Shown: piece by piece, positions 1-44,405 of the stretch
Layout of the letters: the number at the start of each line of letters is the position of its first letter
Position numbering within the stretch: the first letter of the stretch is position 1
From: an archaeon
Lineage (GTDB): Archaea; Iainarchaeota; Iainarchaeia; Iainarchaeales; JAAZKV01
Length of the DNA stretch: 44,405 bases
Reading direction: 5' to 3'
Assembly: GCA_036170245.1 (NCBI GenBank)
Contig: JAVHOV010000016.1
Span: forward strand, 1 to 44,405
The notes under the pieces: model-generated
Seen by the model: only the letters and a program-made list of their open reading frames with translations
What the model was told of the DNA's origin: nothing
Database searches by the model: none
Position numbers and translations under genes: made by a program

Positions 1-239
1 GTAGCTAATTGTGCTACTTTTGCTGCAATATTTCCAGCCCAAACAACATCTGATGCGTGACCCATTGAGCCAACTACGATATCAACAACTGGTGTTCCAG
101 TTGAGTCTATTACATTACTTTTTTGTAGAGTATCAACATTACTGAATACTCCTGCCATAACAGCTGGAGCTAATGCAGATCCTACTAATGCTGCGCCTAA
201 TCCTAAGGCAGCGATTCTCTTTATATTTAATCCTTTCAT
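1..239 (-). CDS. S-layer protein, N-terminal part (runs off the window)
   Basis: Manual translation from ATG 239: MKGLNIKRIAALGLGAALVGSALAPAVMA...VDIVVGSMGHASDVVWAGNIAAKVAQLA, i.e. signal peptide plus Methanococcus-type S-layer N-terminal motif; RBS GAGGTG upstream. Confidence 0.8.
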   Translation of the reverse strand, partial: MKGLNIKRIAALGLGAALVGSALAPAVMAGVFSNVDTLQKSNVIDSTGTPVVDIVVGSMGHASDVVWAGNIAAKVAQLA

Positions 240-572
240 CGATTTCACCTCAAACGAAAAATAATCCTTTTGAACCTAAACTAAATCTAACCTACAAAAA
301 CCTAAAACGAGGTACTGTAAGTAAGGCTAGTAAGGCCAATCGGCATGACTAACACTTGCTTCTTTGGCTTTAAAAAGGTTTGGGAAAGAGAAACGAAGGG
401 CCCATCGTCAAAGCGACCCACCAAGGGGATTTTTACGTTTGCGAGAGAAAATGAATACGTCAATTGTCACGAACACTATTTTTGTACTAATAAATCAAAG
501 GATAGGATAAACCAGCTAAATAACTAATTATAATGAGTTAAAACAAAGAATTGACAATAATTTAGAATATTT

Positions 573-606
573 TTTTGTGAAGAAAAATAATTACGTTAAT
601 TGTCAT
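573..606 (+). repeat. 34-bp direct repeat, copy 1 (TTTTGTGAAGAAAAATAATTACGTTAATTGTCAT)
   Basis: Identical to 1125-1158; degenerate third copy at about 438-470. Confidence 0.9.
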
Positions 607-621
607 TAAAAGAAAAAAATG

Positions 622-861
622 TTAAAATATAAATAATTCATTTAAGATTTTTTCAAACTCTTCTTTTGATAAACCAATATCTTTTTTTAGAATCTTATTC
701 AATAATCCAACTCCAATTGGTTCTGACCCATGAATAGGAATAGTTGTTTTTCTCCCATCTGAATGAATAAACCTGTGGTGGCTACCGTTTGAACGCACAT
801 CTTCAAAGCCCAAATTAGTTAGAACTTTTATTAAATCTTTAGGTTTAATATTTTTAAGCAT
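622..861 (-). CDS. hicA: HicA family toxin (mRNA interferase)
   Basis: LGF..VRSNGSHHRF.H.DGRKTTIPIH...IGVGLLNKILK HicA signature; overlaps hicB. Confidence 0.9.
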   Translation of the reverse strand: MLKNIKPKDLIKVLTNLGFEDVRSNGSHHRFIHSDGRKTTIPIHGSEPIGVGLLNKILKKDIGLSKEEFEKILNELFIF

Positions 862-1063
862 TTAACTCAACCATTTGAACGCCTACAAACTTATTCTTTG
901 ACTGGTTTGTGTCTTGTTCACAAAGAGCAATAACTTCTTTTACTCTTTTAATCAATTCATCCATAGATTTTGCTTGTGTGTGGCAACCCTCAAGTTCAGG
1001 AACATCAGCAACCAAAAAGCCATCAATGTCTTGCTCTATAATTACACTATATTGTTTACCCAT
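854..1063 (-). CDS. hicB: HicB family antitoxin (short form)
   Basis: VIIEQD.DGF.VADVPELEGCHTQAKS.DEL HicB signature. Confidence 0.9.
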   Translation of the reverse strand: MGKQYSVIIEQDIDGFLVADVPELEGCHTQAKSMDELIKRVKEVIALCEQDTNQSKNKFVGVQMVELNA

Positions 1064-1124
1064 AATAATACCTAGATTAGATATAATTAAAACAACATAA
1101 AAAGTTATCTAAATAGAACTAAAG

Positions 1125-1158
1125 TTTTGTGAAGAAAAATAATTACGTTAATTGTCAT
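1125..1158 (+). repeat. 34-bp direct repeat, copy 2
   Basis: Identical to 573-606; the two copies flank hicBA. Confidence 0.9.
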
Positions 1159-1163
1159 GAGAA

Positions 1164-1517
1164 TTAATTTTTTTTATAACAATAAATTTTATTGTATTTG
1201 TCATGATCCATTATATTTAAAACAAAAGCAATTATTTCAATCTCAGTACCATTATTTTTTAATGTATAATCCATTCTCCAAAAATTTGACAACTTGACAT
1301 GAAAAAGGTTTGTGACACCATATTCTTTTGAATATTCATTAGGGATGAGTTCTTTTCCAACAGGATCCCCATAATGAGGATTAATTTTAATTAACTCCAC
1401 TTTATTCTTTATTGATTTAAGAATAGAACTATTTATTTTTGAATCAGAAGCATATTCATTTAATTTCTTAAAAGCAAGTTCTGCTTCTTCGGACAAAATT
1501 ACTCTAACTTTTTTCAT
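1164..1517 (-). CDS. RelE/ParE-like putative toxin
   Basis: V.LSEEA..AFKKL...NPHYGD...LFHVKL..FWRM.YTL...DHDKY pattern; 4-nt overlap with upstream gene. Confidence 0.55.
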   Translation of the reverse strand: MKKVRVILSEEAELAFKKLNEYASDSKINSSILKSIKNKVELIKINPHYGDPVGKELIPNEYSKEYGVTNLFHVKLSNFWRMDYTLKNNGTEIEIIAFVLNIMDHDKYNKIYCYKKN

Positions 1518-1798
1518 AATTCAAAACCTTTTGAAATTGCTTTTTCTAATTTAGAATTATTATTTTCCACCCAAGTAATCCCTTTTAATGAGAAAACAAT
1601 TTTGTTACTATCTTCAAGATAACCCAAAATTATTTTGAGAGTATTATGATTAACCTGTTTTGGAAGAGCTCTTTTTAAATCAGCGACAGTAAATACACTT
1701 GATGGAATTGACTTCATTGTTTGTTCCACCATTAGAACTGTATTTAGCGTGGGTGAAGAACATTCTTTCTCTTGAGTTTTAACAAACATACAAAACAC
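1514..1798 (-). CDS. Small winged-helix protein, putative antitoxin/regulator
   Basis: SPTLNTVLMVE...LKRALPKQVNHNTLKIILGYLEDSNKI..KGITWV; coupled to RelE-like gene. Confidence 0.5.
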   Translation of the reverse strand: MFCMFVKTQEKECSSPTLNTVLMVEQTMKSIPSSVFTVADLKRALPKQVNHNTLKIILGYLEDSNKIVFSLKGITWVENNNSKLEKAISKGFEL

Positions 1799-1891
1799 CG
1801 ATTAATTAATACCAAATTGTTATCAGTTAGTAAATATAAAGGTTTGGGTAAAGCAAAGCTGATAAATGAGTCTTATTAGTAAAGAATTCTT

Positions 1892-2536
1892 TTAATCGTA
1901 AAGTTCTTTTGTGAATTTGTTAAGCTCTTCTTTATTCAAGTGCTTTAGCATAAAGTCAGCATATTTTTGGAATATTCCTGACAACTGAACCAAACCATCC
2001 TGGAACTCTGCCTGAGTAATTTCTATCTTATCTGGCTTTATTACTTCTATTGAAGTAGGGCCATAGTAGAACAAGAACAACATCAAAGTCGAAAAGTCCT
2101 TGACAGTCAAAGTTACTTCAATGAATGAAGAGTACATTTCATCCTCTTCAACTATTTCTGCAGGAACTATATTGTAGATAGTAAAATTCTTTTCAGATTT
2201 AATTGCAGCAATTATTTTTTCCAAGTGCTTTGCAAGCAAATTCTTTTCAATTGCTTTCAATTCAATTATGGCGCTGACTTTTATCTTAAACGAATCAGCT
2301 TCAGAAATCTTTTTTCTTTTCTGCAATTCATCAATAATATCCTGTCTCAATCTATACTTTGTAGGATAACCTTCTTTTAGAACTAAACCAAGTTTTAGCA
2401 TCTGTTTTAATTCAAGAGAAAGTTTGTCATAAGGCAAGTTTAATTGTTTATGCAAGTCTTCTTCAGTCTTTGGATCTGAAAGCAACAAAAGAGCAATCTT
2501 TTTTTGTTCGTCACTAAATCCACTCATAAAAATCAA
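1892..2536 (-). CDS. Hypothetical protein with N-terminal wHTH-like region
   Basis: 214-aa ORF; helix-turn-helix-like N-terminus (LKQMLKLGLV..EGYPTKY). Confidence 0.55.
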   Translation of the reverse strand: MIFMSGFSDEQKKIALLLLSDPKTEEDLHKQLNLPYDKLSLELKQMLKLGLVLKEGYPTKYRLRQDIIDELQKRKKISEADSFKIKVSAIIELKAIEKNLLAKHLEKIIAAIKSEKNFTIYNIVPAEIVEEDEMYSSFIEVTLTVKDFSTLMLFLFYYGPTSIEVIKPDKIEITQAEFQDGLVQLSGIFQKYADFMLKHLNKEELNKFTKELYD

Positions 2537-2697
2537 TCAATAATATAGAAGCAAGCTACTCTTGGGTTTAAAAAAGTAATTTTAGAAGCAAAATTCGGGA
2601 ATTTAAAAGAAAAGTAATAAAAAGAACCAACGCACTAGTACTATTGACGATTATGAATTTCATTTTACTTGATATATTTAATGAATTTGCAAAAGGA

Positions 2698-2982
2698 ATG
2701 AGTTTTACTCTCCCTGATGCAGCATCAACTGCAACTAACCTTGTAGCTAACCCAACTATATTAGTAATAGGAATAATTCTGATTATTGCAACCATATTTA
2801 TTTTGTTTTTCTTAAAAAAAGTAATAACCAATAGTATTCTTGGAGCAGTAATTTGGGGAATCAGCATTTACTTTTTTCACATTGAGTTACCCTTGATTCC
2901 AAGTTTTGTTATTTCAGTAATCATTGGGCCCGCAGGAATTGGAACAATGTTGCTTCTAAAGTTTTTTGGCCTACTGGTGTAA
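2698..2982 (+). CDS. Small membrane protein, BofA-like
   Basis: Three hydrophobic segments, NSILG...IGPAG.G..LLL pattern; start uncertain. Confidence 0.5.
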   Translation: MSFTLPDAASTATNLVANPTILVIGIILIIATIFILFFLKKVITNSILGAVIWGISIYFFHIELPLIPSFVISVIIGPAGIGTMLLLKFFGLLV

Positions 2983-2986
2983 AAAA

Positions 2987-3349
2987 ATGGCAATAATTAG
3001 CAGACTAAGGAAAGCAACTACTAATCTTAAAACAAATTCTAAATTATCTAAAGAAGTATTGAAACTAATTTGGAAAAATAGGAATGCAAAAAAACTTCCA
3101 AAAGAAGGTTCATTTGAATCTGTGATTTTAAGAAGACAATTAAAGGAAAGTACTATGGCAAAACCCATAAAAAATGCTTTAAGAAAAGGACTCACAAGAG
3201 TAATTCACAAACACTTACAAAGCGGAAAAATGTGGGTTGATTTTAGAAAAGATATTAAAGCAATAGAAACTAAAAGAGGAAAAAAGGTTGAGGAAGAAGA
3301 ACTTGAAACATTATGGAACAAGTGGAATACTGACCACGCAAATTGCTAA
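2987..3349 (+). CDS. Basic hypothetical protein
   Basis: Lys/Arg-rich ORF filling the gap between genes. Confidence 0.55.
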   Translation: MAIISRLRKATTNLKTNSKLSKEVLKLIWKNRNAKKLPKEGSFESVILRRQLKESTMAKPIKNALRKGLTRVIHKHLQSGKMWVDFRKDIKAIETKRGKKVEEEELETLWNKWNTDHANC

Positions 3350-3367
3350 ATTAAATTATAACAAAAA

Positions 3368-4519
3368 CTATTTTTTAATTAAATTTTCTAAAGAATTTTT
3401 ATCATTATCTAACTCTTCACCAAACAGAGCATAATTACTCCACTCATTATTGCTAAAGATAAAAAAATCATTATCAGTAATTAAAGTGTTAATGAAGGAG
3501 GAGTGAACAGAATCATTTGAAACCAAAAAGATGCCTGAGTCATTTCCAACAAATCCTAAATATCCTCCTGTCTGAGGTTCAATTAATTCTGCAGAATTCA
3601 AAACAGAAATATCCTCTGAAGAAACAATCTTTTTATTTGCAAAAGCTAAAACACAATGTCCATTAACTTGACCCGTATTAGGATCAAAAATTGATCCGCA
3701 TACAATAACAGGAAAAACATTATTTTTATCCAAATATTTCTGTGTTGCATTCTCCAAGTACCAAGTGTTGTCAAAGTTAGACCAAAATCGGCTCCCTTTT
3801 TTTTCTACCCACGCAAATAAAGTCGGTTTTTTTCCATTGCACGATTCAATCAGTGAATTATATTCAGCTTTGAAAAAAAGGGAAAAATCTTCGCAATCTC
3901 CCCCCTTATTCTTTATGAATTCAGAAATTGTCTGAAGCTTATCAGAAACATTTGAAGTAATTAAATCATCTTTATATTTGTAATTAATAAACTCAGAATT
4001 AACCAAGTGAAAACACCCCAAATTAATCTGACAAACTTTACTGGTTTCTTTTTTGCAACTTGATTTCAAATTCAAAAGAATGTTTTCATGATTTCCCAAA
4101 ACAGAATTTGAACTAAACCAATCAAGGGAAGATTGAATTTCTATTTGATAATCATTAATTTTTGAAATTGTGCTGTCAACCTCATCCTTCAAATTAGAAT
4201 ATGAATATTCTAAAGCATTGTTCTTTGATGAAAGGGAATTATATTCACCATTCAATTTATTTAAAGCAGAATTCAAATCAGAATTTTCTTTATTGAGAGA
4301 AAAAATAATTGAATTCAATGAAGAAACTTTTGAGTCATACCCTGCCACAAAAGCAGAATACTCTTTTTTCAGATTCTCAGAAGAAATATTTGAAAAAACC
4401 AATAATCCAATACACACAACTAATAGCACTACTAAAATCAATATTGCCCAAATATATTTTGTGGAAGATGTTTTATCAAAAAAGAAGGGCTTTTGTTTGC
4501 TAACACTATTTTTATGCAT
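3368..4519 (-). CDS. Membrane-anchored coiled-coil protein with transglutaminase-like Cys protease domain
   Basis: N-terminal TM, coiled coil, GDCEDFS ... GHC ... IEPQTG triad pattern. Confidence 0.7.
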   Translation of the reverse strand: MHKNSVSKQKPFFFDKTSSTKYIWAILILVVLLVVCIGLLVFSNISSENLKKEYSAFVAGYDSKVSSLNSIIFSLNKENSDLNSALNKLNGEYNSLSSKNNALEYSYSNLKDEVDSTISKINDYQIEIQSSLDWFSSNSVLGNHENILLNLKSSCKKETSKVCQINLGCFHLVNSEFINYKYKDDLITSNVSDKLQTISEFIKNKGGDCEDFSLFFKAEYNSLIESCNGKKPTLFAWVEKKGSRFWSNFDNTWYLENATQKYLDKNNVFPVIVCGSIFDPNTGQVNGHCVLAFANKKIVSSEDISVLNSAELIEPQTGGYLGFVGNDSGIFLVSNDSVHSSFINTLITDNDFFIFSNNEWSNYALFGEELDNDKNSLENLIKK

Positions 4520-4572
4520 GAAAAAATAAGAGACTAACTCCCTTTAATACTTTATTCAACTACAAAATAATT

Positions 4573-5181
4573 GTGGAACTAAACGAAAGCTTTAAACTTG
4601 CACAAGTCAGAAATGAACTACTTGATCATGCAAAAAAACACGCTCTTTACAAAAACGTTTTGGATACAAAAGGACATATTGTTTTTGGAAGAGGAGACGA
4701 TGAATCAAAAATACTTTTTATTGGAGAAGCTCCTGGTTTTACTGAAAATGAAATAGGAAAACCTTTTGTGGGAAGAAGCGGAAAACTCCTTGAAGAATGG
4801 GTTAAGGAACTAAACATAAACCAAAAATATGCAATAATGAATGTTGTCCCAATGATTCCATTAAGTGAGGACAAAAAAATAAGACCCCCTACTCCCGAAG
4901 AAATAAACTACTTTTTGCCATACACAATGAAAATGGTTAATACAATCAATCCAAAAGTTATAGTACTTTTAGGAAAAAGCGCAGCAAGAGCATTTGGGAA
5001 AGAAGAAATGAAAGTAGGGCAAACTACTGAATATGAAGGGAAAAAAATGTTTTTCATTTACCATCCTGCATACTATCTTCGAAATGGCAGAAAAGGGCTT
5101 GAAGATTTGACTAACTTAAAAAAACTATTAACCCAAGAAGAAGACAAAAACAAACAGAGCTCAATAAAAAACTTTTTTTAA
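4573..5181 (+). CDS. udg: Uracil-DNA glycosylase, family 4-like
   Basis: IGEAPG, PFVGRSG, RPPT.EE, HPAY motifs; C-terminal PIP box QSSIKNFF. Confidence 0.9.
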   Translation: MELNESFKLAQVRNELLDHAKKHALYKNVLDTKGHIVFGRGDDESKILFIGEAPGFTENEIGKPFVGRSGKLLEEWVKELNINQKYAIMNVVPMIPLSEDKKIRPPTPEEINYFLPYTMKMVNTINPKVIVLLGKSAARAFGKEEMKVGQTTEYEGKKMFFIYHPAYYLRNGRKGLEDLTNLKKLLTQEEDKNKQSSIKNFF

Positions 5182-5226
5182 AAAATAAAAAAGCAAAAAA
5201 AATATTTAAAAAAATAATAGAAAGGG

Positions 5227-6009
5227 TTACCTTACATAAGAAAGGCAACCATCAACTTTTTCTTCAACATCTTGCTGTTCATGAAGATTTGTTGTTAATT
5301 CTTTGAATGCTTTTTCAATTGACTTAGCATCCTTTTCAATGCTCTTCATTTTCAGCTTCAAATTGAATCTCTTTGAAACAAGTTCAATTACTTGCTTTGC
5401 TGAACCTTGATCCCCATAAACTAACTGAGGATTAGTTTCACCCATTAAGCAAGCACCCTTTATTCCGTGCAACTTCCCAATACCAATTAACAATCCCGCA
5501 GCACCAGAAATCAATCCTTCTTTCTTGTCTTCCTTTGCTCCAAACTTCTTCCAAATATTAACTATCTCATCATCAGTTCCTGCAACAATTACTTCAGGTT
5601 TTTTATTCAATCTGTTGTCCCCTACATTTAACCCTGCTAGAGTTATACTTTCAGTAACTCCAACGCTTTTGAAAAAAGAAATTAAAGTCTCGGCAAATTC
5701 ATAATGCTCATGAGATGAACCAACTTTAAAATCAAGAGTAGGCTGAACGGGTCCAGAAAGAATCAAGAAATCCTTTCCTTTAAAATTGAAGTAAAATATT
5801 TCATCCTTAATCAAAAATATTTTTGAATCTTTTGTGTGAATGCTTGGAGGAAAAGAATCTGACAAAATTTCTGCAATCTTTTCAGTCTTTAATTGCTTAA
5901 GCAAATAATCAACAGCTATTTTTCCAACTAGACCAATTCCTGGCAGACCGACTAAAAGTGTTGCATCCTTAAGCTGAACTTTTTTTGTGACTAATATTCT
6001 TGTAGGCAT
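5227..6009 (-). CDS. Proteasome assembly chaperone (PAC2 family)
   Basis: GLPGIGLVGKIA, ISGAAGLL, CLMGET motifs; typical position after aIF2-alpha. Confidence 0.85.
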   Translation of the reverse strand: MPTRILVTKKVQLKDATLLVGLPGIGLVGKIAVDYLLKQLKTEKIAEILSDSFPPSIHTKDSKIFLIKDEIFYFNFKGKDFLILSGPVQPTLDFKVGSSHEHYEFAETLISFFKSVGVTESITLAGLNVGDNRLNKKPEVIVAGTDDEIVNIWKKFGAKEDKKEGLISGAAGLLIGIGKLHGIKGACLMGETNPQLVYGDQGSAKQVIELVSKRFNLKLKMKSIEKDAKSIEKAFKELTTNLHEQQDVEEKVDGCLSYVR

Positions 6010-6078
6010 AGCAGAATATTATAAGAAAAGGAATATAAAGCTGAATGAGAAAGAAGAACAGAGACGAAATTAGCACAA

Positions 6079-6840
6079 TTATTTCTTTTCATCTCTTGTG
6101 AATTCGAAAGAAACGCCTGCTTTCTTTGAACTCTTTTCAGCAGATTCAACTAACTTAGTAAGAGTTTTGTCTGCTTCCTTAAAAGTCAAGCCAGAACAAG
6201 AAATATTAAAAGTTCCTCCACCAGCGTAAGAAACAATACAAGTTTTAGTTGCTTCAAAATCAGCCAAAATACTTTTGATTGTTGCAAGTCCGCCAGCAGC
6301 AAGACAAGAAAGTTTTGCTTTTCCAGAAATTTCTTTCTTTGAAACAACAATATTATCTTTGATTAATTGTTTAACAGGCAGAACCCATTCTTTTGCAACT
6401 TCACTTGAAAAATCATAACCCAAAGCAATTTTTTCAAACGCTTCATATAATGAACCGTGAACTTGAGTTAAGGGATCAGCAACTGCAGCCCAAACTTCAG
6501 CAAATGGTTTATTTGTTGACTTTGAAAGAATTTCAATTAATTTTTCTTCTCTATTTATCTGCTTGAATTGAGTCAGAACCTGTCTCTCTCTCATTGGATT
6601 AACTCCGGCAAAAGCCAAGTCAATCTGTTTTTTTACTAAATCAACGTTAAGTACTTTTGCAACTCTAACCTGATTCATTTTGACAAAATTTCTAATATTT
6701 TTAACCCAAGAAGAAGAAACATTACTGATATGGATAAACCCTCTAGCATTTTTGTATTCTAAAAGCTCAACAAAAACACCATAGTCAAGGATTTGAATTA
6801 CCTTTACTACAACAAAATCGTCTCTATTTGGGAATTCCAT
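6079..6840 (-). CDS. eif2a: Translation initiation factor 2 alpha subunit
   Basis: S1 domain YGVFVELLEY..ARGFIHIS.VSSSWVKNIR; GSLYEAFE. Confidence 0.92.
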   Translation of the reverse strand: MEFPNRDDFVVVKVIQILDYGVFVELLEYKNARGFIHISNVSSSWVKNIRNFVKMNQVRVAKVLNVDLVKKQIDLAFAGVNPMRERQVLTQFKQINREEKLIEILSKSTNKPFAEVWAAVADPLTQVHGSLYEAFEKIALGYDFSSEVAKEWVLPVKQLIKDNIVVSKKEISGKAKLSCLAAGGLATIKSILADFEATKTCIVSYAGGGTFNISCSGLTFKEADKTLTKLVESAEKSSKKAGVSFEFTRDEKK

Positions 6841-6894
6841 AAGAAAAACTCTATTAAAAACACTTAAAAAACTCCCTTTGAGGAAAAAAATAAA

Positions 6895-7434
6895 CTATTG
6901 TCTTTCTTGGGCAATTTTTCTTGTAATAAATAATTTAGCAACTTTAATAGGGAGCTCTACTTCTTGACCTTCTACATACGGGCCGTATTCTTTCATATCA
7001 GTCCCTACAAAAGTAGGAACATTCTGAAGTATTGTTAACTTAGTTAAATCAGTTGAAACTTTCTCATTTTCTCCAAAAAGAGAAGTAAATATTTCTCTGT
7101 GTTCAGAAAGAACTTTAAAAATTTTCTTGAAAGTTTCTTTCTCTTCAGTAGCCATGTTACTGTCTTCATACTCATCAGTATGAGCAGAAATTAATGCTTT
7201 GTTCAAAATCTTTTTTTCACGCATTTGGAAAATATCATCAACTATCCTTTTCAAATTAGAAAACTCTCTTGCATCAGAAGAAGAAAAATTCTTTAAAGAT
7301 GCTAAGTATTTTTTTTTCTCTTCTTCAACAAAAGTTTTTAGAGAATCTATAAAATCATCATCAACTTCAACTAACTTTGAAGTGTTCTTTTCAAGTCTGT
7401 GAATTCTTCTTAGCTCATCATAATCAAGACGCAT
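6895..7434 (-). CDS. GINS complex subunit (Gins51/Gins15 type)
   Basis: REKKIL helical domain plus C-terminal B domain VPTFVG.DMKEYGPY; downstream of priS. Confidence 0.85.
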   Translation of the reverse strand: MRLDYDELRRIHRLEKNTSKLVEVDDDFIDSLKTFVEEEKKKYLASLKNFSSSDAREFSNLKRIVDDIFQMREKKILNKALISAHTDEYEDSNMATEEKETFKKIFKVLSEHREIFTSLFGENEKVSTDLTKLTILQNVPTFVGTDMKEYGPYVEGQEVELPIKVAKLFITRKIAQERQ

Positions 7435-7504
7435 ACACAAAACCAAAGTAACTTAGGTAACAAATCAATTAAAAAGAATACTAACCCCAAAAAAAGGAAT
7501 AAAA

Positions 7505-8659
7505 TCAGTCTTTTGAAAGAACTGCACAACCCTTTCCAAGCAAATAAACTGCAACAAAAAGAGGAAGCTCTATATTTACATTATCATAAGGCCCAAAACT
7601 CTCGCCTTTAAGAGAAAACTTTGGAGTTTTATCAATGTGAAGTTTAACCATTTCATCAGAACCAAAAACTATTGGATCTACAAAAGGATCAAACTTTTTT
7701 AATTCATCAATAGAAAGAGTTTTTGCAACAAACCCTGTCTGGCCATGAAGGGTTTGAGGCACTCTTATAATTTTGTGCAAATCAACACTAGTCTGACGGT
7801 CAATTGGACTCATTTGCTTTGACACAACATAATCCAAAATATTTTTCCACAAATCAGACCTCTTCTTTCCGTCAATTGGAAACAATAAACCCTTGTCCAA
7901 AGAATCAAAGATTGTTTGTTTTTCAAGCAAAATATTCTTTGTTTTCTTTTCTGAAAACTTAATTACATTTGAAACTGTTTTGGCGTCAGAATTAAATAAA
8001 TCCCTAATTCCAGTCAAAATTCTTCTGCTCCAAAGTCCTTTTACATTTGGTTTTGGACAAGAAAGAGAATCAAAGTAAAATCCTAAATTAACATAATCAA
8101 TTCCAAACCCGGTCAAATAATCAACAAGCTCAATTCTTGATTTTTTATTCAACGACTGGATTGATTCACTCCTTAAGTGAACATGATACCCTGCTTTTCC
8201 TGAAAAATTAATTGAAACATCTTTACCGGAAAAACCAAAATCATTTTCTAAAAAATCAAGCAGGCGAAACACTTGTACCTTTGCTTCTTCTAAATGCTCA
8301 TGCAAAAACCACTGAACTCCATTAATTTCTTCAATAGCAATCCCGAGTTCATCAGCATCAAATTCATAAATTAAATCAGCTTTAATCCACTCTTTTGATT
8401 GCATGGGAGTTCTTGAAGGAAATTTGTAATAGGAATTAGAATAAGAAAAAAACAAAGGAGATTCATTACGCAAAAAGTCATTCATTTCTTTTGCATTGAA
8501 AAAAGAAAGATTTCTATTTGCAATTTTTCTTTTAAATATCCCAAAACCAAATTCACGCATTTCTAAACTTGGAACTGAATCAATGAAATTATTTTTGTAA
8601 AACTCGGCAAACTTCTTTTTTAAAAATTCTGCTTCAGGGGAAACTTCTGTAGGGTACAT
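7505..8659 (-). CDS. priS: DNA primase catalytic (small) subunit
   Basis: REFGF, ADLIYEFDAD, FSGKAGYHVH, ID..TS.D.HKIIRVP.TLHG.TG. Confidence 0.9.
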   Translation of the reverse strand: MYPTEVSPEAEFLKKKFAEFYKNNFIDSVPSLEMREFGFGIFKRKIANRNLSFFNAKEMNDFLRNESPLFFSYSNSYYKFPSRTPMQSKEWIKADLIYEFDADELGIAIEEINGVQWFLHEHLEEAKVQVFRLLDFLENDFGFSGKDVSINFSGKAGYHVHLRSESIQSLNKKSRIELVDYLTGFGIDYVNLGFYFDSLSCPKPNVKGLWSRRILTGIRDLFNSDAKTVSNVIKFSEKKTKNILLEKQTIFDSLDKGLLFPIDGKKRSDLWKNILDYVVSKQMSPIDRQTSVDLHKIIRVPQTLHGQTGFVAKTLSIDELKKFDPFVDPIVFGSDEMVKLHIDKTPKFSLKGESFGPYDNVNIELPLFVAVYLLGKGCAVLSKD

Positions 8660-9693
8660 TAATTCACTTCCTTTGGATTCGAACTTGAATTTTTTATTCT
8701 GTTATTGATTCTTAATTTTGCCAAATAATATTGCATAGGGTGCTTGTAGTTACAAACTTTATTGCACTCAGGCACCTTAAGCCCGTTTTCTGCAAGTTTT
8801 TTACATCCAGGCGCAGATATTTCTTTTTCATAAATCCTTGAAATATGATACTCTGCAATGGCTTTCTTAAAATCCGGGCTCTTTGAATAAAGGGAAATAA
8901 GTTCAGTTTTACTCATCCCTAATTGATACAAAAATGAAGCAAGGGCTAAACGAGCACTGTAGGATAATTTTTTCCCACTCAACTGGTCAGTGTACAACGC
9001 ATGCATACACGGAGGGAAAAAATTTGGTTCAATCTTTCCGACCAATTTCAAATCAAAAGACTTCTTTTCCATCACCACAAGCTGCGAATCAATGCTTCTT
9101 GCAAGAGTAAGAATGTTTTTTGGAATACTTTTTTCAGGGATTGGAAGGGAGTTGAAAACCTTAGCATAAGCTTTTTCTGCCAAAAATCTTGCAAAATCAT
9201 TTGAGTTAAGCAAAATTTTTCCGTTATACACCTGCTTATTCACAACTTTGCTTTCATTATCCACAAAAAATATCTGCAAGTAATCAAGCAAATCAACTTC
9301 CACAAAACCCTTTTCTTCAGAAACTTTGTATTTCAATTTAAAATCATCCGCAAGATCAATACACAAGTCAAAAGTAAAATCAGCTTCAACTAAATTGTTA
9401 AAAGTGTTCTTGAAAACAAACATAGAAAATTTTTCAATCATATTGCTTGTCTTCATTGCAGAAACAAACATTTTTGAAATAGGAAAAGCAATTACTTCAA
9501 GCTCTAAAACTTCATTAGTTGGATTTTGCGAATCAAAAACATAAGGAGTGTTTGAGAAAGCTCTTGAAACCATTAAAGCGGCTTTTTTAACAGCAGTTTC
9601 AGAAACATCATCAACTGAAATATTCATTTCTTTTAGTATATCACGGGCACGCTCTGTAAAAGGAAACTTCTGTGCAAAAAAGAGCTTATCCAT
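8659..9693 (-). CDS. priL: DNA primase large subunit
   Basis: KFPF N-terminus; FPPCM...ARLALASFL...PGC...C...C..HPMQYY Fe-S domain. Confidence 0.88.
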   Translation of the reverse strand: MDKLFFAQKFPFTERARDILKEMNISVDDVSETAVKKAALMVSRAFSNTPYVFDSQNPTNEVLELEVIAFPISKMFVSAMKTSNMIEKFSMFVFKNTFNNLVEADFTFDLCIDLADDFKLKYKVSEEKGFVEVDLLDYLQIFFVDNESKVVNKQVYNGKILLNSNDFARFLAEKAYAKVFNSLPIPEKSIPKNILTLARSIDSQLVVMEKKSFDLKLVGKIEPNFFPPCMHALYTDQLSGKKLSYSARLALASFLYQLGMSKTELISLYSKSPDFKKAIAEYHISRIYEKEISAPGCKKLAENGLKVPECNKVCNYKHPMQYYLAKLRINNRIKNSSSNPKEVN

Positions 9694-9764
9694 ACCAAAA
9701 CAATTGGGTAAAAAGCCTTAAAATAAAATCGAAAATACCCTAAAAAAAGAAACTACCTTAAAAA

Positions 9765-10481
9765 TCAAAGAATCATATGAGCCAAATAAAAAACCATTTT
9801 GCTGGGACCGATTGAGTAAGTTACACGCATTGCAGAATCGTTTTTTAATTCAATCAAAATCTGCTTTTCATTAGGAGCCTGCTTAATTATGCTTTGAAAA
9901 AAATTAAGCGAAAATTTTGCAGTAACATCCACTTTTGAAGTAATATTTGAAACCTTGCTCGCTTCAGCATCCATTACTCCGCTTGAACCTTTTGCTTCAA
10001 CAAAAAACTTTCCATTTGCAACTTTAAGAACAATGCTTGAACCAAAAAGAGAAGCATCTTTGAGAACTTCTTTCAATGAAGAAGCATTAATGTCAATTTT
10101 TGCCTCATAAGTAATATCAGGAGTTTTTGCTTCGTCGCCTGAAACATCAATCAAAGGAAGACGAAAGTTTCTTCGCATATCAGAATCAAAACTGATTTTC
10201 ATTTCAGCATCAGAAATATCTAAAAGAAGTTTATCATTAGCTAAAGATCTCTGCAAAATCTTGTTGAGTTCAACCAAATCAACTCCAACAAAATTCGGTT
10301 CAATATTGTACTTGTCAAAAAACTTTTTGTCAACAAAAAAATCAACTAAAACAACTTGGGATGGATCAATTGCCTTAAACCCAACACCTTTATCAGAAAA
10401 CCTAAAATTTCCTTCAGGAACAAATGCAGAAATGGATTCTACTGCGCTTCTAAAAAAATCTGACTGTTTTAGTTCAATCAT
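9765..10481 (-). CDS. pcn: PCNA sliding clamp, paralogue 2
   Basis: AIDPSQVVLVD, FRLPLID, LKDASLF, AKFSLNF; C-terminus FYLAHMIL. Confidence 0.85.
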   Translation of the reverse strand: MIELKQSDFFRSAVESISAFVPEGNFRFSDKGVGFKAIDPSQVVLVDFFVDKKFFDKYNIEPNFVGVDLVELNKILQRSLANDKLLLDISDAEMKISFDSDMRRNFRLPLIDVSGDEAKTPDITYEAKIDINASSLKEVLKDASLFGSSIVLKVANGKFFVEAKGSSGVMDAEASKVSNITSKVDVTAKFSLNFFQSIIKQAPNEKQILIELKNDSAMRVTYSIGPSKMVFYLAHMIL

Positions 10482-10603
10482 TTTAGTTACCTTACATGAG
10501 AACAATAGAGAAGTATTTAAGAATTGCTTTAGGGGGGTTAAAATTAAACCCCCAAAACCCCTAACCTAAATTAATCATAAAATAAGTGCAATTAACAAAC
10601 AAC

Positions 10604-11035
10604 CTAATTTAGCTGTTTTGGTTTTGATTCTCTTTTCAACGCCAATTGGGACGCAAGTCTTGCAGCAAGAGAAAGTTGATAGTGTTTTGCCGCAACAGTT
10701 GATCCTATTCTGCCCAAATTACTACTAGCAATCTCTTTGGATAGCTCTCTTTCAACTTGGGAGTATACTTTAAGTGCTTTAGATCCATGAATAATAACCT
10801 CTGAACCAACTTCATAAGAATCACGTAACTTTTTCATAGAAGAATCCTTCTCTGCTAATCTATTAAGTAAATCTAAAGATTCAAATGTATCAAGAGTTAT
10901 TCCTTTTTTTGAAAAAACTTCAGCAACTTGTTTTATTTGCTTAACAGCCTTAGATCGCATATGTCTTCTTGATCTTACATGCGCGTTAAAGCTAATTCTT
11001 TTTTTTAAACTAACTGCTCTTTTAATAAGACTCAA
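10604..11035 (-). CDS. Basic hypothetical protein
   Basis: 143-aa ORF, RBS GGTG; Arg/Lys-rich N-terminus. Confidence 0.55.
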   Translation of the reverse strand: MSLIKRAVSLKKRISFNAHVRSRRHMRSKAVKQIKQVAEVFSKKGITLDTFESLDLLNRLAEKDSSMKKLRDSYEVGSEVIIHGSKALKVYSQVERELSKEIASSNLGRIGSTVAAKHYQLSLAARLASQLALKRESKPKQLN

Positions 11036-11122
11036 ATAAACACCAAAATAAATACAGACAAAAGAAATAAAAAAAGAGGGTTAGCCCCTAAATAAAATCA
11101 AAAACGCTTTTTTTTAGAAAAA

Positions 11123-11866
11123 TTAAGCATTCTCTATTCTTGGAGCTAAAAAGTAATTAACCCTAGCATCTCCAATTGAGTAAGAAACTCTTACAGGAGC
11201 GCTTGACTTTAGTGACATACTAACCTTAGTGTCGCTTGATGCAGCTTTTAGCATGTCCTGCAAGTAATCAAGTGGAAACATACTTCTGCATTCTTTTTTT
11301 ACCCTTAGTTCTGGCAAAGAATCCTTATTCTGCTTTACTTCTTCATTTAAATTTCCTTTAGAAGAAGTTGCTTTAACAAAAAACTTTTCTTCACTGCACC
11401 CCAAAACTACATGACTGCTAATTAGTGCAGCATCTTTGAAAGCATTCTGCAAAAATGAAGCTACAATAATCATTTCAGAATCAAATTCAATTCTAGGGTT
11501 AGGAACTTCACTAGTTGAAATATCAATTAGAGGAACCTGAAAAGACCTTTCTGCATGACCCCTAAAAGTGACTGCTAAGAAAGCTTTCTTTTCATCAAGA
11601 GACAATACTAATTCATCCCCACTTTGGGCTCTTGACAACACTTGATTTAAATAATCTAAATCCAAACCTAATCTAGTATCAGTAACATCAAATTTTTCAA
11701 ATGATTTTGCAGGAAGAGAAAAATCAACCATTGAAATTTGTGAAGGGTCAGTTGCTTTAAGTTCAATTCCATTTGCCGAAACAACTAGTTCAGCTTCATC
11801 AATTAAAACAGCAATAGCTTCCATACTTTTCTTAAAAACGTCAGCACTCTTCAAAACTAGTTCCAT
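11123..11866 (-). CDS. pcn: PCNA sliding clamp, paralogue 1
   Basis: ATDPSQISMVD, MFPLDYL, C-terminal FLAPRIE. Confidence 0.93.
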   Translation of the reverse strand: MELVLKSADVFKKSMEAIAVLIDEAELVVSANGIELKATDPSQISMVDFSLPAKSFEKFDVTDTRLGLDLDYLNQVLSRAQSGDELVLSLDEKKAFLAVTFRGHAERSFQVPLIDISTSEVPNPRIEFDSEMIIVASFLQNAFKDAALISSHVVLGCSEEKFFVKATSSKGNLNEEVKQNKDSLPELRVKKECRSMFPLDYLQDMLKAASSDTKVSMSLKSSAPVRVSYSIGDARVNYFLAPRIENA

Positions 11867-11947
11867 TTTATTTCACGACCCTTTAGTAATAATAGAAGAG
11901 AGTTCATTAGATTTAAAAACCGAACTTTACTAAAAAACTTGTGACAA

Positions 11948-12388
11948 TTAATTAGCCTTAATTTTCTTATAATCAATAATCTTTCCGCTAGAATCAAGAG
12001 AAAGAAGGATTTTGACTTGGGCAATTTCAATTAACGCAGTAAGCTTGCTGTTGTTTGAATTAAATTCAAGAATATTAACCTTTGAACCCAACTGAGACTC
12101 AATTTTAGGTTTAAACTTCTTAACTAAAAGAGTCTTAAGAGAAGAATCTGTTTTTTCAAAATCAATACCCTTGATAGTAGATTTTGTTAACTCGGCTTTT
12201 TCCTTTGAAAAAACTGAATTCGATTTTTTTAATTGCTCAATTTTATTAAAAATACTGCTAGCCTTTTTCTCTTCCTCAGTTTTTTTGTTTGAAAAAAATA
12301 AAAAAGCAAGGCAAGCAATAATTGCAACCATTGCAAAGCCAATAACCATCAAAGAAACTTGGACCAAAAAATCAGTTGTAATTTCCAT
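11948..12388 (-). CDS. Hypothetical membrane-anchored protein
   Basis: N-terminal TM helix, 146 aa. Confidence 0.6.
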   Translation of the reverse strand: MEITTDFLVQVSLMVIGFAMVAIIACLAFLFFSNKKTEEEKKASSIFNKIEQLKKSNSVFSKEKAELTKSTIKGIDFEKTDSSLKTLLVKKFKPKIESQLGSKVNILEFNSNNSKLTALIEIAQVKILLSLDSSGKIIDYKKIKAN

Positions 12389-12439
12389 GCAAATACTAGG
12401 AGGAAGAGGAATAAAAACCTTTTTACTAAAAATAAAAAA

Positions 12440-13303
12440 TCAGCAAATTCCTCTAAAATCAGCGGGCAACTTTCCTTTGAATATTAATGAAGACAAATCA
12501 TCAACCAGCCACAATTTTATACACCCTACAAAAGGAATTTTGAAAAATGCTTTTCCTTCAAGAGAACTAACTGGAATTGCATAAAAAGAAATACACCCTT
12601 TTTGAGAAATATTAAATTCGGGTTTAATGATTCCACAATCTTCATCAAAAGTTGGATTAGTCAAAGAATTATCCCCTTTTGTCAAAATAAAGTTGCCGTC
12701 CTTTGTTACTAATTTTGCAATTGAGCGGTGAATTATGGGAATTCCGTTTGTAACAGAATTAGGATTAACTGCAGGGTAAACTATTACAATTCCATCATGG
12801 TTTGGGATAACTTCTTTAATACAATTACCATCACAAGCAAAAACTATTTTTTCAAGCTTGAGTAATGAAGGATTGGAGTAAATGGGGGTAGCATAATTAA
12901 TTGTTGCAACTCCATTAACGTTAATTGAACTAGGCAAAATAACTTCAGGACCAAAATTATCACTCTGATTAATTCCGCTAAGAGCCATTACATCTCCTCT
13001 AAAAAAAGTCGGCTCCATGGATGCTGAATATACAATAACTAATGGGGAAGATGAACCAAACAAAAACCCTAGGATGAGATACGCTAAAAAAGCAAATAAA
13101 AATGCAAACAAAACATTTACCAAAAATTCAGCAATTTCAGAATTATTAGAAACTTTTTTTACTAAAGGCATTACCCACAAATCCACATAAGTAAAGGGAT
13201 CCAAAAATGAAAGAAAACCCAATCTTTTTTTCAAAGAAGAGAAAGCATTCTCTAGGGAAGTAAAGACGGATTTCTTTGCTTTAGGTTTAACAAATTTAAC
13301 CAT
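12440..13303 (-). CDS. Signal peptidase I (SEC11/S26B type)
   Basis: VYSASMEPTFFRGD, IIHR, TKGDN motifs. Confidence 0.88.
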   Translation of the reverse strand: MVKFVKPKAKKSVFTSLENAFSSLKKRLGFLSFLDPFTYVDLWVMPLVKKVSNNSEIAEFLVNVLFAFLFAFLAYLILGFLFGSSSPLVIVYSASMEPTFFRGDVMALSGINQSDNFGPEVILPSSINVNGVATINYATPIYSNPSLLKLEKIVFACDGNCIKEVIPNHDGIVIVYPAVNPNSVTNGIPIIHRSIAKLVTKDGNFILTKGDNSLTNPTFDEDCGIIKPEFNISQKGCISFYAIPVSSLEGKAFFKIPFVGCIKLWLVDDLSSLIFKGKLPADFRGIC

Positions 13304-13373
13304 AACAAATACCTTTCAACAAAACAATTTAAATATAAAAATAACTAAAACAAAAAAACGAGTTTTAGTTTTT

Positions 13374-14351
13374 TTATAAAGACAACCTCGGAGAACTTTT
13401 TGATTTTCCATAAAAGAATACTGCTAAAATTACAACTAACAAATAAAAGAAACCCATTATAAAATACAATTCAGAATAATGCATTATTCCAACAGCTTCA
13501 GTTACTGCACCATATCCCACTGAAAATAATGCTAAAAGTGAAAGGAACAAAACATCCTTAATTATAACTGAAGAACTGTGGGTAAAAAATTCTTTTTTCG
13601 CAATCATTGCAGAAAGAATTGCTCCAGCTAATGCACCAAACACATAACCAAATAATTCTGGAACACCATGACCAATAACTAAACTCTGAAACATTCCTAA
13701 AAATTTTGTAACATCTCCCCCTAGAAGAGTCTCCCCAAAAAACACCCCTAAAATTGAAGCATTCCATGCGATAATAAAAATTGCTCCAACTCCGTAAAGC
13801 AAAGACAAAATTATTGTAAATACCAAAACCCCTGCATTGTTTTCAAAAATAAATAGAGTACAAGATTCAACAGTACTATTATTACTCGTACAAGCATTCA
13901 TTCCAAAAGCTGAAACTCTCCCTGCAATTGAAACAGGAACCCCATTTTCACAAGAACCCACTCTTGAAATACTGCAAAAAGAACTTATTTGCTCTTCAAA
14001 TAACGAAGACCTCTCAAGCGGAGGAAGTATTGAATAATAAAAAGCAAATGCAACTATTATTCCTAAAAAAATCCAAACATAAAGCATGATTAAATTAAAG
14101 TGTCTTGCAAAAAAAGTTGTACAAGAAGATTTGCTATTTAAAGCTTCATCATTTTCTTCAGCTGAAAGAACATTATACACAAGAGGAACTAATCCTATTG
14201 TAATAAATGCAATTGAAAGAACAGAAGCGTGCTCTGGAAACAAAAGTTGTGCAAAAAATAAACTTCCTGCACAAATCAGCATTGCTAAAAAGAAAATGAA
14301 AACAGGATGATTTCTGATATTTTTTTCTCCAACAAGAGATTCCAAAACCAC
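13374..14351 (-). CDS. SpoIIM-like integral membrane protein
   Basis: Multiple TMs; IF.NN, WNAS, HG.PE, A..E motifs. Confidence 0.7.
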   Translation of the reverse strand: MVLESLVGEKNIRNHPVFIFFLAMLICAGSLFFAQLLFPEHASVLSIAFITIGLVPLVYNVLSAEENDEALNSKSSCTTFFARHFNLIMLYVWIFLGIIVAFAFYYSILPPLERSSLFEEQISSFCSISRVGSCENGVPVSIAGRVSAFGMNACTSNNSTVESCTLFIFENNAGVLVFTIILSLLYGVGAIFIIAWNASILGVFFGETLLGGDVTKFLGMFQSLVIGHGVPELFGYVFGALAGAILSAMIAKKEFFTHSSSVIIKDVLFLSLLALFSVGYGAVTEAVGIMHYSELYFIMGFFYLLVVILAVFFYGKSKSSPRLSL

Positions 14352-14441
14352 TATTAACCACCTGATTTATAAAGACTTTTAACGAGCAAATCCTTATTTT
14401 ATAATGGATTTAGGCGTATAAAATACTTATTGGTGAGGAAA

Positions 14442-15164
14442 ATGGTTGCAAAACAAAAAATAGTTGTCCCTGGGGAACAAATAGCCACTGAAGAAGAATA
14501 CACAGCAGGCGAAAATACTTATGTTAAAGATGGAAAAATACTATCAAAAACTCTAGGAACACTAAATCTTGATGAAGAAAACAAGGAAGCAAATGTTAAA
14601 GGAAAAAAAGTTGAAGAGCTGGCTTACGGCGATATTGTAACTGGAAAAGTAATAATGGTTAAAGAATCAACAGCAGTAATTGAACTACTTTCCGCTGAAG
14701 GAAACAAGAGAATAATGGGAATTACTACTGCACAGTTGCCAATTAGAAACATTTCAAACGAATATGTTACTGAATTGAACAAAATCCTAAAAATAGGGGA
14801 CATTATCAAAGCAAAAGTAGTGATGAGTTCACCTCTTGCAATTGATTTAAACACAAAAGAATTAGGTTTAGGTGTAATCAAAGCTTACTGCTCAAACTGC
14901 AGAAAAGAAATGAGTTTTAACAATAACAAAATGGTTTGCCTTGATTGCGGAAGCATTGAAGACAGGAAATGGTTTGAGAAAGTTGAAGAAGCAAGAAGTC
15001 ACGATGACAGAGAAGGTGGATTCAGAAGAGACGGCCCAAGAGAGGGAGGATTCCATAGAGGCGGATTTCACCAAAATAATGGTTTTAGACCAAACAAATT
15101 TGGTAATAAACAGGGGTTCAACAGAGGCCCAAGGCAAGATTTTGGCCAAAGGAATTCTTTTTAA
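14442..15164 (+). CDS. csl4: Exosome RNA-binding subunit Csl4
   Basis: VVPGE..ATEEEY..G.NTY, S1 domain, GVIKAYC..C...C..C...E.RK zinc ribbon; adjacent to rpoL. Confidence 0.9.
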   Translation: MVAKQKIVVPGEQIATEEEYTAGENTYVKDGKILSKTLGTLNLDEENKEANVKGKKVEELAYGDIVTGKVIMVKESTAVIELLSAEGNKRIMGITTAQLPIRNISNEYVTELNKILKIGDIIKAKVVMSSPLAIDLNTKELGLGVIKAYCSNCRKEMSFNNNKMVCLDCGSIEDRKWFEKVEEARSHDDREGGFRRDGPREGGFHRGGFHQNNGFRPNKFGNKQGFNRGPRQDFGQRNSF

Positions 15165-15202
15165 AAGTAAGCAAAAAGTAAATCAATGAAGGTGAATGGA
15201 AA

Positions 15203-15469
15203 ATGAAGCTAAATATTGTTACAAACGAAAAAGACACACTTGAATTTTACATGGAAGGCGAAAGACACACTATCGCAAACTATTTAAAAGAAAAAATTGC
15301 TGAAATGGATGGAGTGGAATTCTGCGCATACAAATTAGATCACCCTCTTGACAATAAAGCAAAATTTATTATTAAAGGAAAAAATCCTAAGAAAGCACTT
15401 GAAACTGCAATTCAACAAGCAAAAACAGAATTAGCTGATTTCAAAACTGCTACTGATAAATTAAAGTAA
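15203..15469 (+). CDS. rpoL: RNA polymerase subunit L (Rpo11)
   Basis: GERHTIANYL, VEF.AY..DHPL. Confidence 0.92.
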   Translation: MKLNIVTNEKDTLEFYMEGERHTIANYLKEKIAEMDGVEFCAYKLDHPLDNKAKFIIKGKNPKKALETAIQQAKTELADFKTATDKLK

Positions 15470-15576
15470 AATTTAACTAACAAAAGAAATTAATTTCTGC
15501 AAAAGAAATTAATTTTCTTTCTATTTTTTAAAAACAAAACAAAGAATTATTATTAATTGAATTAAGAAACAGTTGG

Positions 15577-16575
15577 TTAATCTTTATCTTTCTTTGATTT
15601 CTTTTTAGGAAAAGACTTTTCTTTTTTTCCAGTTGCTTTCTTTACTGAAGCATCAACATAATCCTTAAGCATGTTTTTGTAATGCTCTATTTTTGAGCCA
15701 TCCTTATTATTAGACCTGCCAGTGGCTTGAGCAAATGAAGAAGCAAGCTGAGTAAATTCAGAAGGGAAGAAAACCTTACTGCCCTTACTATTAGACATAT
15801 TTTCAATTGCTTTAATGTAATAATAAGACAAAGCTTTCTCATCAAGTGATGATGCAGCTTCTCTTACAGCATCAATTTCAGCTTTTTGAGCTAAAGCTCT
15901 TTCCATTCTTGCTAATTTTTGCTGAACAGCAGCTTTTTGTTCATGCATTGCGTTAAGAACAATTTCAGGAATTTCAACATCCTTAATTTCAATTGAATCA
16001 CAAGCAATACCCCAGTTCTTTGAAATTTGCTCTAAATTTTCTTTTATCTGTGCATTGATTATTTCAATATTAGCAATAACATCACTTAGCATCATTGATC
16101 CAATTACATCACGAAGAGAAGAAACAACAAATAACTGAGATGCTTTGACATAATCTTCAACTTCAATTACTGAATTAACTACACTCTGATTGTCTTTTTT
16201 TACTCTCAAATAAACAATTGCATCAATAGTAATTTCTACACCATCTTTTGTAACAACGTGCTGTTTTGGAACATCAAGAGTCTTAACACGAAGATCAACT
16301 AAAGCAGTTTTTTCCAAAACCGGCCAAACCCAAGTCCATCCCGGACCGCCAACATGATGAACTTTACCAAACCTGTAAATAACAGCTCTTTGATAATCCA
16401 CAAGCTGCAAAATAAAATCATACTTGTAAACAAGATAAGTAAAAATTGCAAGAATCACAATCCAAACAATATTAGTAATCAAAAAATTCTGGTAAACTAT
16501 TATAGCGTAAACGCTGATAATTAGAGTTGCAAGAAGTGCAAAAAAAACCAAATACTTAAAACTCTGTGCAGCCAT
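15577..16575 (-). CDS. SPFH/stomatin (band 7) family protein
   Basis: YQRAVIYRFG, VDLRV..LDVP.Q.V.TKD.V....DA, LRDVIGSM.L, WGI. Confidence 0.88.
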   Translation of the reverse strand: MAAQSFKYLVFFALLATLIISVYAIIVYQNFLITNIVWIVILAIFTYLVYKYDFILQLVDYQRAVIYRFGKVHHVGGPGWTWVWPVLEKTALVDLRVKTLDVPKQHVVTKDGVEITIDAIVYLRVKKDNQSVVNSVIEVEDYVKASQLFVVSSLRDVIGSMMLSDVIANIEIINAQIKENLEQISKNWGIACDSIEIKDVEIPEIVLNAMHEQKAAVQQKLARMERALAQKAEIDAVREAASSLDEKALSYYYIKAIENMSNSKGSKVFFPSEFTQLASSFAQATGRSNNKDGSKIEHYKNMLKDYVDASVKKATGKKEKSFPKKKSKKDKD

Positions 16576-16672
16576 TTATACCACTAATAAACTACTATTA
16601 TATATAAGATTATTCACTTAGCTTATTTATATAAATGAGCATTACTATATAAAATAAAAAGATGGGAAAAAA

Positions 16673-17896
16673 ATGCAGAAGAGATTGTTTGTTGTTTGTG
16701 TTGACCGAGATGACGATTTAGGTCGAAAAACTGGTATTAAGGGCCCAGTTATTGGAAAAGAAAAGAATCTTTTTGCAGCACAAAAACTAATTTTAACAGA
16801 TCCTACTGAAAGCGATGCAAATACTATGTTTGCTGGAATAAAAAAATATGAAGAAGCAAGCAAGGAATTTAAAAATGTTGAAATAGTTACTATCACAGGA
16901 AGAGGAAAAATAGGACTTCAAGCGGATAAAGAAATCAATAGACAACTTGATATTTTAACTAAGGAATATTTAATTGACGGATGGATTTTGGTTACTGATG
17001 GAGCAGAAGACGCACAAGTAATTCCCCTGCTTCAATCAAGAGGAAAAATAATTTCTACAGAAAAAATAATCATAAGACAAGCTGAAGCAGTTGAATCAAC
17101 TTACTATACAATTAAAGAAGTTCTAAAAGATCCAGGAGTTGCAAGACTATTCCTTGGAGTGCCAGGATTAATTCTACTATCTTACTTTATTTTAGGAACT
17201 GCATCATTCCAAGTAATGGCATTAATCGCAGGAGCATACTTAATATTGAAAGGATTTGGAATTGAAGACAAGATAGTGGATTATATTAGAATAATTACTG
17301 AAAGCCTAAGCGAACAAAGAATAAGCTTTGTGATGTATATCGCAGCAGTTCTAATTCCCCTAGTTGGATTTTGGATGGTTTATATCCAGTTAAATTCATC
17401 AACTTTCATTGATATCACACTTGATATTGCAAGCGCATTACGAACACTTTACCCATTCTTGGTATTCAGCGCAATACTAATAATTGCAGGAAAAGCAACT
17501 GATTCAATTTATAGAAAAAAAGCTTACAGACTCGGAGATTATATTGTACAAGCAATTTCAATTCTTTGCGTTTGGGCAATAATCGATGCAGGAACTTTAG
17601 TATTTTTGCGACAAACAGAATTAACTTGGCTGCCAGCAAACATTATGATGAGCTTAATCATACTAATACTTGCAATGAGAGTAAGAAAAATATTTGATGT
17701 TCGAGAAAAAGTTACAAAACTATTTGTCGGACTCACTGTGCTTGATGAAGCAGGAAATTATTTAGGCAAAGTAATTGAAACAAACAAATCAAAACAAGTA
17801 ATAGTAATACAAGGCAGCGAGAAGAATGCAAAGAGAATAGAAAAGAAACGAAAAGAATTTACTCTGGCACAGGGAAGAATAATTGTCACTGCCTAA
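16673..17896 (+). CDS. DUF373 family membrane protein (C-terminal PRC-barrel-like)
   Basis: VCVDRDDDLGRKTG, DPTESDANTMF, VTDGAED, ESTYY. Confidence 0.85.
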   Translation: MQKRLFVVCVDRDDDLGRKTGIKGPVIGKEKNLFAAQKLILTDPTESDANTMFAGIKKYEEASKEFKNVEIVTITGRGKIGLQADKEINRQLDILTKEYLIDGWILVTDGAEDAQVIPLLQSRGKIISTEKIIIRQAEAVESTYYTIKEVLKDPGVARLFLGVPGLILLSYFILGTASFQVMALIAGAYLILKGFGIEDKIVDYIRIITESLSEQRISFVMYIAAVLIPLVGFWMVYIQLNSSTFIDITLDIASALRTLYPFLVFSAILIIAGKATDSIYRKKAYRLGDYIVQAISILCVWAIIDAGTLVFLRQTELTWLPANIMMSLIILILAMRVRKIFDVREKVTKLFVGLTVLDEAGNYLGKVIETNKSKQVIVIQGSEKNAKRIEKKRKEFTLAQGRIIVTA

Positions 17897-17930
17897 TTGA
17901 ATATAACATAAATCACAAAGAATAATTTTT

Positions 17931-18371
17931 ATGATATTCTTAAATAAACCAACTGATTTTAATCCTAAAATGAGAGTAAGCGCATGCATGATACTTGTGG
18001 GCAAAGAATTTCTTAATTTAGAAACTGGTTCGCACAAAAAACTTGCAGGACTTTGGGGAGTACCTGCAGGAAAAATTGAATCAAATGAAACCCCTAAAGA
18101 AGGAATTTTAAGAGAAGTAAAGGAAGAAACTGGAATCACTCTTGACCCGAAAGAAACAAAAGAATTTAAACTGGTTTATGTAAGATACCCTGAAATGGAT
18201 TTTGAATACCATATGTTTTATATCAGATTGAAAGAAAAACCAAGAGTAATTCTTGACGGAAAAGAAAATTCAAATTATATGTGGACTACAAAAGAAAGCT
18301 CATTAAAACTTCCGCTTATACCAGATGAAGGAGCTTGTGTAGAATTATTTTTTAGAGAACTAAAAAAATAA
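17931..18371 (+). CDS. NUDIX hydrolase
   Basis: PAGKIESNETPKEGILREVKEETG Nudix box. Confidence 0.88.
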   Translation: MIFLNKPTDFNPKMRVSACMILVGKEFLNLETGSHKKLAGLWGVPAGKIESNETPKEGILREVKEETGITLDPKETKEFKLVYVRYPEMDFEYHMFYIRLKEKPRVILDGKENSNYMWTTKESSLKLPLIPDEGACVELFFRELKK

Positions 18372-18406
18372 TTAAAAAAATAATTAAAATCAGAAAGAAT
18401 TCTAAA

Positions 18407-19969
18407 TTAATTTTTGTTCTTAGCCAAAACGGGCTTTGACAAAAGTTTTTTTGCTTCTACTAAAATATTTTTTTTAGGATAAATTGCTTTTGACAATTGT
18501 TTCAAGAACTGAGTTTTCTTCTGTGAATTTTCAAGAGCAACTTCTAATACTTCAACAAGAGTTGAAACTGGAATTATTTTTACTTTAGCCAATTCTTCTT
18601 TGCCAACAACAATATCCCCAATATTACTTTTTGGAACAATTATTTCTTTGAAACCTGCTTTAATTGCAGCACTGACTTTAGCTGAAACTCCTCCCACAGG
18701 AAGAACTTCACCTCTTACAGAAAGAGAACCAGTCATTGCAACAATTTGCCTCACTGGCAACTCTTCTGCTGCTGAAATTACTGCAGTGGCAATTGAAACA
18801 CTAGCACTGTCCCCTTCTACACCTTCATAAGTCTGAAGGAATTGGATGTGAATATCTTTCAAAAATTCTTTTCCGCTAATTTTCTTAAAAATTACTGAAA
18901 CATTTTGCACAGCTTCTTTTGCAATTTCCCCTAATTTTCCAGTAGCAATAACTCTGCTTTCAGTTGTTGAACTTGAAGGAGTAACTGCGGCTTCAATCGG
19001 AATAATACTTCCAGCACTTCCGTCCCCGAAAACTGCGAGTCCATTAACTCTCCCAATTGTAACTCCATTGATTAAATAAACTTCATAATCTTTCTTTGTA
19101 TCAATCATTTTGTCAACGATTTGATTTTCAAGAGTTCTAGCAGACAACTTTGCTTCAAAAACATCTTGTCGCGTAACATATTTATGAGATTTTTCTTTTG
19201 CAATATCTCCAGCCCCTCTTACAAGTCCACCAAGGTCACGAAGCTTCAAAGTCAATTTACCTTTATGGTCACTTCTTCTTCTTGCTTCAAAAATAATTTC
19301 TTCAACAGCATCTCTAGCGAAGTGAGGAATTTTTCCATCCTTAATTACTTCCTGTGCAACAAACTGTGCAATCTTTTTTCTATTCTCATCATTGTCTTCC
19401 ATATCAACATTCATATAAACTTCGTAACCGTAACCTCTAATTCTGCTTCTTAATGCAGGGTGAACTTTTTCTAAATCCTGATAATTTCCTGCTGCAATTA
19501 AAACAAAGTCACAAGGAACTGGTTCTGTTCGAGTCATTGCCCCACTTGAGTTTTCGGACTGACCAGTAATAGAATATTTCTTTTCCTGCATTGCTGTCAA
19601 AAGTTCCTGCTGAGATTTGTGAGACAAAGTTGCAATTTCATCAATAAATAAAACTCCTCCACTAGCTCTATGAATCATTCCAGGTTCTACTCTTAAGTGA
19701 GCTGGAGTACCTAAGCCACCTGAATTGTGAACCAAAATATCTTCAACGAATAAGTTTCCTGTTTCGGTTGTAACATTATAAACGTACCCCTTATGTTGAC
19801 GCTTAGAGATTTTTGGAGAAAAGGTAGTAACTGATTTATTAAGTTTGAACGAAGGCTTTGAAGAAGCTTTGCGTAAAGAATTTTTTGGAGTAAGTTTTTC
19901 TTTAGAAGTTATTGAGTTAGTTTTCTTAGAACCCTTAACAATCACTGATTTAGTTTTCTTTAGAACCAT
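18407..19969 (-). CDS. lonB: C-intein fused to C-terminal half of LonB protease (Walker B to protease domain)
   Basis: [55 protein letters not shown] (Ser) and GGVSAK (Lys) dyad. Start is ATG 19969 or ATG 20026 (overlaps RT stop). Confidence 0.9.
19724..19969 (-). other. C-terminal half of split intein (IntC; blocks F and G)
   Basis: Ends in canonical His-Asn followed by Ser+1 at 19723-19721. Confidence 0.88.
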
Positions 19970-19989
19970 AACCAATACGTTTTGGAAAA

Positions 19990-20005
19990 CAATTAAATAC
20001 CTATT
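19990..20005 (-). promoter_or_regulatory. Candidate TATA-box promoter for the IntC-LonC gene
   Basis: AAATAGGTATTTAATT about 25-30 nt upstream of ATG 19969, spacing compatible with a leaderless archaeal transcript. Confidence 0.4.
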
Positions 20006-20025
20006 TGAGGAGAAACTAAAACTCA

Positions 20026-21324
20026 TTAAAAGCACAATTTTGTGAAAGAAAACTCTTTGATTGTTTGTTGTTTTAAGCGATAATTATTTGCGTGCTTAAA
20101 ATGCCCCAAATAAGAACTAAAAGAAGAACGAAAAGCTTTATCTTCAAAAGAACCTTTCTCAAAGAAAAAAATCTTGCTTTCTTGAAGCTCTTTACTTGCC
20201 ATCAAAAGTTTATTTTTGAAATTATGTAAAACTCTCTTTCTGACAAAAACACTCCAAGGCTTAATAATATAACCCAAAAAATCAATACCATTAGATAGGG
20301 GCAAAAGATTTACTTTATTTTTTAAATTCAAGAGCAAATGAGTTTCAACAAAATCCTTAATCTTCCAAAACCAATTTAACAATTCTTCTTTAGATTCTGA
20401 GAGCAAAATAAAATCATCAACGTATCTGACATAGTATTTGCATTTTAATTTTTTTTTTACAAAATTATCCAATTCATTCAAATAGACGTTTGCAAAGAAT
20501 TGGCTCGTGTGATTACCAATTGGAAGCCCCTTACCCTTCTCAACATTAATTAAGGATTTATAATTTGGAACTAGTCCACTAATCTCTTTTGTAGATTTTT
20601 GGATAAAATTTGTTGCAGGATCATGAAAAATAAGTTTTTTTGTAATCCAAAGCAAATCTTTTTTAAAATAATTATCAAAAAAACTAAAGCTATTTACTTT
20701 ATTTTCAATTATAAAAAACAAAATCTGCTTATCAATACTCATAAAGAAGTTACTTATATCTAGTTGTAGAAAATATGCTCTCTTTCTTCCAGAATTACCC
20801 CCAATTATTTTTCTTGTATTTCTTTGTAAATGTTTTACTGCTTTATGAGTCCCTTTATTTTTTCTACAAGCAAAACTATCTTTAGAAAAACTTGGTTCAA
20901 AAATAGTTTCAAGTGCGCTTACGATTATATGATGAACTATTCTATCTCTAAAATCTGCCGCAAAAATTTCTCTCGGCTTTGGTTTTAAGACAGTAAAACA
21001 AACAGAACGCCTCGGCTCATAAGTCTTATTATTTAAAGAATAATACAATTCTTGCAAATTTTGTTCAAGGTTTTCCTCAAACTTTAAAGCATTAACTGTA
21101 TTACGCTTTCTTTTTCTACAACTAATATAATTATTGTAAATATTTTGAAAGCTAAATAGAGCCGAGGGCGTTTCTTTTTCAAAACGAACACAACGAGCCT
21201 GGTTGTTGTTGTCGTTGTCCTTATTGTCGTTGTTGATGTTACCATTGTCGGTATTCAAGTTGTACGCGTTGTTCGGGTACGCAGGCATACTCGTTGTGTG
21301 CGAACCATCCATAGCTAAAACCAT
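20026..21324 (-). CDS. DGR reverse transcriptase (N-terminus includes translated TR)
   Basis: [48 protein letters not shown] (DGR SQ motif), [15 protein letters not shown]. Confidence 0.95.
21176..21296 (-). repeat. DGR template repeat (TR)
   Basis: 121 nt, 13 AAY codons; aligns with 22001-22118. Confidence 0.95.
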
Positions 21325-21490
21325 ACAGCCCTAGCAGTTTTTTTCACCACTTGGGTTGTTCGCATCAAAAAGAAACCTGCTATTAACGCTTCCTCGCCAA
21401 GGCAAAGAATTCTGAGCCGTTCTGTTACTATTTGCCTCACTAACTTTGTTAATGAGCATAAAAATTTTTGAAAACATATTTAACCACCTA

Positions 21491-21838
21491 TTAATATTTT
21501 TGACTATTTAACCACGCTTGAGACTGTTTAGCTAAATCAACTACTAAACCAGAAGAATACTCATAAGAAGAAAACTTTTTAAAAACACCAACTTCCCTAC
21601 ACAAACGAACAACTAGCTTCAATTCCTCTACTAGCGCAACCAACTCTTGCAAAGCATTCCTTTTTTCAGGCAAAGAATTCGCACGCATTATTTGACAAGC
21701 TATTCCTCTACTTTTATTCCTTAAATCAGTTCCAAGAACATATTTATCATATCTTGAAAAACCCTTTACTAACTTTTCAAAATAAACACACAAATCAAAA
21801 GCCTTCTTATAAATCGGCAAATAATCATACTGAGCCAT
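21491..21838 (-). CDS. avd: Accessory variability determinant (Avd-like four-helix bundle)
   Basis: YLPIYKKAFDL...F.RYDKY.LG.DLR...LAKQ..AW; RBS GTGGTG before ATG 21838; lies between target and TR. Confidence 0.85.
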   Translation of the reverse strand: MAQYDYLPIYKKAFDLCVYFEKLVKGFSRYDKYVLGTDLRNKSRGIACQIMRANSLPEKRNALQELVALVEELKLVVRLCREVGVFKKFSSYEYSSGLVVDLAKQSQAWLNSQKY

Positions 21839-21966
21839 AAAAAACACCACTTTAAAATTTTTTTCGTGCTCCCTCAAAGGGAGCACTTATTCTTCTCTCA
21901 CTTCACGCATAATTCCTTAACGACGAATAATCAAACACCCCAAAACACATTGGTTTTGGGTATCTC

Positions 21967-21985
21967 GCAAATGCTTTGCATTTGC
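21967..21985 (-). promoter_or_regulatory. DGR target-recognition hairpin downstream of VR
   Basis: GCAAATGC-ttt-GCATTTGC perfect 8-bp stem 11 nt past the target stop codon. Confidence 0.75.
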
Positions 21986-21996
21986 TCAATCACCAA

Positions 21997-23029
21997 CTAA
22001 TTTTCAAAACGAACACAACGAGCCTGGAAGACGCCGTAGTCCTTATCGCCGAAGCCGATGCCACCATAGCTGGTATCCAAGTAGTACGCGTAGTTCGGGT
22101 ACGCAGGCATACTCGTTGAACTCCAGTAATAATTACATCCAATAAACATAGAATTACAAGTCCCAGTCGAATAATCATAAATTGCATTAATTTCATTCAC
22201 AGTAGGCAACCTCCAACCACTACCAGGAAGACTCGGCGTATTATTATTACAATAATCTAAACTAGACTGCCAAGTAATATTAATACCTTTATCAGCTTTC
22301 TGCCACATCAAACCAGAATTCAAATCACTAACAGTACCATTAGAATTGTCTCTCCAAACGTGCTTATAATCTGCACCATAAATTTCCCCATCTTCACCAG
22401 TCCCAATACAACTTCTTGAACTTCCACTTACCTCATAACAAGTTGTTTGTCCACTTCCAAGACCATAATACATCGGAACAGGATCAGCGCAACTCGGGCA
22501 CTGACTAGCTAACAAAGTTGCGTTAACCACATAAGGAGAACAATCAAACATCACCTTAGCAGGATACTTTTCAGTCTTACTCAAACCATCCCGAGTAACA
22601 TACGTAACCGTCACATCCTGAGAAACAACTTTCCCCTCAACACAAACAGCACTCGTATCAACCCTAAAAAACTTATTACTACCCTGCGCCAAATCCTCAG
22701 AAAAAGAAACATTACTATCACCCACACTAACATTAGAAACAGTAATAACATCCCCACTATTATTCAACAAACGAACAACAAAATTACCATCACTAGGATC
22801 AACCAAAGACTCAGTAACACCAATAACCTGACTTTTCAAACCCAACTGATTACCAGAAGAAGAAACTTGCGAACTATTATCAATTTGAGTAATAATCAAA
22901 CCAACAACAATCAAACCAATAACAACAACAACCGCAATAATAACCAAATACTCAATAGTACCCTGCGCTCTAGAATAAGAAACTAATTTACTATTCTCTC
23001 TCTCTCTCTCTCTCTCTCTGCGAATTCAT
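21997..23029 (-). CDS. DGR target: class III signal peptide (pilin-like) protein with C-terminal DUF1566/Lcl C-type lectin-fold domain; frameshifted at (GA)12 in this assembly
   Basis: RAQGTIEYLVIIAVVVVIG upstream of the listed ORF start; GQTTCY, DN.NGTV.D..SGLMWQ, WRLPT..E, YWSST, ARCVR; ATG 23029 with RBS GGAGTGG. Confidence 0.88.
22001..22118 (-). repeat. DGR variable repeat (VR)
   Basis: 20 substitutions vs TR by manual alignment, 19 at TR adenines, plus one codon deletion; encodes the target's C-terminus. Confidence 0.95.
22995..23019 (-). repeat. (GA)12 dinucleotide microsatellite
   Basis: tctctc run directly after the 5' codons ATG AAT TCG of the target. Confidence 0.95.
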
Positions 23030-23059
23030 ATTTTCCACTCCTTGAAGTTTGACTAAACA

Positions 23060-23282
23060 TACCAGTAACAAAGAACCAAACTTATATATAAATATTCTAT
23101 AATTTGCTGTGAATGCTCCATCCTTACGATGTCTACCGGCAGAATAATTTTTGTTTATGTTGCCTGTAGTCAATATTCCTATAGAATCCAAAAGCCGTTC
23201 TAACTCTTTTAAATCTTGCAATTCTTTTTACTGACAATATTTCCTCTTTTGAGGGTTTATTGAAATTATTTGAAAAATACAT
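23060..23282 (-). pseudogene. Probable LAGLIDADG homing endonuclease remnant
   Basis: LKELERLLDSIGI.TT...RKDG.FTANYRIFI resembles the second half of a LAGLIDADG domain; truncated and out of frame with ATG 23282. Confidence 0.5.
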
Positions 23283-23286
23283 TCAA

Positions 23287-23443
23287 GCCACCTCCGCAAA
23301 AAATGAATTTTTTCATAGACGGCTCTGCTGCTTTTGGAGACATTAAACCCTTTAGCCAACAGGCGACCCCGCTAAACGCGGGGTAAAGGTTTAAGTCGAG
23401 AAAAGCAGAGTCTAAAGAAAAAATTCACCAAAGAGGAGGTGGC
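23287..23443. ncRNA. 157-nt long imperfect hairpin (structured RNA or MITE-like element)
   Basis: Nested pairs GCCACCTCC/GGAGGTGGC, TGAATTTTTTC/GAAAAAATTCA, TAGAC/GTCTA, CTGCTTTT/AAAAGCAG, TTAAACC/GGTTTAA, CCCCGC/GCGGGG. Confidence 0.6.
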
Positions 23444-23476
23444 AATGTTTTGAAAAATACAATACTAGAAAAAAGA

Positions 23477-23851
23477 TTAAGCAGTTGTTTGAGAAAGTTT
23501 GAACAAAGAATCTTTTTCAGAAACTTTTTCTGCATTCTTATCCCCAGTCTTTGTAATTATTTTGTGCTCAGGAGTAAAAGTAGCTTTCTTTTCACCAATA
23601 GAAAGTTCAACAACTTCCCCTTCATAAGGATGTCTGTTTAAAGAATAAATTCTTGAAGGAATTATTTTTTCATCTTTCATTCCAAGCACATAAACAATTT
23701 CTTTTTTAGGTAAAACCATTGCTTCATATCCTTTTTCGTGTTTCTCAACTAGATCAGGATATTTTTTTGACATTGTTGCCCAAAGTTTTCCATAAGAAAT
23801 TTCTTTCCAAACACCCTTTAGACAAACAACGAACGAATCTTCGTCAATTGA
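23477..23851 (-). other. N-terminal half of split intein (IntN, about 124 aa; blocks A and B)
   Basis: SIDEDSFVV block A after HDPLQS; YEGEVVEL......TFTPEHKI block B; ends at stop 23477. Confidence 0.88.
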
Positions 23852-24547
23852 CGATTGCAAGGGGTCGTGACGAACATCACCAAGTAAAGCACCAGCTCTA
23901 CTCCCTGTTGCTTCAAAGAAAGGAGCAATCTTTTTTCCTAAATTATTAACTAACAATTTTGGAGTAACGTTAGAATCCTTACTGCGCATCTGCCCGCCTA
24001 AAGCAACTCCAATTAATAAAAATCCACCAACAACAATTAATGCTGCATAAACAACATCAGGGTACCATTTCAATTGCCATAGTAAAGTTGAAAGAACCAT
24101 CCAGCCAATCGGAAGCAAAAGAGAAACAAGTCTCATTGAGTCATCCTGTTTTGCAGTTTCAAAGTGAGCTGCTTCAATAATTCTTTTTCCTTCCCCAGCT
24201 TTTACTACTCTAACTCGTGGATTATTTGGGTCCTCTGAATTAGGGTAAATCAAAATATCCTGCAACTGAGAAACTGGTAAAATTTCACTCATTGCTTGAG
24301 CTAATAAAGATTTTCCTGTCCCTGGAACACCCACAAGCAAAACATTTCTTTTCTGTGCAGCAGCTTTTCTAATAATTTCAACACTTTTCTCTTGACCAAT
24401 TACTTGCTCAATCAAAGAAGAAGGAACTGCAATTTCAGAAGTATTTGTAAAACTAGTTAAATCAAAATCTTTAACGTTTGCAACAACACCTTGAATGGGA
24501 GCATCAAGTTTTTTTACAGAATGAGCTTTTTTCTTTTTTGCACTCAT
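23477..24547 (-). CDS. lonB: N-terminal half of LonB protease fused to N-intein
   Basis: QVIGQE, Walker A GVPGTGKS, two TM helices, PKLLV.N, GALLGDVRHDPLQ. Confidence 0.92.
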   Translation of the reverse strand: MSAKKKKAHSVKKLDAPIQGVVANVKDFDLTSFTNTSEIAVPSSLIEQVIGQEKSVEIIRKAAAQKRNVLLVGVPGTGKSLLAQAMSEILPVSQLQDILIYPNSEDPNNPRVRVVKAGEGKRIIEAAHFETAKQDDSMRLVSLLLPIGWMVLSTLLWQLKWYPDVVYAALIVVGGFLLIGVALGGQMRSKDSNVTPKLLVNNLGKKIAPFFEATGSRAGALLGDVRHDPLQSSIDEDSFVVCLKGVWKEISYGKLWATMSKKYPDLVEKHEKGYEAMVLPKKEIVYVLGMKDEKIIPSRIYSLNRHPYEGEVVELSIGEKKATFTPEHKIITKTGDKNAEKVSEKDSLFKLSQTTA

Positions 24548-24666
24548 GCACATAGTCTGGTGGAGAAGGTTAAAAAAGGTATTTGGGAGAAAAAAATATG
24601 TTCAAAAGGCCAAAAAATAAAACTTAAACAAGTAAGTTTTAAAATAACAACGCCCCACTATAGTGG

Positions 24667-25386
24667 ATGCCAAAATTTGAAAGAGTCAGAGTAGGTCACC
24701 AACGCGGATTTATACCAAAAAGAGCGGAATCAAAGGGACTTACACGAGTAGTAAGAAACCCAAAAATAAAAAACCTTCCAAGAGGAGCATTTACTCTATT
24801 TGGAAAACCATCAAGAGTATTTCACGTCACAACAAGTTATCCAAAAGTTATTACAAACCAGCATCAAATGGATGCTTGGGATAAAAAAGCCCCAAAAGGA
24901 AAAAGAAAAGACAAACGCAAAAATAAACCAACTGCAAAAATAATTATACGCACTCACAACAAAGAATATGCTCAAAAGATACAAGCACAAGACAAACTCA
25001 GAAAAGAAAATGCTTATTTAACAATAAATTTGAGGTGGAAAATACTTAAATATTTCAAAGAGAAAAAGGCATTGGACAGAACACAAATTGATGCATTAAA
25101 GAAAATGATAATGGAATGGGTTGAACAAGCCAACAAAATATTTCCCGGAGAAGAATTTTTCCTAAAGAAACCTATTACAAACCCAGCAAGAAAACTTGCT
25201 GAAAACAGAATCAAATTCATTAACAAAAATCGAGATGAAATAGGAGGATATTTATGGCATCTGCCTATAAACAGAGATGAATACTGGGAGCTACAAAAAG
25301 AACTGTTCAAATACAATCCGCCCAAGGCAAGAACGGATATTATCCCTAAAAGAATTAAGGAACTGCTAAACCCAAAGTCTCATTGA
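24667..25386 (+). CDS. Basic hypothetical protein
   Basis: 239-aa Lys/Arg-rich ORF. Confidence 0.65.
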   Translation: MPKFERVRVGHQRGFIPKRAESKGLTRVVRNPKIKNLPRGAFTLFGKPSRVFHVTTSYPKVITNQHQMDAWDKKAPKGKRKDKRKNKPTAKIIIRTHNKEYAQKIQAQDKLRKENAYLTINLRWKILKYFKEKKALDRTQIDALKKMIMEWVEQANKIFPGEEFFLKKPITNPARKLAENRIKFINKNRDEIGGYLWHLPINRDEYWELQKELFKYNPPKARTDIIPKRIKELLNPKSH

Positions 25387-25422
25387 AAGGTTTTAAAAAC
25401 ATGAACAAATAGTGAATAAGTT

Positions 25423-26331
25423 ATGGAACCAATCAAAGCAACATTTTTAGGAACAAGCGGAAGCGTGCCACAAAAAGACAAGAACTTCGCCTCAATGGTA
25501 CTATCATTTCGAGGGGATACTTTACTATTTGATTGTCCTGAAGGAACACAAAGACAATTAATGAACTCTGAACACTCACTAATGAGCATAAATAATGTTT
25601 TTATTTCACACATGCACGCAGATCACTTTTTAGGATTGTTCGGCTGGATAAGCACAATGACACTAAATCAGAGAAAAGAAAAATTAACTATTTTTGCTCC
25701 AAAAGGAGGAAAAGAAAAAATACAAAAAATAATGAGAGAAGTTATTTATCCTTCATTTCCAATTGAATTTAAGGAAACAAAAAAAGGAACACTAATTAGA
25801 AACGAAATATTTGAAATACGAGCGTATCCATTAAAACATGAAATTCCTTGCTTTGGATTTGTATTCAAGGAAAATGATAAAAAGGGAGAATTCAATAGAG
25901 ACAAAGCAATTAAACTTGGAATTCCAGTTGGACCAATGTTTGCAAAGCTTGCCAACGGAGAAAAAGTAAAAATCAACGGCAAAACATTTACAGAAAAAGA
26001 TGTAATGGATTACAAGAAAGGAAGAATAGGAAGAAAAGTTGTTTTTGTATCAGACACTTTGCCAATCAAAGAAACTATTACAGAAGCTAAGGGAGCAGTT
26101 CTCTTGGTTCATGAAGCAACATTCTTAGACAAACAAAAAGATAAAGCAAAAGAAGCACTACATTCTACTGCTCTGCAGGCAGCACAAATTGCAAAAAAAG
26201 CAAATGTAAAAAAACTTGCATTATTTCACTTCAGCGCAAGAAACACAGAAGGAAGCGAAATACTTATTGAAGCACAAAAAGAATTCACTAGTACTATTAT
26301 CCCTAAAGAACTTGAAACAATAATTATTTAA
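25423..26331 (+). CDS. rnz: Ribonuclease Z
   Basis: FLGTSGSVP, DC.EGTQRQ, SHMHADH, GIPVGP exosite, HEATF, HST. Confidence 0.95.
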   Translation: MEPIKATFLGTSGSVPQKDKNFASMVLSFRGDTLLFDCPEGTQRQLMNSEHSLMSINNVFISHMHADHFLGLFGWISTMTLNQRKEKLTIFAPKGGKEKIQKIMREVIYPSFPIEFKETKKGTLIRNEIFEIRAYPLKHEIPCFGFVFKENDKKGEFNRDKAIKLGIPVGPMFAKLANGEKVKINGKTFTEKDVMDYKKGRIGRKVVFVSDTLPIKETITEAKGAVLLVHEATFLDKQKDKAKEALHSTALQAAQIAKKANVKKLALFHFSARNTEGSEILIEAQKEFTSTIIPKELETIII

Positions 26332-26344
26332 GAAATTTAATTAT

Positions 26345-26860
26345 TCAAACTTTAGTTGCGCCACGCACAACATCCATTAATTCCTTTTCTTTCTTAATTA
26401 AAGCATATTCTTTTTCCTGAACCAGTTTATCAAAAACATTTTGCTTTATTTCATGCTTGAAAAGTTTTCCTTCAATTAAAGCAAGTTCTTCTCTAATTAA
26501 TTCAGTTTCAGACAAAATCTTTTCAACCAACTGTCTTCTGTGTTTTGTCGGTTTATCAAGTTTAGACATTATTTCATCAGTTTTAGTTTTAACAGAAGCA
26601 GAACTTTCCTTCTTTAGTCTAAATAACATTAATTCAGTTGAATAAAGCTCGCTTTCAAGATCATCCTGAATCAGTTCAAAAACATTATTTTTAATCTTGC
26701 CTTGCATAAACCTTCTTTTTGCAATTGCAATTTGTTGATTTAATGAAGATACTCTTTCATTTAAGGAAGTAATATTTCTTTTATCCTGCCAAGTGGACAA
26801 TCCAATTAAAATAACAAAAACAAGCAAAACTAAAAACAAAAAAGCCAACACTTCAAGCAT
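26345..26860 (-). CDS. Hypothetical membrane-anchored coiled-coil protein
   Basis: N-terminal TM; internal duplication (RFMQGKIKNNVF / KLFKHEIKQNVF). Confidence 0.6.
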   Translation of the reverse strand: MLEVLAFLFLVLLVFVILIGLSTWQDKRNITSLNERVSSLNQQIAIAKRRFMQGKIKNNVFELIQDDLESELYSTELMLFRLKKESSASVKTKTDEIMSKLDKPTKHRRQLVEKILSETELIREELALIEGKLFKHEIKQNVFDKLVQEKEYALIKKEKELMDVVRGATKV

Positions 26861-26936
26861 AACTAGAGAACAACATCTCTAATTAAATTACTTTCCATAC
26901 ACATAAAATTAACTGAGTTTAACAGGGGGAATAGAT

Positions 26937-27572
26937 ATGAGCACAGAACATAAACTAAAAAGCAGACCTTATACTGATGAAGAAGCAAAAAAACTTCTTG
27001 CTAGTGTAATGAGTGCAGAAACAACTGATTGGCACTTTAACACGCACCACAAGGGATACATTACAAAGAGAAATGAAATCGAAAAAAAACTTGAAGAAAA
27101 AGGAGCGGAACTTAGAATTAGTGCTAATGCAAATTATTCTGAATTTGGAGAACTTAAACGAAGAGAAACCTTCAATGCTAATGGAAGCATTCTGCATGAC
27201 ATATTCTGGGAAAACTTAGGTGGAGACGGAAATATCGAAAATGCACCTACACTTTTAGCAAAAATAAAACAGGATTTTGGAAATGTTGAAAACTTCAAAC
27301 TTGATTTGACTGCAACCGCATTAAGCGCAAAGAACTCAGGTTGGGCAGTCTTAGTAATTGATGAAATGAGCGACGGAAAACTAAGAAACCTGCTTGTTGA
27401 TGAACACGGAATAGGTGCAATTTGGGGAGCTAAACCCTTAATCGCACTTGATGTTTATGAACATGCATACTACCACAAAGACGGACCAAAAAGAGCAATA
27501 TACATTGAAAACTTTATTAAAAATCTGAACTGGAAAAGAATTGAAGCGAGATTTGAAAAATATACAAGGTAA
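26937..27572 (+). CDS. sod: Fe/Mn superoxide dismutase
   Basis: H...HHKGY, NGSILHDIFW, SGWA, DVYEHAYY. Confidence 0.93.
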   Translation: MSTEHKLKSRPYTDEEAKKLLASVMSAETTDWHFNTHHKGYITKRNEIEKKLEEKGAELRISANANYSEFGELKRRETFNANGSILHDIFWENLGGDGNIENAPTLLAKIKQDFGNVENFKLDLTATALSAKNSGWAVLVIDEMSDGKLRNLLVDEHGIGAIWGAKPLIALDVYEHAYYHKDGPKRAIYIENFIKNLNWKRIEARFEKYTR

Positions 27573-27783
27573 AAAATTTAATCGCAAAAATAGAGAAGTT
27601 AATTTCTTAAAAAAGTTAACTTCTTTTCTTATTTTTTAAAAATTAGTTTCTTGGTTTGAAATATTTATCATATTCTCTATTATCATGTTCAATCTGATTG
27701 AACCCAATTTTAAATAAAAGAACTAAAAGAACAATTACCAAAAAAACAAACAATAATTCCAAAATCAAACCCATCACCAGATT

Positions 27784-28461
27784 TTACAATTTGAATGTCT
27801 GCCCCATTTCAAGAAGAACAGGTTTTGTCTTAAGCACACTCTTCTCAATTCTTCTCTTAAAATCAACTATATCAATCTTCTTTTCTTCGAAAACATCATA
27901 CTGCATAGGAATAACAAAATCAGGCTTCATTAATTTAGTTGCTCTAACTGCATCAACAACATCCATTGTTTTTGAACTGATTGGAAGAAGCGCAACATTA
28001 GTTTTTATCTGATTAAAATCATCCAAAAGTGCTGTCACTCCAGCATGATAAATCTTTTTACCGTTAACTTCAATCAAATATGCCAAAGGATAGAAACTCT
28101 TTGGAAAGTGAGCAGTTTTTGATTTAATTTTAACTCCTCTTAAATTAACTTCAGAGTTTGATAAAATATTTGCTTTCTGATTTCTTGGCAAATTCAATTT
28201 CTGCAAAACTACTTCATGTCCTACAACAATAGAATTATTTTTCTTTGCAATTTCTTCAACAGCAGTTGCATCAAAATGCTCAGCAGTTTCATTAGTAATC
28301 AAAATAAGAGAAACATTTTTGAAATCAGAAATTTTTGCTTTGAATTTAGCTTTCTTTTTCAACTCGGTTTTAGTTGATTCAAAAATAGGGTCAATTAATA
28401 TGCTTGAAGAACCGTCCAAGACTTTGAAAAAAGAATGACCTAAATATTGGACTTCAACCAT
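27784..28461 (-). CDS. Metallo-beta-lactamase-fold protein (UPF0173-like), degenerate active site
   Basis: YLGHSFF, ILIDP, IYHAG.T, ALLPI, VIPM.Y. Confidence 0.75.
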   Translation of the reverse strand: MVEVQYLGHSFFKVLDGSSSILIDPIFESTKTELKKKAKFKAKISDFKNVSLILITNETAEHFDATAVEEIAKKNNSIVVGHEVVLQKLNLPRNQKANILSNSEVNLRGVKIKSKTAHFPKSFYPLAYLIEVNGKKIYHAGVTALLDDFNQIKTNVALLPISSKTMDVVDAVRATKLMKPDFVIPMQYDVFEEKKIDIVDFKRRIEKSVLKTKPVLLEMGQTFKL

Positions 28462-28569
28462 ACATAGATTGAATATGAATAGGGTTTAAATACGTAACCT
28501 AAAAATTAACTTACCCCTTTTTTGGACCAAAAACGAAGAATTAAAAAAAGAAATAACCATAATAAAAAC

Positions 28570-29349
28570 ATGAACTCAACAAAAATAGCTGTTTTTGCAC
28601 TATTAATTTTGCTTCTAGCAGGCTTTGTTAATGCAATAGATTACACTGTTACTGAACACACTTTAAACATTCAGATAACTAGCAAAGGAAATGACAAAAT
28701 TGAAGAAATATTTTATCTTACTTTTCCTAGCGAAACTGAAAAAATAGCTTTCAGAGATAGGAGCTTACAACTTGGAACCAGCCTTGATAACTGGAAAGAA
28801 TTTAACAAAACTTTCACACAAAGCATTGTTGAAAATACTTTAAACAAAAAAATTTCTTACAACGAAGGAGAACAAAATTATTTATTATTGAGTTATGATT
28901 TGTCAGAAACATTCATGGCTAAAGGAAAAGAAACAAGCATGTTAACCGAGTATGTCATAAAAGTAAATTATTTTAATTCATTTTACCAAGCAGGTTTATG
29001 GATAATTCCTGACAACACTAAAATAACTATTGAGCTTCCCCCAGGAGCAGAAGTAAGAGATACTATTGAACCAGAAGCAATTGTAACAAAACAAGGAACA
29101 AGAACAATGATAAGTTGGCAGGGATATAAAAGTGCAAACAAATTAGCACTAAGCTATGTGTTATGGAAAAAGATGGATCCTCTAATTGATTTAAGCACAT
29201 TTAATGTATTTTTATTCAAAACACAAACAGGGCAAATTATTTTAATTGCAATGATTCTGTTGATAGCTATTTTGTTCTGGCAAAGAAAAAGAATTGCTGA
29301 GAGTATTGAAAATTTTGTTGAAAACAATTCTTTGATAAAAGAAGAATAA
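28570..29349 (+). CDS. Hypothetical secreted/membrane-anchored protein
   Basis: Signal peptide and C-terminal TM. Confidence 0.65.
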   Translation: MNSTKIAVFALLILLLAGFVNAIDYTVTEHTLNIQITSKGNDKIEEIFYLTFPSETEKIAFRDRSLQLGTSLDNWKEFNKTFTQSIVENTLNKKISYNEGEQNYLLLSYDLSETFMAKGKETSMLTEYVIKVNYFNSFYQAGLWIIPDNTKITIELPPGAEVRDTIEPEAIVTKQGTRTMISWQGYKSANKLALSYVLWKKMDPLIDLSTFNVFLFKTQTGQIILIAMILLIAILFWQRKRIAESIENFVENNSLIKEE

Positions 29350-29384
29350 AAACAAAATTCGAATTTAGGAAATTAATAATTATT

Positions 29385-30689
29385 TTATCCAAATAGAGTT
29401 GCCTGTTTTCCATGCAACTTTTCTAACACAACTACCTTTTCATAGGCCTTAGCATCCTTTATGATATCAGTTACAATTTTGTCCTTTTCCTTTGCACCTA
29501 ATAAAAATGCGATTTCTTTCTCTTCAAACCCAAATGAATAAGAAAAAGGAACTGAATACTTTTCTTGATTAAACAACAATGAAAAATAATAGAAGTCCTG
29601 CAAAACTTGATTTCTTGAACAATGCAATTTTTCGCCAACTTTTGATGCAATACCTTTTCTTGCTTCCCTGACTTGCGAAGATTTTGACAAAGAAGAAAGT
29701 AATGAAGGAAAGGCCATTGGTTGGAAAAAGTTATACTCTTTTCTCCTTGAAAGTCCTACCCCACAAGTCGAAAGAAAAATTGCATATTTTAAAAATCCCC
29801 AATGCTGGCGATTCATTATTCTTCCATTAAAAATATCAGCTTTTGAAAAAACTTCAAAAGCATTAGCTGCATCAACAACATCAAATTGGCGAGGAATATT
29901 TTCTTCAACCCACAAAAACAATAAATCTAAAGAAACATCCACTGAATCAACGGCCTCCTTGATTTCCGAAATATTTTTTCCTTTAAATATTTTTGCCATA
30001 ACAGGAAATATTTTTTCCTTTCTTTCTCTGAATGAAAGAGATTTAACGTTCTCCATTGTAATTTTCGGAGAAAGGGATTGTGCATCAAGCAAAGCACTTC
30101 TAAAATCCCCCCCACAATTTCTCGCAAGCTCTTTTATTGCTTCCTCATCAAATTCGATTTTTTCTAAAACACAAATTTCTCTTAATCTTTTTGCAATACT
30201 TAAATAATTTATTTTTTTGAATTCCAAAATCTCACAATTTGTTTTAATACTAACAAGCTTCTTATCATATGCATCATTGGCAGTCAAAATTACAGGATTA
30301 TTTGCTTCTTTTAATATTGAAATAATTGCGCTACCCCCGCCACGATCTTGGGATTGCATAGCATCAATTTCATCAAGCAAAATTAATCTTTTTGAACCAA
30401 ACAAAGTTGCATTCGCAGTTGCTGCACCTGCAATTTTTTCTATTGATTCTTTATCCCTTAAATCTGAAGCATTCATTTCAAATAACTGCCAATTAAACTG
30501 CTTTGCAATTAAAAGCGCAAGAGCGGTTTTTCCATTTCCCGGAGTTCCAAAAAGAAGAAGAGGTTTTTGATTCACCCCGCCTCTCCAAGATTCAGCCCAA
30601 GCAATTACCCTATCAACTATTTCTACATTCCCAATAAAATCGGTAAATTCTTTGGGGACATACTTGTCAGTAAAAAGAGTTGAATCCAT
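29385..30689 (-). CDS. rfcL: Replication factor C large subunit
   Basis: GTPGNGKT, EMNASD.R, LLDEID, GDFRSA, W.EENIP, C-terminal PIP QATLFG. Confidence 0.92.
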   Translation of the reverse strand: MDSTLFTDKYVPKEFTDFIGNVEIVDRVIAWAESWRGGVNQKPLLLFGTPGNGKTALALLIAKQFNWQLFEMNASDLRDKESIEKIAGAATANATLFGSKRLILLDEIDAMQSQDRGGGSAIISILKEANNPVILTANDAYDKKLVSIKTNCEILEFKKINYLSIAKRLREICVLEKIEFDEEAIKELARNCGGDFRSALLDAQSLSPKITMENVKSLSFRERKEKIFPVMAKIFKGKNISEIKEAVDSVDVSLDLLFLWVEENIPRQFDVVDAANAFEVFSKADIFNGRIMNRQHWGFLKYAIFLSTCGVGLSRRKEYNFFQPMAFPSLLSSLSKSSQVREARKGIASKVGEKLHCSRNQVLQDFYYFSLLFNQEKYSVPFSYSFGFEEKEIAFLLGAKEKDKIVTDIIKDAKAYEKVVVLEKLHGKQATLFG

Positions 30690-30735
30690 AAAGAAATAAT
30701 AGTTGCAAAAGATTATAAAAAAGAACTAAATGAAT

Positions 30736-31176
30736 TTAATTCCCTTTTCTCTTTAATTCTTTTCTAATTAACTCAGCCTGAAGAGTCTCAACCGGCTTTG
30801 AACGTTTAACTCCTTTGCCTGAAGGAGGATCAATATAATCAACTATAACTGAAGAACCATCTTCTTTAGTATAAACTCTAGGAAGCATTCCTTTCTTTAT
30901 TGCATATTTAATTGCTTTTACTTGAGCTTCTGATTGAACTTCTTTCTTTTTTTCTTTCTCTTCAACCAATCTATTCAATCTTCTTTGATAACCTTCTCTT
31001 TGAATTTCTTCTTGACGTGCTTTCTGTGCTTTTTGAGCATTTTGCTTTTTTATTAAATCAGCTCCGCCAAAAGCAGCGGCCCAAGCCAATGTAGCAATAC
31101 CAATACCTTTTCCAAAAGCCCCTAAAGACTTTTTTCTCATTAGATTATTTCTTTTTAAACTTCTAGGCTTAGGCAT
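30736..31176 (-). CDS. Hypothetical basic protein with one hydrophobic segment
   Basis: Start MPKPRS at 31176 avoids overlap with the opposite GTPase gene. Confidence 0.55.
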   Translation of the reverse strand: MPKPRSLKRNNLMRKKSLGAFGKGIGIATLAWAAAFGGADLIKKQNAQKAQKARQEEIQREGYQRRLNRLVEEKEKKKEVQSEAQVKAIKYAIKKGMLPRVYTKEDGSSVIVDYIDPPSGKGVKRSKPVETLQAELIRKELKRKGN

Positions 31177-31219
31177 AACTATTATAAGGTATATTTGGGA
31201 ATAAATTACTTGTGGTTGA

Positions 31220-32428
31220 ATGCAAATTGGAATAGTCGGAAAACCTTCAAGCGGAAAAAGCACTTTCTTTAGTGCCGCAACGCTAGTCGATGTAGCAATT
31301 GCTTCATACTCATTTACTACAATTGAACCAAACAAAGGAATTGGATTTGTAAGAGTAGAAGATGCAGGAAAATTCTTTGGGGTAGTTAGTACGCCCAGAC
31401 ACGGATTTTTGGTTAATGAAAATAATAACCCTGTTAGATATGTTCCAGTTGAATTAATTGATGTTGCTGGACTAGTTCCTGGAGCAAATGAAGGAAAGGG
31501 ACTTGGAAACAAATTCTTGAATGATTTATCACAAGCAGATGCACTAATACATATAGTGGATGCAAGTGGATCGACTGATGCTGAAGGAAAAGAAGTAAAT
31601 GAAGGAAGCCATGATCCAATTGAAGATGTAAAATTCTTGGAAGAAGAAATCGAACTATGGTTTTTAAAAATAATTGAAAATAATTGGGTAAAAATACAAA
31701 AAAGTCCTGAGAAAGATTACAAGAAAAAAATGGGTTTAATTTCACAGGCCCTAGCAGGAGTAAAAATCTTATCTTACCACGTAGAAAAAGCTGTTCGCGC
31801 ACTAAAGCTTGAGGAAAAACTATTATCAGAATGGACTAGTGAAGAAAAAAGAGAATTTGCAAAAAAATGCAGAGAATATTCAAAACCAATAATTATTGCT
31901 GCAAATAAATGTGATTTACCTAGTGGAGAAAAAAATGTTAAAAGAATGAAAGAGACTTTTCCTAATATTTTTATTATCCCCTGCTCTGCTGCAAGTGAAC
32001 TGTCCTTGCGAAAAGCTGCAAAGCAAAACATTTTGAAATATTATCCAGGGTGGGACCACTTTGAAATACTTGCTGATTTAAATGAAAAACAAAAAGCAGG
32101 GCTTAATACAATACAAAAAAATGTTCTTGAAAAATTCCACGGAACTGGAGTACAGGACTGCCTTGACACTGTAATATTCGAAGTACTAGGATACTTCCCG
32201 GTGTTTCCTGCAGGAGTAAAAAGTTTGGTCGATAAGGAAGGAAGAACACTTGCGGATTGTTTCTTGATGCCTCCCGAATCAAAGGCAATTGATTTTGCTT
32301 ATACACTCCACACTGATATGGGAGATGGATTCATTAGAGCAATTGATGTAAAAACAAAGCAAATCATTGGAAGAGATCACTTACTCAAGTATGGGGACGC
32401 GATTGAACTAATTTTCAAAAAACCCTAA
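31220..32428 (+). CDS. ychF: YchF/Obg-family NTPase with TGS domain
   Basis: GKPSSGKST, FTTIEPN, DVAGLVPGA..GKGLGNKFL, NKCD, HTD. Confidence 0.9.
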   Translation: MQIGIVGKPSSGKSTFFSAATLVDVAIASYSFTTIEPNKGIGFVRVEDAGKFFGVVSTPRHGFLVNENNNPVRYVPVELIDVAGLVPGANEGKGLGNKFLNDLSQADALIHIVDASGSTDAEGKEVNEGSHDPIEDVKFLEEEIELWFLKIIENNWVKIQKSPEKDYKKKMGLISQALAGVKILSYHVEKAVRALKLEEKLLSEWTSEEKREFAKKCREYSKPIIIAANKCDLPSGEKNVKRMKETFPNIFIIPCSAASELSLRKAAKQNILKYYPGWDHFEILADLNEKQKAGLNTIQKNVLEKFHGTGVQDCLDTVIFEVLGYFPVFPAGVKSLVDKEGRTLADCFLMPPESKAIDFAYTLHTDMGDGFIRAIDVKTKQIIGRDHLLKYGDAIELIFKKP

Positions 32429-32493
32429 AAAAAGCGAGTAACAATTTTAAAAAATAATTAAAATAAAAAAATAGAAATAAAGAAGAGAATTAA

Positions 32494-32811
32494 TTAATCC
32501 TCTTCAACTATTTGTGTAATTGTTTTTTCCTGAGGAACTGTTGTTGAAATAACTTCTTTTGTTGTTGTGACAGAAGTGGTTGAAGAAGAGTTACTTACTG
32601 AGGGAACTTCTTTTTTTGTAATTTCTTTTTCTTCCTTGATTAATTTTTCAGTTGCTTTTTTTATTGCTGCATCTTTACCCTTCAATTGCTTAAGAGTGTA
32701 AAAATAAGAATTAATCATTTGATCCAAATCCAAAGTTCTCTTAAAACCTAATCTTGCGATTTCTTCAAAATACAATCTTACTATTCTAAAAGCTACTTCC
32801 TCATCATTCAT
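32494..32811 (-). CDS. Hypothetical protein, paralogous to C-terminus of 33390-34313
   Basis: EEVAFRIVRLYFEEIARLGFKRTLDLDQMINSYFYTL. Confidence 0.75.
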   Translation of the reverse strand: MNDEEVAFRIVRLYFEEIARLGFKRTLDLDQMINSYFYTLKQLKGKDAAIKKATEKLIKEEKEITKKEVPSVSNSSSTTSVTTTKEVISTTVPQEKTITQIVEED

Positions 32812-32838
32812 AACTAATTCCCCCTCTAATAAAAATAA

Positions 32839-33378
32839 TTACCTTCGCATCCCTCTTCCAGAAGAAGTTCCTTTAGGAAACTTCATTCTTGAACTAAGTC
32901 CGCCTCTGGATGGAATTACTCCTACACCCCTACGGGGTTTATTTAGGGCAGATTTCTTTTTTCCTGCAGAAAAAACTCGTTTAATATTTTTAGTAACAGT
33001 TGAAACTCTTGGAGAATCAAAAAACACGTTCCCTAAAATTCCTGCAATAGCCCCCCCTTTTCTAACTTGAGCAACAGGAAACCTTTTTCTTGCATTAACT
33101 GTAGAAGAGAGATTTGCATGAGCTCTGCTTTGTTCTCCTTTTTCAAACACCAAATTATGCTCAAGGTGTTCCAAACGTCTTTGCTTGGATGCAACAACAT
33201 TCAACGGAATAGGTTTTGTTTCGCCAGTAGCAGCGCGTTTCAAATCAGTACTATACTGGTGTTCAACTCTTTTGTGCAAAGCTCTTGCTGCATCAATCCT
33301 CTCATTTGCTCGGTGCACATTCATTGAAGCAGAATTTACTTTTCCCCGAAACTTTAATCTTTTTGACTGCATACTCAT
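32839..33378 (-). CDS. Very basic hypothetical protein
   Basis: 179 aa, RBS GGTGA, Arg/Lys-rich. Confidence 0.6.
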   Translation of the reverse strand: MSMQSKRLKFRGKVNSASMNVHRANERIDAARALHKRVEHQYSTDLKRAATGETKPIPLNVVASKQRRLEHLEHNLVFEKGEQSRAHANLSSTVNARKRFPVAQVRKGGAIAGILGNVFFDSPRVSTVTKNIKRVFSAGKKKSALNKPRRGVGVIPSRGGLSSRMKFPKGTSSGRGMRR

Positions 33379-33389
33379 TCACCAAATAT

Positions 33390-34313
33390 TTATTTCTTCA
33401 TCCCTGATTCTCTTACAGCTTCTTCCACTTCGTCCATTTCCACATTTTTTCTTTTTACTCTTGCTAGTGCATAAAAGTATGCATTAATTATTTCATCAAG
33501 AGTCAACTGCCTCTTAAATCCCTGTCTTGCAATTTCAATGAAATAGGTCTGAATCATTTTGAATGCAATTTCTTCAGCATCAGGAGCAAAAGCTTCTTTT
33601 AAATCACTCTTACTTATAGAATGACTTGAAACACTTGATTCAAATGCTCTTGTGAGTTCTGAAACATTCATCTGCGGAGCAGAACGAACAATTCTTGTAA
33701 CTGTTCTCTTTGATGGCTTTGCCTTAATTGTTCTAGTCCTATACTTAATCTTTGGCTTAGATTGAATTTTCTTAACAATAGTTTTAGTTCTAGTTCTGTA
33801 TTTTATTTTTGGTTTTGAAGCAACTTTTTGAACAACAGTTCGAGTTCTGTACTTTATCTTTGGTTTTGATTTAATATTGTGAACAATAGTTTTAGTAACA
33901 GTTCTTGTGCTGCCTTTTTTTCCAAGCTTTCCAGCTTTTGCTAATTTCCAAAGTTTTACTGACTGATCCCAAGTTCTTCCTAAACGCATTTGAGATCCAA
34001 TGAACTGGTTATATGCAGAAGGTCTTCTCTTATCTTTTTCAATAAGTGATTTATACTTGCTCCACTGCTTTGCAGCTTTAATAAAAGTCATTCCTGCTTT
34101 AATCTGTTTTCTTATAAAAATATTATATTCAGAAACGTGCCCTCTTGCAACTTTTTTCTTTTTTAATTTCTCAATTTCGGCTTTAAGCATTTCTATATCA
34201 GCATCATGCTTTGCATTTTTTTTGCTTTGAACTTTCTTTTCAAGCTTCATTTCCTTCTTTACAGCCTTCTTAACCACTTTAATTTTTTTATCAACAGTTT
34301 TAGCTTCAACCAA
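33390..34313 (-). CDS. Very basic protein with HMG/YABBY-like repeats and SKPKIKYRTRT repeats
   Basis: SEYNIFI...AAKQW and SAYNQFI...SVKLW; 3x SKPKIKYRTRT. Confidence 0.7.
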   Translation of the reverse strand: MVEAKTVDKKIKVVKKAVKKEMKLEKKVQSKKNAKHDADIEMLKAEIEKLKKKKVARGHVSEYNIFIRKQIKAGMTFIKAAKQWSKYKSLIEKDKRRPSAYNQFIGSQMRLGRTWDQSVKLWKLAKAGKLGKKGSTRTVTKTIVHNIKSKPKIKYRTRTVVQKVASKPKIKYRTRTKTIVKKIQSKPKIKYRTRTIKAKPSKRTVTRIVRSAPQMNVSELTRAFESSVSSHSISKSDLKEAFAPDAEEIAFKMIQTYFIEIARQGFKRQLTLDEIINAYFYALARVKRKNVEMDEVEEAVRESGMKK

Positions 34314-34410
34314 AATTAATCACCGCATGCACTAATATATAATTAACTAATGCACTATAAAAAGTTTTTCTTTGAGAGGGAAAATGAATTATTTCAACTA
34401 TTTTTTAAAA

Positions 34411-34773
34411 TTAGTCAGATAACCGGTTTTTACAATTATTTAACAAAGGCTGATTAAGTTTATCTGCAAGCAATCGACAACCTTCTACAGTGGGGATTTC
34501 AAAATTACCAGTCGCCTCATTTACTCCAGCTTTGGTTTCATCACACAAATAACAACCGCAAACAAAATCATTATTATTATCATTATTTTCAGAACAAATA
34601 AAATCAAAAGTGTCTTTGTCACCCTCGCCCATTAAAAGTGGTAAAACCCCACTGACAAAAGATATTACTATCGCAACAATCACAATAGAGGCAGTTATTA
34701 ATAACAAATATTCCAAAGCATCTTGACCAGTAGATTCCAGGGTATGCATAATTAGATATACCAACATTGGCAT
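34411..34773 (-). CDS. Class III signal peptide (pilin-like) Cys-rich protein
   Basis: TGQDALEYLLLI followed by hydrophobic helix. Confidence 0.65.
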   Translation of the reverse strand: MPMLVYLIMHTLESTGQDALEYLLLITASIVIVAIVISFVSGVLPLLMGEGDKDTFDFICSENNDNNNDFVCGCYLCDETKAGVNEATGNFEIPTVEGCRLLADKLNQPLLNNCKNRLSD

Positions 34774-34780
34774 ATTTAAA

Positions 34781-35851
34781 TTAATTTATTTTCTTCAATA
34801 ATCTGGTTGAAACATTTCCATGTTTTATTTGTTCACAAGAAATCAATTTTTTCTGTTCAAGAGTAGAAATTGCTAACCTTAAAGTTCTTTCAGAGTAATC
34901 CCCGCCAAGTTTTTCATACACTTCACCTGATTCAGCCTGCTTCTTTGATTGTAAAAAATCAAGAATGTCTTTTTCCTGGTCATTCAAGTTTGAAGTAACT
35001 TCAACTTTAACAGGTTTTTCCTGCATAAAACAAGCTCTGACATGTTCCGCAAGAACTCTCTTTGAATTCTTTCTTTCAGCAAGTCTTCCTGCTTTAAGTA
35101 AAACGCTTAATGCAACTCTTGAGTCCCCTCCGAATTTGAAGGCGTGAGCCGCGCACAATGCAACTACATCCTTGTCCAATGCATAATCAAAAAAAGCAAA
35201 TTTTGTTCTTGAAAGAAGAATCTCTTTCAACTCTGGAACAGAATAATTCTCAAAAGGAATTGTAGAACACTGTAGTGAACTTCTTACCCTATCATCAATT
35301 TGGGAAAGGAAAAAAGAATCATTTGAAATGAAAACTAACCCTATTAACACTTTTTGCTGCTCAGGCAAACGAGACAAATCATAAAGCAAATTCTTTGTAG
35401 AATCATCCTTCAATAACTGCTCCGCTTCATCAAAAATAATTATAGGAATTATTTTAGTTGTTTTTAAAATAGAAATTATTCTTGAGAAAACCTCTTCAGA
35501 ACTAACCCCTCTTTCTGGAACCGCAGCTCCTAAAGAATTTGCAAGCTTAAACAAAATTGACTGCCTGGAAGAATTTTCAAAACAATTAACATAAATTCCT
35601 TTTGCCCTATCAGAATACTCTTCAAGCTCATTTAATACATACTTTAGAGTAACTGTTTTTCCTGTACCCGGTTTACCGTGTACAAAAACATTAGTTGGTT
35701 TTCTCCCGATTGAAGCGGGCTTTAGACAAAAAACAAGCTCAGAAACAGCTTCATCTCTGAAAGGAAGTTTCTCAGGAACATAATCAGGATAAAGCACACG
35801 CTCATCCTTGAAAAGAGTAATATCCTTACTTGATTCAAAAACATTTGCCAT
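34781..35851 (-). CDS. cdc6: Cdc6/Orc1 family replication initiator
   Basis: YVPEKLPFR, GKPGTGKT, YVNC, FDEAE, RVRSSL, GDSRVAL, short wHTH. Confidence 0.9.
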   Translation of the reverse strand: MANVFESSKDITLFKDERVLYPDYVPEKLPFRDEAVSELVFCLKPASIGRKPTNVFVHGKPGTGKTVTLKYVLNELEEYSDRAKGIYVNCFENSSRQSILFKLANSLGAAVPERGVSSEEVFSRIISILKTTKIIPIIIFDEAEQLLKDDSTKNLLYDLSRLPEQQKVLIGLVFISNDSFFLSQIDDRVRSSLQCSTIPFENYSVPELKEILLSRTKFAFFDYALDKDVVALCAAHAFKFGGDSRVALSVLLKAGRLAERKNSKRVLAEHVRACFMQEKPVKVEVTSNLNDQEKDILDFLQSKKQAESGEVYEKLGGDYSERTLRLAISTLEQKKLISCEQIKHGNVSTRLLKKIN

Positions 35852-35961
35852 TTTAATATCAACTACAATAGAAAGAGAACCTCAAACAAATTAATAAGGC
35901 TTGCTTAGAATGACTTAAGAATTTCTTTAAACTAAGAAGTATTAAAAATGAAAAGGACTTT

Positions 35962-36594
35962 ATGATTAATAAGTTGAATCAAATGATAACCGAACTGCTT
36001 CTTGGAACAATATTACAACTAATTTCTTCTAGCGGATACGAAGGAATATTTTTATTAATGCTTGCGGAAAGCACACTTTTACCAATACCCTCTGAAGCAG
36101 TGCTTCCTTTTGCGGGATACTTGGTTGCACAGGGACAGATGAATCTAATTACCCTTATAATTATTGCAACTCTTGGAACAATAATAGGTTCACTTATTTC
36201 TTATTATATTGGAAAATATTTAGGAAAAGAAATACTTTTAAGATATGGAAAATACTTTTTGATAAGAAAAAAAGAACTTGACATTGCACACAACTGGATT
36301 GAAAAGCACGGAGCAAAAACAATTTTTATCTGCAGATTTATTCCAATTATAAGGCACATAATTTCGCTCCCTGCAGGAGCCACTGAAATGAAGCGAAGGA
36401 AATTTATTACATACACTGCAATGGGCGGACTTATATGGAACACTTTCTTAGTTTTTGTAGGAATAACTTTAGAAAAAAATTGGAGCACAATACTAAACTA
36501 CACTCAAATAATTGATGTGCTAATACTAATTGGAATAATAATTACAACAATTTTTATCATATTCAAAATGATTAAGAAAAATAAAAAGAAGTGA
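35962..36594 (+). CDS. DedA family membrane protein
   Basis: AES..LPIPSE.VLPFAG, RFIP.IRH.ISLPAG. Confidence 0.92.
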   Translation: MINKLNQMITELLLGTILQLISSSGYEGIFLLMLAESTLLPIPSEAVLPFAGYLVAQGQMNLITLIIIATLGTIIGSLISYYIGKYLGKEILLRYGKYFLIRKKELDIAHNWIEKHGAKTIFICRFIPIIRHIISLPAGATEMKRRKFITYTAMGGLIWNTFLVFVGITLEKNWSTILNYTQIIDVLILIGIIITTIFIIFKMIKKNKKK

Positions 36595-36598
36595 ATGT

Positions 36599-37438
36599 AT
36601 GCAGGAAAAAATAATTATTTCAAATCCTAAAAAGTTTGAAAAGAAAAAAGAAATTCTAATAAATTCAGGAGCAAAAGAGCTTCATGTTGTAACTGATTTT
36701 GATAAAACCCTCTCAAAGGCATTTGACAGAAACAAACGAATACACACAATAATTGCACAAATCAGGGAAGGCAAATACCTTTCTGATGATTATACAAGAA
36801 AATCCTACGAACTGCACGCAAAATATTACCCTATAGAACTGAGCATTACAATCCCACTTGAAGAAAAAAAGAGCAAAATGGTGGAATGGTGGAGCACACA
36901 CATAAACTTTATCGCAGCAAACGGGATGAACAGAAAAATAGTAAATGATATTGCTGAAAAAAAAATTATTCTTAGAAATGGAACTTTGGAATTTCTCCAA
37001 ACCCTGAAAAATAAAAAGATCCCCCTACTTATTTTATCTGCGGCTCTAGGAGACGTAATTGACAAATTATTTAAAATAAACAAAGTAAATTACAAAGGAA
37101 TCTGCATCATTTCAAACTTTTTTAATTTTGATAAAAAAGGAAACGTTTTAGGGTATAAGGGAAAAATAGTCCACTCACTGAATAAAAATGAATTTGAGAT
37201 AAAAAACACTCTCTTTTACAAGAAAATCAAGAACAGAAAAAACATTATTCTTTTAGGCGATTCTTTGGACGATTTACAAATGGTTGAAGGAACAAAATAT
37301 AATGAAGTAATAAAAATTGGATTTTTGAATGAAAATGTTAAAGAGAACTTAGACAAATACAAAAAAGCATTTGATGTAGTAATACTAAATGACGGAACAA
37401 TGGGTTTTGCAAATAAGCTACTTGCAAAAATCAAATAA
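36599..37438 (+). CDS. HAD hydrolase, pyrimidine 5'-nucleotidase (cN-III/UMPH-1)-like
   Basis: TDFDKTLS, EEK...MVEWW, IISNF, VHSLNKN, LLGDS..D..M, KIGFLN. Confidence 0.85.
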   Translation: MQEKIIISNPKKFEKKKEILINSGAKELHVVTDFDKTLSKAFDRNKRIHTIIAQIREGKYLSDDYTRKSYELHAKYYPIELSITIPLEEKKSKMVEWWSTHINFIAANGMNRKIVNDIAEKKIILRNGTLEFLQTLKNKKIPLLILSAALGDVIDKLFKINKVNYKGICIISNFFNFDKKGNVLGYKGKIVHSLNKNEFEIKNTLFYKKIKNRKNIILLGDSLDDLQMVEGTKYNEVIKIGFLNENVKENLDKYKKAFDVVILNDGTMGFANKLLAKIK

Positions 37439-37475
37439 AAAAATTAAACAAGATTCAAAATAACTACTAACCTAT

Positions 37476-39146
37476 TTAAAGTTCAAATTCAAATATGCAA
37501 ACCGGTTTTCTAAGTCCGAAAGCATCAACTACTTCTTTCTTTACTTCCCCAATAAATCCTTTCTTGCCATTAATTATAATTTCAGCACTATTCTCACCAA
37601 GGAAAGGGAATGCTTTCTTCTTTACTATGCATTCAGCACCCAAATACTTGCAAAGTGAAACAAGAATTGATTTTATTTCAGTAAAATTAACGTTCGAGTG
37701 AGTTGAAGCTGCACAAATATGATAACTTTGAGCAACCCCATTTTCAGCATTTTCGTTAATCTCAAGACAAGTACCTATTTCAAAAATTCTCTGAGGAAAT
37801 TCTTTATCCTTGTTCTTTGAGAAAAAGTCCAATATCTGGGGAGAAAGTCTTTTTCTCAGGATTGCATAATTTAACGAAACAGGATTTGCTATTTCAACTA
37901 ATTCTTCATTACAAAGTTGCATTTTGTCAGACTGAATTTCCCTTGAAGTTAAATTGTAAGTCATTACTTCTTGCAAATCTAAACCAATGCATCCTTCTCT
38001 TGCAAAATCATTTCTTTTGGCTTCAATTAATTCACTGCCAACTACATTCATTTCAATTTTCTCTGGCTCAATATTGTTGAATCCGTAAGAAATTAATAAA
38101 TCTTCAATTACATCCACTGGATGCATTATATCAGTTCTGTATGAGGGATACTCAACCGTAATTTTGTTTGATTTTATTTTTGCAACGAATCTTGCTCTTG
38201 CAAGCAAATCAATTATTTCTTTATCCTTTAACCCTAACCCAGTCATTTTGTTAATTATGTTCTTATCAAAAGTCATTTTTTCTTTTTTGAATTCAGGAGT
38301 GTAAATTATTTTTGCAGGATAAGGTTTTGAATCAGAAGGAAAATGAAGCTTGCAGGAATAAATCTTTCCGCCTCTGTCAGCAAGAGTCATGCACATTACT
38401 TCAAGTGCAGCAGACATTGTTTCCCATTTGAATCCAGTAACTTCAATAAATAAATTCTTTGTTTTTTGGGTAACTTTACCAGTGTTTTGAGAATTAATTA
38501 TAGGAGGCATTGAAGCAACAGTTCTATTTGCATCAATTACAATAGGATAAACCTCAGCATCTTTCAATAAGTGGGCATATGCTTTTCCTTTTTCATGCTG
38601 GGTTAAAATTTCACTCGGACGCAACTGACTTTTCCATTCAAGAGGAACAAATTCAACTTCATCATCCTTAAATCCCTTGTAATAAATTGGAGGCTGCATT
38701 ATATCAAAATCATACAAACCGATTCCAAGTTCTTTTCTTTTTCTTCCATAGTTCTCTCCAACTTTTTCCTGGAGCTGAATTAACTGTAATAATAACTCTT
38801 CAGTAATCTGCACATCTTTTACTATTGCACAAGCAATCAAGGGCCTAACTTTTAATAAATTAGAATTAATGAAAACATCAACATCAGATTTTTTTACAGA
38901 ATATTTCCTTATCCCCTTATCTTTGCCAAGTCTGGCTTTGAATTCTCTTGCAATTCCCTCAGTACTCCAAAGGTCCGGCCTGTTTGTTTCCTTACAGTCA
39001 ATTTTTAGAACATCCCCTTCGAGAGAATCAATTTCCCCCTTAATAAATTCAAGATCAGTTTCTAACTTTTCTTGTGAGTAAGCAGCACCCATTAATTTTT
39101 CTAAACCTTTTTTTGATATTTCCAAGTTCGGCATAAAATTCACCAT
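37476..39146 (-). CDS. pheT: Phenylalanine-tRNA ligase beta subunit
   Basis: NRPDLWS.EGIAR, SMPPIINS, YRTDIMHPVDVIED, ANPVS. Confidence 0.95.
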   Translation of the reverse strand: MVNFMPNLEISKKGLEKLMGAAYSQEKLETDLEFIKGEIDSLEGDVLKIDCKETNRPDLWSTEGIAREFKARLGKDKGIRKYSVKKSDVDVFINSNLLKVRPLIACAIVKDVQITEELLLQLIQLQEKVGENYGRKRKELGIGLYDFDIMQPPIYYKGFKDDEVEFVPLEWKSQLRPSEILTQHEKGKAYAHLLKDAEVYPIVIDANRTVASMPPIINSQNTGKVTQKTKNLFIEVTGFKWETMSAALEVMCMTLADRGGKIYSCKLHFPSDSKPYPAKIIYTPEFKKEKMTFDKNIINKMTGLGLKDKEIIDLLARARFVAKIKSNKITVEYPSYRTDIMHPVDVIEDLLISYGFNNIEPEKIEMNVVGSELIEAKRNDFAREGCIGLDLQEVMTYNLTSREIQSDKMQLCNEELVEIANPVSLNYAILRKRLSPQILDFFSKNKDKEFPQRIFEIGTCLEINENAENGVAQSYHICAASTHSNVNFTEIKSILVSLCKYLGAECIVKKKAFPFLGENSAEIIINGKKGFIGEVKKEVVDAFGLRKPVCIFEFEL

Positions 39147-39172
39147 TGTTTTATTCTTATTTTATTTAATTT

Positions 39173-40627
39173 TTACTTTTCGAGCAATACTCCTTTAGCA
39201 TTTCTTAAATAACTCAAATCATCTGAAAACAAATATCTAATATCCTTAATTCCTAATTTAAACATTGCAAGTCTATCAATACCCATTCCCCAAGCAATTA
39301 CATTTTGTTCTATTCCTAAGTTCTTGAGCATTTCAGGTCTGAACATTCCTGCCCCTGCAAATTCAATCCAACCCATTTCAGGGTGCTTCGCGCTCAATTG
39401 AACGCTTGGTTCCGTGAAGGGATAATAATCAGGGAAGAATTTTACTTTCTCTGCCCCTGCTACTTCAATTGCAAAATCTTTTAACATTCCTAATAAATGT
39501 CTGAAATTCAAATCGTCGCCAATAATGAATCCTTCCATTTGATTAAATTCCAATAAGTGAGTTGCATCAAGTACATCAGGTCGAAAGCAGCGAGCAATTG
39601 CAAAATATTTCTGAGGAACTTTAACTCCTTTAACTAATTGTTTTGCAGTGTGAGCTGTTCCATGAGCAGAGGGCATTAAGCGGCTTGCAATATCCCTGTT
39701 CCACTCATATCTCCATCCTTTACTTTTACTTACTCCCCCATTCTCGTGAGCCGCTTTAATTGCATCAACAATTCTCTTCTCAGGAAGCTCTGCAGTTTTT
39801 GGATATTTCAATTGATACGTGTCAGTCCAAGTCCGAGCAGGATGATTCTGCGGCTGAAACAATACATCAAAATTGTAAAACTCTGTTGTAACTAAAGAAG
39901 TAGGCATTTCAGCAAATCCTAAAGAAACTAATTTTCCTCTGATTTGCTGCAAAAACTGAATATAAGGCGCTCTTTTTCCTGCAAATAAAGTAGGAACTTC
40001 CCCTTCAACATCAAACACTCTTTCAACTTTTTGCGTTGACAAAATATTTTTTGCTTCTTCTCCAACAGAAGAAATTTTAATTAATCGAACAATAGTTCTT
40101 TTCTTTTCAACTAATCCTCTCTTCTGCAAATCAACTATTTTTTCATTATCTATTTTCTTTGAACCAAAAATATCTTGCAAAATATTTTGTTCTGAAAAAT
40201 CCTGAGAGTCGCCTGCAACACCAGTCTCCTCAATACTTCCTGCACTAATTACTACAAACGCTTTTCTTTTGTTTATTCCTAGTGCCGCCATGAATTCCTG
40301 TTTTGATAACTGTGATTTTTGTTCAAGTTCGCTAAAAGTTGATTTTCCGCCAAGCTCTCTTAAAGTATTTAATAAAATTGTTTCAGGCATTCCCTTTTTT
40401 AGAGCAACTTCGCCGGCAGGAGTAAGAACAAAATTTTCGCCTTCGCTTTCTTCAATAATCGCCAAACCTTTTTCTTTAAGCCAAGCAGAAGCTCTTCTAA
40501 CTGAGTCAATTCCAACCCCTGAAGCAAGAGCAACTTTGTCTAAATTAACTAAATTAGCATCAATGTTCAAAAGCACACTTCTTTCAATTTCTGAAAGCTC
40601 CTTTACTTTTTCACTTAAGTTAGACAT
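39173..40627 (-). CDS. pheS: Phenylalanine-tRNA ligase alpha subunit
   Basis: QPQNHPAR, FRPDVLDATHLLEFNQ, YYPFTEPS, AWGMGIDRLAM. Confidence 0.96.
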   Translation of the reverse strand: MSNLSEKVKELSEIERSVLLNIDANLVNLDKVALASGVGIDSVRRASAWLKEKGLAIIEESEGENFVLTPAGEVALKKGMPETILLNTLRELGGKSTFSELEQKSQLSKQEFMAALGINKRKAFVVISAGSIEETGVAGDSQDFSEQNILQDIFGSKKIDNEKIVDLQKRGLVEKKRTIVRLIKISSVGEEAKNILSTQKVERVFDVEGEVPTLFAGKRAPYIQFLQQIRGKLVSLGFAEMPTSLVTTEFYNFDVLFQPQNHPARTWTDTYQLKYPKTAELPEKRIVDAIKAAHENGGVSKSKGWRYEWNRDIASRLMPSAHGTAHTAKQLVKGVKVPQKYFAIARCFRPDVLDATHLLEFNQMEGFIIGDDLNFRHLLGMLKDFAIEVAGAEKVKFFPDYYPFTEPSVQLSAKHPEMGWIEFAGAGMFRPEMLKNLGIEQNVIAWGMGIDRLAMFKLGIKDIRYLFSDDLSYLRNAKGVLLEK

Positions 40628-40777
40628 TACATAGTTGGAATTAGTTGTTATTTTAAAGGTTTAAGATTAGGCCAAAACCCACCTTTAAAGCAATGAACCA
40701 AAAAGCCAAAAAACAGCAAAATATTTAAGGGTGTGGGTAGAAGAGATTAGTATAGAAAAGGCAAACATTGGCTAAAA

Positions 40778-41077
40778 ATGGGTGAACTAAAAAAATTGTT
40801 TGAAGGTTTATTTATGGTCGAAATACAAAAAACACTTGATGGATATTTTACAAAATTACAAAAAAAAGCTGCTGACACTTTACCTCACTTTGTAGCATTC
40901 ATGTTTTTTATTGTAGCAATTGGAGCATTCATTGGAGTAGCAGTTGCACAAAACTATCCAGGACAAGCAATGCTTGCAATATTACTGCCGGCACTTGCAG
41001 GAGCTTTAGCATACTATAACAGAGCATTTGCAACAGCAGTGTTTTTGATAATGATACTTTTTGTATTCATATTGTAA
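40778..41077 (+). CDS. Small membrane protein
   Basis: Three hydrophobic segments. Confidence 0.6.
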   Translation: MGELKKLFEGLFMVEIQKTLDGYFTKLQKKAADTLPHFVAFMFFIVAIGAFIGVAVAQNYPGQAMLAILLPALAGALAYYNRAFATAVFLIMILFVFIL

Positions 41078-41134
41078 ATAAATATTAACTGAATCAATTT
41101 GCTTCTTTATTCAACAATTGACGAAACTAAGTAA

Positions 41135-41674
41135 ATGCTTTTAACTGAAAAACAAAACTTCTTCATTATGAACAATAGGGGCTTTGTCGGATTTGTTTTA
41201 ATTCTTGCAATGCTAACCCTACTTTTGTTTTTTTCAATTCAATTAAACCAAAACAATGAAAACATAAACAAAACAAAAAACGAGTTAATCAAAGCAGAAC
41301 AGTCAAATAAGGACAGAACAATACTCGAAAATAATGTTGACAAAATAATTAGCACTAAACTAAACGAGCAAATAATTTCACAAAACTTCAACACACAACT
41401 CGCAAAAACTTCAATTAACTCAAGTCTTGCAAACTACTTGAAAGACAAAGCAAAAGTATACTTGGTAAATGAACAAAAAAGCGAAGTAAGTACTTTATTT
41501 TTGAATCAAAATAGCACAGTGCAACTACTAAAAAGCGAATACTTTATTTATGCAGAATATGTCTACTCACCAAACACTATCACAACAAAAATAAAGCAAA
41601 TATTAGGAAACAAAATACTTACTGAATTTATTTTTCCATCAAATTATACCAAAACTATAACAGAGGCGATATAA
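41135..41674 (+). CDS. Pilin-like protein (class III signal peptide)
   Basis: NRG|FVGFVLIL N-terminus. Confidence 0.55.
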   Translation: MLLTEKQNFFIMNNRGFVGFVLILAMLTLLLFFSIQLNQNNENINKTKNELIKAEQSNKDRTILENNVDKIISTKLNEQIISQNFNTQLAKTSINSSLANYLKDKAKVYLVNEQKSEVSTLFLNQNSTVQLLKSEYFIYAEYVYSPNTITTKIKQILGNKILTEFIFPSNYTKTITEAI

Positions 41675-41677
41675 AAA

Positions 41678-42001
41678 ATGAATTCAATCGAAGCACTAAT
41701 TGCGATTTTGGCACTCATTGCAAGTATTGGAATACTAATTGAAACAGTTAATTTGCAAAAAGATAATTTTCAAAATGCTATTGATGCAATAACCGCAAAA
41801 ACCAATTCATTAAACTGCACATTTTTAATTGATTCAATCATAAGCAACTCTGCTAATAATTACAGCAGTGAACTAAACTGTACTGCAAACAAAAATAGTG
41901 TAAGTTCTAAATCAAATGAAATAACAAAAACCTCTTACATACTTACAGAAGCCACTAGCGACATCACTCTTACTGTGACTAAATATGACCACTACAAATA
42001 A
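41678..42001 (+). CDS. Pilin-like protein
   Basis: MNSIEALIAILALI N-terminus; in pilin-like cluster. Confidence 0.5.
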   Translation: MNSIEALIAILALIASIGILIETVNLQKDNFQNAIDAITAKTNSLNCTFLIDSIISNSANNYSSELNCTANKNSVSSKSNEITKTSYILTEATSDITLTVTKYDHYK

Positions 42002-42476
42002 ATTTTTATTAAATCAAAAAGGGATTATCTTTTCTACTGATGCAGTAATCAGTTTCATAATTGCACTATTCACAACTATGATTTTTGTTTTATACCTTTC
42101 AAATATTGCAACAAACGAGCAGCAAAATATTGAACAAATTGAACTTGATGAAAAAGCAATATTTGTTATTGATTCAATGGTAAAAAATCAAAATATAGAA
42201 AATGCGATTCTTGGAGCATGCAACTATGATTTAAGCAAAAAAAGAGTGATGCCAAACAATTTGAATTTTACTCAAATAACAACAAACTCCAAAACTATTG
42301 AAAGTAAAAACTTCTTTGTAAAAGATATTAAAATAACATTCACTCAAACAAATCAAAAAGAAACTATTTTACTAACCGAACAAACTTCAAAAAGATGCAT
42401 TAATGTAAAACGATTTGCACTAATTGATGGAAGAAAAGCAATTATTGAGGTAACTACATGCAAAAAAGAACTGTAA
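41985..42476 (+). CDS. Pilin-like protein (class III signal peptide)
   Basis: QKG|IIFSTDAVISF. Confidence 0.65.
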   Translation: MTTTNKFLLNQKGIIFSTDAVISFIIALFTTMIFVLYLSNIATNEQQNIEQIELDEKAIFVIDSMVKNQNIENAILGACNYDLSKKRVMPNNLNFTQITTNSKTIESKNFFVKDIKITFTQTNQKETILLTEQTSKRCINVKRFALIDGRKAIIEVTTCKKEL

Positions 42477-42811
42477 CTAAAGGATTTGTTTTTACCTTTG
42501 AAGCAATTCTTACAATGCTTTTATTTACACTAATGCTATTTGCAATTCCAACTCAAACCAACCCAAACCTAAAAGAAGTGTTAATACTGCAACAATCAAA
42601 TGATCTTCTTAGGGTTTGGAGCCAAACTTATCCCACTGAACAGGAAATGATTTCAGATGCAAAAATTGTTTTTCAAAATAATTCAACTGTAAAAATAAAT
42701 GGAAAAGAACTAATTACTTGCCAAGGTAAAAATAAGATTTCAACAGAAGGGATTCTTTTGGATGATTTGCTTGTTGAAAACAACATAACAATAATTGTAT
42801 GTTATAACTAA
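42458..42811 (+). CDS. Pilin-like protein (class III signal peptide)
   Basis: TKG|FVFTFEAIL. Confidence 0.65.
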   Translation: MQKRTVTKGFVFTFEAILTMLLFTLMLFAIPTQTNPNLKEVLILQQSNDLLRVWSQTYPTEQEMISDAKIVFQNNSTVKINGKELITCQGKNKISTEGILLDDLLVENNITIIVCYN

Positions 42812-42826
42812 TTAAAACAAAAAATA

Positions 42827-43249
42827 TTATTCTTCAAAAGAAACTATAATACCTTTATTTGTTTTCTTGAGAATTATTACAAAGCTTTTTTCAAAATAGA
42901 TTTTTGGAATAATTTGAATAACATTTGTTTCAACTTCAAACAATTTTGACTCTGTAGAAATATTTAGTTTAGTTCCCGTTGAATAAAACGAAATGCTCTT
43001 TACTGGAGAATATTCAAAAGTTTTTACTGTTCCTTCCCCAAGAAAAGTCATTAAAGAAATATTTTCACTTAATTCATCTGCAATTGATTTTGCAAGCAAA
43101 TCATCACTTGTGCTCAAAAAGGAGTCTACTGTACCTGACGCAATTGGTAAAAATATGCCCAAAATCCCAAAAAACGCAGTCACTAAAATTAAGTACTCTA
43201 AGGAGGATTGACCTTTTTGGTTTATTTGCAAAAGCCTTTTTGAACACAT
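42827..43249 (-). CDS. Pilin-like protein (class III signal peptide)
   Basis: QKG|QSSLEYLIL. Confidence 0.7.
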   Translation of the reverse strand: MCSKRLLQINQKGQSSLEYLILVTAFFGILGIFLPIASGTVDSFLSTSDDLLAKSIADELSENISLMTFLGEGTVKTFEYSPVKSISFYSTGTKLNISTESKLFEVETNVIQIIPKIYFEKSFVIILKKTNKGIIVSFEE

Positions 43250-43274
43250 GCAAAATTACCATAAACAAATTAAT

Positions 43275-43493
43275 TTACTTTATATCATCAATTTTCTTGA
43301 AAATACTGTCAGAGGTTTCTTCAAGCTTTTTGCTTCCTTCTTCACTAGTTGCCTGAAGCTGGGAAACTAAAATCAATACTACCGCAACAACTGCTGCAAG
43401 TACTATTATCAGTTCCACTGAAATCTGGGCCTTATCTTCAAGAAATATTTTTTCAGAATTCATTAAATCACAAAAGAGCTTCTTTTTGATCAA
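43275..43493 (-). CDS. Small archaeal pilin (class III signal peptide)
   Basis: KA|QISVELIIVLAAVVAVV. Confidence 0.75.
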   Translation of the reverse strand: MIKKKLFCDLMNSEKIFLEDKAQISVELIIVLAAVVAVVLILVSQLQATSEEGSKKLEETSDSIFKKIDDIK

Positions 43494-43577
43494 ATAAAAA
43501 GCTTTACAAGATTTCGTTAAATGACGAAGGAGGCAAATTGTTAGTTATTTAAAGATTCTCTTTGATATACATTTGTT

Positions 43578-44198
43578 ATGAGTGCAGAAAAAAAGGGATT
43601 ACTTTACTTTTCACCGCAGGAAAAGAAAGATTTGATTATTTCTTGGTTAACTTTAAGCTTGGCTTTTGCAATAATGATTAATCCAGTATTTTTTAACATT
43701 AGTAACTTACTAGTTTCATTTCCAATCGCGCTAATTGCTGTCGGAACAGGATTTGTTCTGCACGAACTTGCACATAGAGAAGCTGCTAAATATTATGGAT
43801 TTCATTCTGAATACAGAGCATGGTATGAAGGATTAGTTTTTGCTGTGGCCTTAGCAATAATCTCGCAAGGAACTTTTATTTTTGCTGCTCCTGGAGCAAC
43901 TTACTTTTTTGCAGAAAAAGTTTCAACAAAACAAAACGGGATAATTTCACTTGCAGGTCCCGTAACTAACTTAATCTTAGGAATATTACTAATGATAATT
44001 GCAACAATGTTCAAAGGAGATTTTCTCAACACAGTATTTTCACTTGCAGGGCAAATCAATTTCTTCTTTGCACTATTCAACTTGCTCCCAATTTTGATGC
44101 TTGACGGTTCAAAAGTATTTGCTTGGAACAAAGCTATTTGGGTAGCATTCTTTGGAATAAGCGCAGTATTTGTATTCTTGCCTGGATTATTCTTTTAG
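43578..44198 (+). CDS. Site-2 protease family (M50) metalloprotease
   Basis: HELAH, FAAPGA, SLAGP..N, FNLLP...LDG.KV. Confidence 0.9.
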   Translation: MSAEKKGLLYFSPQEKKDLIISWLTLSLAFAIMINPVFFNISNLLVSFPIALIAVGTGFVLHELAHREAAKYYGFHSEYRAWYEGLVFAVALAIISQGTFIFAAPGATYFFAEKVSTKQNGIISLAGPVTNLILGILLMIIATMFKGDFLNTVFSLAGQINFFFALFNLLPILMLDGSKVFAWNKAIWVAFFGISAVFVFLPGLFF

Positions 44199-44224
44199 AA
44201 AATAAAAAAATAGAACTAATTCTA

Positions 44225-44361
44225 ATATCAAAAGACATTAATTTAGGCTTCAATGCTGCCTTTTGATAGCATTCAAAATTGCATCAATTTTGAAATTTTA
44301 AAAGGCTTTAGCCTTTTAAAGCTATCAAAGGACTTGTTCCATTATTAAAGTCCTTTGATAT
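44225..44361. repeat. Cluster of four adjacent inverted repeats
   Basis: TATCAAAAG/CTTTTGATA, TTCAAAATTG/CAATTTTGAA, TTTAAAAGGC/GCCTTTTAAA, TATCAAAGGACTT/AAGTCCTTTGATA. Confidence 0.75.
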
Positions 44362-44405
44362 AAAATAAAATTTAAATTAAAAAAGTTAGAAGAACTTTAT
44401 CCAAC

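Follow-up and report, generated by a model that had tools for sequence, protein, structure and literature searches.

The window, by which we mean the whole 44,405-nucleotide stretch of archaeal DNA that was analysed, carries on its minus strand a gene for the membrane protease LonB that is broken into two open reading frames, each of which also encodes one half of an intein. In the ORF listing, the LonB N-extein and the N-terminal intein half (IntN) occupy ORF 23477..24553 (358 aa), which ends GDVRHDPLQ-SSIDEDSFVV...TPEHKI...SQTTA and a stop codon, and ORF 18407..20035 holds the C-terminal intein half (IntC) followed by the rest of LonB. The gap between the stop codon of the N-half and the start of IntC is about 3.5 kb, the distance given in the preliminary description. 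That description was silent on what the gap contains, which is the remnant of an endonuclease gene and a full diversity-generating retroelement (DGR). The features are given below in the order in which they are read; a slash marks a splice junction.

23855..24553, minus strand: LonB N-extein, 233 aa (residues 1-233), from the ORF and Pfam
23480..23854, minus strand: IntN, 125 aa, beginning SSIDEDSF, from alignments, the Intein_splicing profile and complex prediction
23276..23445, minus strand: conserved structured RNA leader, after the stop codon of IntN and ahead of the former endonuclease operon, from folding and covariation
23088..23213, minus strand: remnant (about 126 nt) of a LAGLIDADG homing-endonuclease gene, inside ORF 22991..23221, from comparison with relatives
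21997..22947, minus strand: DGR target gene, 316 aa, with a hydrophobic N-terminus and a C-terminal Lcl_C domain (PF07603, E 1.6e-19)
22001..22118, minus strand: DGR variable repeat (VR) within the target gene, from TR/VR comparison
21491..21886, minus strand: DGR Avd-like accessory protein, 131 aa (bAvd, 27.7 bits against a cut-off of 40)
21176..21296, minus strand: DGR template repeat (TR), rich in Asn codons, in the 5' part of the reverse transcriptase frame, from TR/VR comparison
20026..21324, minus strand: DGR reverse transcriptase (RT) frame, 432 aa (RVT_1, E 3.7e-19)
19724..19969, minus strand: IntC, 82 aa from the ATG at 19969, ending ILVHN/S, from the Intein_splicing profile, alignment and complex prediction
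18407..19723, minus strand: LonB C-extein, beginning SGGLGTPAH and including the stop codon, from the ORF and Pfam

All features of an archaeal LonB, namely an AAA+ module with a membrane insertion, a LonB LID and an S16 protease domain, are found, distributed over the two ORFs. The N-extein contains Walker A (GVPGTGKS) and two hydrophobic membrane segments and ends GDVRHDPLQ; Pfam assigns it the N-terminal part of Mg_chelatase/AAA with the AAA/Walker A region. The C-extein contains Walker B (GGVLFIDE), the LonB LID and the Lon_C protease domain with the GDSAS serine and a downstream lysine, and its Pfam matches are Sigma54_activat/AAA_5, LonB_AAA-LID and Lon_C (E 1.6e-29). In the preliminary description, too, both Lon halves looked intact.

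IntN, described beforehand as a domain of about 124 aa with blocks A and B, contains Ser1 in block A and TPEH in block B and is followed by the stop codon at 23477..23479. IntC consists of a 37-aa Lys/Ser-rich extension and a conserved core of about 45 aa, in which blocks F/G end in ILVHN before Ser+1. The basic extension is unusual, and most relatives are without it. The sequence TATTTAAT lies 22 nt upstream of the ATG at 19969, and an alternative GTG start at 19945 would give an IntC of 74 aa extending down to 19724.

The junction had been placed one residue too late (HDPLQS-SIDED). We place it before the first serine (HDPLQ/SSIDED), because this serine aligns without a gap to Cys1 of related inteins and because of the sequence of intein-less orthologues: the end of the N-extein joined to the start of the C-extein gives exactly the sequence of intein-less orthologues from the same genus. 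The latter align only to residues 1-235 of the N-half. Residues associated with splicing are strongly conserved. Position 1 is Ser or Cys in 11 of 11 aligned IntN sequences (Ser in the window), all four residues of TPEH are invariant in 10 of 10, and all seven IntC sequences share the terminal Asn and Ser+1; the penultimate His is present in six of these seven and is replaced by Ser in one relative (G040). Against the Pfam Intein_splicing profile, both halves scored below the gathering score of 35.8: IntN matched positions 15-92 (E 0.005, 17.1 bits) and IntC positions 124-155 (E 0.009, 16.3 bits), and a contiguous allele from a relative, G039, matched the whole profile (E 3.8e-16, 59.7 bits). 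Since the two halves cover complementary parts of the profile and both are kept in many genomes, the observation goes beyond chance.

Complex prediction gave the IntN-IntC pair a score of 0.85, as compared with 0.00 for the best control. Three runs agreed in at least 86% of contacts, with a partner pLDDT of at least 60. When the tool was calibrated, 116 of 157 solved complexes and 2 of 215 mismatched pairs attained the mark used. Predicted IntC contacts were confined to residues 41 and 43-83, leaving the 37-aa extension outside the interface. This prediction supports association of the halves; resemblance to split inteins of solved structure may have contributed to the score. We conclude that LonB is very probably rebuilt from the products of two genes by protein trans-splicing of a natural split intein, with the splicing chemistry proposed from conserved residues. 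The proposal of a natural split intein in the preliminary description is supported by these residues, by the insertion site and predicted association, and by the conservation, selection, lack of a second LonB and contig tiling described below.

An alternative is that the intein halves serve as non-covalent dimerisation domains that hold the LonB pieces together without splicing, as described for a ribonucleotide reductase in fragments, which domains originating from a mobile element bring together (PMC3045599). Association is indeed what the complex prediction supports. However, purifying selection across families has preserved every residue that only the splicing chemistry requires (Ser/Cys1, TPEH, the terminal Asn and Ser+1). 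A module for docking alone could do without them, and this alternative is improbable.

Conservation of the split bears on a second alternative, in which an intein-bearing lonB was broken by insertions and its halves are decaying pseudogenes. Among 41 related genomes, 13 gave matches that cover IntN, nine of them in frames of 344-428 aa that end after IntN, and 25 matched the N-extein only and are thus without an intein at the LonB site. A species-level genome scan found the IntN frame ending after IntN in 20 of 20 loci, with an IntC-LonC frame 0.3-4.4 kb downstream in 13 of the 20. In a search of 215 genomes of the phylum, 64 matched, 53 of them (by row count) from model position 1. Just four of these 53 site-specific matches lay in frames of more than 1000 aa; the other 49 or so were in shorter frames, some of which are cut by contig ends. 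The split LonB intein is present in about 50 of the 215 genomes, and the split is conserved across families. Comparison with related genomes, suggested beforehand, thus revealed the split intein in many of them, along with intein-less and contiguous alleles. In most comparisons dN/dS was 0.09-0.16 for IntN, 0.03-0.12 for IntC and 0.05-0.25 for the exteins; IntN values were higher against two genomes with a diverged IntN (0.34-0.38 for G016 and 0.39 for G005). Judged by these ratios, both intein halves and both exteins are under purifying selection.

The genome (86% complete, a 43-contig draft whose unassembled DNA could hide a further copy) contained no other AAA+ LonB. Its sole other match was an 843-aa protein with a Lon_C domain and without an ATPase, and a relative that is 99% complete (G025) had no second LonB beside its split gene. 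A search for another lonB, proposed in the preliminary description, thus yielded no AAA+ copy, and elevated dN/dS combined with an intact lonB elsewhere, raised there as a sign against splicing, was not found in the assembled genome. Decay is evident in the endonuclease gene of the gap, and DPANN genomes are reduced, as a dead lonB would lead one to expect. In contrast, both frames are uninterrupted and full-length here and in dozens of other genomes, dN/dS is low in the exteins and in most comparisons of the intein halves (0.03-0.16), conservation extends to the natural C-terminus of IntN and to the IntC start, and the assembled genome gave no replacement AAA+ LonB; loss of LonB function is very unlikely.

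Contigs of two sequencing runs tile 17500-22947 and 23028-25500 with no differences. In run X1 a single 11.7-kb contig covers LonC, IntC, RT and TR without a difference, overlapping unitigs reach 22947, and one further contig covers 23028-25500. Four sequencing runs that contain the stretch almost whole, these two among them, may be the source sample and do not count as independent. No contig of the two runs aligned bridges the (GA)n stretch at 22987-23027, which lies between the remnant of the endonuclease gene and the target gene of the DGR. Both halves lie on the minus strand at the original locus in the original order and orientation, with the LonB neighbours kept (a 407-aa membrane protein and an RNase Z-like gene, common to G034, G025 and G039), as in a fractured gene. 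An assembly or binning artefact joining LonB halves and DGR from different organisms, to which the breaks of unitigs at the TR/VR repeats and the (GA)n run and the 43-contig draft might point, is extremely improbable given the tiling contigs, these shared neighbours and the same gene orders in G021, G005, G012 and G022, including Avd-RT-IntC-LonC in the separately assembled G021 and G005.

Nearest to IntN in the gap lies the structured RNA leader. In its outer stem, CCACCUCC pairs with the Shine-Dalgarno-like GGAGGUGG, which directly precedes an ATG. The leader has a minimum free energy of -54.5 kcal/mol (z -7.87), and an alignment of eight sequences contains 46 pairs, 13 of them with compensatory changes; Rfam held no match. 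The endonuclease gene that follows is a remnant, with about 932 nt and 228 nt missing relative to G012. An intact free-standing endonuclease between the halves, characteristic of a fractured gene, is thus lacking in the window and present in relatives: of 20 loci, 15 carry an endonuclease gene in the gap, and in 12 it is intact. The relatives' protein matched Pfam LAGLIDADG_3 at E 0.18 only, and a PDB sequence search found no match. Its AF2 model (pLDDT 86.8) gave 95 Foldseek matches at E<=0.001, the top ones being I-Tsp061I (E 1.6e-8), E-DreI, I-DmoI, PI-SceI and PI-PfuI, and by this model it is a LAGLIDADG-fold endonuclease with two motif helices. The relatives' gap also holds other cargo, namely a TPR protein, a phospholipase-C-like protein and an ATPase.

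The remainder of the gap carries target, Avd, TR and RT, which are predicted to make up a complete DGR. Adenines of the TR are the site of 19 of the 20 substitutions between TR and VR; the two repeats also differ in length by 3 nt at one place, which is atypical. The Avd-like protein is 97% identical in G005 and 84% identical in G021 at the same position, and RT orthologues lie directly upstream of IntC in both genomes. Within the clade, three to five genomes have the DGR nested between the two parts of LonB. This nesting appears to be new; among the matches listed, titles and abstract starts of the literature that names both DGRs and split inteins contained no description of a DGR nested in a split intein.

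We propose the following mechanism. A membrane-anchored polypeptide with Walker A, a transmembrane hairpin and a terminal 125-aa IntN would meet a soluble one that starts with the 82-aa IntC and continues into Walker B, the LID and the Ser-Lys protease domain. The two intein halves would form one HINT domain and carry out class-1 trans-splicing, in which Ser1 undergoes an N-O acyl shift, Ser+1 attacks and the terminal Asn cyclises, and the product would have the peptide bond found in intein-less orthologues. From comparison of alleles we infer an order of events. The ancestor would have been a contiguous LonB intein with a LAGLIDADG endonuclease, an allele that persists at the same site in relatives and Thermococcales. 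The endonuclease part may then have become a free-standing gene, giving a fractured gene. After the split, the gap would have been neutral ground in which this lineage acquired a complete DGR cassette, and the endonuclease gene would later have been mostly deleted in this genome, leaving an immobile, host-dependent split intein.

A more speculative reading, which we consider doubtful, is that the gap is a heritable landing pad and that the DGR spreads between LonB alleles as cargo of an IntN/LAGLIDADG endonuclease/IntC homing element; if so, DGRs would have a route of mobility independent of phages and plasmids. Consistent with this reading, the LonB extein trees place the combination of intein and DGR at three separate points, in each case sister to an intein-less genome (two or three of these pairings are well supported, depending on the tree). 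Synonymous divergence is 0.12-0.48 for IntN versus 0.6-2.2 for the exteins, and the pieces are mosaic: in G005 the Avd gene is near-identical (dS 0.14) and IntN is 53% identical. However, IntC has diverged as much as the host gene, as have Avd and RT in G021, sequence comparison revealed no co-conversion tract, and repeated loss explains the same pattern.

In the literature examined, natural split inteins are known almost only from DNA replication and repair enzymes of cyanobacteria and of phage-like metagenomic DNA. The literature searched contained no description of a split LonB intein, and the preliminary description likewise knew of none. Natural split inteins are scarce, and protein engineering makes heavy use of them. 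Here, DPANN archaea (Iainarchaeota/Diapherotrites and Micrarchaeota) have a large, diverse family fixed in a membrane-anchored protease. Because Ser occupies both nucleophile positions, no catalytic cysteine is predicted to be needed, a chemistry that is of interest where splicing has to proceed in an oxidising environment. One LonB site allows the origin of split inteins to be followed. The host is a tiny DPANN archaeon with a reduced genome. If splicing occurs as predicted, quality control in such reduced cells would depend on post-translational ligation at the membrane. The DGR in the gap indicates that a fractured gene can serve as a safe harbour for other mobile elements.

Like the DnaE split inteins, that of LonB is a natural split fixed in a clade and interrupts an essential or near-universal host protein; the two differ in host protein, domain of life and layout. 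The DnaE halves are far apart and not known to be accompanied by an endonuclease, whereas most LonB halves are 0.3-4.4 kb apart. The PolB split intein of Nanoarchaeum equitans likewise belongs to a DPANN archaeon with a reduced genome but has a different host gene, DNA polymerase B; it is not known from any other organism, and no endonuclease or cargo is known to lie between its halves. DGRs of DPANN archaea were reportedly described by Paul et al. in 2015 and 2017. They resemble the DGR of the window in having a target with a C-terminal VR, an Avd-like protein, TR, RT and adenine-specific TR/VR differences, and the latter differs in its position between split-intein halves.

Contiguous LonB inteins of 333-476 aa occupy the same site in Pyrococcus abyssi, P. 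yayanosii, P. kukulkanii, Thermococcus nautili and T. zilligii; HDPxQ/SGG had been named beforehand as the Thermococcales Lon intein site. In Thermococcales and in archaeon GW2011_AR10 the site is identical (GDVRHDP[FL]Q/intein/SGGLGTP). These inteins have a C-terminal splicing block similar to that of the window (…YN[VL]TTE.GNL…N/S) and, likewise, an endonuclease of LAGLIDADG type. They are single frames of 981-1124 aa and all Cys-first, in contrast to the two genes, Ser-first intein and separate decayed endonuclease of the window. A parallel in architecture is offered by 'fractured genes', in which a split intein interrupts the gene for a conserved enzyme and a hairpin RNA precedes the endonuclease gene (Dassa et al. 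2009, PMC2677866); the LonB locus shares both features. The endonucleases of that paper are GIY-YIG or Vsr-like, and it does not use the term LAGLIDADG (PMC2677866). The LonB locus differs in that its host is an archaeal membrane protease, its endonuclease, which in the window is reduced to a remnant, has a LAGLIDADG fold, and its gap holds a DGR or, in relatives, other cargo.

Judged from the open reading frames of the window, every gene of the region is encoded on the minus strand. The preliminary description of a lonB gene split by intein halves was correct; both reading frames were as described.

23477..24553, minus strand: LonB N-half, 358 aa, with Walker A, two hydrophobic segments and then GDVRHDPLQ
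First ATG at 19969, minus strand: LonB C-half, 82 residues running straight into SGGLGTPAH and the remaining LonB sequence

After GDVRHDPLQ come the 125 residues of IntN, which start with SSIDEDSF, include TPEH and run to a stop codon. The C-half, about 3.5 kb downstream, opens with the 82 residues of IntC and supplies the Walker B motif, the LonB LID and a Pfam Lon_C domain (E 1.6e-29). The region previously assigned to the junction held up, but its exact start did not: the first of the two serines opens the intein, not the second, because in a gap-free alignment it falls on Cys1 of relatives and because intein-less orthologues from the same genus show the uninterrupted sequence. TATA-like elements could be read about 16-22 nt before the ATG of both halves, which suggests that each half is carried on its own leaderless transcript.

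IntN and IntC matched complementary parts of the Pfam Intein_splicing profile (positions 15-92, E 0.005, and 124-155, E 0.009, respectively), both with scores under the gathering score. A contiguous allele in a related genome (G039) has a 429-aa intein within a 1130-aa frame and matched the entire profile (E 3.8e-16). The residues needed for splicing chemistry are conserved: all 11 sequences compared have Ser or Cys at intein position 1, TPEH is unchanged in all 10 compared there, and neither the terminal Asn nor Ser+1 varies among seven. The earlier statement that this is the Lon intein site of Thermococcales was borne out by comparison with LonB of five species (Pyrococcus abyssi, P. yayanosii, P. 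kukulkanii, Thermococcus nautili and T. zilligii), each of which has a contiguous intein (333-476 aa) at exactly the same site; their junction reads RHDPFQ/C and their last block resembles that of the window IntC.

IntC is basic (pI 10.4; core 9.8), whereas IntN is near neutral (pI 7.75). Prediction of the IntN-IntC complex from alignments of both halves scored 0.85, compared with 0.00 for the best of three controls, with contact agreement of at least 86% over three runs and partner pLDDT of at least 60; in the calibration of the tool, 116 of 157 solved complexes reached this mark, as did 2 of 215 mismatched pairs. Since solved split inteins exist, the result may owe something to likeness to them. 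Predicted contacts of IntN involve only IntC residues 41 and 43-83, so that a 37-aa Lys/Ser-rich extension of the window IntC would lie outside the interface.

The gap between the halves contains a complete diversity-generating retroelement (DGR).

21997..22947, minus strand: DGR target gene, Lcl_C domain (E 1.6e-19)
22001..22118, minus strand: variable repeat (VR), 20 differences from the template repeat
21491..21886, minus strand: Avd-like gene, bAvd match below threshold
20026..21324, minus strand: reverse transcriptase (RT) frame, RVT_1 (E 3.7e-19)
21176..21296, minus strand: template repeat (TR), inside the RT frame

Of the 20 substitutions, 19 fall on TR adenines and one on a TR guanine. 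The VR is also shorter than the TR by 3 nt, with one AAC/GAC-type codon missing. Given this indel and the substitution at a guanine, the DGR may not have rewritten the window VR since the indel arose. The DGR is nested in the same way in related genomes: G005 has IntN, an endonuclease gene and the target gene on one contig and the VR end, Avd, RT, IntC and LonC on another; G021 has the order Avd-RT-IntC-LonC; and in G012 and G022 IntN, endonuclease and target gene are followed by the contig end within the target gene. No RT was found in loci L050-L069. G021 also has a second target-Avd-RT copy (L074, contig C42, 376..2662) whose RT is 76% identical to that of the window and whose Avd matched in two overlapping pieces, possibly through a frameshift; the part of the contig downstream of this copy yielded no IntC-LonC.

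A misassembly could in principle juxtapose such parts. In two sequencing runs with 98-99% of the words sampled from the stretch, one 11.7-kb contig contained LonC, IntC, RT and TR with zero differences, overlapping unitigs extended the cover to 22947, and a separate contig matched 23028-25500. The sole stretch of the locus left unbridged by these contigs was a (GA)n/(TC)n run at 22987..23027, just upstream of the DGR target gene. These runs possibly represent the source sample and are therefore not independent; independent support comes from other genomes. Contigs from two runs of other habitats (X5 and X7; small shares, at least 90% likeness) covered mostly RT, Avd, target and IntN and hardly the Lon exteins, and missing cover there is not evidence.

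The N-half had matches in 38 of 41 related genomes. In 25 the match ended at residue 234-235, that is, without an intein. IntN was covered in 13, nine of which have open frames of 344-428 aa stopping after IntN; the other four comprise the contiguous 1130-aa frame, a frame of 822 aa that has another intein upstream, and two fragments at contig ends. When one genome per species was scanned with the IntN alignment, 20 loci were recovered, including Ca. Forterrea sp., Ca. Iainarchaeum, Ca. Diapherotrites and Ca. Micrarchaeota. The frame stops after IntN in all 20, and in 13 of them the same strand carries an IntC-LonC frame 0.3-4.4 kb downstream. A scan of the phylum (215 genomes) gave 64 matches, 53 of them, by row count, from model position 1, which takes in the Lon residues RHDPLQ, and only four of these 53 were in frames longer than 1000 aa. 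The dN/dS of IntN was 0.09-0.16 against five relatives; comparison with G016, a more distant genome, gave 0.34-0.38, and comparison with G005, where IntN is only 53% identical, gave 0.39. For the IntC core dN/dS was 0.03-0.12, and the exteins had values of 0.05-0.25.

It had been proposed to look for another lonB, and no second AAA+ LonB was found in the genome itself (867 kb, 43 contigs, 86% complete). The sole other match there was a protein of 843 aa (locus L087, contig 12, 586..3117) whose Lon_C domain lies near the N-terminus and which has no ATPase (AAA+) module; similar proteins of 763-862 aa were a weak second match in most relatives searched with the C-half. The related genome G025, which is 99% complete, has split LonB only. 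Programmed bypass or RNA-level joining over 3.5 kb is implausible with three complete genes inside, an argument also made by Dassa et al. 2009 (PMC2677866). The analysis shows the anatomy of LonB, the identity of the site, the conservation of the split and the selection on both halves. We conclude that the LonB split intein is real and natural, and that it is very probably functional, with trans-splicing as the inferred outcome.

Gap cargo varies among genomes or is absent. G034 and G025 have a Zn-dependent phospholipase-C-like protein (PF00882, E 4.5e-7) there, G016 has a TPR protein, and G021 has a 412-aa ATPase-like protein; a 183-aa protein without family is also among the gap genes of these four relatives.

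L036 (G034), 4569..5294: gap genes
L038 (G025), 4746..5522: gap genes
L035 (G016), 3939..5352: gap genes
L042 (G021), 4336..5571: gap genes

In G040 the LonB halves are on separate contigs with unrelated neighbours. LonB is cut again in some relatives by a second split intein at PVP/C...HN/CDFVLVAAG.

L037 (G033), 275..3408: second split intein
L038 (G025), 2303..8789: second split intein
L054, L060 and L061: also with the second split intein

Here the endonuclease is still fused to the N-part, and the next reading frame overlaps by 4-7 nt and opens with an IntC of about 40 aa. Such a LonB would need two trans-splicing steps. In G025 the Walker A motif is also interrupted by a contiguous intein.

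A separate open frame follows IntN in 15 of the 20 scanned loci and is intact in 12; the others have one in-frame stop (G016), a frameshift (L056) or a 73-aa remnant (G033). Its profile retrieved nothing relevant in a PDB sequence search, and Pfam gave LAGLIDADG_3 alone (E 0.18). An AlphaFold model from a 12-sequence alignment (pLDDT 86.8) matched the folds of I-Tsp061I (E 1.6e-8), E-DreI, I-DmoI, PI-SceI and PI-PfuI among 95 matches at E<=0.001, and this fold search settled the predicted product as a LAGLIDADG homing endonuclease. In locus L059, IntN and the endonuclease share a frame with one stop codon between them, which shows a route from the contiguous to the split form.

23088..23213: endonuclease remnant in the window, about 126 nt, with 932 nt and 228 nt absent relative to G012
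Start about 23282, minus strand: small open reading frame in the window, with intact copies aligned in G012, G021, G016 and G005

The small frame (about 50-57 aa, acidic C-terminus) is conserved in relatives after a folded RNA and before the endonuclease gene; in the window its second half has been replaced because of the 932-nt deletion. The RNA, of about 140-150 nt and just 3′ of the IntN stop, is conserved and strongly folded (MFE -54.5 kcal/mol, z -7.87); its consensus from eight sequences has 46 pairs, 13 with compensatory changes.

23276..23445, minus strand: folded RNA in the window
L044:4180-4336, L042:2778-2932, L035:6719-6873: further copies
L073:513-678, L054:6464-6623, L056:3213-3378, L062:6498-6657: remaining copies

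The outer stem pairs CCACCUCC with the Shine-Dalgarno-like GGAGGUGG, a few bases 5′ of an ATG, and the arrangement resembles an occluded ribosome-binding site serving the endonuclease operon. It is retained in the window despite loss of the endonuclease gene. No Rfam family was found in 17500-25500.

Trees of the C-extein and N-extein (23 rows each; G005, G006 and G007 excluded as fragments) placed genomes with intein plus DGR at three positions, each beside intein-less genomes. G021 pairs with G002 (100/100 and 100/99 in the C- and N-extein trees) and G022 with G024 (99/92 and 89/82). G000 and G012 join G008 and G003 at 99/97 in the C-extein tree; in the N-extein tree support for joining the four is only 85/96, and G000 is not sister to G012. 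Synonymous divergence of IntN was 2.5- to 7-fold below that of the flanking exteins in four genome pairs (G012, 0.15 versus 0.62-0.74; G020, 0.12 versus 0.82-0.87; G021, 0.42 versus 1.5-2.2; G022, 0.48 versus 1.1-1.2), which suggests that lineages have recently exchanged the IntN (and endonuclease) segment. Divergence of IntC, and of Avd and RT of G021, equalled that of the host gene, and G005 has a near-identical Avd (dS 0.14) beside its 53%-identical IntN; from this unevenness, the insert is a recombining mosaic. Three intein-bearing/intein-less sister pairs showed no co-conversion tract around the junction; differences were even (13-30% per 100 nt), so that intein gain and loss look alike.

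We propose that IntN and IntC would bring together a membrane-anchored N-half and a soluble C-half, and that class-1 trans-splicing via Ser1 and Ser+1 would ligate them to normal LonB. Its history would have begun with a contiguous intein with endonuclease; the endonuclease would then have become a free-standing gene, cargo would have entered the gap, where read-through translation was no longer required, and the endonuclease would have decayed in the window genome.

Our literature searches (mostly titles and abstract openings) returned no description of a split intein in Lon/LonB or of a DGR inside an intein. LonB is a new host protein, and this archaeal clade a new clade, for a natural split intein. 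The intein has a probable fractured-gene history, and the nested DGR is unusual. LonB loci with an endonuclease between the halves have the same layout as the fractured genes of Dassa et al. 2009 (PMC2677866). The nucleases of that paper are of GIY-YIG and Vsr-like type and occur in genes of DNA metabolism; LAGLIDADG appears nowhere in its text.

Follow-up and report, generated by a model that had tools for sequence, protein, structure and literature searches.

A probable fractured lonB gene with a diversity-generating retroelement as its passenger in an archaeon of the Iainarchaeales

The locus described here is in all probability a 'fractured' lonB gene that carries a diversity-generating retroelement (DGR) as a passenger. 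It lies in the window, which is the whole stretch of 44,405 nucleotides that was analysed (contig JAVHOV010000016.1 of assembly GCA_036170245.1). On the minus strand, read 5' to 3', the order is the LonB N-extein with the N-terminal intein half (IntN), a remnant of a homing endonuclease (HEN) gene, the DGR target gene with its variable repeat (VR), hairpins, avd, the template repeat (TR), the reverse transcriptase (RT) gene, and the C-terminal intein half (IntC) with the LonB C-extein. A sequence-only reading of this DNA had placed a DGR, from target gene to RT, in the interval between IntN and IntC and in the orientation of lonB, and all of these parts were located there on the minus strand.

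In the course of events that we favor, an intein inserted in archaeal LonB at HDPLQ|S would have been split when its LAGLIDADG endonuclease domain became a separate gene. From then on LonB would have come from two polypeptides, N-extein-IntN and IntC-C-extein, each expressed from its own promoter and the two rejoined by trans-splicing. The DNA between the halves would have been freed from translation, yet careless deletion would have been barred, both flanks being needed for the only LonB of the genome, so that cargo could have gathered in the interval from the HEN to the IntC promoter. The cargo in one family of this DPANN order would be a complete DGR, whose RT and Avd would transfer the TR, miscopied specifically at its adenines, to the VR of a surface protein that is pilin-like and has an Lcl_C domain, independently of LonB; the DGR most likely works on its own, as a passenger in the lonB gap. 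The HEN of the window would since have decayed, so that the cassette may now be fixed in place.

The halves of lonB and of its intein

The N-terminal half of LonB together with IntN is encoded at 24553-23480 on the minus strand (ORF including the stop codon, 24553..23477). Its N-extein (23855..24553, minus strand) ends in GDVRHDPLQ, contains the membrane hairpin and that part of the AAA+ domain which has Walker A, and matches PDB entry 4zpx with an E value of 8.7e-52. IntC and the C-extein are encoded at 19969-18410 on the same strand, in a C-half ORF of 20035..18407. The C-extein (18410..19723, minus strand) begins at Ser+1 as SGGLGTPAH, contains the remaining AAA+ domain, the LID and the S16 protease domain, and matches Pfam Lon_C and LonB_AAA-LID. 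When aligned with LonB of T. onnurineus (PDB 4zpx and 3k1j), the N half runs as far as HDPFQS and the C half starts at SGGLGTPAH (3k1j, E 1.6e-169); on the NCBIfam LonB model TIGR00764 the N half covers profile positions 3-197 and the C half (E 1.2e-187) extends to 606. The break is exact, as the intein-less relatives G003, G008 and G009 read contiguously GDVRHDPLQ|SGGLGTP with zero residues lost or gained, continuing past the end of the N-extein as ...HDPLQSGGLGTP. The genome, which is 86% complete, contains a single strong match to LonB.

IntN (23480..23854, minus strand) is 125 aa long, begins with Ser1 at 23854, contains block B as TFTPEHK and is closed by a stop codon at 23479-23477. Residue 1 is Cys, Ser or Thr in relatives, and the TPEH of block B is invariant in all 27 aligned IntN sequences. 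IntC (19724..19969, minus strand) comprises 82 aa counted from a conserved ATG at 19969, with a Lys/Ser-rich leader followed by a core of about 36 aa. Its end reads ILVHN|S; the terminal Asn (N42) and Ser+1 (S43) are invariant (23 of 23 sequences), and a few sequences have Ser or Cys in place of the penultimate His. The two halves match complementary segments of the Pfam Intein_splicing profile, positions 15-92 for IntN (E 0.005; TIGR01445, E 0.0028) and 101-155 for IntC (E 0.011), matches that are individually weak; for the G051 intein, which is contiguous and occupies the same site, the match to this profile has an E value of 3.7e-16. A model of the IntN-IntC complex scored 0.83 against 0.01 for the best control, with a partner pLDDT of at least 75 and agreement between runs on at least 86% of contacts, a score that expresses likeness to already solved split-intein complexes and is not proof of association. 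Of 157 solved complexes, 116 attain the mark applied to such models, as do 2 of 215 mismatched pairs. From the sequences, we infer that the LonB halves are rejoined by protein trans-splicing.

IntN is present in 51 of the 196 genomes of the order, mostly in frames of 340-380 aa, i.e. split. Contiguous LonB inteins occur in G051, G099, G067 and G074, where one open frame of 1120-1160 aa holds an intein inserted at HDPLQ|S with a LAGLIDADG domain between the splicing blocks. The two halves are 1-5 kb apart in most genomes and 3.5 kb apart in the window; G052, in which they lie on separate contigs amid unrelated genes, may represent an unlinked state.

Misassembly does not explain the layout. Single contigs carry the RT-IntC junction in seven loci (the window, L043, L049, L060, L077, L078 and L085, the last with an RT remnant), and a Logan contig of a possible source run spans 18400-21355 with zero differences. 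It is hardly credible, and already largely refuted, that the lonB halves are pseudogene fragments of a dead gene or that the contig is chimeric at the DGR. Such a reading could draw on the draft state of the genome (43 contigs, 86% complete) and on a (GA)n stretch at 22987-23027 that the Logan contigs leave unbridged, but the exteins are stop-free and share 84-93% identity with those of relatives in the same genus, the residues required for splicing are preserved, the same junctions recur in assemblies made independently and in three contigs from metagenomes, and the two DGR copies of the genome (the second on contig C30) are only 78% alike in their RTs.

The retroelement and its junction with IntC

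The target gene of the DGR (21997..22994, minus strand) encodes a pilin-like signal (AQGTIEYLVII), a motif common to its homologues, and a C-terminal Lcl_C/DUF1566 domain whose Pfam Lcl_C match (E 1.6e-19) extends to the C-terminus. Ahead of it, at 22995..23029 on the minus strand, are an ATG (23029-23027) and a (GA)n tract of 25 nt (23019-22995). The ATG is in frame in G012 (about 8 GA units) and G005 (about 5 units), but out of frame with the remaining gene in the window as assembled. The DGR of the window may be without an expressed target, or the tract may have been misassembled.

Repeat comparison delimited a VR of 118 nt (22001..22118, minus strand) and a TR of 121 nt with 45 adenines (21176..21296, minus strand). 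They differ at 20 positions, of which 19 fall on TR adenines (10 A>G and 9 A>T; 19 of the 45 adenines changed) and one on a non-adenine, and by a 3-nt indel amounting to one codon; the final 26 nt are identical. A repeat search found three hairpins between VR and avd (21866..21996, minus strand), at 21996-21956 (imperfect), 21960-21939 and 21886-21866, with hairpins no more than 60 nt past the VR. The avd gene (21491..21838, minus strand) probably starts with the ATG at 21838, as homologues align from residue 16-17 of the listed ORF, which opens with a GTG at 21886. Its product matches Pfam bAvd (E 4.1e-6; 27.7 bits, below the curated cut-off of 40) and NCBIfam DivGenRetAVD (E 2e-8; 34.5 bits, below the curated cut-off of 80), and its position and size fit an Avd. 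The RT ORF (20026..21324, minus strand) overlaps the TR with its 5' end, matches Pfam RVT_1 (E 3.7e-19) and contains IGNHTSQ and YVDD in translation; the motif I/LGxxxSQ is a mark of DGR RTs. The NCBIfam matches included no DGR-specific RT model, and an Rfam search of 18000-25000 with E values up to 0.1 returned zero families. The target of the nearest metagenome relative, L100, is about 73% alike and too distant for a comparison of VRs. X19, a contig of 2624 nt from the RNA library of a relative and about 90% alike, spans target, avd, TR and RT, which proves neither a single transcript nor an RNA origin.

We confirmed the observation that the final A of the RT stop codon TAA (20028-20026) is also the first base of an ATG (20026-20024) in frame with IntC-LonC. 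This TAATG, together with the common orientation of all genes and the presence of the same overlap in L085, would fit a functional coupling in which co-transcription or translational coupling ties the DGR to IntC-LonC and LonB output depends on expression of the DGR or the reverse. We consider such a dependence very improbable. The RT ends with TGA and no overlapping ATG in G005 and G028, and related DGRs occupy unrelated sites (G000:C30, G021:C42, G016:C11 and G027:C3). Moreover, a TATTTAA box (19993..19999, minus strand), a putative archaeal promoter for a leaderless IntC-LonC mRNA, lies 30 nt ahead of the IntC ATG, and boxes starting at -30 to -33 from this conserved downstream ATG were found in 16 of 25 fractured lonB loci, DGR-less ones included, with a chance expectation of about 0.2% per locus. 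Because IntC-LonC thus has its own conserved TATA box, also in loci that lack a DGR, the overlap is probably incidental, and the earlier suggestion that the DGR is co-transcribed with lon is unlikely to be right. The idea that all DGRs of the lineage sit in split genes was abandoned, because the second DGR of the genome (C30) has neither IntC nor lonB after it.

The DNA past the RT stop is homologous in all five aligned lonB-embedded loci and diverges immediately in three copies located elsewhere, which is consistent with a single ancestral RT-IntC junction. Independent repeated insertion at the same base is unlikely, since the junction DNA is shared.

Endonuclease, cargo and horizontal movement

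The sequence-only reading had also put the DGR in the place of the HEN, and this had to be given up: a free-standing LAGLIDADG HEN lies upstream of the DGR in relatives (G028, G005, G012 and G022), and the window keeps a decayed piece of it. No intact free-standing HEN is present between the lonB halves of the window, which hold a pseudogene remnant of 126 nt (23088..23213, minus strand), 98.4% identical to positions 2836-2961 of L044 (the HEN gene of G012), on whose two sides 933 and 229 nt have been deleted in comparison with G012. HEN residues 263-333 can be aligned in the window, with one internal TAA. The adjoining stretch (23214..23476, minus strand) is a spacer retained from the ancestral cassette, with 88% DNA identity to G012 up to 23209; it contains a 7-bp hairpin (23384-23366) and the first 22 or so codons of a small ORF that in relatives precedes the HEN, a resemblance judged by eye.

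Among relatives, a free-standing HEN gene is found in 15 of 20 complete lonB gaps. The copy of G059 (L039:1589-2827) matches LAGLIDADG_3 (E 9.4e-6; 26.2 bits against a cut-off of 22.5), a Pfam search of the G012 and G028 copies gave zero matches, and that of G012 matches NF038162 within its intein part (E 4.4e-18). The free-standing HEN shares 35% identity with the HEN domain of the contiguous G099 intein. Mutual identity is 53-90% among eight full-length copies (G012, G028, G005, G016, G021, G022, G030 and G069), a comparison from which the G059 copy was left out. A search of the genome contigs with the HEN protein found 4 close loci only.

The gap survey comprised 20 loci of the order with both lonB halves on one stretch; here and in the other comparisons the relatives are kin and not independent samples. 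Two of these gaps contain a DGR, 11 other cargo, six the HEN alone, and one is empty. The claim that a split intein turns the middle of lonB into a landing site for cargo is borne out by these gaps, and contiguous, split-empty and split-with-cargo states, a survey of which had been proposed along with it, all occur in the order. The lonB gap is thus a cargo site. The cargo other than DGRs is a Zn-phospholipase-C-like protein in five gaps, and also includes TPR proteins, an AAA_14/DUF4143 ATPase, a 552-aa secreted protein and unknowns. The DGR state is found in at least three genera of one family; an RT search of the G012 and G022 assemblies found none, and only the target gene stands beside their HEN.

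The DNA identity of relatives to the window is higher in IntN than in the adjoining N-extein: 96 against 84% for G012, 96 against 79% for G020, 88 against 71% for G021, 87 against 70% for G022 and 78 against 67% for G069. Because genomes resemble each other more in IntN than in the extein beside it, the intein has evidently moved horizontally, and the sequences point to horizontal spread of IntN and HEN. For the cargo, we offer the tentative and rather doubtful proposal that the gap is a deletion-protected, horizontally spreading 'safe harbour', with homing and gene conversion carrying its contents between genomes; if true, a protein-splicing element would be a vehicle that distributes accessory genes, including whole DGRs, through reduced DPANN genomes.

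A stricter version, in which IntN, HEN, DGR and IntC move as one composite mobile element by homing into intein-less lonB, with the intein as the vehicle of the DGR, seems to us unlikely. It would account for the excess identity of IntN in the five relatives, for the coexistence of intein-less and fractured alleles in one genus, for the occurrence of the same RT-IntC junction in genera g1 and g5, and for the 91% (IntN) and 90% (HEN) identity shared by G005 (g1) and G028 (g5). Against it, identity between the window and G012 declines from 96-98% in IntN and the HEN piece to 83% in the target gene, so the recently shared tract stops before the DGR, and the modules are mosaic, G005 being 53% identical to the window in IntN, 97% in Avd and 89% in the RT. 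Furthermore, the HEN is dead in the window, and lonB-embedded and other RTs are intermingled in the RT tree, in which 7 of the 11 inner branches are open and the well-supported ones force at least two changes of place. The mosaic identities and this tree also led us to reject a single insertion after which the entire cassette was inherited only vertically. We still prefer to read the locus as fractured lonB that carries a DGR as its passenger.

Relation to known systems

The contiguous LonB inteins of the order share with the window the host protein and the insertion site, and differ in that each is a single frame whereas the intein of the window is two genes. The Pyrococcus Lon inteins of InBase are contiguous LonB inteins as well. 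DGRs of DPANN archaea were reportedly also the subject of work by Paul et al. in 2017. As far as the available text of Paul et al. 2015 (PMC4372165) and Wu et al. 2018 (PMC5758913) describes the DPANN DGRs, ours resembles them in the order target-avd-TR-RT, in adenine-specific TR/VR differences and in a variable protein with a lectin fold (DUF1566/Lcl_C). We found no literature report of a DGR inside a split-intein locus among works that name both DGR and intein, most of which were judged by title; the word 'intein' is absent from the available text of PMC4372165.

The closest likeness is to the 'fractured genes' of Dassa, London, Stoddard, Schueler-Furman and Pietrokovski (2009; PMC2677866), described in the accessible part of that paper as 26 loci, most of them viral genes of DNA metabolism in which the gap holds GIY-YIG or Vsr-like endonucleases and nothing more, in a model that proceeds to unlinked halves. 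Those loci likewise have a conserved enzyme gene broken by a split intein, with N-extein-IntN, a free-standing endonuclease and IntC-C-extein on one strand, a hairpin ahead of the endonuclease, and states that lack the endonuclease. Unlike them, the locus here has as its host a protease gene on an archaeal chromosome, its endonuclease is of the LAGLIDADG type and shares homology with the HEN domain that contiguous inteins have at this site, and other genes, a retroelement among them, occupy the gap. The locus is a variant of these fractured genes, in which the DGR cargo is what is new.

Cellular chromosomes would show the full fractured-gene series, with contiguous, split with free endonuclease, cargo-laden, endonuclease-decayed and perhaps unlinked states, and to the phage series a step would be added in which the gap becomes a hotspot for unrelated genes. 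DGR biology gains a defined and repeatedly used archaeal insertion context, and with it a natural test of whether a retroelement can hitch-hike on homing. A 'truncated' Lon protease annotated beside a DGR need not be a pseudogene. The split-intein family is large for a single order, and some members have Ser at both splice junctions, the kind sought by protein engineers according to the available part of PMC13014065. As with the unlinked split inteins of cyanobacterial DnaE and the Nanoarchaeum equitans polymerase, an essential enzyme would be made from two genes by trans-splicing; unlike those systems, whose halves are far apart in the portion of PMC2677866 that treats them, the LonB halves mostly remain within a few kilobases of each other.

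The DGR between the lonB halves

The lonB-DGR block lies entirely on the minus strand, from 24553 to 18407, in an AT-rich window (about 31-35% G+C) that belongs to the 867-kb genome (43 contigs, 86% complete) of a DPANN-type archaeon. It comprises a 358-aa ORF in which about 125 additional residues follow the LonB N-terminus, a spacer of 530 nt, the 316-aa Lcl_C/DUF1566 protein that is the target of the diversity-generating retroelement (DGR), an Avd-like protein of 131 aa, a reverse transcriptase (RT) ORF of 432 aa and a 542-aa ORF with the rest of LonB (its last 438 residues). The sequence-only reading had placed a complete DGR between the LonB intein halves, and target, Avd-like protein, template and variable repeats (TR and VR) and RT are indeed all present there and co-oriented. 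The TR (21296-21176) and VR (22118-22001) show 20 differences, of which 19 fall on adenines of the TR (10 A>G, 9 A>T) and one does not; they are identical over the last 26 nt, and an indel of 3 nt within a stretch of AAC codons (22034-22024 vs 21214-21200) makes the VR one codon shorter. Hairpins lie 3' of the VR. The RT matches RVT_1 (E 3.7e-19), with YVDD and IGNHTSQ read in translation, the family-model matches of the Avd-like protein fall under the curated cut-offs, and the target N-terminus carries a pilin-like signal (..QGTIEYLVII..) common to its homologues. Judged by its parts, the DGR appears complete.

One contig from the run that may be the source covers 18400-21355 without difference; overlapping unitigs from the same run extend to 22947 and a contig continues from 23028 on, with the (GA)n stretch between them not bridged. 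In manure and landfill runs there are relatives of three parts: the N-terminal intein half (IntN), the DGR, and the junction between the RT and the C-terminal intein half (IntC). A contig from a relative's RNA library spans the DGR from target through RT; none of these contigs is a measure of expression. The (GA)n tract, of 25 nt, lies between the target ATG and the pilin-like signal (23029-22995, minus strand). With about 8 GA units in the relative G012 and about 5 in G005, the ATG is in frame; in the window, which has about 12 units and other indels, it is out of frame, and +1 or -2 GA units would restore the frame. This shift would be either slipped-strand phase variation of the DGR target or an assembly error. 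The same genome holds a second complete DGR (L004, contig C30, 1-3588) with target, avd, TR and an RT that is 78% identical; 3' of it are small unrelated ORFs and no IntC or lonB. Another DGR outside lonB, in the relative G016 (L058, contig C11), is flanked by near-duplicate ORFs of about 270 aa at 722-1531 and 4736-5533 (MKTLQIVLMGWEYDRIV...).

The split intein and its endonuclease

The two LonB halves match the NCBIfam LonB model TIGR00764 in complementary pieces and give the only strong LonB match in the window genome. Against the solved LonB of T. onnurineus the N half aligns through ...HDPFQS and the C half from SGGLGTPAH on. Same-genus relatives without an intein read GDVRHDPLQ|SGGLGTP, and the window has HDPLQ followed by Ser1 of the insert; because the halves abut as they do in those relatives, splicing would restore the normal LonB sequence. 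The block B TPEH of IntN is invariant (27 of 27 sequences), as are the terminal Asn and +1 Ser of IntC (23 of 23). Pfam Intein_splicing matches to the two intein pieces are weak but complementary (profile positions 15-92 and 101-155), and a one-piece intein at the same LonB site in the relative G051 matches that family with E 3.7e-16. The IntN-IntC complex was modelled with a score of 0.83 (best control 0.01), partner pLDDT of at least 75 and at least 86% contact agreement between runs, a mark that 116 of 157 solved complexes attain, as do 2 of 215 mismatches; since split-intein complexes are already solved, the model speaks for likeness only. The LonB break is exact and intein-shaped. This allele has Ser at both splice junctions, Ser1 (23854) and Ser+1 (19723), with no cysteine in IntC and one internal cysteine in IntN, and might provide naturally occurring split inteins that use serine at each junction. 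Some relatives carry further lonB inteins (L037, L040, L062, L068, L072), at C-extein residue ~71 (genomes G045, G037, G069, G172) or near N-extein residue ~85 (G037, G168), and some of these have a LAGLIDADG domain of their own.

The first genes of the gap in relatives are a short ORF (about 90 aa) and a free-standing LAGLIDADG homing endonuclease (HEN) gene of about 360 aa. The HEN of G059 scores above the Pfam LAGLIDADG_3 cut-off (26.2 bits vs 22.5); that of G012 hits the intein segment of an RtcB model that includes an intein (E 4.4e-18) and shares 35% identity (E 3e-42) with the endonuclease domain in G099's contiguous intein. The window retains a 126-nt HEN remnant (23213-23088), 98% identical to G012, flanked by deletions of 933 and 229 nt and with a stop within the wider protein match; the endonuclease is decayed, not missing. 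The DGR had been said to sit where the HEN would be, which is not supported in that form: relatives have the HEN upstream of the DGR, and on that side the window retains the remnant. Elsewhere in this genome, an 826-aa open frame has a weak LAGLIDADG-HEN-like match (L056, contig C28, 5001-5423; E 1.1e-4), which may mark a further gene with a contiguous intein.

The overlap of the RT stop with an ATG in the IntC frame (TAATG, 20028-20024) is real and is absent from G005 and G028. A TATTTAA box starts 30-33 nt 5' of the conserved IntC-frame ATG in 16 of 25 loci, DGR-less ones included, and a looser pattern is found in 19 of the 25; by chance about 0.2% (strict) or 1% (looser) would be expected per locus, the loci being related. 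The window's copy of the box occupies 19999-19993, ahead of an ATG at 19969-19967. A spacing of about 30 nt is the usual distance from an archaeal TATA box to the transcript start, and we therefore infer a leaderless mRNA for IntC and the LonB C half (LonC) with its own promoter, the DGR lying just upstream of that promoter.

Gap contents and mobility among relatives

The LonB survey covered 60 relatives and the window's own genome. Either query found LonB halves in 58 of the 61, the majority as intein-free single frames of 650-690 aa. Across the order, 51 of 196 genomes, from 30 of 73 genera, have IntN; nearly all copies are in frames of 340-380 aa, which means split. All three states of the locus were found: a contiguous intein (frames of 1120-1160 aa in G099, G067 and G074, and also G051), an empty split and a split with cargo. 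Among the 40 stretches examined, 20 loci have both halves on one stretch. Two of these complete gaps hold a DGR (window and G028) and 11 hold other cargo: a Zn-phospholipase-C-like protein of about 248 aa (G030, G046, G037, G155, G125), TPR and 183-aa proteins (G016), a 332-aa ORF on the opposite strand (G045), a 552-aa secreted protein (G047), an AAA_14/DUF4143 ATPase and more (G119) or unknowns (G069, G152). Six have the HEN only (G059, G161, G172, G076, G187, G165) and one is empty, its halves 340 nt apart (G068). Fifteen of the 20 gaps carry a full-length HEN, 2 keep a remnant of it and 3 have none. The proposal that the split intein makes lonB a landing site for cargo is supported.

Partial contigs add to the DGR-bearing loci. 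In G005 one contig carries IntN-HEN-target and a second carries avd-RT-IntC-LonC; G021 has target-avd-RT-IntC-LonC, and G012 and G022 have IntN-HEN-target up to the contig end, with no RT found when it was looked for in these two assemblies. All the DGR-bearing lonB loci found among genomes fall in family f1. Seventy-nine metagenome loci have a relative of the RT, and 3 of them (L077, L078, L085) show RT-IntC-LonC; among six close RTs (at least 67% identity) with room downstream, three have this arrangement and three do not. The DGR between lonB halves is real and recurrent. AAA_14/DUF4143 ATPase genes recur in lonB gaps and beside DGRs of this family (by Pfam at L048:3137-4372, L063:3604-4911 and L085:565-1821; by sequence likeness only at L059:3375-4652). 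In G052 the halves are on separate contigs (L051, L052) among unrelated genes, with an ORF judged DNA-methylase-like from its sequence ahead of the C half; this arrangement is a possible unlinked endpoint of the split series.

The DNA directly 3' of the RT stop is homologous in five of five aligned lonB-embedded loci, and three DGR copies elsewhere diverge at once after the stop, which points to one ancestral junction for the lonB-DGR loci. In the RT tree, where 7 of 11 inner branches are open, lonB and non-lonB RTs intermingle and the well-supported branches require at least two changes of place; the RT of L085, a lonB locus, and G027c3, from elsewhere, are sisters at 100/99. G005 is 53% identical to the window in IntN, 80% in target, 97% in Avd and 89% in RT; G005 and G028 are 91% identical in IntN and 90% in HEN, and their targets differ. 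The modules of the cassette are mosaic. The simplest reading is that the DGR inserted once, and that its paralogues then recombined and were copied out. At L085 the lonB gap (5-295, 1957-4935, 5041-6087, 6140-6247) holds avd and target pieces of an older DGR, an RT C-terminal remnant that abuts IntC, the AAA_14/DUF4143 ATPase and, upstream of the remnant, a gene of the RhuM family and a second DGR that is intact; the gap records successive arrivals.

Against the window, the DNA of IntN and the last 600 nt of the N-extein are 96% and 84% identical in G012, 96% and 79% in G020, 88% and 71% in G021, 87% and 70% in G022, and 78% and 67% in G069, from another family; IntN identity likewise exceeds C-extein identity at the protein level. 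This step at the splice site is interpreted as the trace of homing or gene conversion. In G012, identity falls to 83% directly after the HEN piece, so the recently shared tract excludes the DGR. Homing of intein, HEN and DGR as a unit had been suggested; the step agrees with movement of the intein, but the tract shared with G012 leaves the DGR outside.

Comparison with fractured genes

Searches of the literature, with subscription papers outside their scope, returned only unrelated work for split inteins with Lon protease and archaea, only MCM inteins for split inteins with DPANN, and, among 12 of the 13 papers that mention both DGRs and inteins, none whose title points to a DGR within an intein locus. 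PMC12386605 treats DGRs and inteins as separate elements, and in Paul et al. 2015 (PMC4372165) the word 'intein' occurs 0 times. A new composite architecture had been proposed: the DGR inside a split-intein gap is real, but it is a variant on known kinds, without a new mechanism. What we describe is a fractured lonB whose gap has turned into a cargo site, with the DGR as one passenger. Fractured genes, as presented by Dassa et al. 2009 (PMC2677866), are mostly viral, and their gaps contain nothing beyond a GIY-YIG or Vsr-like endonuclease, whereas lonB gaps can hold a LAGLIDADG HEN or its remnant together with cargo, including a DGR.

Follow-up and report, generated by a model that had tools for sequence, protein, structure and literature searches.

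We find that the target gene of a DGR in an Iainarchaeum-like DPANN archaeon carries a GA dinucleotide tract between two candidate start codons and the predicted cleavage site of its leader, and we consider it likely, though short of certain, that this tract acts through slipped-strand mispairing as a contingency switch that sits in a leader predicted to be cleaved off and has three states, two of them ON routes and one OFF. The tract was analyzed in a contig stretch of 44,405 nt, referred to here as the window, and the scans covered the 866,866-nt genome to which it belongs (43 contigs, 86% complete, 33% GC). An initial annotation of this DNA had proposed an ON/OFF phase-variation switch that is OFF in this assembly. 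There is indeed no in-frame start in this assembly, and tract length varies (5-12 units across 13 loci, including two pairs that differ by one unit). This length variation supports the proposed switching, but the number of states is probably three rather than two, with two candidate starts.

A GA tract separates two candidate starts from the body of the gene

The features around the tract, with the coordinates of the window, are as follows.

23085..23092, minus strand, TATA-like box TTTATATA, beginning 32 nt upstream of ATG1 (sequence reading)
23058..23060, minus strand, ATG1, candidate leaderless start; its frame here reads MFSQTSRSGKYEFAERERERERIVN and then a stop
23035..23041, minus strand, Shine-Dalgarno-like GGAGTGG, beginning 12 nt upstream of ATG2
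23027..23029, minus strand, ATG2, candidate Shine-Dalgarno (SD)-led start, with AAT TCG C next; its frame here reads MNSQRERERERE and then two stops
23026..23028, minus strand, TGA shutting the third frame, which is the body frame in this assembly
23025-23023, minus strand, in-frame ATT right after TGA 23028-23026, 9 nt after the SD motif
22995..23019, minus strand, (AG)12.5 tract, giving Arg-Glu alternation in every frame
22988..22993, minus strand, TAG TAA immediately 3' of the tract (TAG 22993-22991, TAA 22990-22988), a double stop in one wrong frame
22966..22994, minus strand, remaining leader (..NSKLVSYSRA) to the predicted class III signal peptidase site RA/QG (the slash marks the cut)
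21997..22965, minus strand, target protein body: QGTIEYL and hydrophobic helix, middle domain, C-terminal Lcl_C, stop

TRF reports the tract with period 2, 12.5 copies and 100% matches, corresponding to 12 units after which an imperfect AA comes next. The only matches to a 16-nt AG pattern are within the tract, and since none is expected by shuffling (100 shuffles), the tract lies far beyond chance. Only four dinucleotide runs of at least 5 units are present in the whole 866,866-nt genome (12, 5, 5 and 5 units), making the tract the sole one with more than 5 units. As in a contingency locus, it is a perfect non-triplet repeat positioned between both ATGs and the RA/QG site. The GGAGTGG motif, the ATG at 23029, the (GA)12 run and the TAG at 22993-22991 are all found where the initial annotation had placed them.

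After TGA 23028-23026 the body frame reads IRRERERERE NSKLVSYSRAQGTIEYLVII, and no stop interrupts it for 342 codons, until the one at 21997. Its sequence after this TGA, IRRERERERENSKLVSYSRAQGTIEYLVIIAVVVV..., is offset by one base from the ATG2 frame. No ATG, GTG or TTG occurs in it until TTG 22947, which itself lies within the hydrophobic helix, confirming the earlier statement that the signal peptide sits in another frame, with TGA at 23028, and has no start of its own. The distance from 23029 to 22947 is 82 nt, and a gain of 2 nt or a loss of 4 nt restores the ATG2 frame. The arithmetic by which (GA)13 or (GA)10 reconnects ATG2 was thus correct, but the length rule built on it had overlooked ATG1 at 23060; this codon occupies the remaining frame and precedes ATG2 by 31 nt. 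From ATG1 to the first body codon (AAT 22995) there are 65 nt, and removal of one unit leaves 63 nt, which is in frame, so that (GA)11 yields a full reading frame too and is also predicted to be ON.

The lack of a usable start is peculiar to this gene. The genome has 18 ORFs with a class III motif, and in all but the DGR target (17 ORFs) an ATG, GTG or TTG lies in frame at 4-37 codons upstream. An alternative genetic code that reads through TGA was considered and dropped; the neighbor genes and the 17 other pilin ORFs are normal under table 11.

The target is predicted to be a class III signal protein

The protein matches Pfam Lcl_C (DUF1566) at residues 230-339 (E 1.7e-19) and Pfam Class_IIIsignal at residues 18-40, where the score of 22.3 bits (E 1.2e-4) falls slightly short of the 23.7 cut-off. 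The motif SRA/QGTIEYLVIIAVVVV also occurs in 17 other ORFs of the genome and in relatives carrying PF04021. We take SRA/QGTIEYL followed by a hydrophobic helix to be an archaeal prepilin-type signal, with the cleavage position placed as is usual for such signals. Two Peptidase_A24 homologues score above the cut-off, on contigs C13 and C10, and both adjoin pilin-like ORFs. The genes neighboring the target are archaeal (LonB, DUF373 and a tRNase Z-like gene). The leader is unusually long, with 21 aa from ATG2 at 13 units or 31 aa from ATG1 at 11 units. We therefore read the target as a probable archaeal class III (prepilin-type) signal protein whose repeat falls within the part predicted to be cut off. 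The signal peptide described in the initial annotation is present, but it appears to be of the archaeal class III prepilin type, with the repeat in its removed part; the term adhesin used there derives from domain content only. In a further caution for annotation, gene callers begin the target within its membrane helix (P0002, P0105, P0034 and P0043).

The two starts resemble different classes of start in this genome

We compared the surroundings of both starts with those of other genes in the genome. The starts of TATA-like motifs peak at -32 to -29 from first ATGs (34 of 611 ORFs), while SD-like motifs peak at -14 to -9 (64 of 611 ORFs). Both candidate starts have contexts that are normal for this genome, with the TATA box at -32 for ATG1 and the SD motif GGAGTG at -12 for ATG2. 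By this geometry ATG1 would be a leaderless start and ATG2 an SD-led start.

Contig C30 holds the second DGR of the genome, and the pilin-type target there has no repeat. That gene begins ATGTTTAAG.., with a TATA box of the same kind starting 30 nt before it, and the ATGTTTA sequence and TATA spacing at ATG1 match the start of this paralogous DGR-target pilin. ATG1 is probably leaderless, because of its TATA box at -32 and its homology to the paralogue start. Since the repeat-less paralogue starts alike after its own TATA box, ATG1 also looks like the ancestral start, with the SD motif, ATG2, (GA)n and TAGTAA resembling an insert into the leader. The two starts stand in different frames before the repeat, 31 nt apart in 13/13 loci, and TGA closes the third frame; such an arrangement would give three states.

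The target carries the variable region of a DGR

The gene had been called a DGR target from the window sequence, and the following features confirm this.

22001..22118, minus strand, DGR variable region (VR), from TR/VR comparison
21491..21886, minus strand, Avd accessory gene (Pfam bAvd E 4e-6; NCBIfam DivGenRetAVD E 2e-8; both below cut-offs)
21176..21296, minus strand, DGR template region (TR), overlapping the 5' end of the RT ORF, from TR/VR comparison
20026..21324, minus strand, DGR reverse transcriptase (RT) (Pfam RVT_1 E 3.7e-19; ORF intact, 432 aa)

The counterpart of the TR, which is 121 nt long and lies at the RT 5' end, is the final 118 nt of the target. Over the 118 aligned positions there are 20 mismatches, 19 of which are at TR adenines, plus one 3-nt gap. 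P0002, the protein from a second assembly of the same population, is identical to the window protein at 313 of 316 residues. The differences comprise the first residue, where TTG is read as Met, and two VR positions at which Tyr is replaced by the Asn that the TR encodes. On the basis of the mismatches at TR adenines, the adjoining RT and Avd, and the VR changes in P0002, we take the DGR to be real and its VR to be variable in the population. By the same sequence features, the DGR looks active.

Tract length and frame vary among related loci

With the N-terminal 229 residues as query we found 103 related proteins, and DNA scans gave 80 loci; the leader-module set consists of the window and 12 of the related loci (13 in total). 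All 13 share a block of TATA, ATG1, 31 nt, ATG2 (ATGAATT(T)CGC) and (AG)n. A strict-motif TATA box lies at -31/-32 from ATG1 in 7/13, and TAGTAA follows the tract in 10/13, with variants in L008, L025 and L032. Of 215 genomes in the phylum, 3 carry the block, and these belong to a single genus; a scan of IMG/VR with two leader patterns gave 0 matches for each.

The tract has 12 units in the window, 11 in L016, 8 in L005, L014, L020, L073 and L079, 7 in L008, 6 in L004, and 5 in L001, L025, L032 and L074. ATG2 is in frame with the body in 7/12 related loci (L001, L004, L014, L020, L025, L074 and L079), where L001 and L074 are the same sequence and both are counted, and ATG1 is in frame in 1/12 (L008). 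Neither ATG is in frame in 5/13 (the window, L005, L016, L032 and L073). Proteins in databases show all three readings of the tract (MNSQRE.., ..EFAERE.. and ..RRERE..).

Among the out-of-frame loci, the body can be followed to a stop in the window (323 aa), L005 (354 aa) and L016 (291 aa), and that of L073 (251 aa) is still open where the contig ends; all four visible OFF bodies are thus free of internal stops. In L032, the frame is closed by TAG just before the tract and the contig ends after 69 aa. L005, L016 and L073 are arranged alike, with one T more after ATGAAT and with 8, 11 and 8 units, respectively, which means that OFF could be a long-lived rather than a transient state.

These data also bear on neutral drift of a microsatellite in a gene that is no longer needed, in which case the out-of-frame copies would be young pseudogenes. 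We regard this as unlikely, although it survives better than the other alternatives. The proportion of loci out of frame (5/13) is near the one third expected without selection, and L005 and L016 have no RT beside them. The cassette of the window has decayed elsewhere, its homing-endonuclease-like ORF being largely deleted compared with L020 and L079, and both assemblies of the population have the gene called from an internal TTG. However, the four visible OFF bodies have accumulated no stops, and the VR differs between the two assemblies at TR-adenine positions, with RT and Avd intact, arguing against a gene without use. Moreover, the module is kept across genomic contexts, including the 31-nt start spacing, TAGTAA and the position of the tract before the cleavage site, and no other SSR in the genome is expanded.

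Otherwise identical sequences differ by one repeat unit

If the tract is a contingency locus, its length and frame should differ between sequences that are otherwise the same, and two pairs of assembled sequences have this property. The first consists of the proteins P0106 (403 aa, equal to L008) and P0032 (392 aa), which fall in one 90% cluster. Their 376-aa mature proteins are 100% identical, VR included, and their leaders are in different frames: that of P0106, MFSQFFGSGGNGVRRERESRLN.. (..GVRRERESRLN..), corresponds to (AG)7, and that of P0032, MEFAERESRLN.., to (AG)6. Since each protein is from a different assembly, the repeat length may be wrong in one of them.

The second pair involves the window itself. 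Runs X1-X4, from one groundwater study, contain 0.98-0.99 of the sampled words, compared with 0.06-0.13 in runs X5-X20, and gave contigs at a depth of about 8-11. As X1-X4 come from a single study and may be the source of the window, they are not independent of it. A 19,558-nt contig from X3 (depth 10.6) spans 22936-23700 with 763 letters for 765, 0 substitutions and "gaps 2". The comparison of tract length uses X3; among the pieces listed for X1, X2 and X4, none crosses 22987-23027, a stretch masked as a repeat in the alignment. From the omission of one gap row at this masked repeat we infer that the 2-letter gap lies there, in which case the X3 contig would represent a (GA)11 allele with ATG1 in frame. 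Separately, short contigs from X2-X4 over 22072-22125, carrying 3 other letters, were considered as VR variants and rejected, since their loose end (TACCATTGTC) matches the TR, indicating TR sequence misplaced onto the VR.

Could the true tract have one fixed in-frame length that was miscounted at low coverage? The depth is about 8-11, dinucleotide repeats are known to stutter in PCR libraries, and the 11 units of the X3 contig are precisely an in-frame length. Such an assembly or sequencing artefact is nevertheless improbable in our view. In two NCBI assemblies gene calling picked the same internal start, and out-of-frame lengths occur in 4 other independent loci. In addition, the contigs were built with 31-mers, which are longer than the 25-nt tract, the tract has unique flanks, and the window and the X3 contig agree at every other letter of the 763.

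The DGR cassette lies within a split lonB intein

We also observed that the whole DGR cassette is located inside a split intein of lonB. The LonB-N ORF (24553-23477) matches solved LonB up to ..GDVRHDPLQS and continues for 124 aa that correspond to the first half of Pfam Intein_splicing (E 0.005, below cut-off). The first ~104 aa of the LonB-C ORF (20035-18407), ending ..VHN, correspond to the second half of Intein_splicing (E 0.013); SGGLGTPAH.. follows, and the LonB match resumes from residue 179. In L032 lonB is uninterrupted. Gene order is the same in L001, L020, L074 and L079, namely LonB-N, (endonuclease-like ORF), target, Avd, RT and LonB-C, and in G141, a genome of another genus, an intein-N match and an RT are present on one contig. 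Counting the genome of the window, the intein-N part is found in 9/38 genomes of the family and the RT in 7/38. The endonuclease-like ORF of L020 and L079 has 354-372 aa, with a LAGLIDADG_3 match at E 0.18 and no relevant PDB match by phmmer, and from motifs read by eye it is a candidate homing endonuclease. This intein context bears on how DGRs move between genomes.

A proposed three-state switch in a leader predicted to be cleaved

According to the reading we favor, transcription would start at or adjoining ATG1 (23060), making ATG1 usable in leaderless mode, while ATG2 (23029), 31 nt downstream in another frame, would be used from behind its Shine-Dalgarno motif. The GA tract follows both starts and precedes the RA/QG site, and gain or loss of a unit at replication would shift the body to the next frame, because a unit is 2 nt and every unit change moves the frame. 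At 13 or 10 units the body would be joined to ATG2, and at 11 units to ATG1. At 12 units, as in this assembly, it would lie in the TGA-closed frame and be OFF, with at most a trickle of product from the in-frame ATT. Translation in the wrong frame would stop at the TAG TAA directly after the tract. Class III signal peptidase would remove the Arg-Glu repeats, and since these are encoded in every frame and the leader is removed, the mature protein would be unaltered by tract length. Independently of the repeat, the DGR would rewrite the C-terminal ligand-binding VR. Slippage as the cause, the use of both starts, leader cleavage, and the reversibility and benefit of switching are what we infer from sequence. 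MutS was not found in the 86%-complete genome and NucS is present; NucS is not known to correct indel loops. Gene calling in the second assembly of this population likewise starts at the internal TTG, and OFF may thus be the stable majority state.

An ATT is in frame in the window, L005, L016 and L073, suggesting that OFF may be leaky. That the 12-unit allele is expressed anyway, from ATT 23025-23023 or through ribosomal frameshifting or transcriptional slippage, with the tract tuning the level, is very improbable. The ATT stands 9 nt after the SD motif in the window and also occurs in L005, L016 and L073, with ORFs intact, but conservation of ATGAATT is enough to explain its frame, and ATT has proved a weak start in tested systems. 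Neither AGA nor GAG is an unusual codon at 33% GC. Rfam gave 0 matches over 22700-23500 (both strands, E up to 1), and the leader RNA contains no structured element (fold of -15.9 kcal/mol, shuffled mean -19.35, z +1.39). No single recoding site suits both the window and the extra-T loci.

Comparison with known systems

Repeat-driven phase variation is a textbook form of bet-hedging in host-associated bacteria. In Neisseria opa genes, CTCTT repeats lie inside the region coding for the signal peptide, and as proposed here the repeat is in the cut-off part, so that the frame changes and the mature protein does not; opa differs in having a pentamer, a bacterial Sec signal, one start codon and no DGR. 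Haemophilus influenzae lic1 has (CAAT)n with alternative ATGs in different frames, and shares with our locus the presence of starts in several frames before a non-triplet repeat, giving more than two expression states. In contrast to our locus, its repeat is a tetramer, its product is a cytoplasmic LPS-decoration enzyme, and it is bacterial and without the leaderless and SD-led modes that we propose.

The closest likeness in repeat type is with Helicobacter pylori, where CT/GA dinucleotide repeats lie in the 5' signal-sequence region of the outer-membrane protein genes oipA, sabA and hopZ (PMC10564699, PMC2715451). Both cases have a CT/GA repeat in the 5' coding region of a surface protein gene, an adhesin there and a putative one here; a change in length shifts the frame and turns expression on or off in H. 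pylori, as we propose for our locus. Here, however, the organism is an archaeon, the signal is predicted to be of the class III prepilin type, two start codons occupy different frames, and a DGR acts on the same gene. For H. pylori the switching is a demonstrated fact, whereas here it is proposed from sequence.

On the side of DGRs, variable proteins with a C-terminal C-type-lectin-like VR include Bordetella phage Mtd and archaeal AvpA (PMC5006420). The present system resembles them in its adenine-specific TR/VR pair, its adjoining RT and Avd, and a VR at the C-terminal end of the ligand-binding domain, and differs in having a target of predicted prepilin type with a repeat tract. In the literature searched we found no repeat-based ON/OFF switch on a DGR target. 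By term search, the DGR papers checked make no mention of phase variation, frameshift or pilin, and the archaeal T4F paper makes none of DGR. Phase variation and archaea meet in genome surveys and reviews, for example in PMC3315296 and PMC11868660; the latter, a 2025 review, names the spread of phase variation across archaeal phylogenies as future work, and a 2025 preprint states, with reference to other work, that contingency loci have been described in archaea.

Implications for DPANN archaea

We tentatively extend these observations to a broader proposal, one that is possible but may well prove too wide. In DPANN archaea, one GA microsatellite in a cleaved leader may set leaderless, SD-led or OFF expression of a DGR-rewritten prepilin-type adhesin, allowing a lineage to hide, show or re-draw it, and the whole unit may travel in a split, endonuclease-bearing lonB intein, which would provide a homing route for the DGR. 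In that case it would be the first archaeal example of repeat-based phase variation to be worked out, and also the first DGR target with an ON/OFF layer. If true, a single gene would be subject to two independent random generators, the repeat switch and DGR hypermutation, and ultra-small archaea would use a contingency device on a protein that probably contacts partners or surfaces.

The DGR cassette lies within lonB

The two separated halves of archaeal lonB enclose the entire DGR cassette, comprising the target gene, Avd and RT/TR. The window features concerned here and below are:

18407-24553, minus strand: lonB halves enclosing the cassette
23090-23300: remnants of the two ORFs that relatives carry ahead of the target
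22001-22118: variable region (VR)
21176-21296: template region (TR)
20449-20458, minus strand: A10 run within the RT ORF

When the window is compared with related loci from our DNA scans (L001, L020, L074, L079 and L032), the cassette enters lonB at one single point in the protein sequence, and in L032 lonB is uninterrupted. Of the sequences flanking the cassette, one matches the N half of the Pfam intein splicing model (E 0.005) and the other its C half (E 0.013), both below the cut-off, and the intein-like flanking sequence terminates in ..VHN|S. The arrangement resembles a split intein with a DGR inside it. In the portions of the literature available to our search, we found no paper describing a DGR carried by a split intein.

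Relatives carry two ORFs, one of 53 aa and one of 354-372 aa, in the interval from the LonB N-part to the target (L020:1631-2853; L079:4569-5845). LAGLIDADG-like motifs can be recognized by eye in the larger ORF, with a Pfam match of only E 0.18. In the window, the small ORF is reduced to its start and the large one to its final ~30 codons (..ILTTGNINKNYSAGRHRKDGAFTANYRIF); most of the large ORF has therefore been deleted.

In a further related locus, the ORF at L005:1607-2356, which follows the target-like gene, begins, by eye, like UvrB (..LLGVTGSGKS) and then diverges to unrelated sequence. This UvrB-like ORF may, from its sequence, be another intein.

Variable and template regions and a second DGR

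The VR is shorter than the TR by one AAC codon, which falls inside an (AAC)3 stretch, and one VR/TR mismatch sits at a TR guanine. The A10 run is in frame in the window and is probably unremarkable, because A/T runs of at least 9 occur often across the genome (35 in total).

The same genome contains a second DGR on contig C30, whose RT (77% identical) lies at 937-2223 on the minus strand. This DGR is paired with a separate target of pilin type (MFKLNSSSKA|QGTVEYL..), which begins at a plain ATG and lacks a GA tract.

Repeats around the target gene in relatives

In five relatives (L004, L014, L025, L074 and L079), a poly-G run of 8-12 lies immediately upstream of the TATA box of the target gene, and for L001 and L014 the contig breaks off within this run. 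The window has no such run because of a deletion. The poly-G run may be another unstable tract, one whose effect would be on transcription.

Related pilin genes (L022, L024, L026, L027 and L029; L038) carry in-frame tandem repeats in the leader that repeat the cleavage motif itself. Two types occur: (EHRAQST)n, present in 2-5 copies, and (AQAPT)n. In this group, the prepilin leader seems to be a general repeat hot spot.

Follow-up and report, generated by a model that had tools for sequence, protein, structure and literature searches.

What kind of protein is diversified by the DGR at this locus, and how could its varied part be displayed? The locus lies in a 44,405-nucleotide stretch of DNA (the window), and the original prediction was that the DGR target is a type IV pilin-like surface protein of an archaeon, with a hypervariable lectin tip. 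The target gene has a 330-codon body on the minus strand (22989..21997), where a class III, prepilin-type signal is followed by a pilin-like module (helix and beta-sandwich), a Cys/Pro linker and a Lcl_C/DUF1566 lectin-fold tip. We regard it as somewhat probable that its product is an archaeal type IV pilin of two modules, with a DGR-varied lectin-fold tip.

About 65 full-length relatives of the target protein were found and those with names belong to the DPANN archaea (Iainarchaeum, Diapherotrites), in agreement with the archaeal host read earlier. A scan of genome contigs for relatives gave 5 loci out of 43 pattern matches. One of these, L005 on a 2.8-kb contig, is labelled as a CPR bacterium yet carries an archaeal-type signal, and its label is doubtful. 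No tRNA genes and no matches to Rfam families were found in the window.

The DGR cassette and the lectin-fold tip

The elements of the cassette and of the C-terminal part of the target are as follows.

22453..22542, minus strand: Cys/Pro-rich linker, residues 150-179 (sequence)
22000..22452, minus strand: Lcl_C/DUF1566 C-type-lectin-fold tip, residues 180-330 (PF07603, model, Foldseek)
22001..22118, minus strand: variable region (VR), 118 nt, 39 codons (TR/VR alignment)
21939..21985, minus strand: two 8-bp hairpins just 3' of the stop codon TAG (21999..21997), z -4.35
21491..21886, minus strand: Avd-like accessory gene, ORF coordinates as listed; translation probably begins at the internal ATG
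21176..21296, minus strand: template region (TR), 121 nt, lying within the RT ORF at its 5' end and in the same frame
20026..21324, minus strand: reverse transcriptase (RT) ORF, RVT_1, E 3.7e-19

The assignment of the gene as a DGR target is supported by the RT, the Avd-like gene and the TR/VR pair, in which 19 of the 20 mismatches are located at TR adenines (10 A>G and 9 A>T) while the remaining one is G>A. Counting placed the VR in the last 39 codons of the gene and gave 13 AAY codons among the 39 of the TR, both as predicted. The altered VR bases extend over 22092..22028. The alignment also contains one 3-nt gap facing an AAC run, and given this codon-length gap and the G>A change no single step could have turned the present TR into the present VR. 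At the 3' end of the repeat, 26 nt are identical between TR and VR, and this segment has exactly two copies in the window, where none was expected from 100 shuffles. Hairpins follow only the VR, with no counterpart 3' of the TR (z -1.24). The Avd-like gene matched NCBIfam DivGenRetAVD (E 2e-8, 34.5 bits, cut-off 80) and Pfam bAvd (E 4.1e-6, 27.7 bits, cut-off 40), in both cases below the cut-off. The best NCBIfam match of the RT was a group II RT, far under its cut-off, in libraries that contain no DGR-specific RT model. Its translation contains YVDD and GNHTSQ, which we take to be motifs of DGR RTs.

Variation within the family is concentrated at the same codons. The columns facing the 12 aligned AAY codons were the most variable of the family, with 3.09 bits versus 0.86 bits for codons whose first two positions are free of A (Mann-Whitney p 1.8e-5). 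The near-identical database protein P0001, from a separate 24,872-nt contig with a different VR, differs from the window's protein in 3 of 316 residues, namely the start residue, N300Y and N303Y, where the last two are both AAC sites. The latter two differences, seen at the protein level, could reflect the assembly of a mixed population, and current DGR activity at the VR is only hinted at. The same cassette was observed at locus L003, with 21 of 24 TR/VR mismatches at TR adenines, five of the 21 being A>C.

The Cys/Pro linker described earlier is found as CPSCADPVP, with a low-confidence stretch in the model at residues 166-173 (pLDDT<50). Beyond it, the tip matches Lcl_C (PF07603, E 1.7e-19, 70.7 bits versus a cut-off of 34.9), a family detected in all 48 relatives examined, and was modelled with a pLDDT of 92.4 and a pTM of 0.85. 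Foldseek placed the model closest to 8q4e, the C-terminal domain of Legionella Lcl (E 8.6e-5, TMt 0.60), and 8oks, the C-terminal domain of Bdellovibrio Bd2740 (TMt 0.64-0.74, with 0.74 for 8oks_A), followed by animal CTLDs; further PDB matches were 1v4l, 6puv, 3bdw and 1egg. The proposed DUF1566/Lcl C-type-lectin fold agrees both with a family match above cut-off and with solved CTLDs. Sequence identity to the two nearest folds is 16-23%, and neither of them is given as a DGR target or a pilin part in the search outputs. At the level of sequence, searching PDB chains with the tip brought no significant match (best E 0.023). The term lectin is used here for the fold only. Cys247 in a helix and Cys325 in the last strand are invariant (48/48), and we infer a disulfide between them.

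The class III signal and the pilin-like module

The N-terminal half of the protein consists of two elements.

22882..22989, minus strand: leader end, cleavage site between RA and Q, and hydrophobic helix, body residues 1-36 (sequence, PF04021, model)
22543..22824, minus strand: pilin-like beta-sandwich stalk, residues 56-149 (AlphaFold2 model, Foldseek)

The leader ends in SYSRA and continues as QGTIEYLVIIAVVVVIGLIVVGLII, with cleavage predicted before Q9 (22965), which places Q at +1 and Glu at +5. The motif of a class III signal is present, which comprises a short leader with charges, [KR][GA] preceding the cut, Q+1, E+5 and about 20 hydrophobic residues. The Pfam model Class_IIIsignal (PF04021) matched with E 1.2e-4 and 22.3 bits, just below its cut-off of 23.7. 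Among the 48 aligned family members, PF04021 was matched at E<=0.01 in 31 and the pattern Q-G-[ST]-x-E-Y-[LIV] was observed in 37. The RA/Q motif with E+5 and this near-threshold profile match are consistent with the class III signal suggested earlier.

The AlphaFold2 model contains a helix at residues 11-36 and seven strands at 56-149, which accounts for the predicted beta-rich domain. When the N-terminal module was compared with the PDB using Foldseek, archaeal type IV pili came out on top (6w8u with E 6.8e-5, 6nav and 8fk7). Ten PDB matches had E<=0.001, three of them archaeal pili and two FlaF/FlaG entries, and the TM-scores of the pilin matches are modest (TMt 0.38-0.49). Sequence and predicted fold together bear out the claim of a type IV pilin-like N-terminal module. 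The helix and stalk were observed to be the most conserved parts of the family, with mean column entropies of 0.89 and 1.12 bits respectively, and the stalk is its best-conserved globular part. This module is not restricted to lectin-fold proteins, as all 14 half-length matches that were fetched carry the same signal and stalk on other tip domains, and so does locus L004. Since the signal and stalk are joined to many other tips elsewhere, they point to a modular archaeal type IV pilin family. Four small pilin-like ORFs are also located at 41985-43493 of the window, two of which gave weak PF04021 matches.

The 5' end of the gene and the state of the locus

Upstream of the signal the following elements were noted.

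23081..23093, minus strand: TATA-box-like ATTTATATATAAG, found by eye upstream of the target gene
23035..23043, minus strand: Shine-Dalgarno-like AAGGAGTGG, 5 nt before the ATG
23027..23029, minus strand: conserved ATG start (MNSQRE...), from relatives' leaders and the L001 arrangement
22996..23019, minus strand: (AG)12 tract separating the ATG from the signal peptide

The edge at 22990 given earlier is not a start. Read in the body frame, the first ATG, GTG or TTG is the TTG at 22947, which lies inside the helix. The promoter-like box, Shine-Dalgarno stretch and ATG are common to the window gene and its orthologue at L001, where the TTTATATAT block is also found upstream and the Shine-Dalgarno counterpart reads GAGGAGTGG. 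As assembled, the frame of the ATG at 23029 runs for 12 codons to a TAG (22993..22991) and, across the (AG)12 tract, is shifted by +1 from the body frame; (AG)13 or (AG)10 would bring the two into register. The tract is the sole period-2 array among 49 TRF rows for the window. L001 has (AG)5 with the ATG in frame with the signal, and the relatives P0002, P0013, P0015, P0016 and P0017 begin MNSQRE(RE)..., likewise in frame. Leaders of the forms QRES, QRERES and QRERERS in relatives represent variation in tract length between lineages. In the window, the body frame is opened upstream of the signal solely by the alternative start ATT at 23025. Lacking an in-frame canonical start codon for the signal, the assembled allele may yield no exported protein. 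Contingency loci of the phase-variable kind have a repeat near the 5' end of the coding sequence that sets the reading frame by its length, as does this gene, and the out-of-frame (AG)12 is either an OFF state of the phase-variation type or an assembly slip. P0001 is also annotated from the internal TTG, and 9 of the 47 database relatives in our alignment start inside the helix.

These features suggest how the protein may work. It would be exported by its class III signal, with a prepilin peptidase probably cutting between RA and QGT. The N-terminal hydrophobic helix and beta-sandwich stalk would then act as the pilin module, seating the protein in a type IV pilus-like filament, where its bulk would make it most likely a minor or tip subunit. 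The short Cys/Pro linker would hold the C-type-lectin-fold Lcl_C domain as a putative ligand-binding tip. The DGR would copy the TR with adenine-specific errors and overwrite the last 39 codons, so that about a dozen residues on strands and loops ahead of the final conserved strand would be randomised, probably letting the cell go on altering the partners or surfaces to which this adhesin binds. The (AG)n tract between start codon and signal would gate expression, with the assembled allele out of frame and the switch presumably reversible.

A different mode of display would be a surface receptor outside any filament, in which the helix anchors single molecules or small oligomers, the stalk lifts the varied tip, and the class III signal is either processed or retained as an anchor. 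Sulfolobus sugar-binding proteins with class III signals offer a comparison for such a receptor. It would fit the surroundings of the gene, since no assembly genes adjoin the target in the window or at L001-L004, and a scan of 39 further ORFs of the window turned up neither a prepilin peptidase nor an assembly ATPase or platform protein. It would also fit the size of the protein, which at 330 residues is more than twice that of the matched major pilins (131-140 residues), and the fact that membrane-anchored proteins of the FlaF/FlaG type, which are not pilus subunits, match the model about as well as pilins do. Helix and stalk are, however, very highly conserved over roughly 48 relatives and over different tip domains, which suggests packing constraints beyond those of a simple anchor; the Glu at +5 is retained, and further small ORFs in the window are pilin-like and have a signal of this type too. 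We consider a non-filament receptor rather unlikely.

The frame of the assembled allele bears on two further readings. It is quite possible, although we do not favour it, that a slip of assembly or sequencing within the dinucleotide repeat produced the frameshift, in which case the gene would be in frame and constitutive and the pilin reading otherwise unchanged. Repeat tracts are error-prone, the window is a single consensus and every relative showing the MNSQRE leader is in frame; the same internal TTG start in P0001, on its separate contig, and the starts inside the helix in the alignment speak against a slip but are not proof. The out-of-frame ATG and the TTG annotation of P0001 could also mean that the locus is decaying, with the target a pseudogene and the DGR no longer working. 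The non-A mismatch and 3-nt gap between TR and VR, as well as a neighbouring endonuclease-like ORF reduced to a 41-residue remnant, would agree with decay. On the other hand, none of the reading frames of the 330-codon body, the Avd-like gene and the RT is interrupted, a single extra repeat unit regains the frame, and the otherwise identical proteins of the window and P0001 differ at two AAC sites. Non-A and length differences also occur in catalogued DGRs, in 23% and about 7% respectively, the latter mostly beside AAC, according to Wu 2018 (PMC5758913). We consider decay quite improbable, and the pilin with a varied tip remains our preferred reading.

Codon usage, genomic context and known systems

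The strong preference for T-ending codons that had been noticed by eye proved real by codon-usage comparison. The target gene has a T3 of 0.615 and an A3 of 0.091 versus 0.33-0.50 and 0.25-0.43 in 28 other minus-strand ORFs, values that none of 5000 composition-matched simulations reached (z about 5 to 8). The hint of a different origin that had been attached to this bias was not sustained. In two other genomes, the orthologues at L001 and L003 are likewise depleted of synonymous A versus their own neighbours, while the co-resident RT does not share the bias and the Avd gene is intermediate; because the orthologues share it, the bias is not evidence of foreign origin, and that reading was rejected. 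A footprint of adenine mutagenesis over the whole gene is a possible cause, with the depletion of C, the lack of a gradient toward the VR and the mismatch spectrum of L003 with its A>C changes against it. Sense-strand deamination in a heavily transcribed gene would fit A>G and C>T.

The entire DGR cassette sits between split-intein halves that fracture LonB.

23477..24553, minus strand: LonB N-half (...RHDPLQ), then a 124-residue intein N-part
18407..20035, minus strand: intein C-part (...ILVHN), then the LonB C-half from SGGLGTPAH

The LonB/intein/DGR order was observed on two other contigs, as far as those reach. The endonuclease-like ORF in the LonB gap is intact in L001 and L002, and a long hairpin precedes it in the window and L001. 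A system published in 2009 (PMC2677866) is similar in that a host gene is broken at one point by intein halves with an endonuclease-like ORF in the gap. Its host gene belongs to DNA metabolism, whereas in the window the broken gene encodes the archaeal protease LonB and a complete DGR cassette, target included, lies in the gap as well. The combined reading, that in a DPANN archaeon a type IV pilus carries a lectin-fold tip randomised by a DGR and turned on and off through an (AG)n tract, in a cassette that is cargo of the split intein and homing endonuclease fracturing LonB, is unlikely in our view; if true, intein homing would spread a hypermutation system between genomes.

Several known systems share parts of this arrangement. 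In LdtA of Legionella pneumophila and the 'category d' DUF1566/CLec2 targets, as presented in Wu 2018 (PMC5758913), the VR is likewise C-terminal in a DUF1566-type lectin-fold domain, the TR has AAY codons and the varied end is surface-displayed, as is predicted here. LdtA is a bacterial outer-membrane lipoprotein, whereas the window's target has an archaeal class III signal and a pilin-like stalk. In Bacteroides type V pili (Macadangdang 2024, bioRxiv 10.1101/2024.11.15.621889), an adhesin associated with the pilus has its ligand-binding part diversified by a DGR, which is likewise proposed here; those pili are bacterial with another assembly route and fold, whereas the present, computationally predicted case is archaeal and of the type IV kind. 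Another parallel is offered by modular type IV pilins such as PilB and PilC of Streptococcus sanguinis (Raynaud 2021, PMC8179133), where a small pilin module and a short linker carry a bulky ligand-binding module thought to be at the filament tip, and one carrier is fused to many modules, as in the family of the target. The modules of the PilB/PilC type are vWA or concanavalin-like and lack hypermutation, unlike the target; that survey is bacterial and 'archaea' occurs 0 times in its text.

Earlier archaeal DGR variable proteins (Paul 2015, PMC4372165; Handa 2016, PMC5006420) have a lectin fold, as does the target, and 'pilin', 'signal' and 'transmembrane' are absent from the texts of both papers. 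The targets of archaeal clade-5 DGRs typically lack a recognisable transmembrane or other conserved domain, and whether archaeal DGR targets are membrane-bound at all is asked in the same work (Roux 2021, PMC8144416). Among the papers listed in our literature search, none describes a class III signal or a pilin module in a DGR target. DGRs occur widely in DPANN and CPR organisms, and the roles of their targets are largely open. Most such targets 'remain entirely uncharacterized', according to Paul and Eren 2022. For one clade, a concrete and testable answer comes from about 65 archaeal targets in which a recognisable prepilin-type signal is joined to a pilin-like stalk. If the target is a pilin, its varied tip would be exported and shown on, or like, a type IV pilus, and the idea of the modular pilin would extend to archaea, tied there to programmed hypermutation. 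Separate questions could open from the frame-setting repeat in an archaeal surface gene and from the DGR cassette within a fractured intein-bearing gene.

The diversity-generating retroelement and the LonB gene around it

The 330-codon frame is the target of a complete diversity-generating retroelement (DGR), whose parts all lie on the minus strand.

Elements of the DGR cassette
22989 to stop TAG at 21999..21997, minus strand: target gene body, open over 330 codons
22118..22001, minus strand: variable region (VR), 118 nt at the end of the body, repeating the template region
21886..21491, minus strand: Avd-like ORF, downstream of the body
21296..21176, minus strand: template region (TR), 121 nt, downstream of the body
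21324..20026, minus strand: reverse transcriptase (RT) ORF, whose reading frame continues through TR

Twenty mismatches were observed between TR and VR, where 19 are located at TR adenines (10 A>G and 9 A>T) and one is a G>A, together with a single 3-nt gap facing a run of AAC codons. The figures drawn here from the catalogue of Wu et al. 2018 (PMC5758913) give non-adenine differences in 23% of 372 DGRs and length differences, mostly beside AAC, in about 7%, and the present pair, with its single G>A and its gap of one codon, lies inside that range. AAY codons form 13 of the 39 codons of TR, and 11 of the 12 aligned to a VR codon are changed. The last 26 nt of the repeat are identical in both copies and no third copy occurs in the window. 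Two 8-bp hairpins are found 3' of VR (z -4.35) and none comparable 3' of TR (z -1.24).

A near-identical database protein (P0001), encoded on a separate 24,872-nt contig, differs from the window protein at three of 316 positions, namely the start residue, N300Y and N303Y, where both asparagines correspond to AAC codons in TR. This protein-level comparison of two records is consistent with adenine-directed change or with a mixed population.

From 43 pattern matches, a scan of contigs from other genomes gave five loci (L001 to L005), two of them labelled Candidatus Iainarchaeum, a DPANN genus. At L003 target, Avd, TR and RT make up the same cassette, and TR adenines account for 21 of its 24 mismatches over 120 nt. 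Its setting is different: near-identical copies of a 260-residue gene flank it on both sides (L003 752-1534 and 4802-5533), which suggests that it was inserted or duplicated at another site. We also noticed that TR is in frame within the 5' end of the RT ORF both in the window (21176-21324) and in L003 (3431-3577); since no Met codon separates TR from the conserved RT N-terminus in either, RT may be translated through TR.

The window's cassette is located inside a broken LonB gene (18407-24553, minus strand). The upstream ORF (24553..23477) matches Thermococcus LonB as far as ...RHDPLQS (4zpx chain residue 218) and then has 124 extra residues, while the downstream ORF (20035..18407) begins with about 100 extra residues ending in ILVHN and matches LonB from SGGLGTPAH (4zpx chain residue 217-218) onward. 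The extra segments gave weak, complementary, below-cut-off matches to Pfam Intein_splicing (profile 15-92, E 0.005; 101-155, E 0.011). The intein halves interrupt LonB at one point only, and between them lie a long hairpin, a 41-residue remnant of an endonuclease-like ORF (E 2e-9) and the entire DGR cassette. As far as the contigs reach, L001 (1-2936) and L002 (3901-6836) have this order too: the N-half of LonB and the N-part of the intein come first, then an endonuclease-like ORF that is still intact (358 or 362 residues), then the pilin-like target. A model of intein-containing RtcB matches the intact ORF over its intein portion, with E 9.4e-20 and a score far below the cut-off. The near-perfect hairpin of about 170 nt just past the intein N-part (23455..23275, minus strand; MFE -77.5 kcal/mol, z -9.1) is conserved in L001 (469-700, z -7.1), is absent from L002 and has no Rfam match. 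The locus has the 'fractured gene' layout as outlined in the relevant part of Dassa et al. 2009 (PMC2677866), but with a DGR as extra content. The remainder of the window is archaeal housekeeping: PCNA, primase, GINS, Orc1/Cdc6 (34781-35851), RFC, eIF2-alpha and PheRS.

A pilin-like stalk with a lectin-fold tip

Translated in the body frame ahead of TTG 22947, the N-terminus reads ...NSKLVSYSRA/QGTIEYLVIIAVVVVIGLIVVGLII, and Pfam Class_IIIsignal matches the body at E 1.2e-4 with 22.3 bits, narrowly missing the gathering score of 23.7 bits. An AlphaFold2 model built from a 48-sequence alignment (mean pLDDT 79) contains the following segments.

Segments of the AlphaFold2 model
Residues 11-36: helix
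Residues 56-149: seven-strand sandwich (stalk)
Cys/Pro linker, low confidence at residues 166-173
C-terminal domain, confident

Ten PDB chains matched this model at E<=0.001: the archaeal type IV pili of Pyrobaculum arsenaticum (6w8u, E 6.8e-5), Sulfolobus islandicus (6nav) and P. calidifontis (8fk7), two FlaF/FlaG chains, the Legionella Lcl C-terminal domain (8q4e), two monooxygenase subunits and two invasin/intimin chains. TM-scores to the pilins were modest (TMt 0.38-0.49). Four small ORFs (163, 117, 140 and 72 aa) with pilin-like N-termini, such as KG/QSSLEYL and KA/QISVELI, are clustered at 41985-43493, and two of them match Class_IIIsignal weakly (E 0.0086 and 0.001); the four are candidate partner pilins for the DGR target.

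The tip was identified by Pfam Lcl_C (PF07603, formerly DUF1566; E 1.7e-19). Modelled alone, the C-terminal 161 residues (pLDDT 92.4, pTM 0.85) best matched 8q4e (E 8.6e-5, TMt 0.60; the sole match under E 0.001) and the Bdellovibrio Bd2740 C-domain 8oks (TMt 0.64-0.74), with many animal C-type lectin-like domains among the lower-ranked matches. Cys247 and Cys325, on the first long helix and the last strand respectively, are invariant in 48/48 sequences, and we infer that they occupy the position of the canonical lectin-fold disulfide. In the model, the varied residues (299-321) are on two strands and the loop preceding the last strand. The original prediction of a DGR target with a type IV pilin-like carrier, a hypervariable lectin-fold tip and 13 AAY codons in TR is upheld by these observations; the pilus incorporation that it inferred is putative, and its suggestion of a foreign origin is not upheld, as described below.

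Gene start and codon usage

No ATG, GTG or TTG is found in the body frame upstream of TTG 22947, which falls within the hydrophobic helix. P0001 is likewise annotated from this internal TTG.

Features upstream of TTG 22947
23093..23081, minus strand: TATA-like block
23043..23035, minus strand: AAGGAGTGG, Shine-Dalgarno-like, upstream of the ATG
23029..23027, minus strand: ATG
23019..22996, minus strand: (AG)12, preceded by AATTCGC, downstream of the ATG

Translation from this ATG gives MNSQRERERERE up to a stop at 22993..22991, in a frame displaced by one base from that of the body. The L001 orthologue (83% identity over 1005 nt) has the promoter-like block, Shine-Dalgarno and ATG as in the window, with (AG)5, and is open straight into the signal; relatives carry leaders beginning MNSQRES..., MNSQRERES... 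or MNSQRERERS.... On this evidence ATG 23029 is the ancestral start, and the tract has expanded in the window's lineage. The body frame would be restored by (AG)13 or (AG)10, and ATT at 23025 would open it under the rarer start codons of table 11. Of the window's 49 tandem-repeat rows, (AG)12 is the sole array of dinucleotides, and its out-of-frame length is either a real OFF phase or an assembly slip. The portion of a 2025 phase-variation review consulted mentions archaea as a future direction only.

The favouring of T-ending codons, which had been taken to hint at a different origin, was confirmed. Third positions of the target are 0.615 T and 0.091 A, where the amino acids it encodes and the codon usage pooled over 28 other minus-strand ORFs would predict 0.50 and 0.27; none of 5000 simulations reached either value.

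Codon usage of the target outside VR and of pooled minus-strand ORFs
Four-fold sites (A/C/G/T): target 0.08/0.00/0.19/0.73; pooled ORFs 0.32/0.06/0.08/0.53
G-ending purine pairs: target 34/52; pooled ORFs 810/2426

The L001 and L003 orthologues show the same pattern against their own neighbours (four-fold A 0.13 vs 0.31-0.36), and within the window cassette the Avd gene is intermediate and RT has no bias. Being shared by orthologues and absent from RT, the bias is a property of the target gene family and not of a recent import. Along the whole target and its orthologues (window 22000-22989, L001 2004-2936, L003 1653-2630), synonymous sites are poor in A and C and rich in G and T. Transcription-linked deamination would give such sense-strand depletion of A and C. 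A wider footprint of adenine mutagenesis is less likely, as C is also depleted, no gradient toward VR was observed and the L003 TR/VR spectrum includes 5 A>C among 21 changes. Across the whole window third codon positions show a strong strand asymmetry: A3 is 0.41-0.53 in plus-strand ORFs and T3 is 0.33-0.50 in minus-strand ORFs, which makes the plus strand rich in A irrespective of the direction of the genes.

Relatives and modular architecture

The protein search gave 114 matches at E<=0.001 among 2225 candidates, of which about 65 are full-length relatives (E<1e-48). The few named relatives are 'DUF1566 domain-containing protein' (Candidatus Diapherotrites or 'archaeon') and 'UPF0333 family'. 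Lcl_C was observed in 48/48 aligned sequences, Class_IIIsignal in 31/48 and the motif Q-G-[ST]-x-E-Y-[LIV] in 37/48; nine of the 11 sequences lacking the motif start within the hydrophobic helix. By column entropy the helix (0.89 bits) and stalk (1.12 bits) are most conserved, followed by the tip outside VR (1.75 bits). Columns facing AAY codons reach 3.09 bits vs 0.86 where the TR codon has no A in its first two positions (p 1.8e-5).

In all 14 half-length relatives fetched, this signal and stalk are joined to C-terminal parts of other kinds; the precomputed Pfam domains of these relatives include glycine-rich PF21722, Laminin_G_3 (PF13385), PF07581, PF03382 and PF06739. Such a fusion occurs at L004, with no DGR adjoining. 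L005 is on a 2.8-kb contig that carries the label of a CPR bacterium (Shapirobacteria) although its signal and stalk (1944-2426, 50% identity) are of this archaeal type; the contig may be mis-binned archaeal sequence.

No DGR target with a class III signal was found in the literature searched, a scope outside which lie Paul 2017 and all supplements; in the parts of Roux 2021 (PMC8144416) and of Paul and Eren 2022 that were covered, archaeal targets are said to have no recognisable domains or to be uncharacterised. The target's architecture is that of a modular pilin as defined in the portion of Raynaud et al. 2021 (PMC8179133) used here, but the present one is archaeal and coupled to a DGR.
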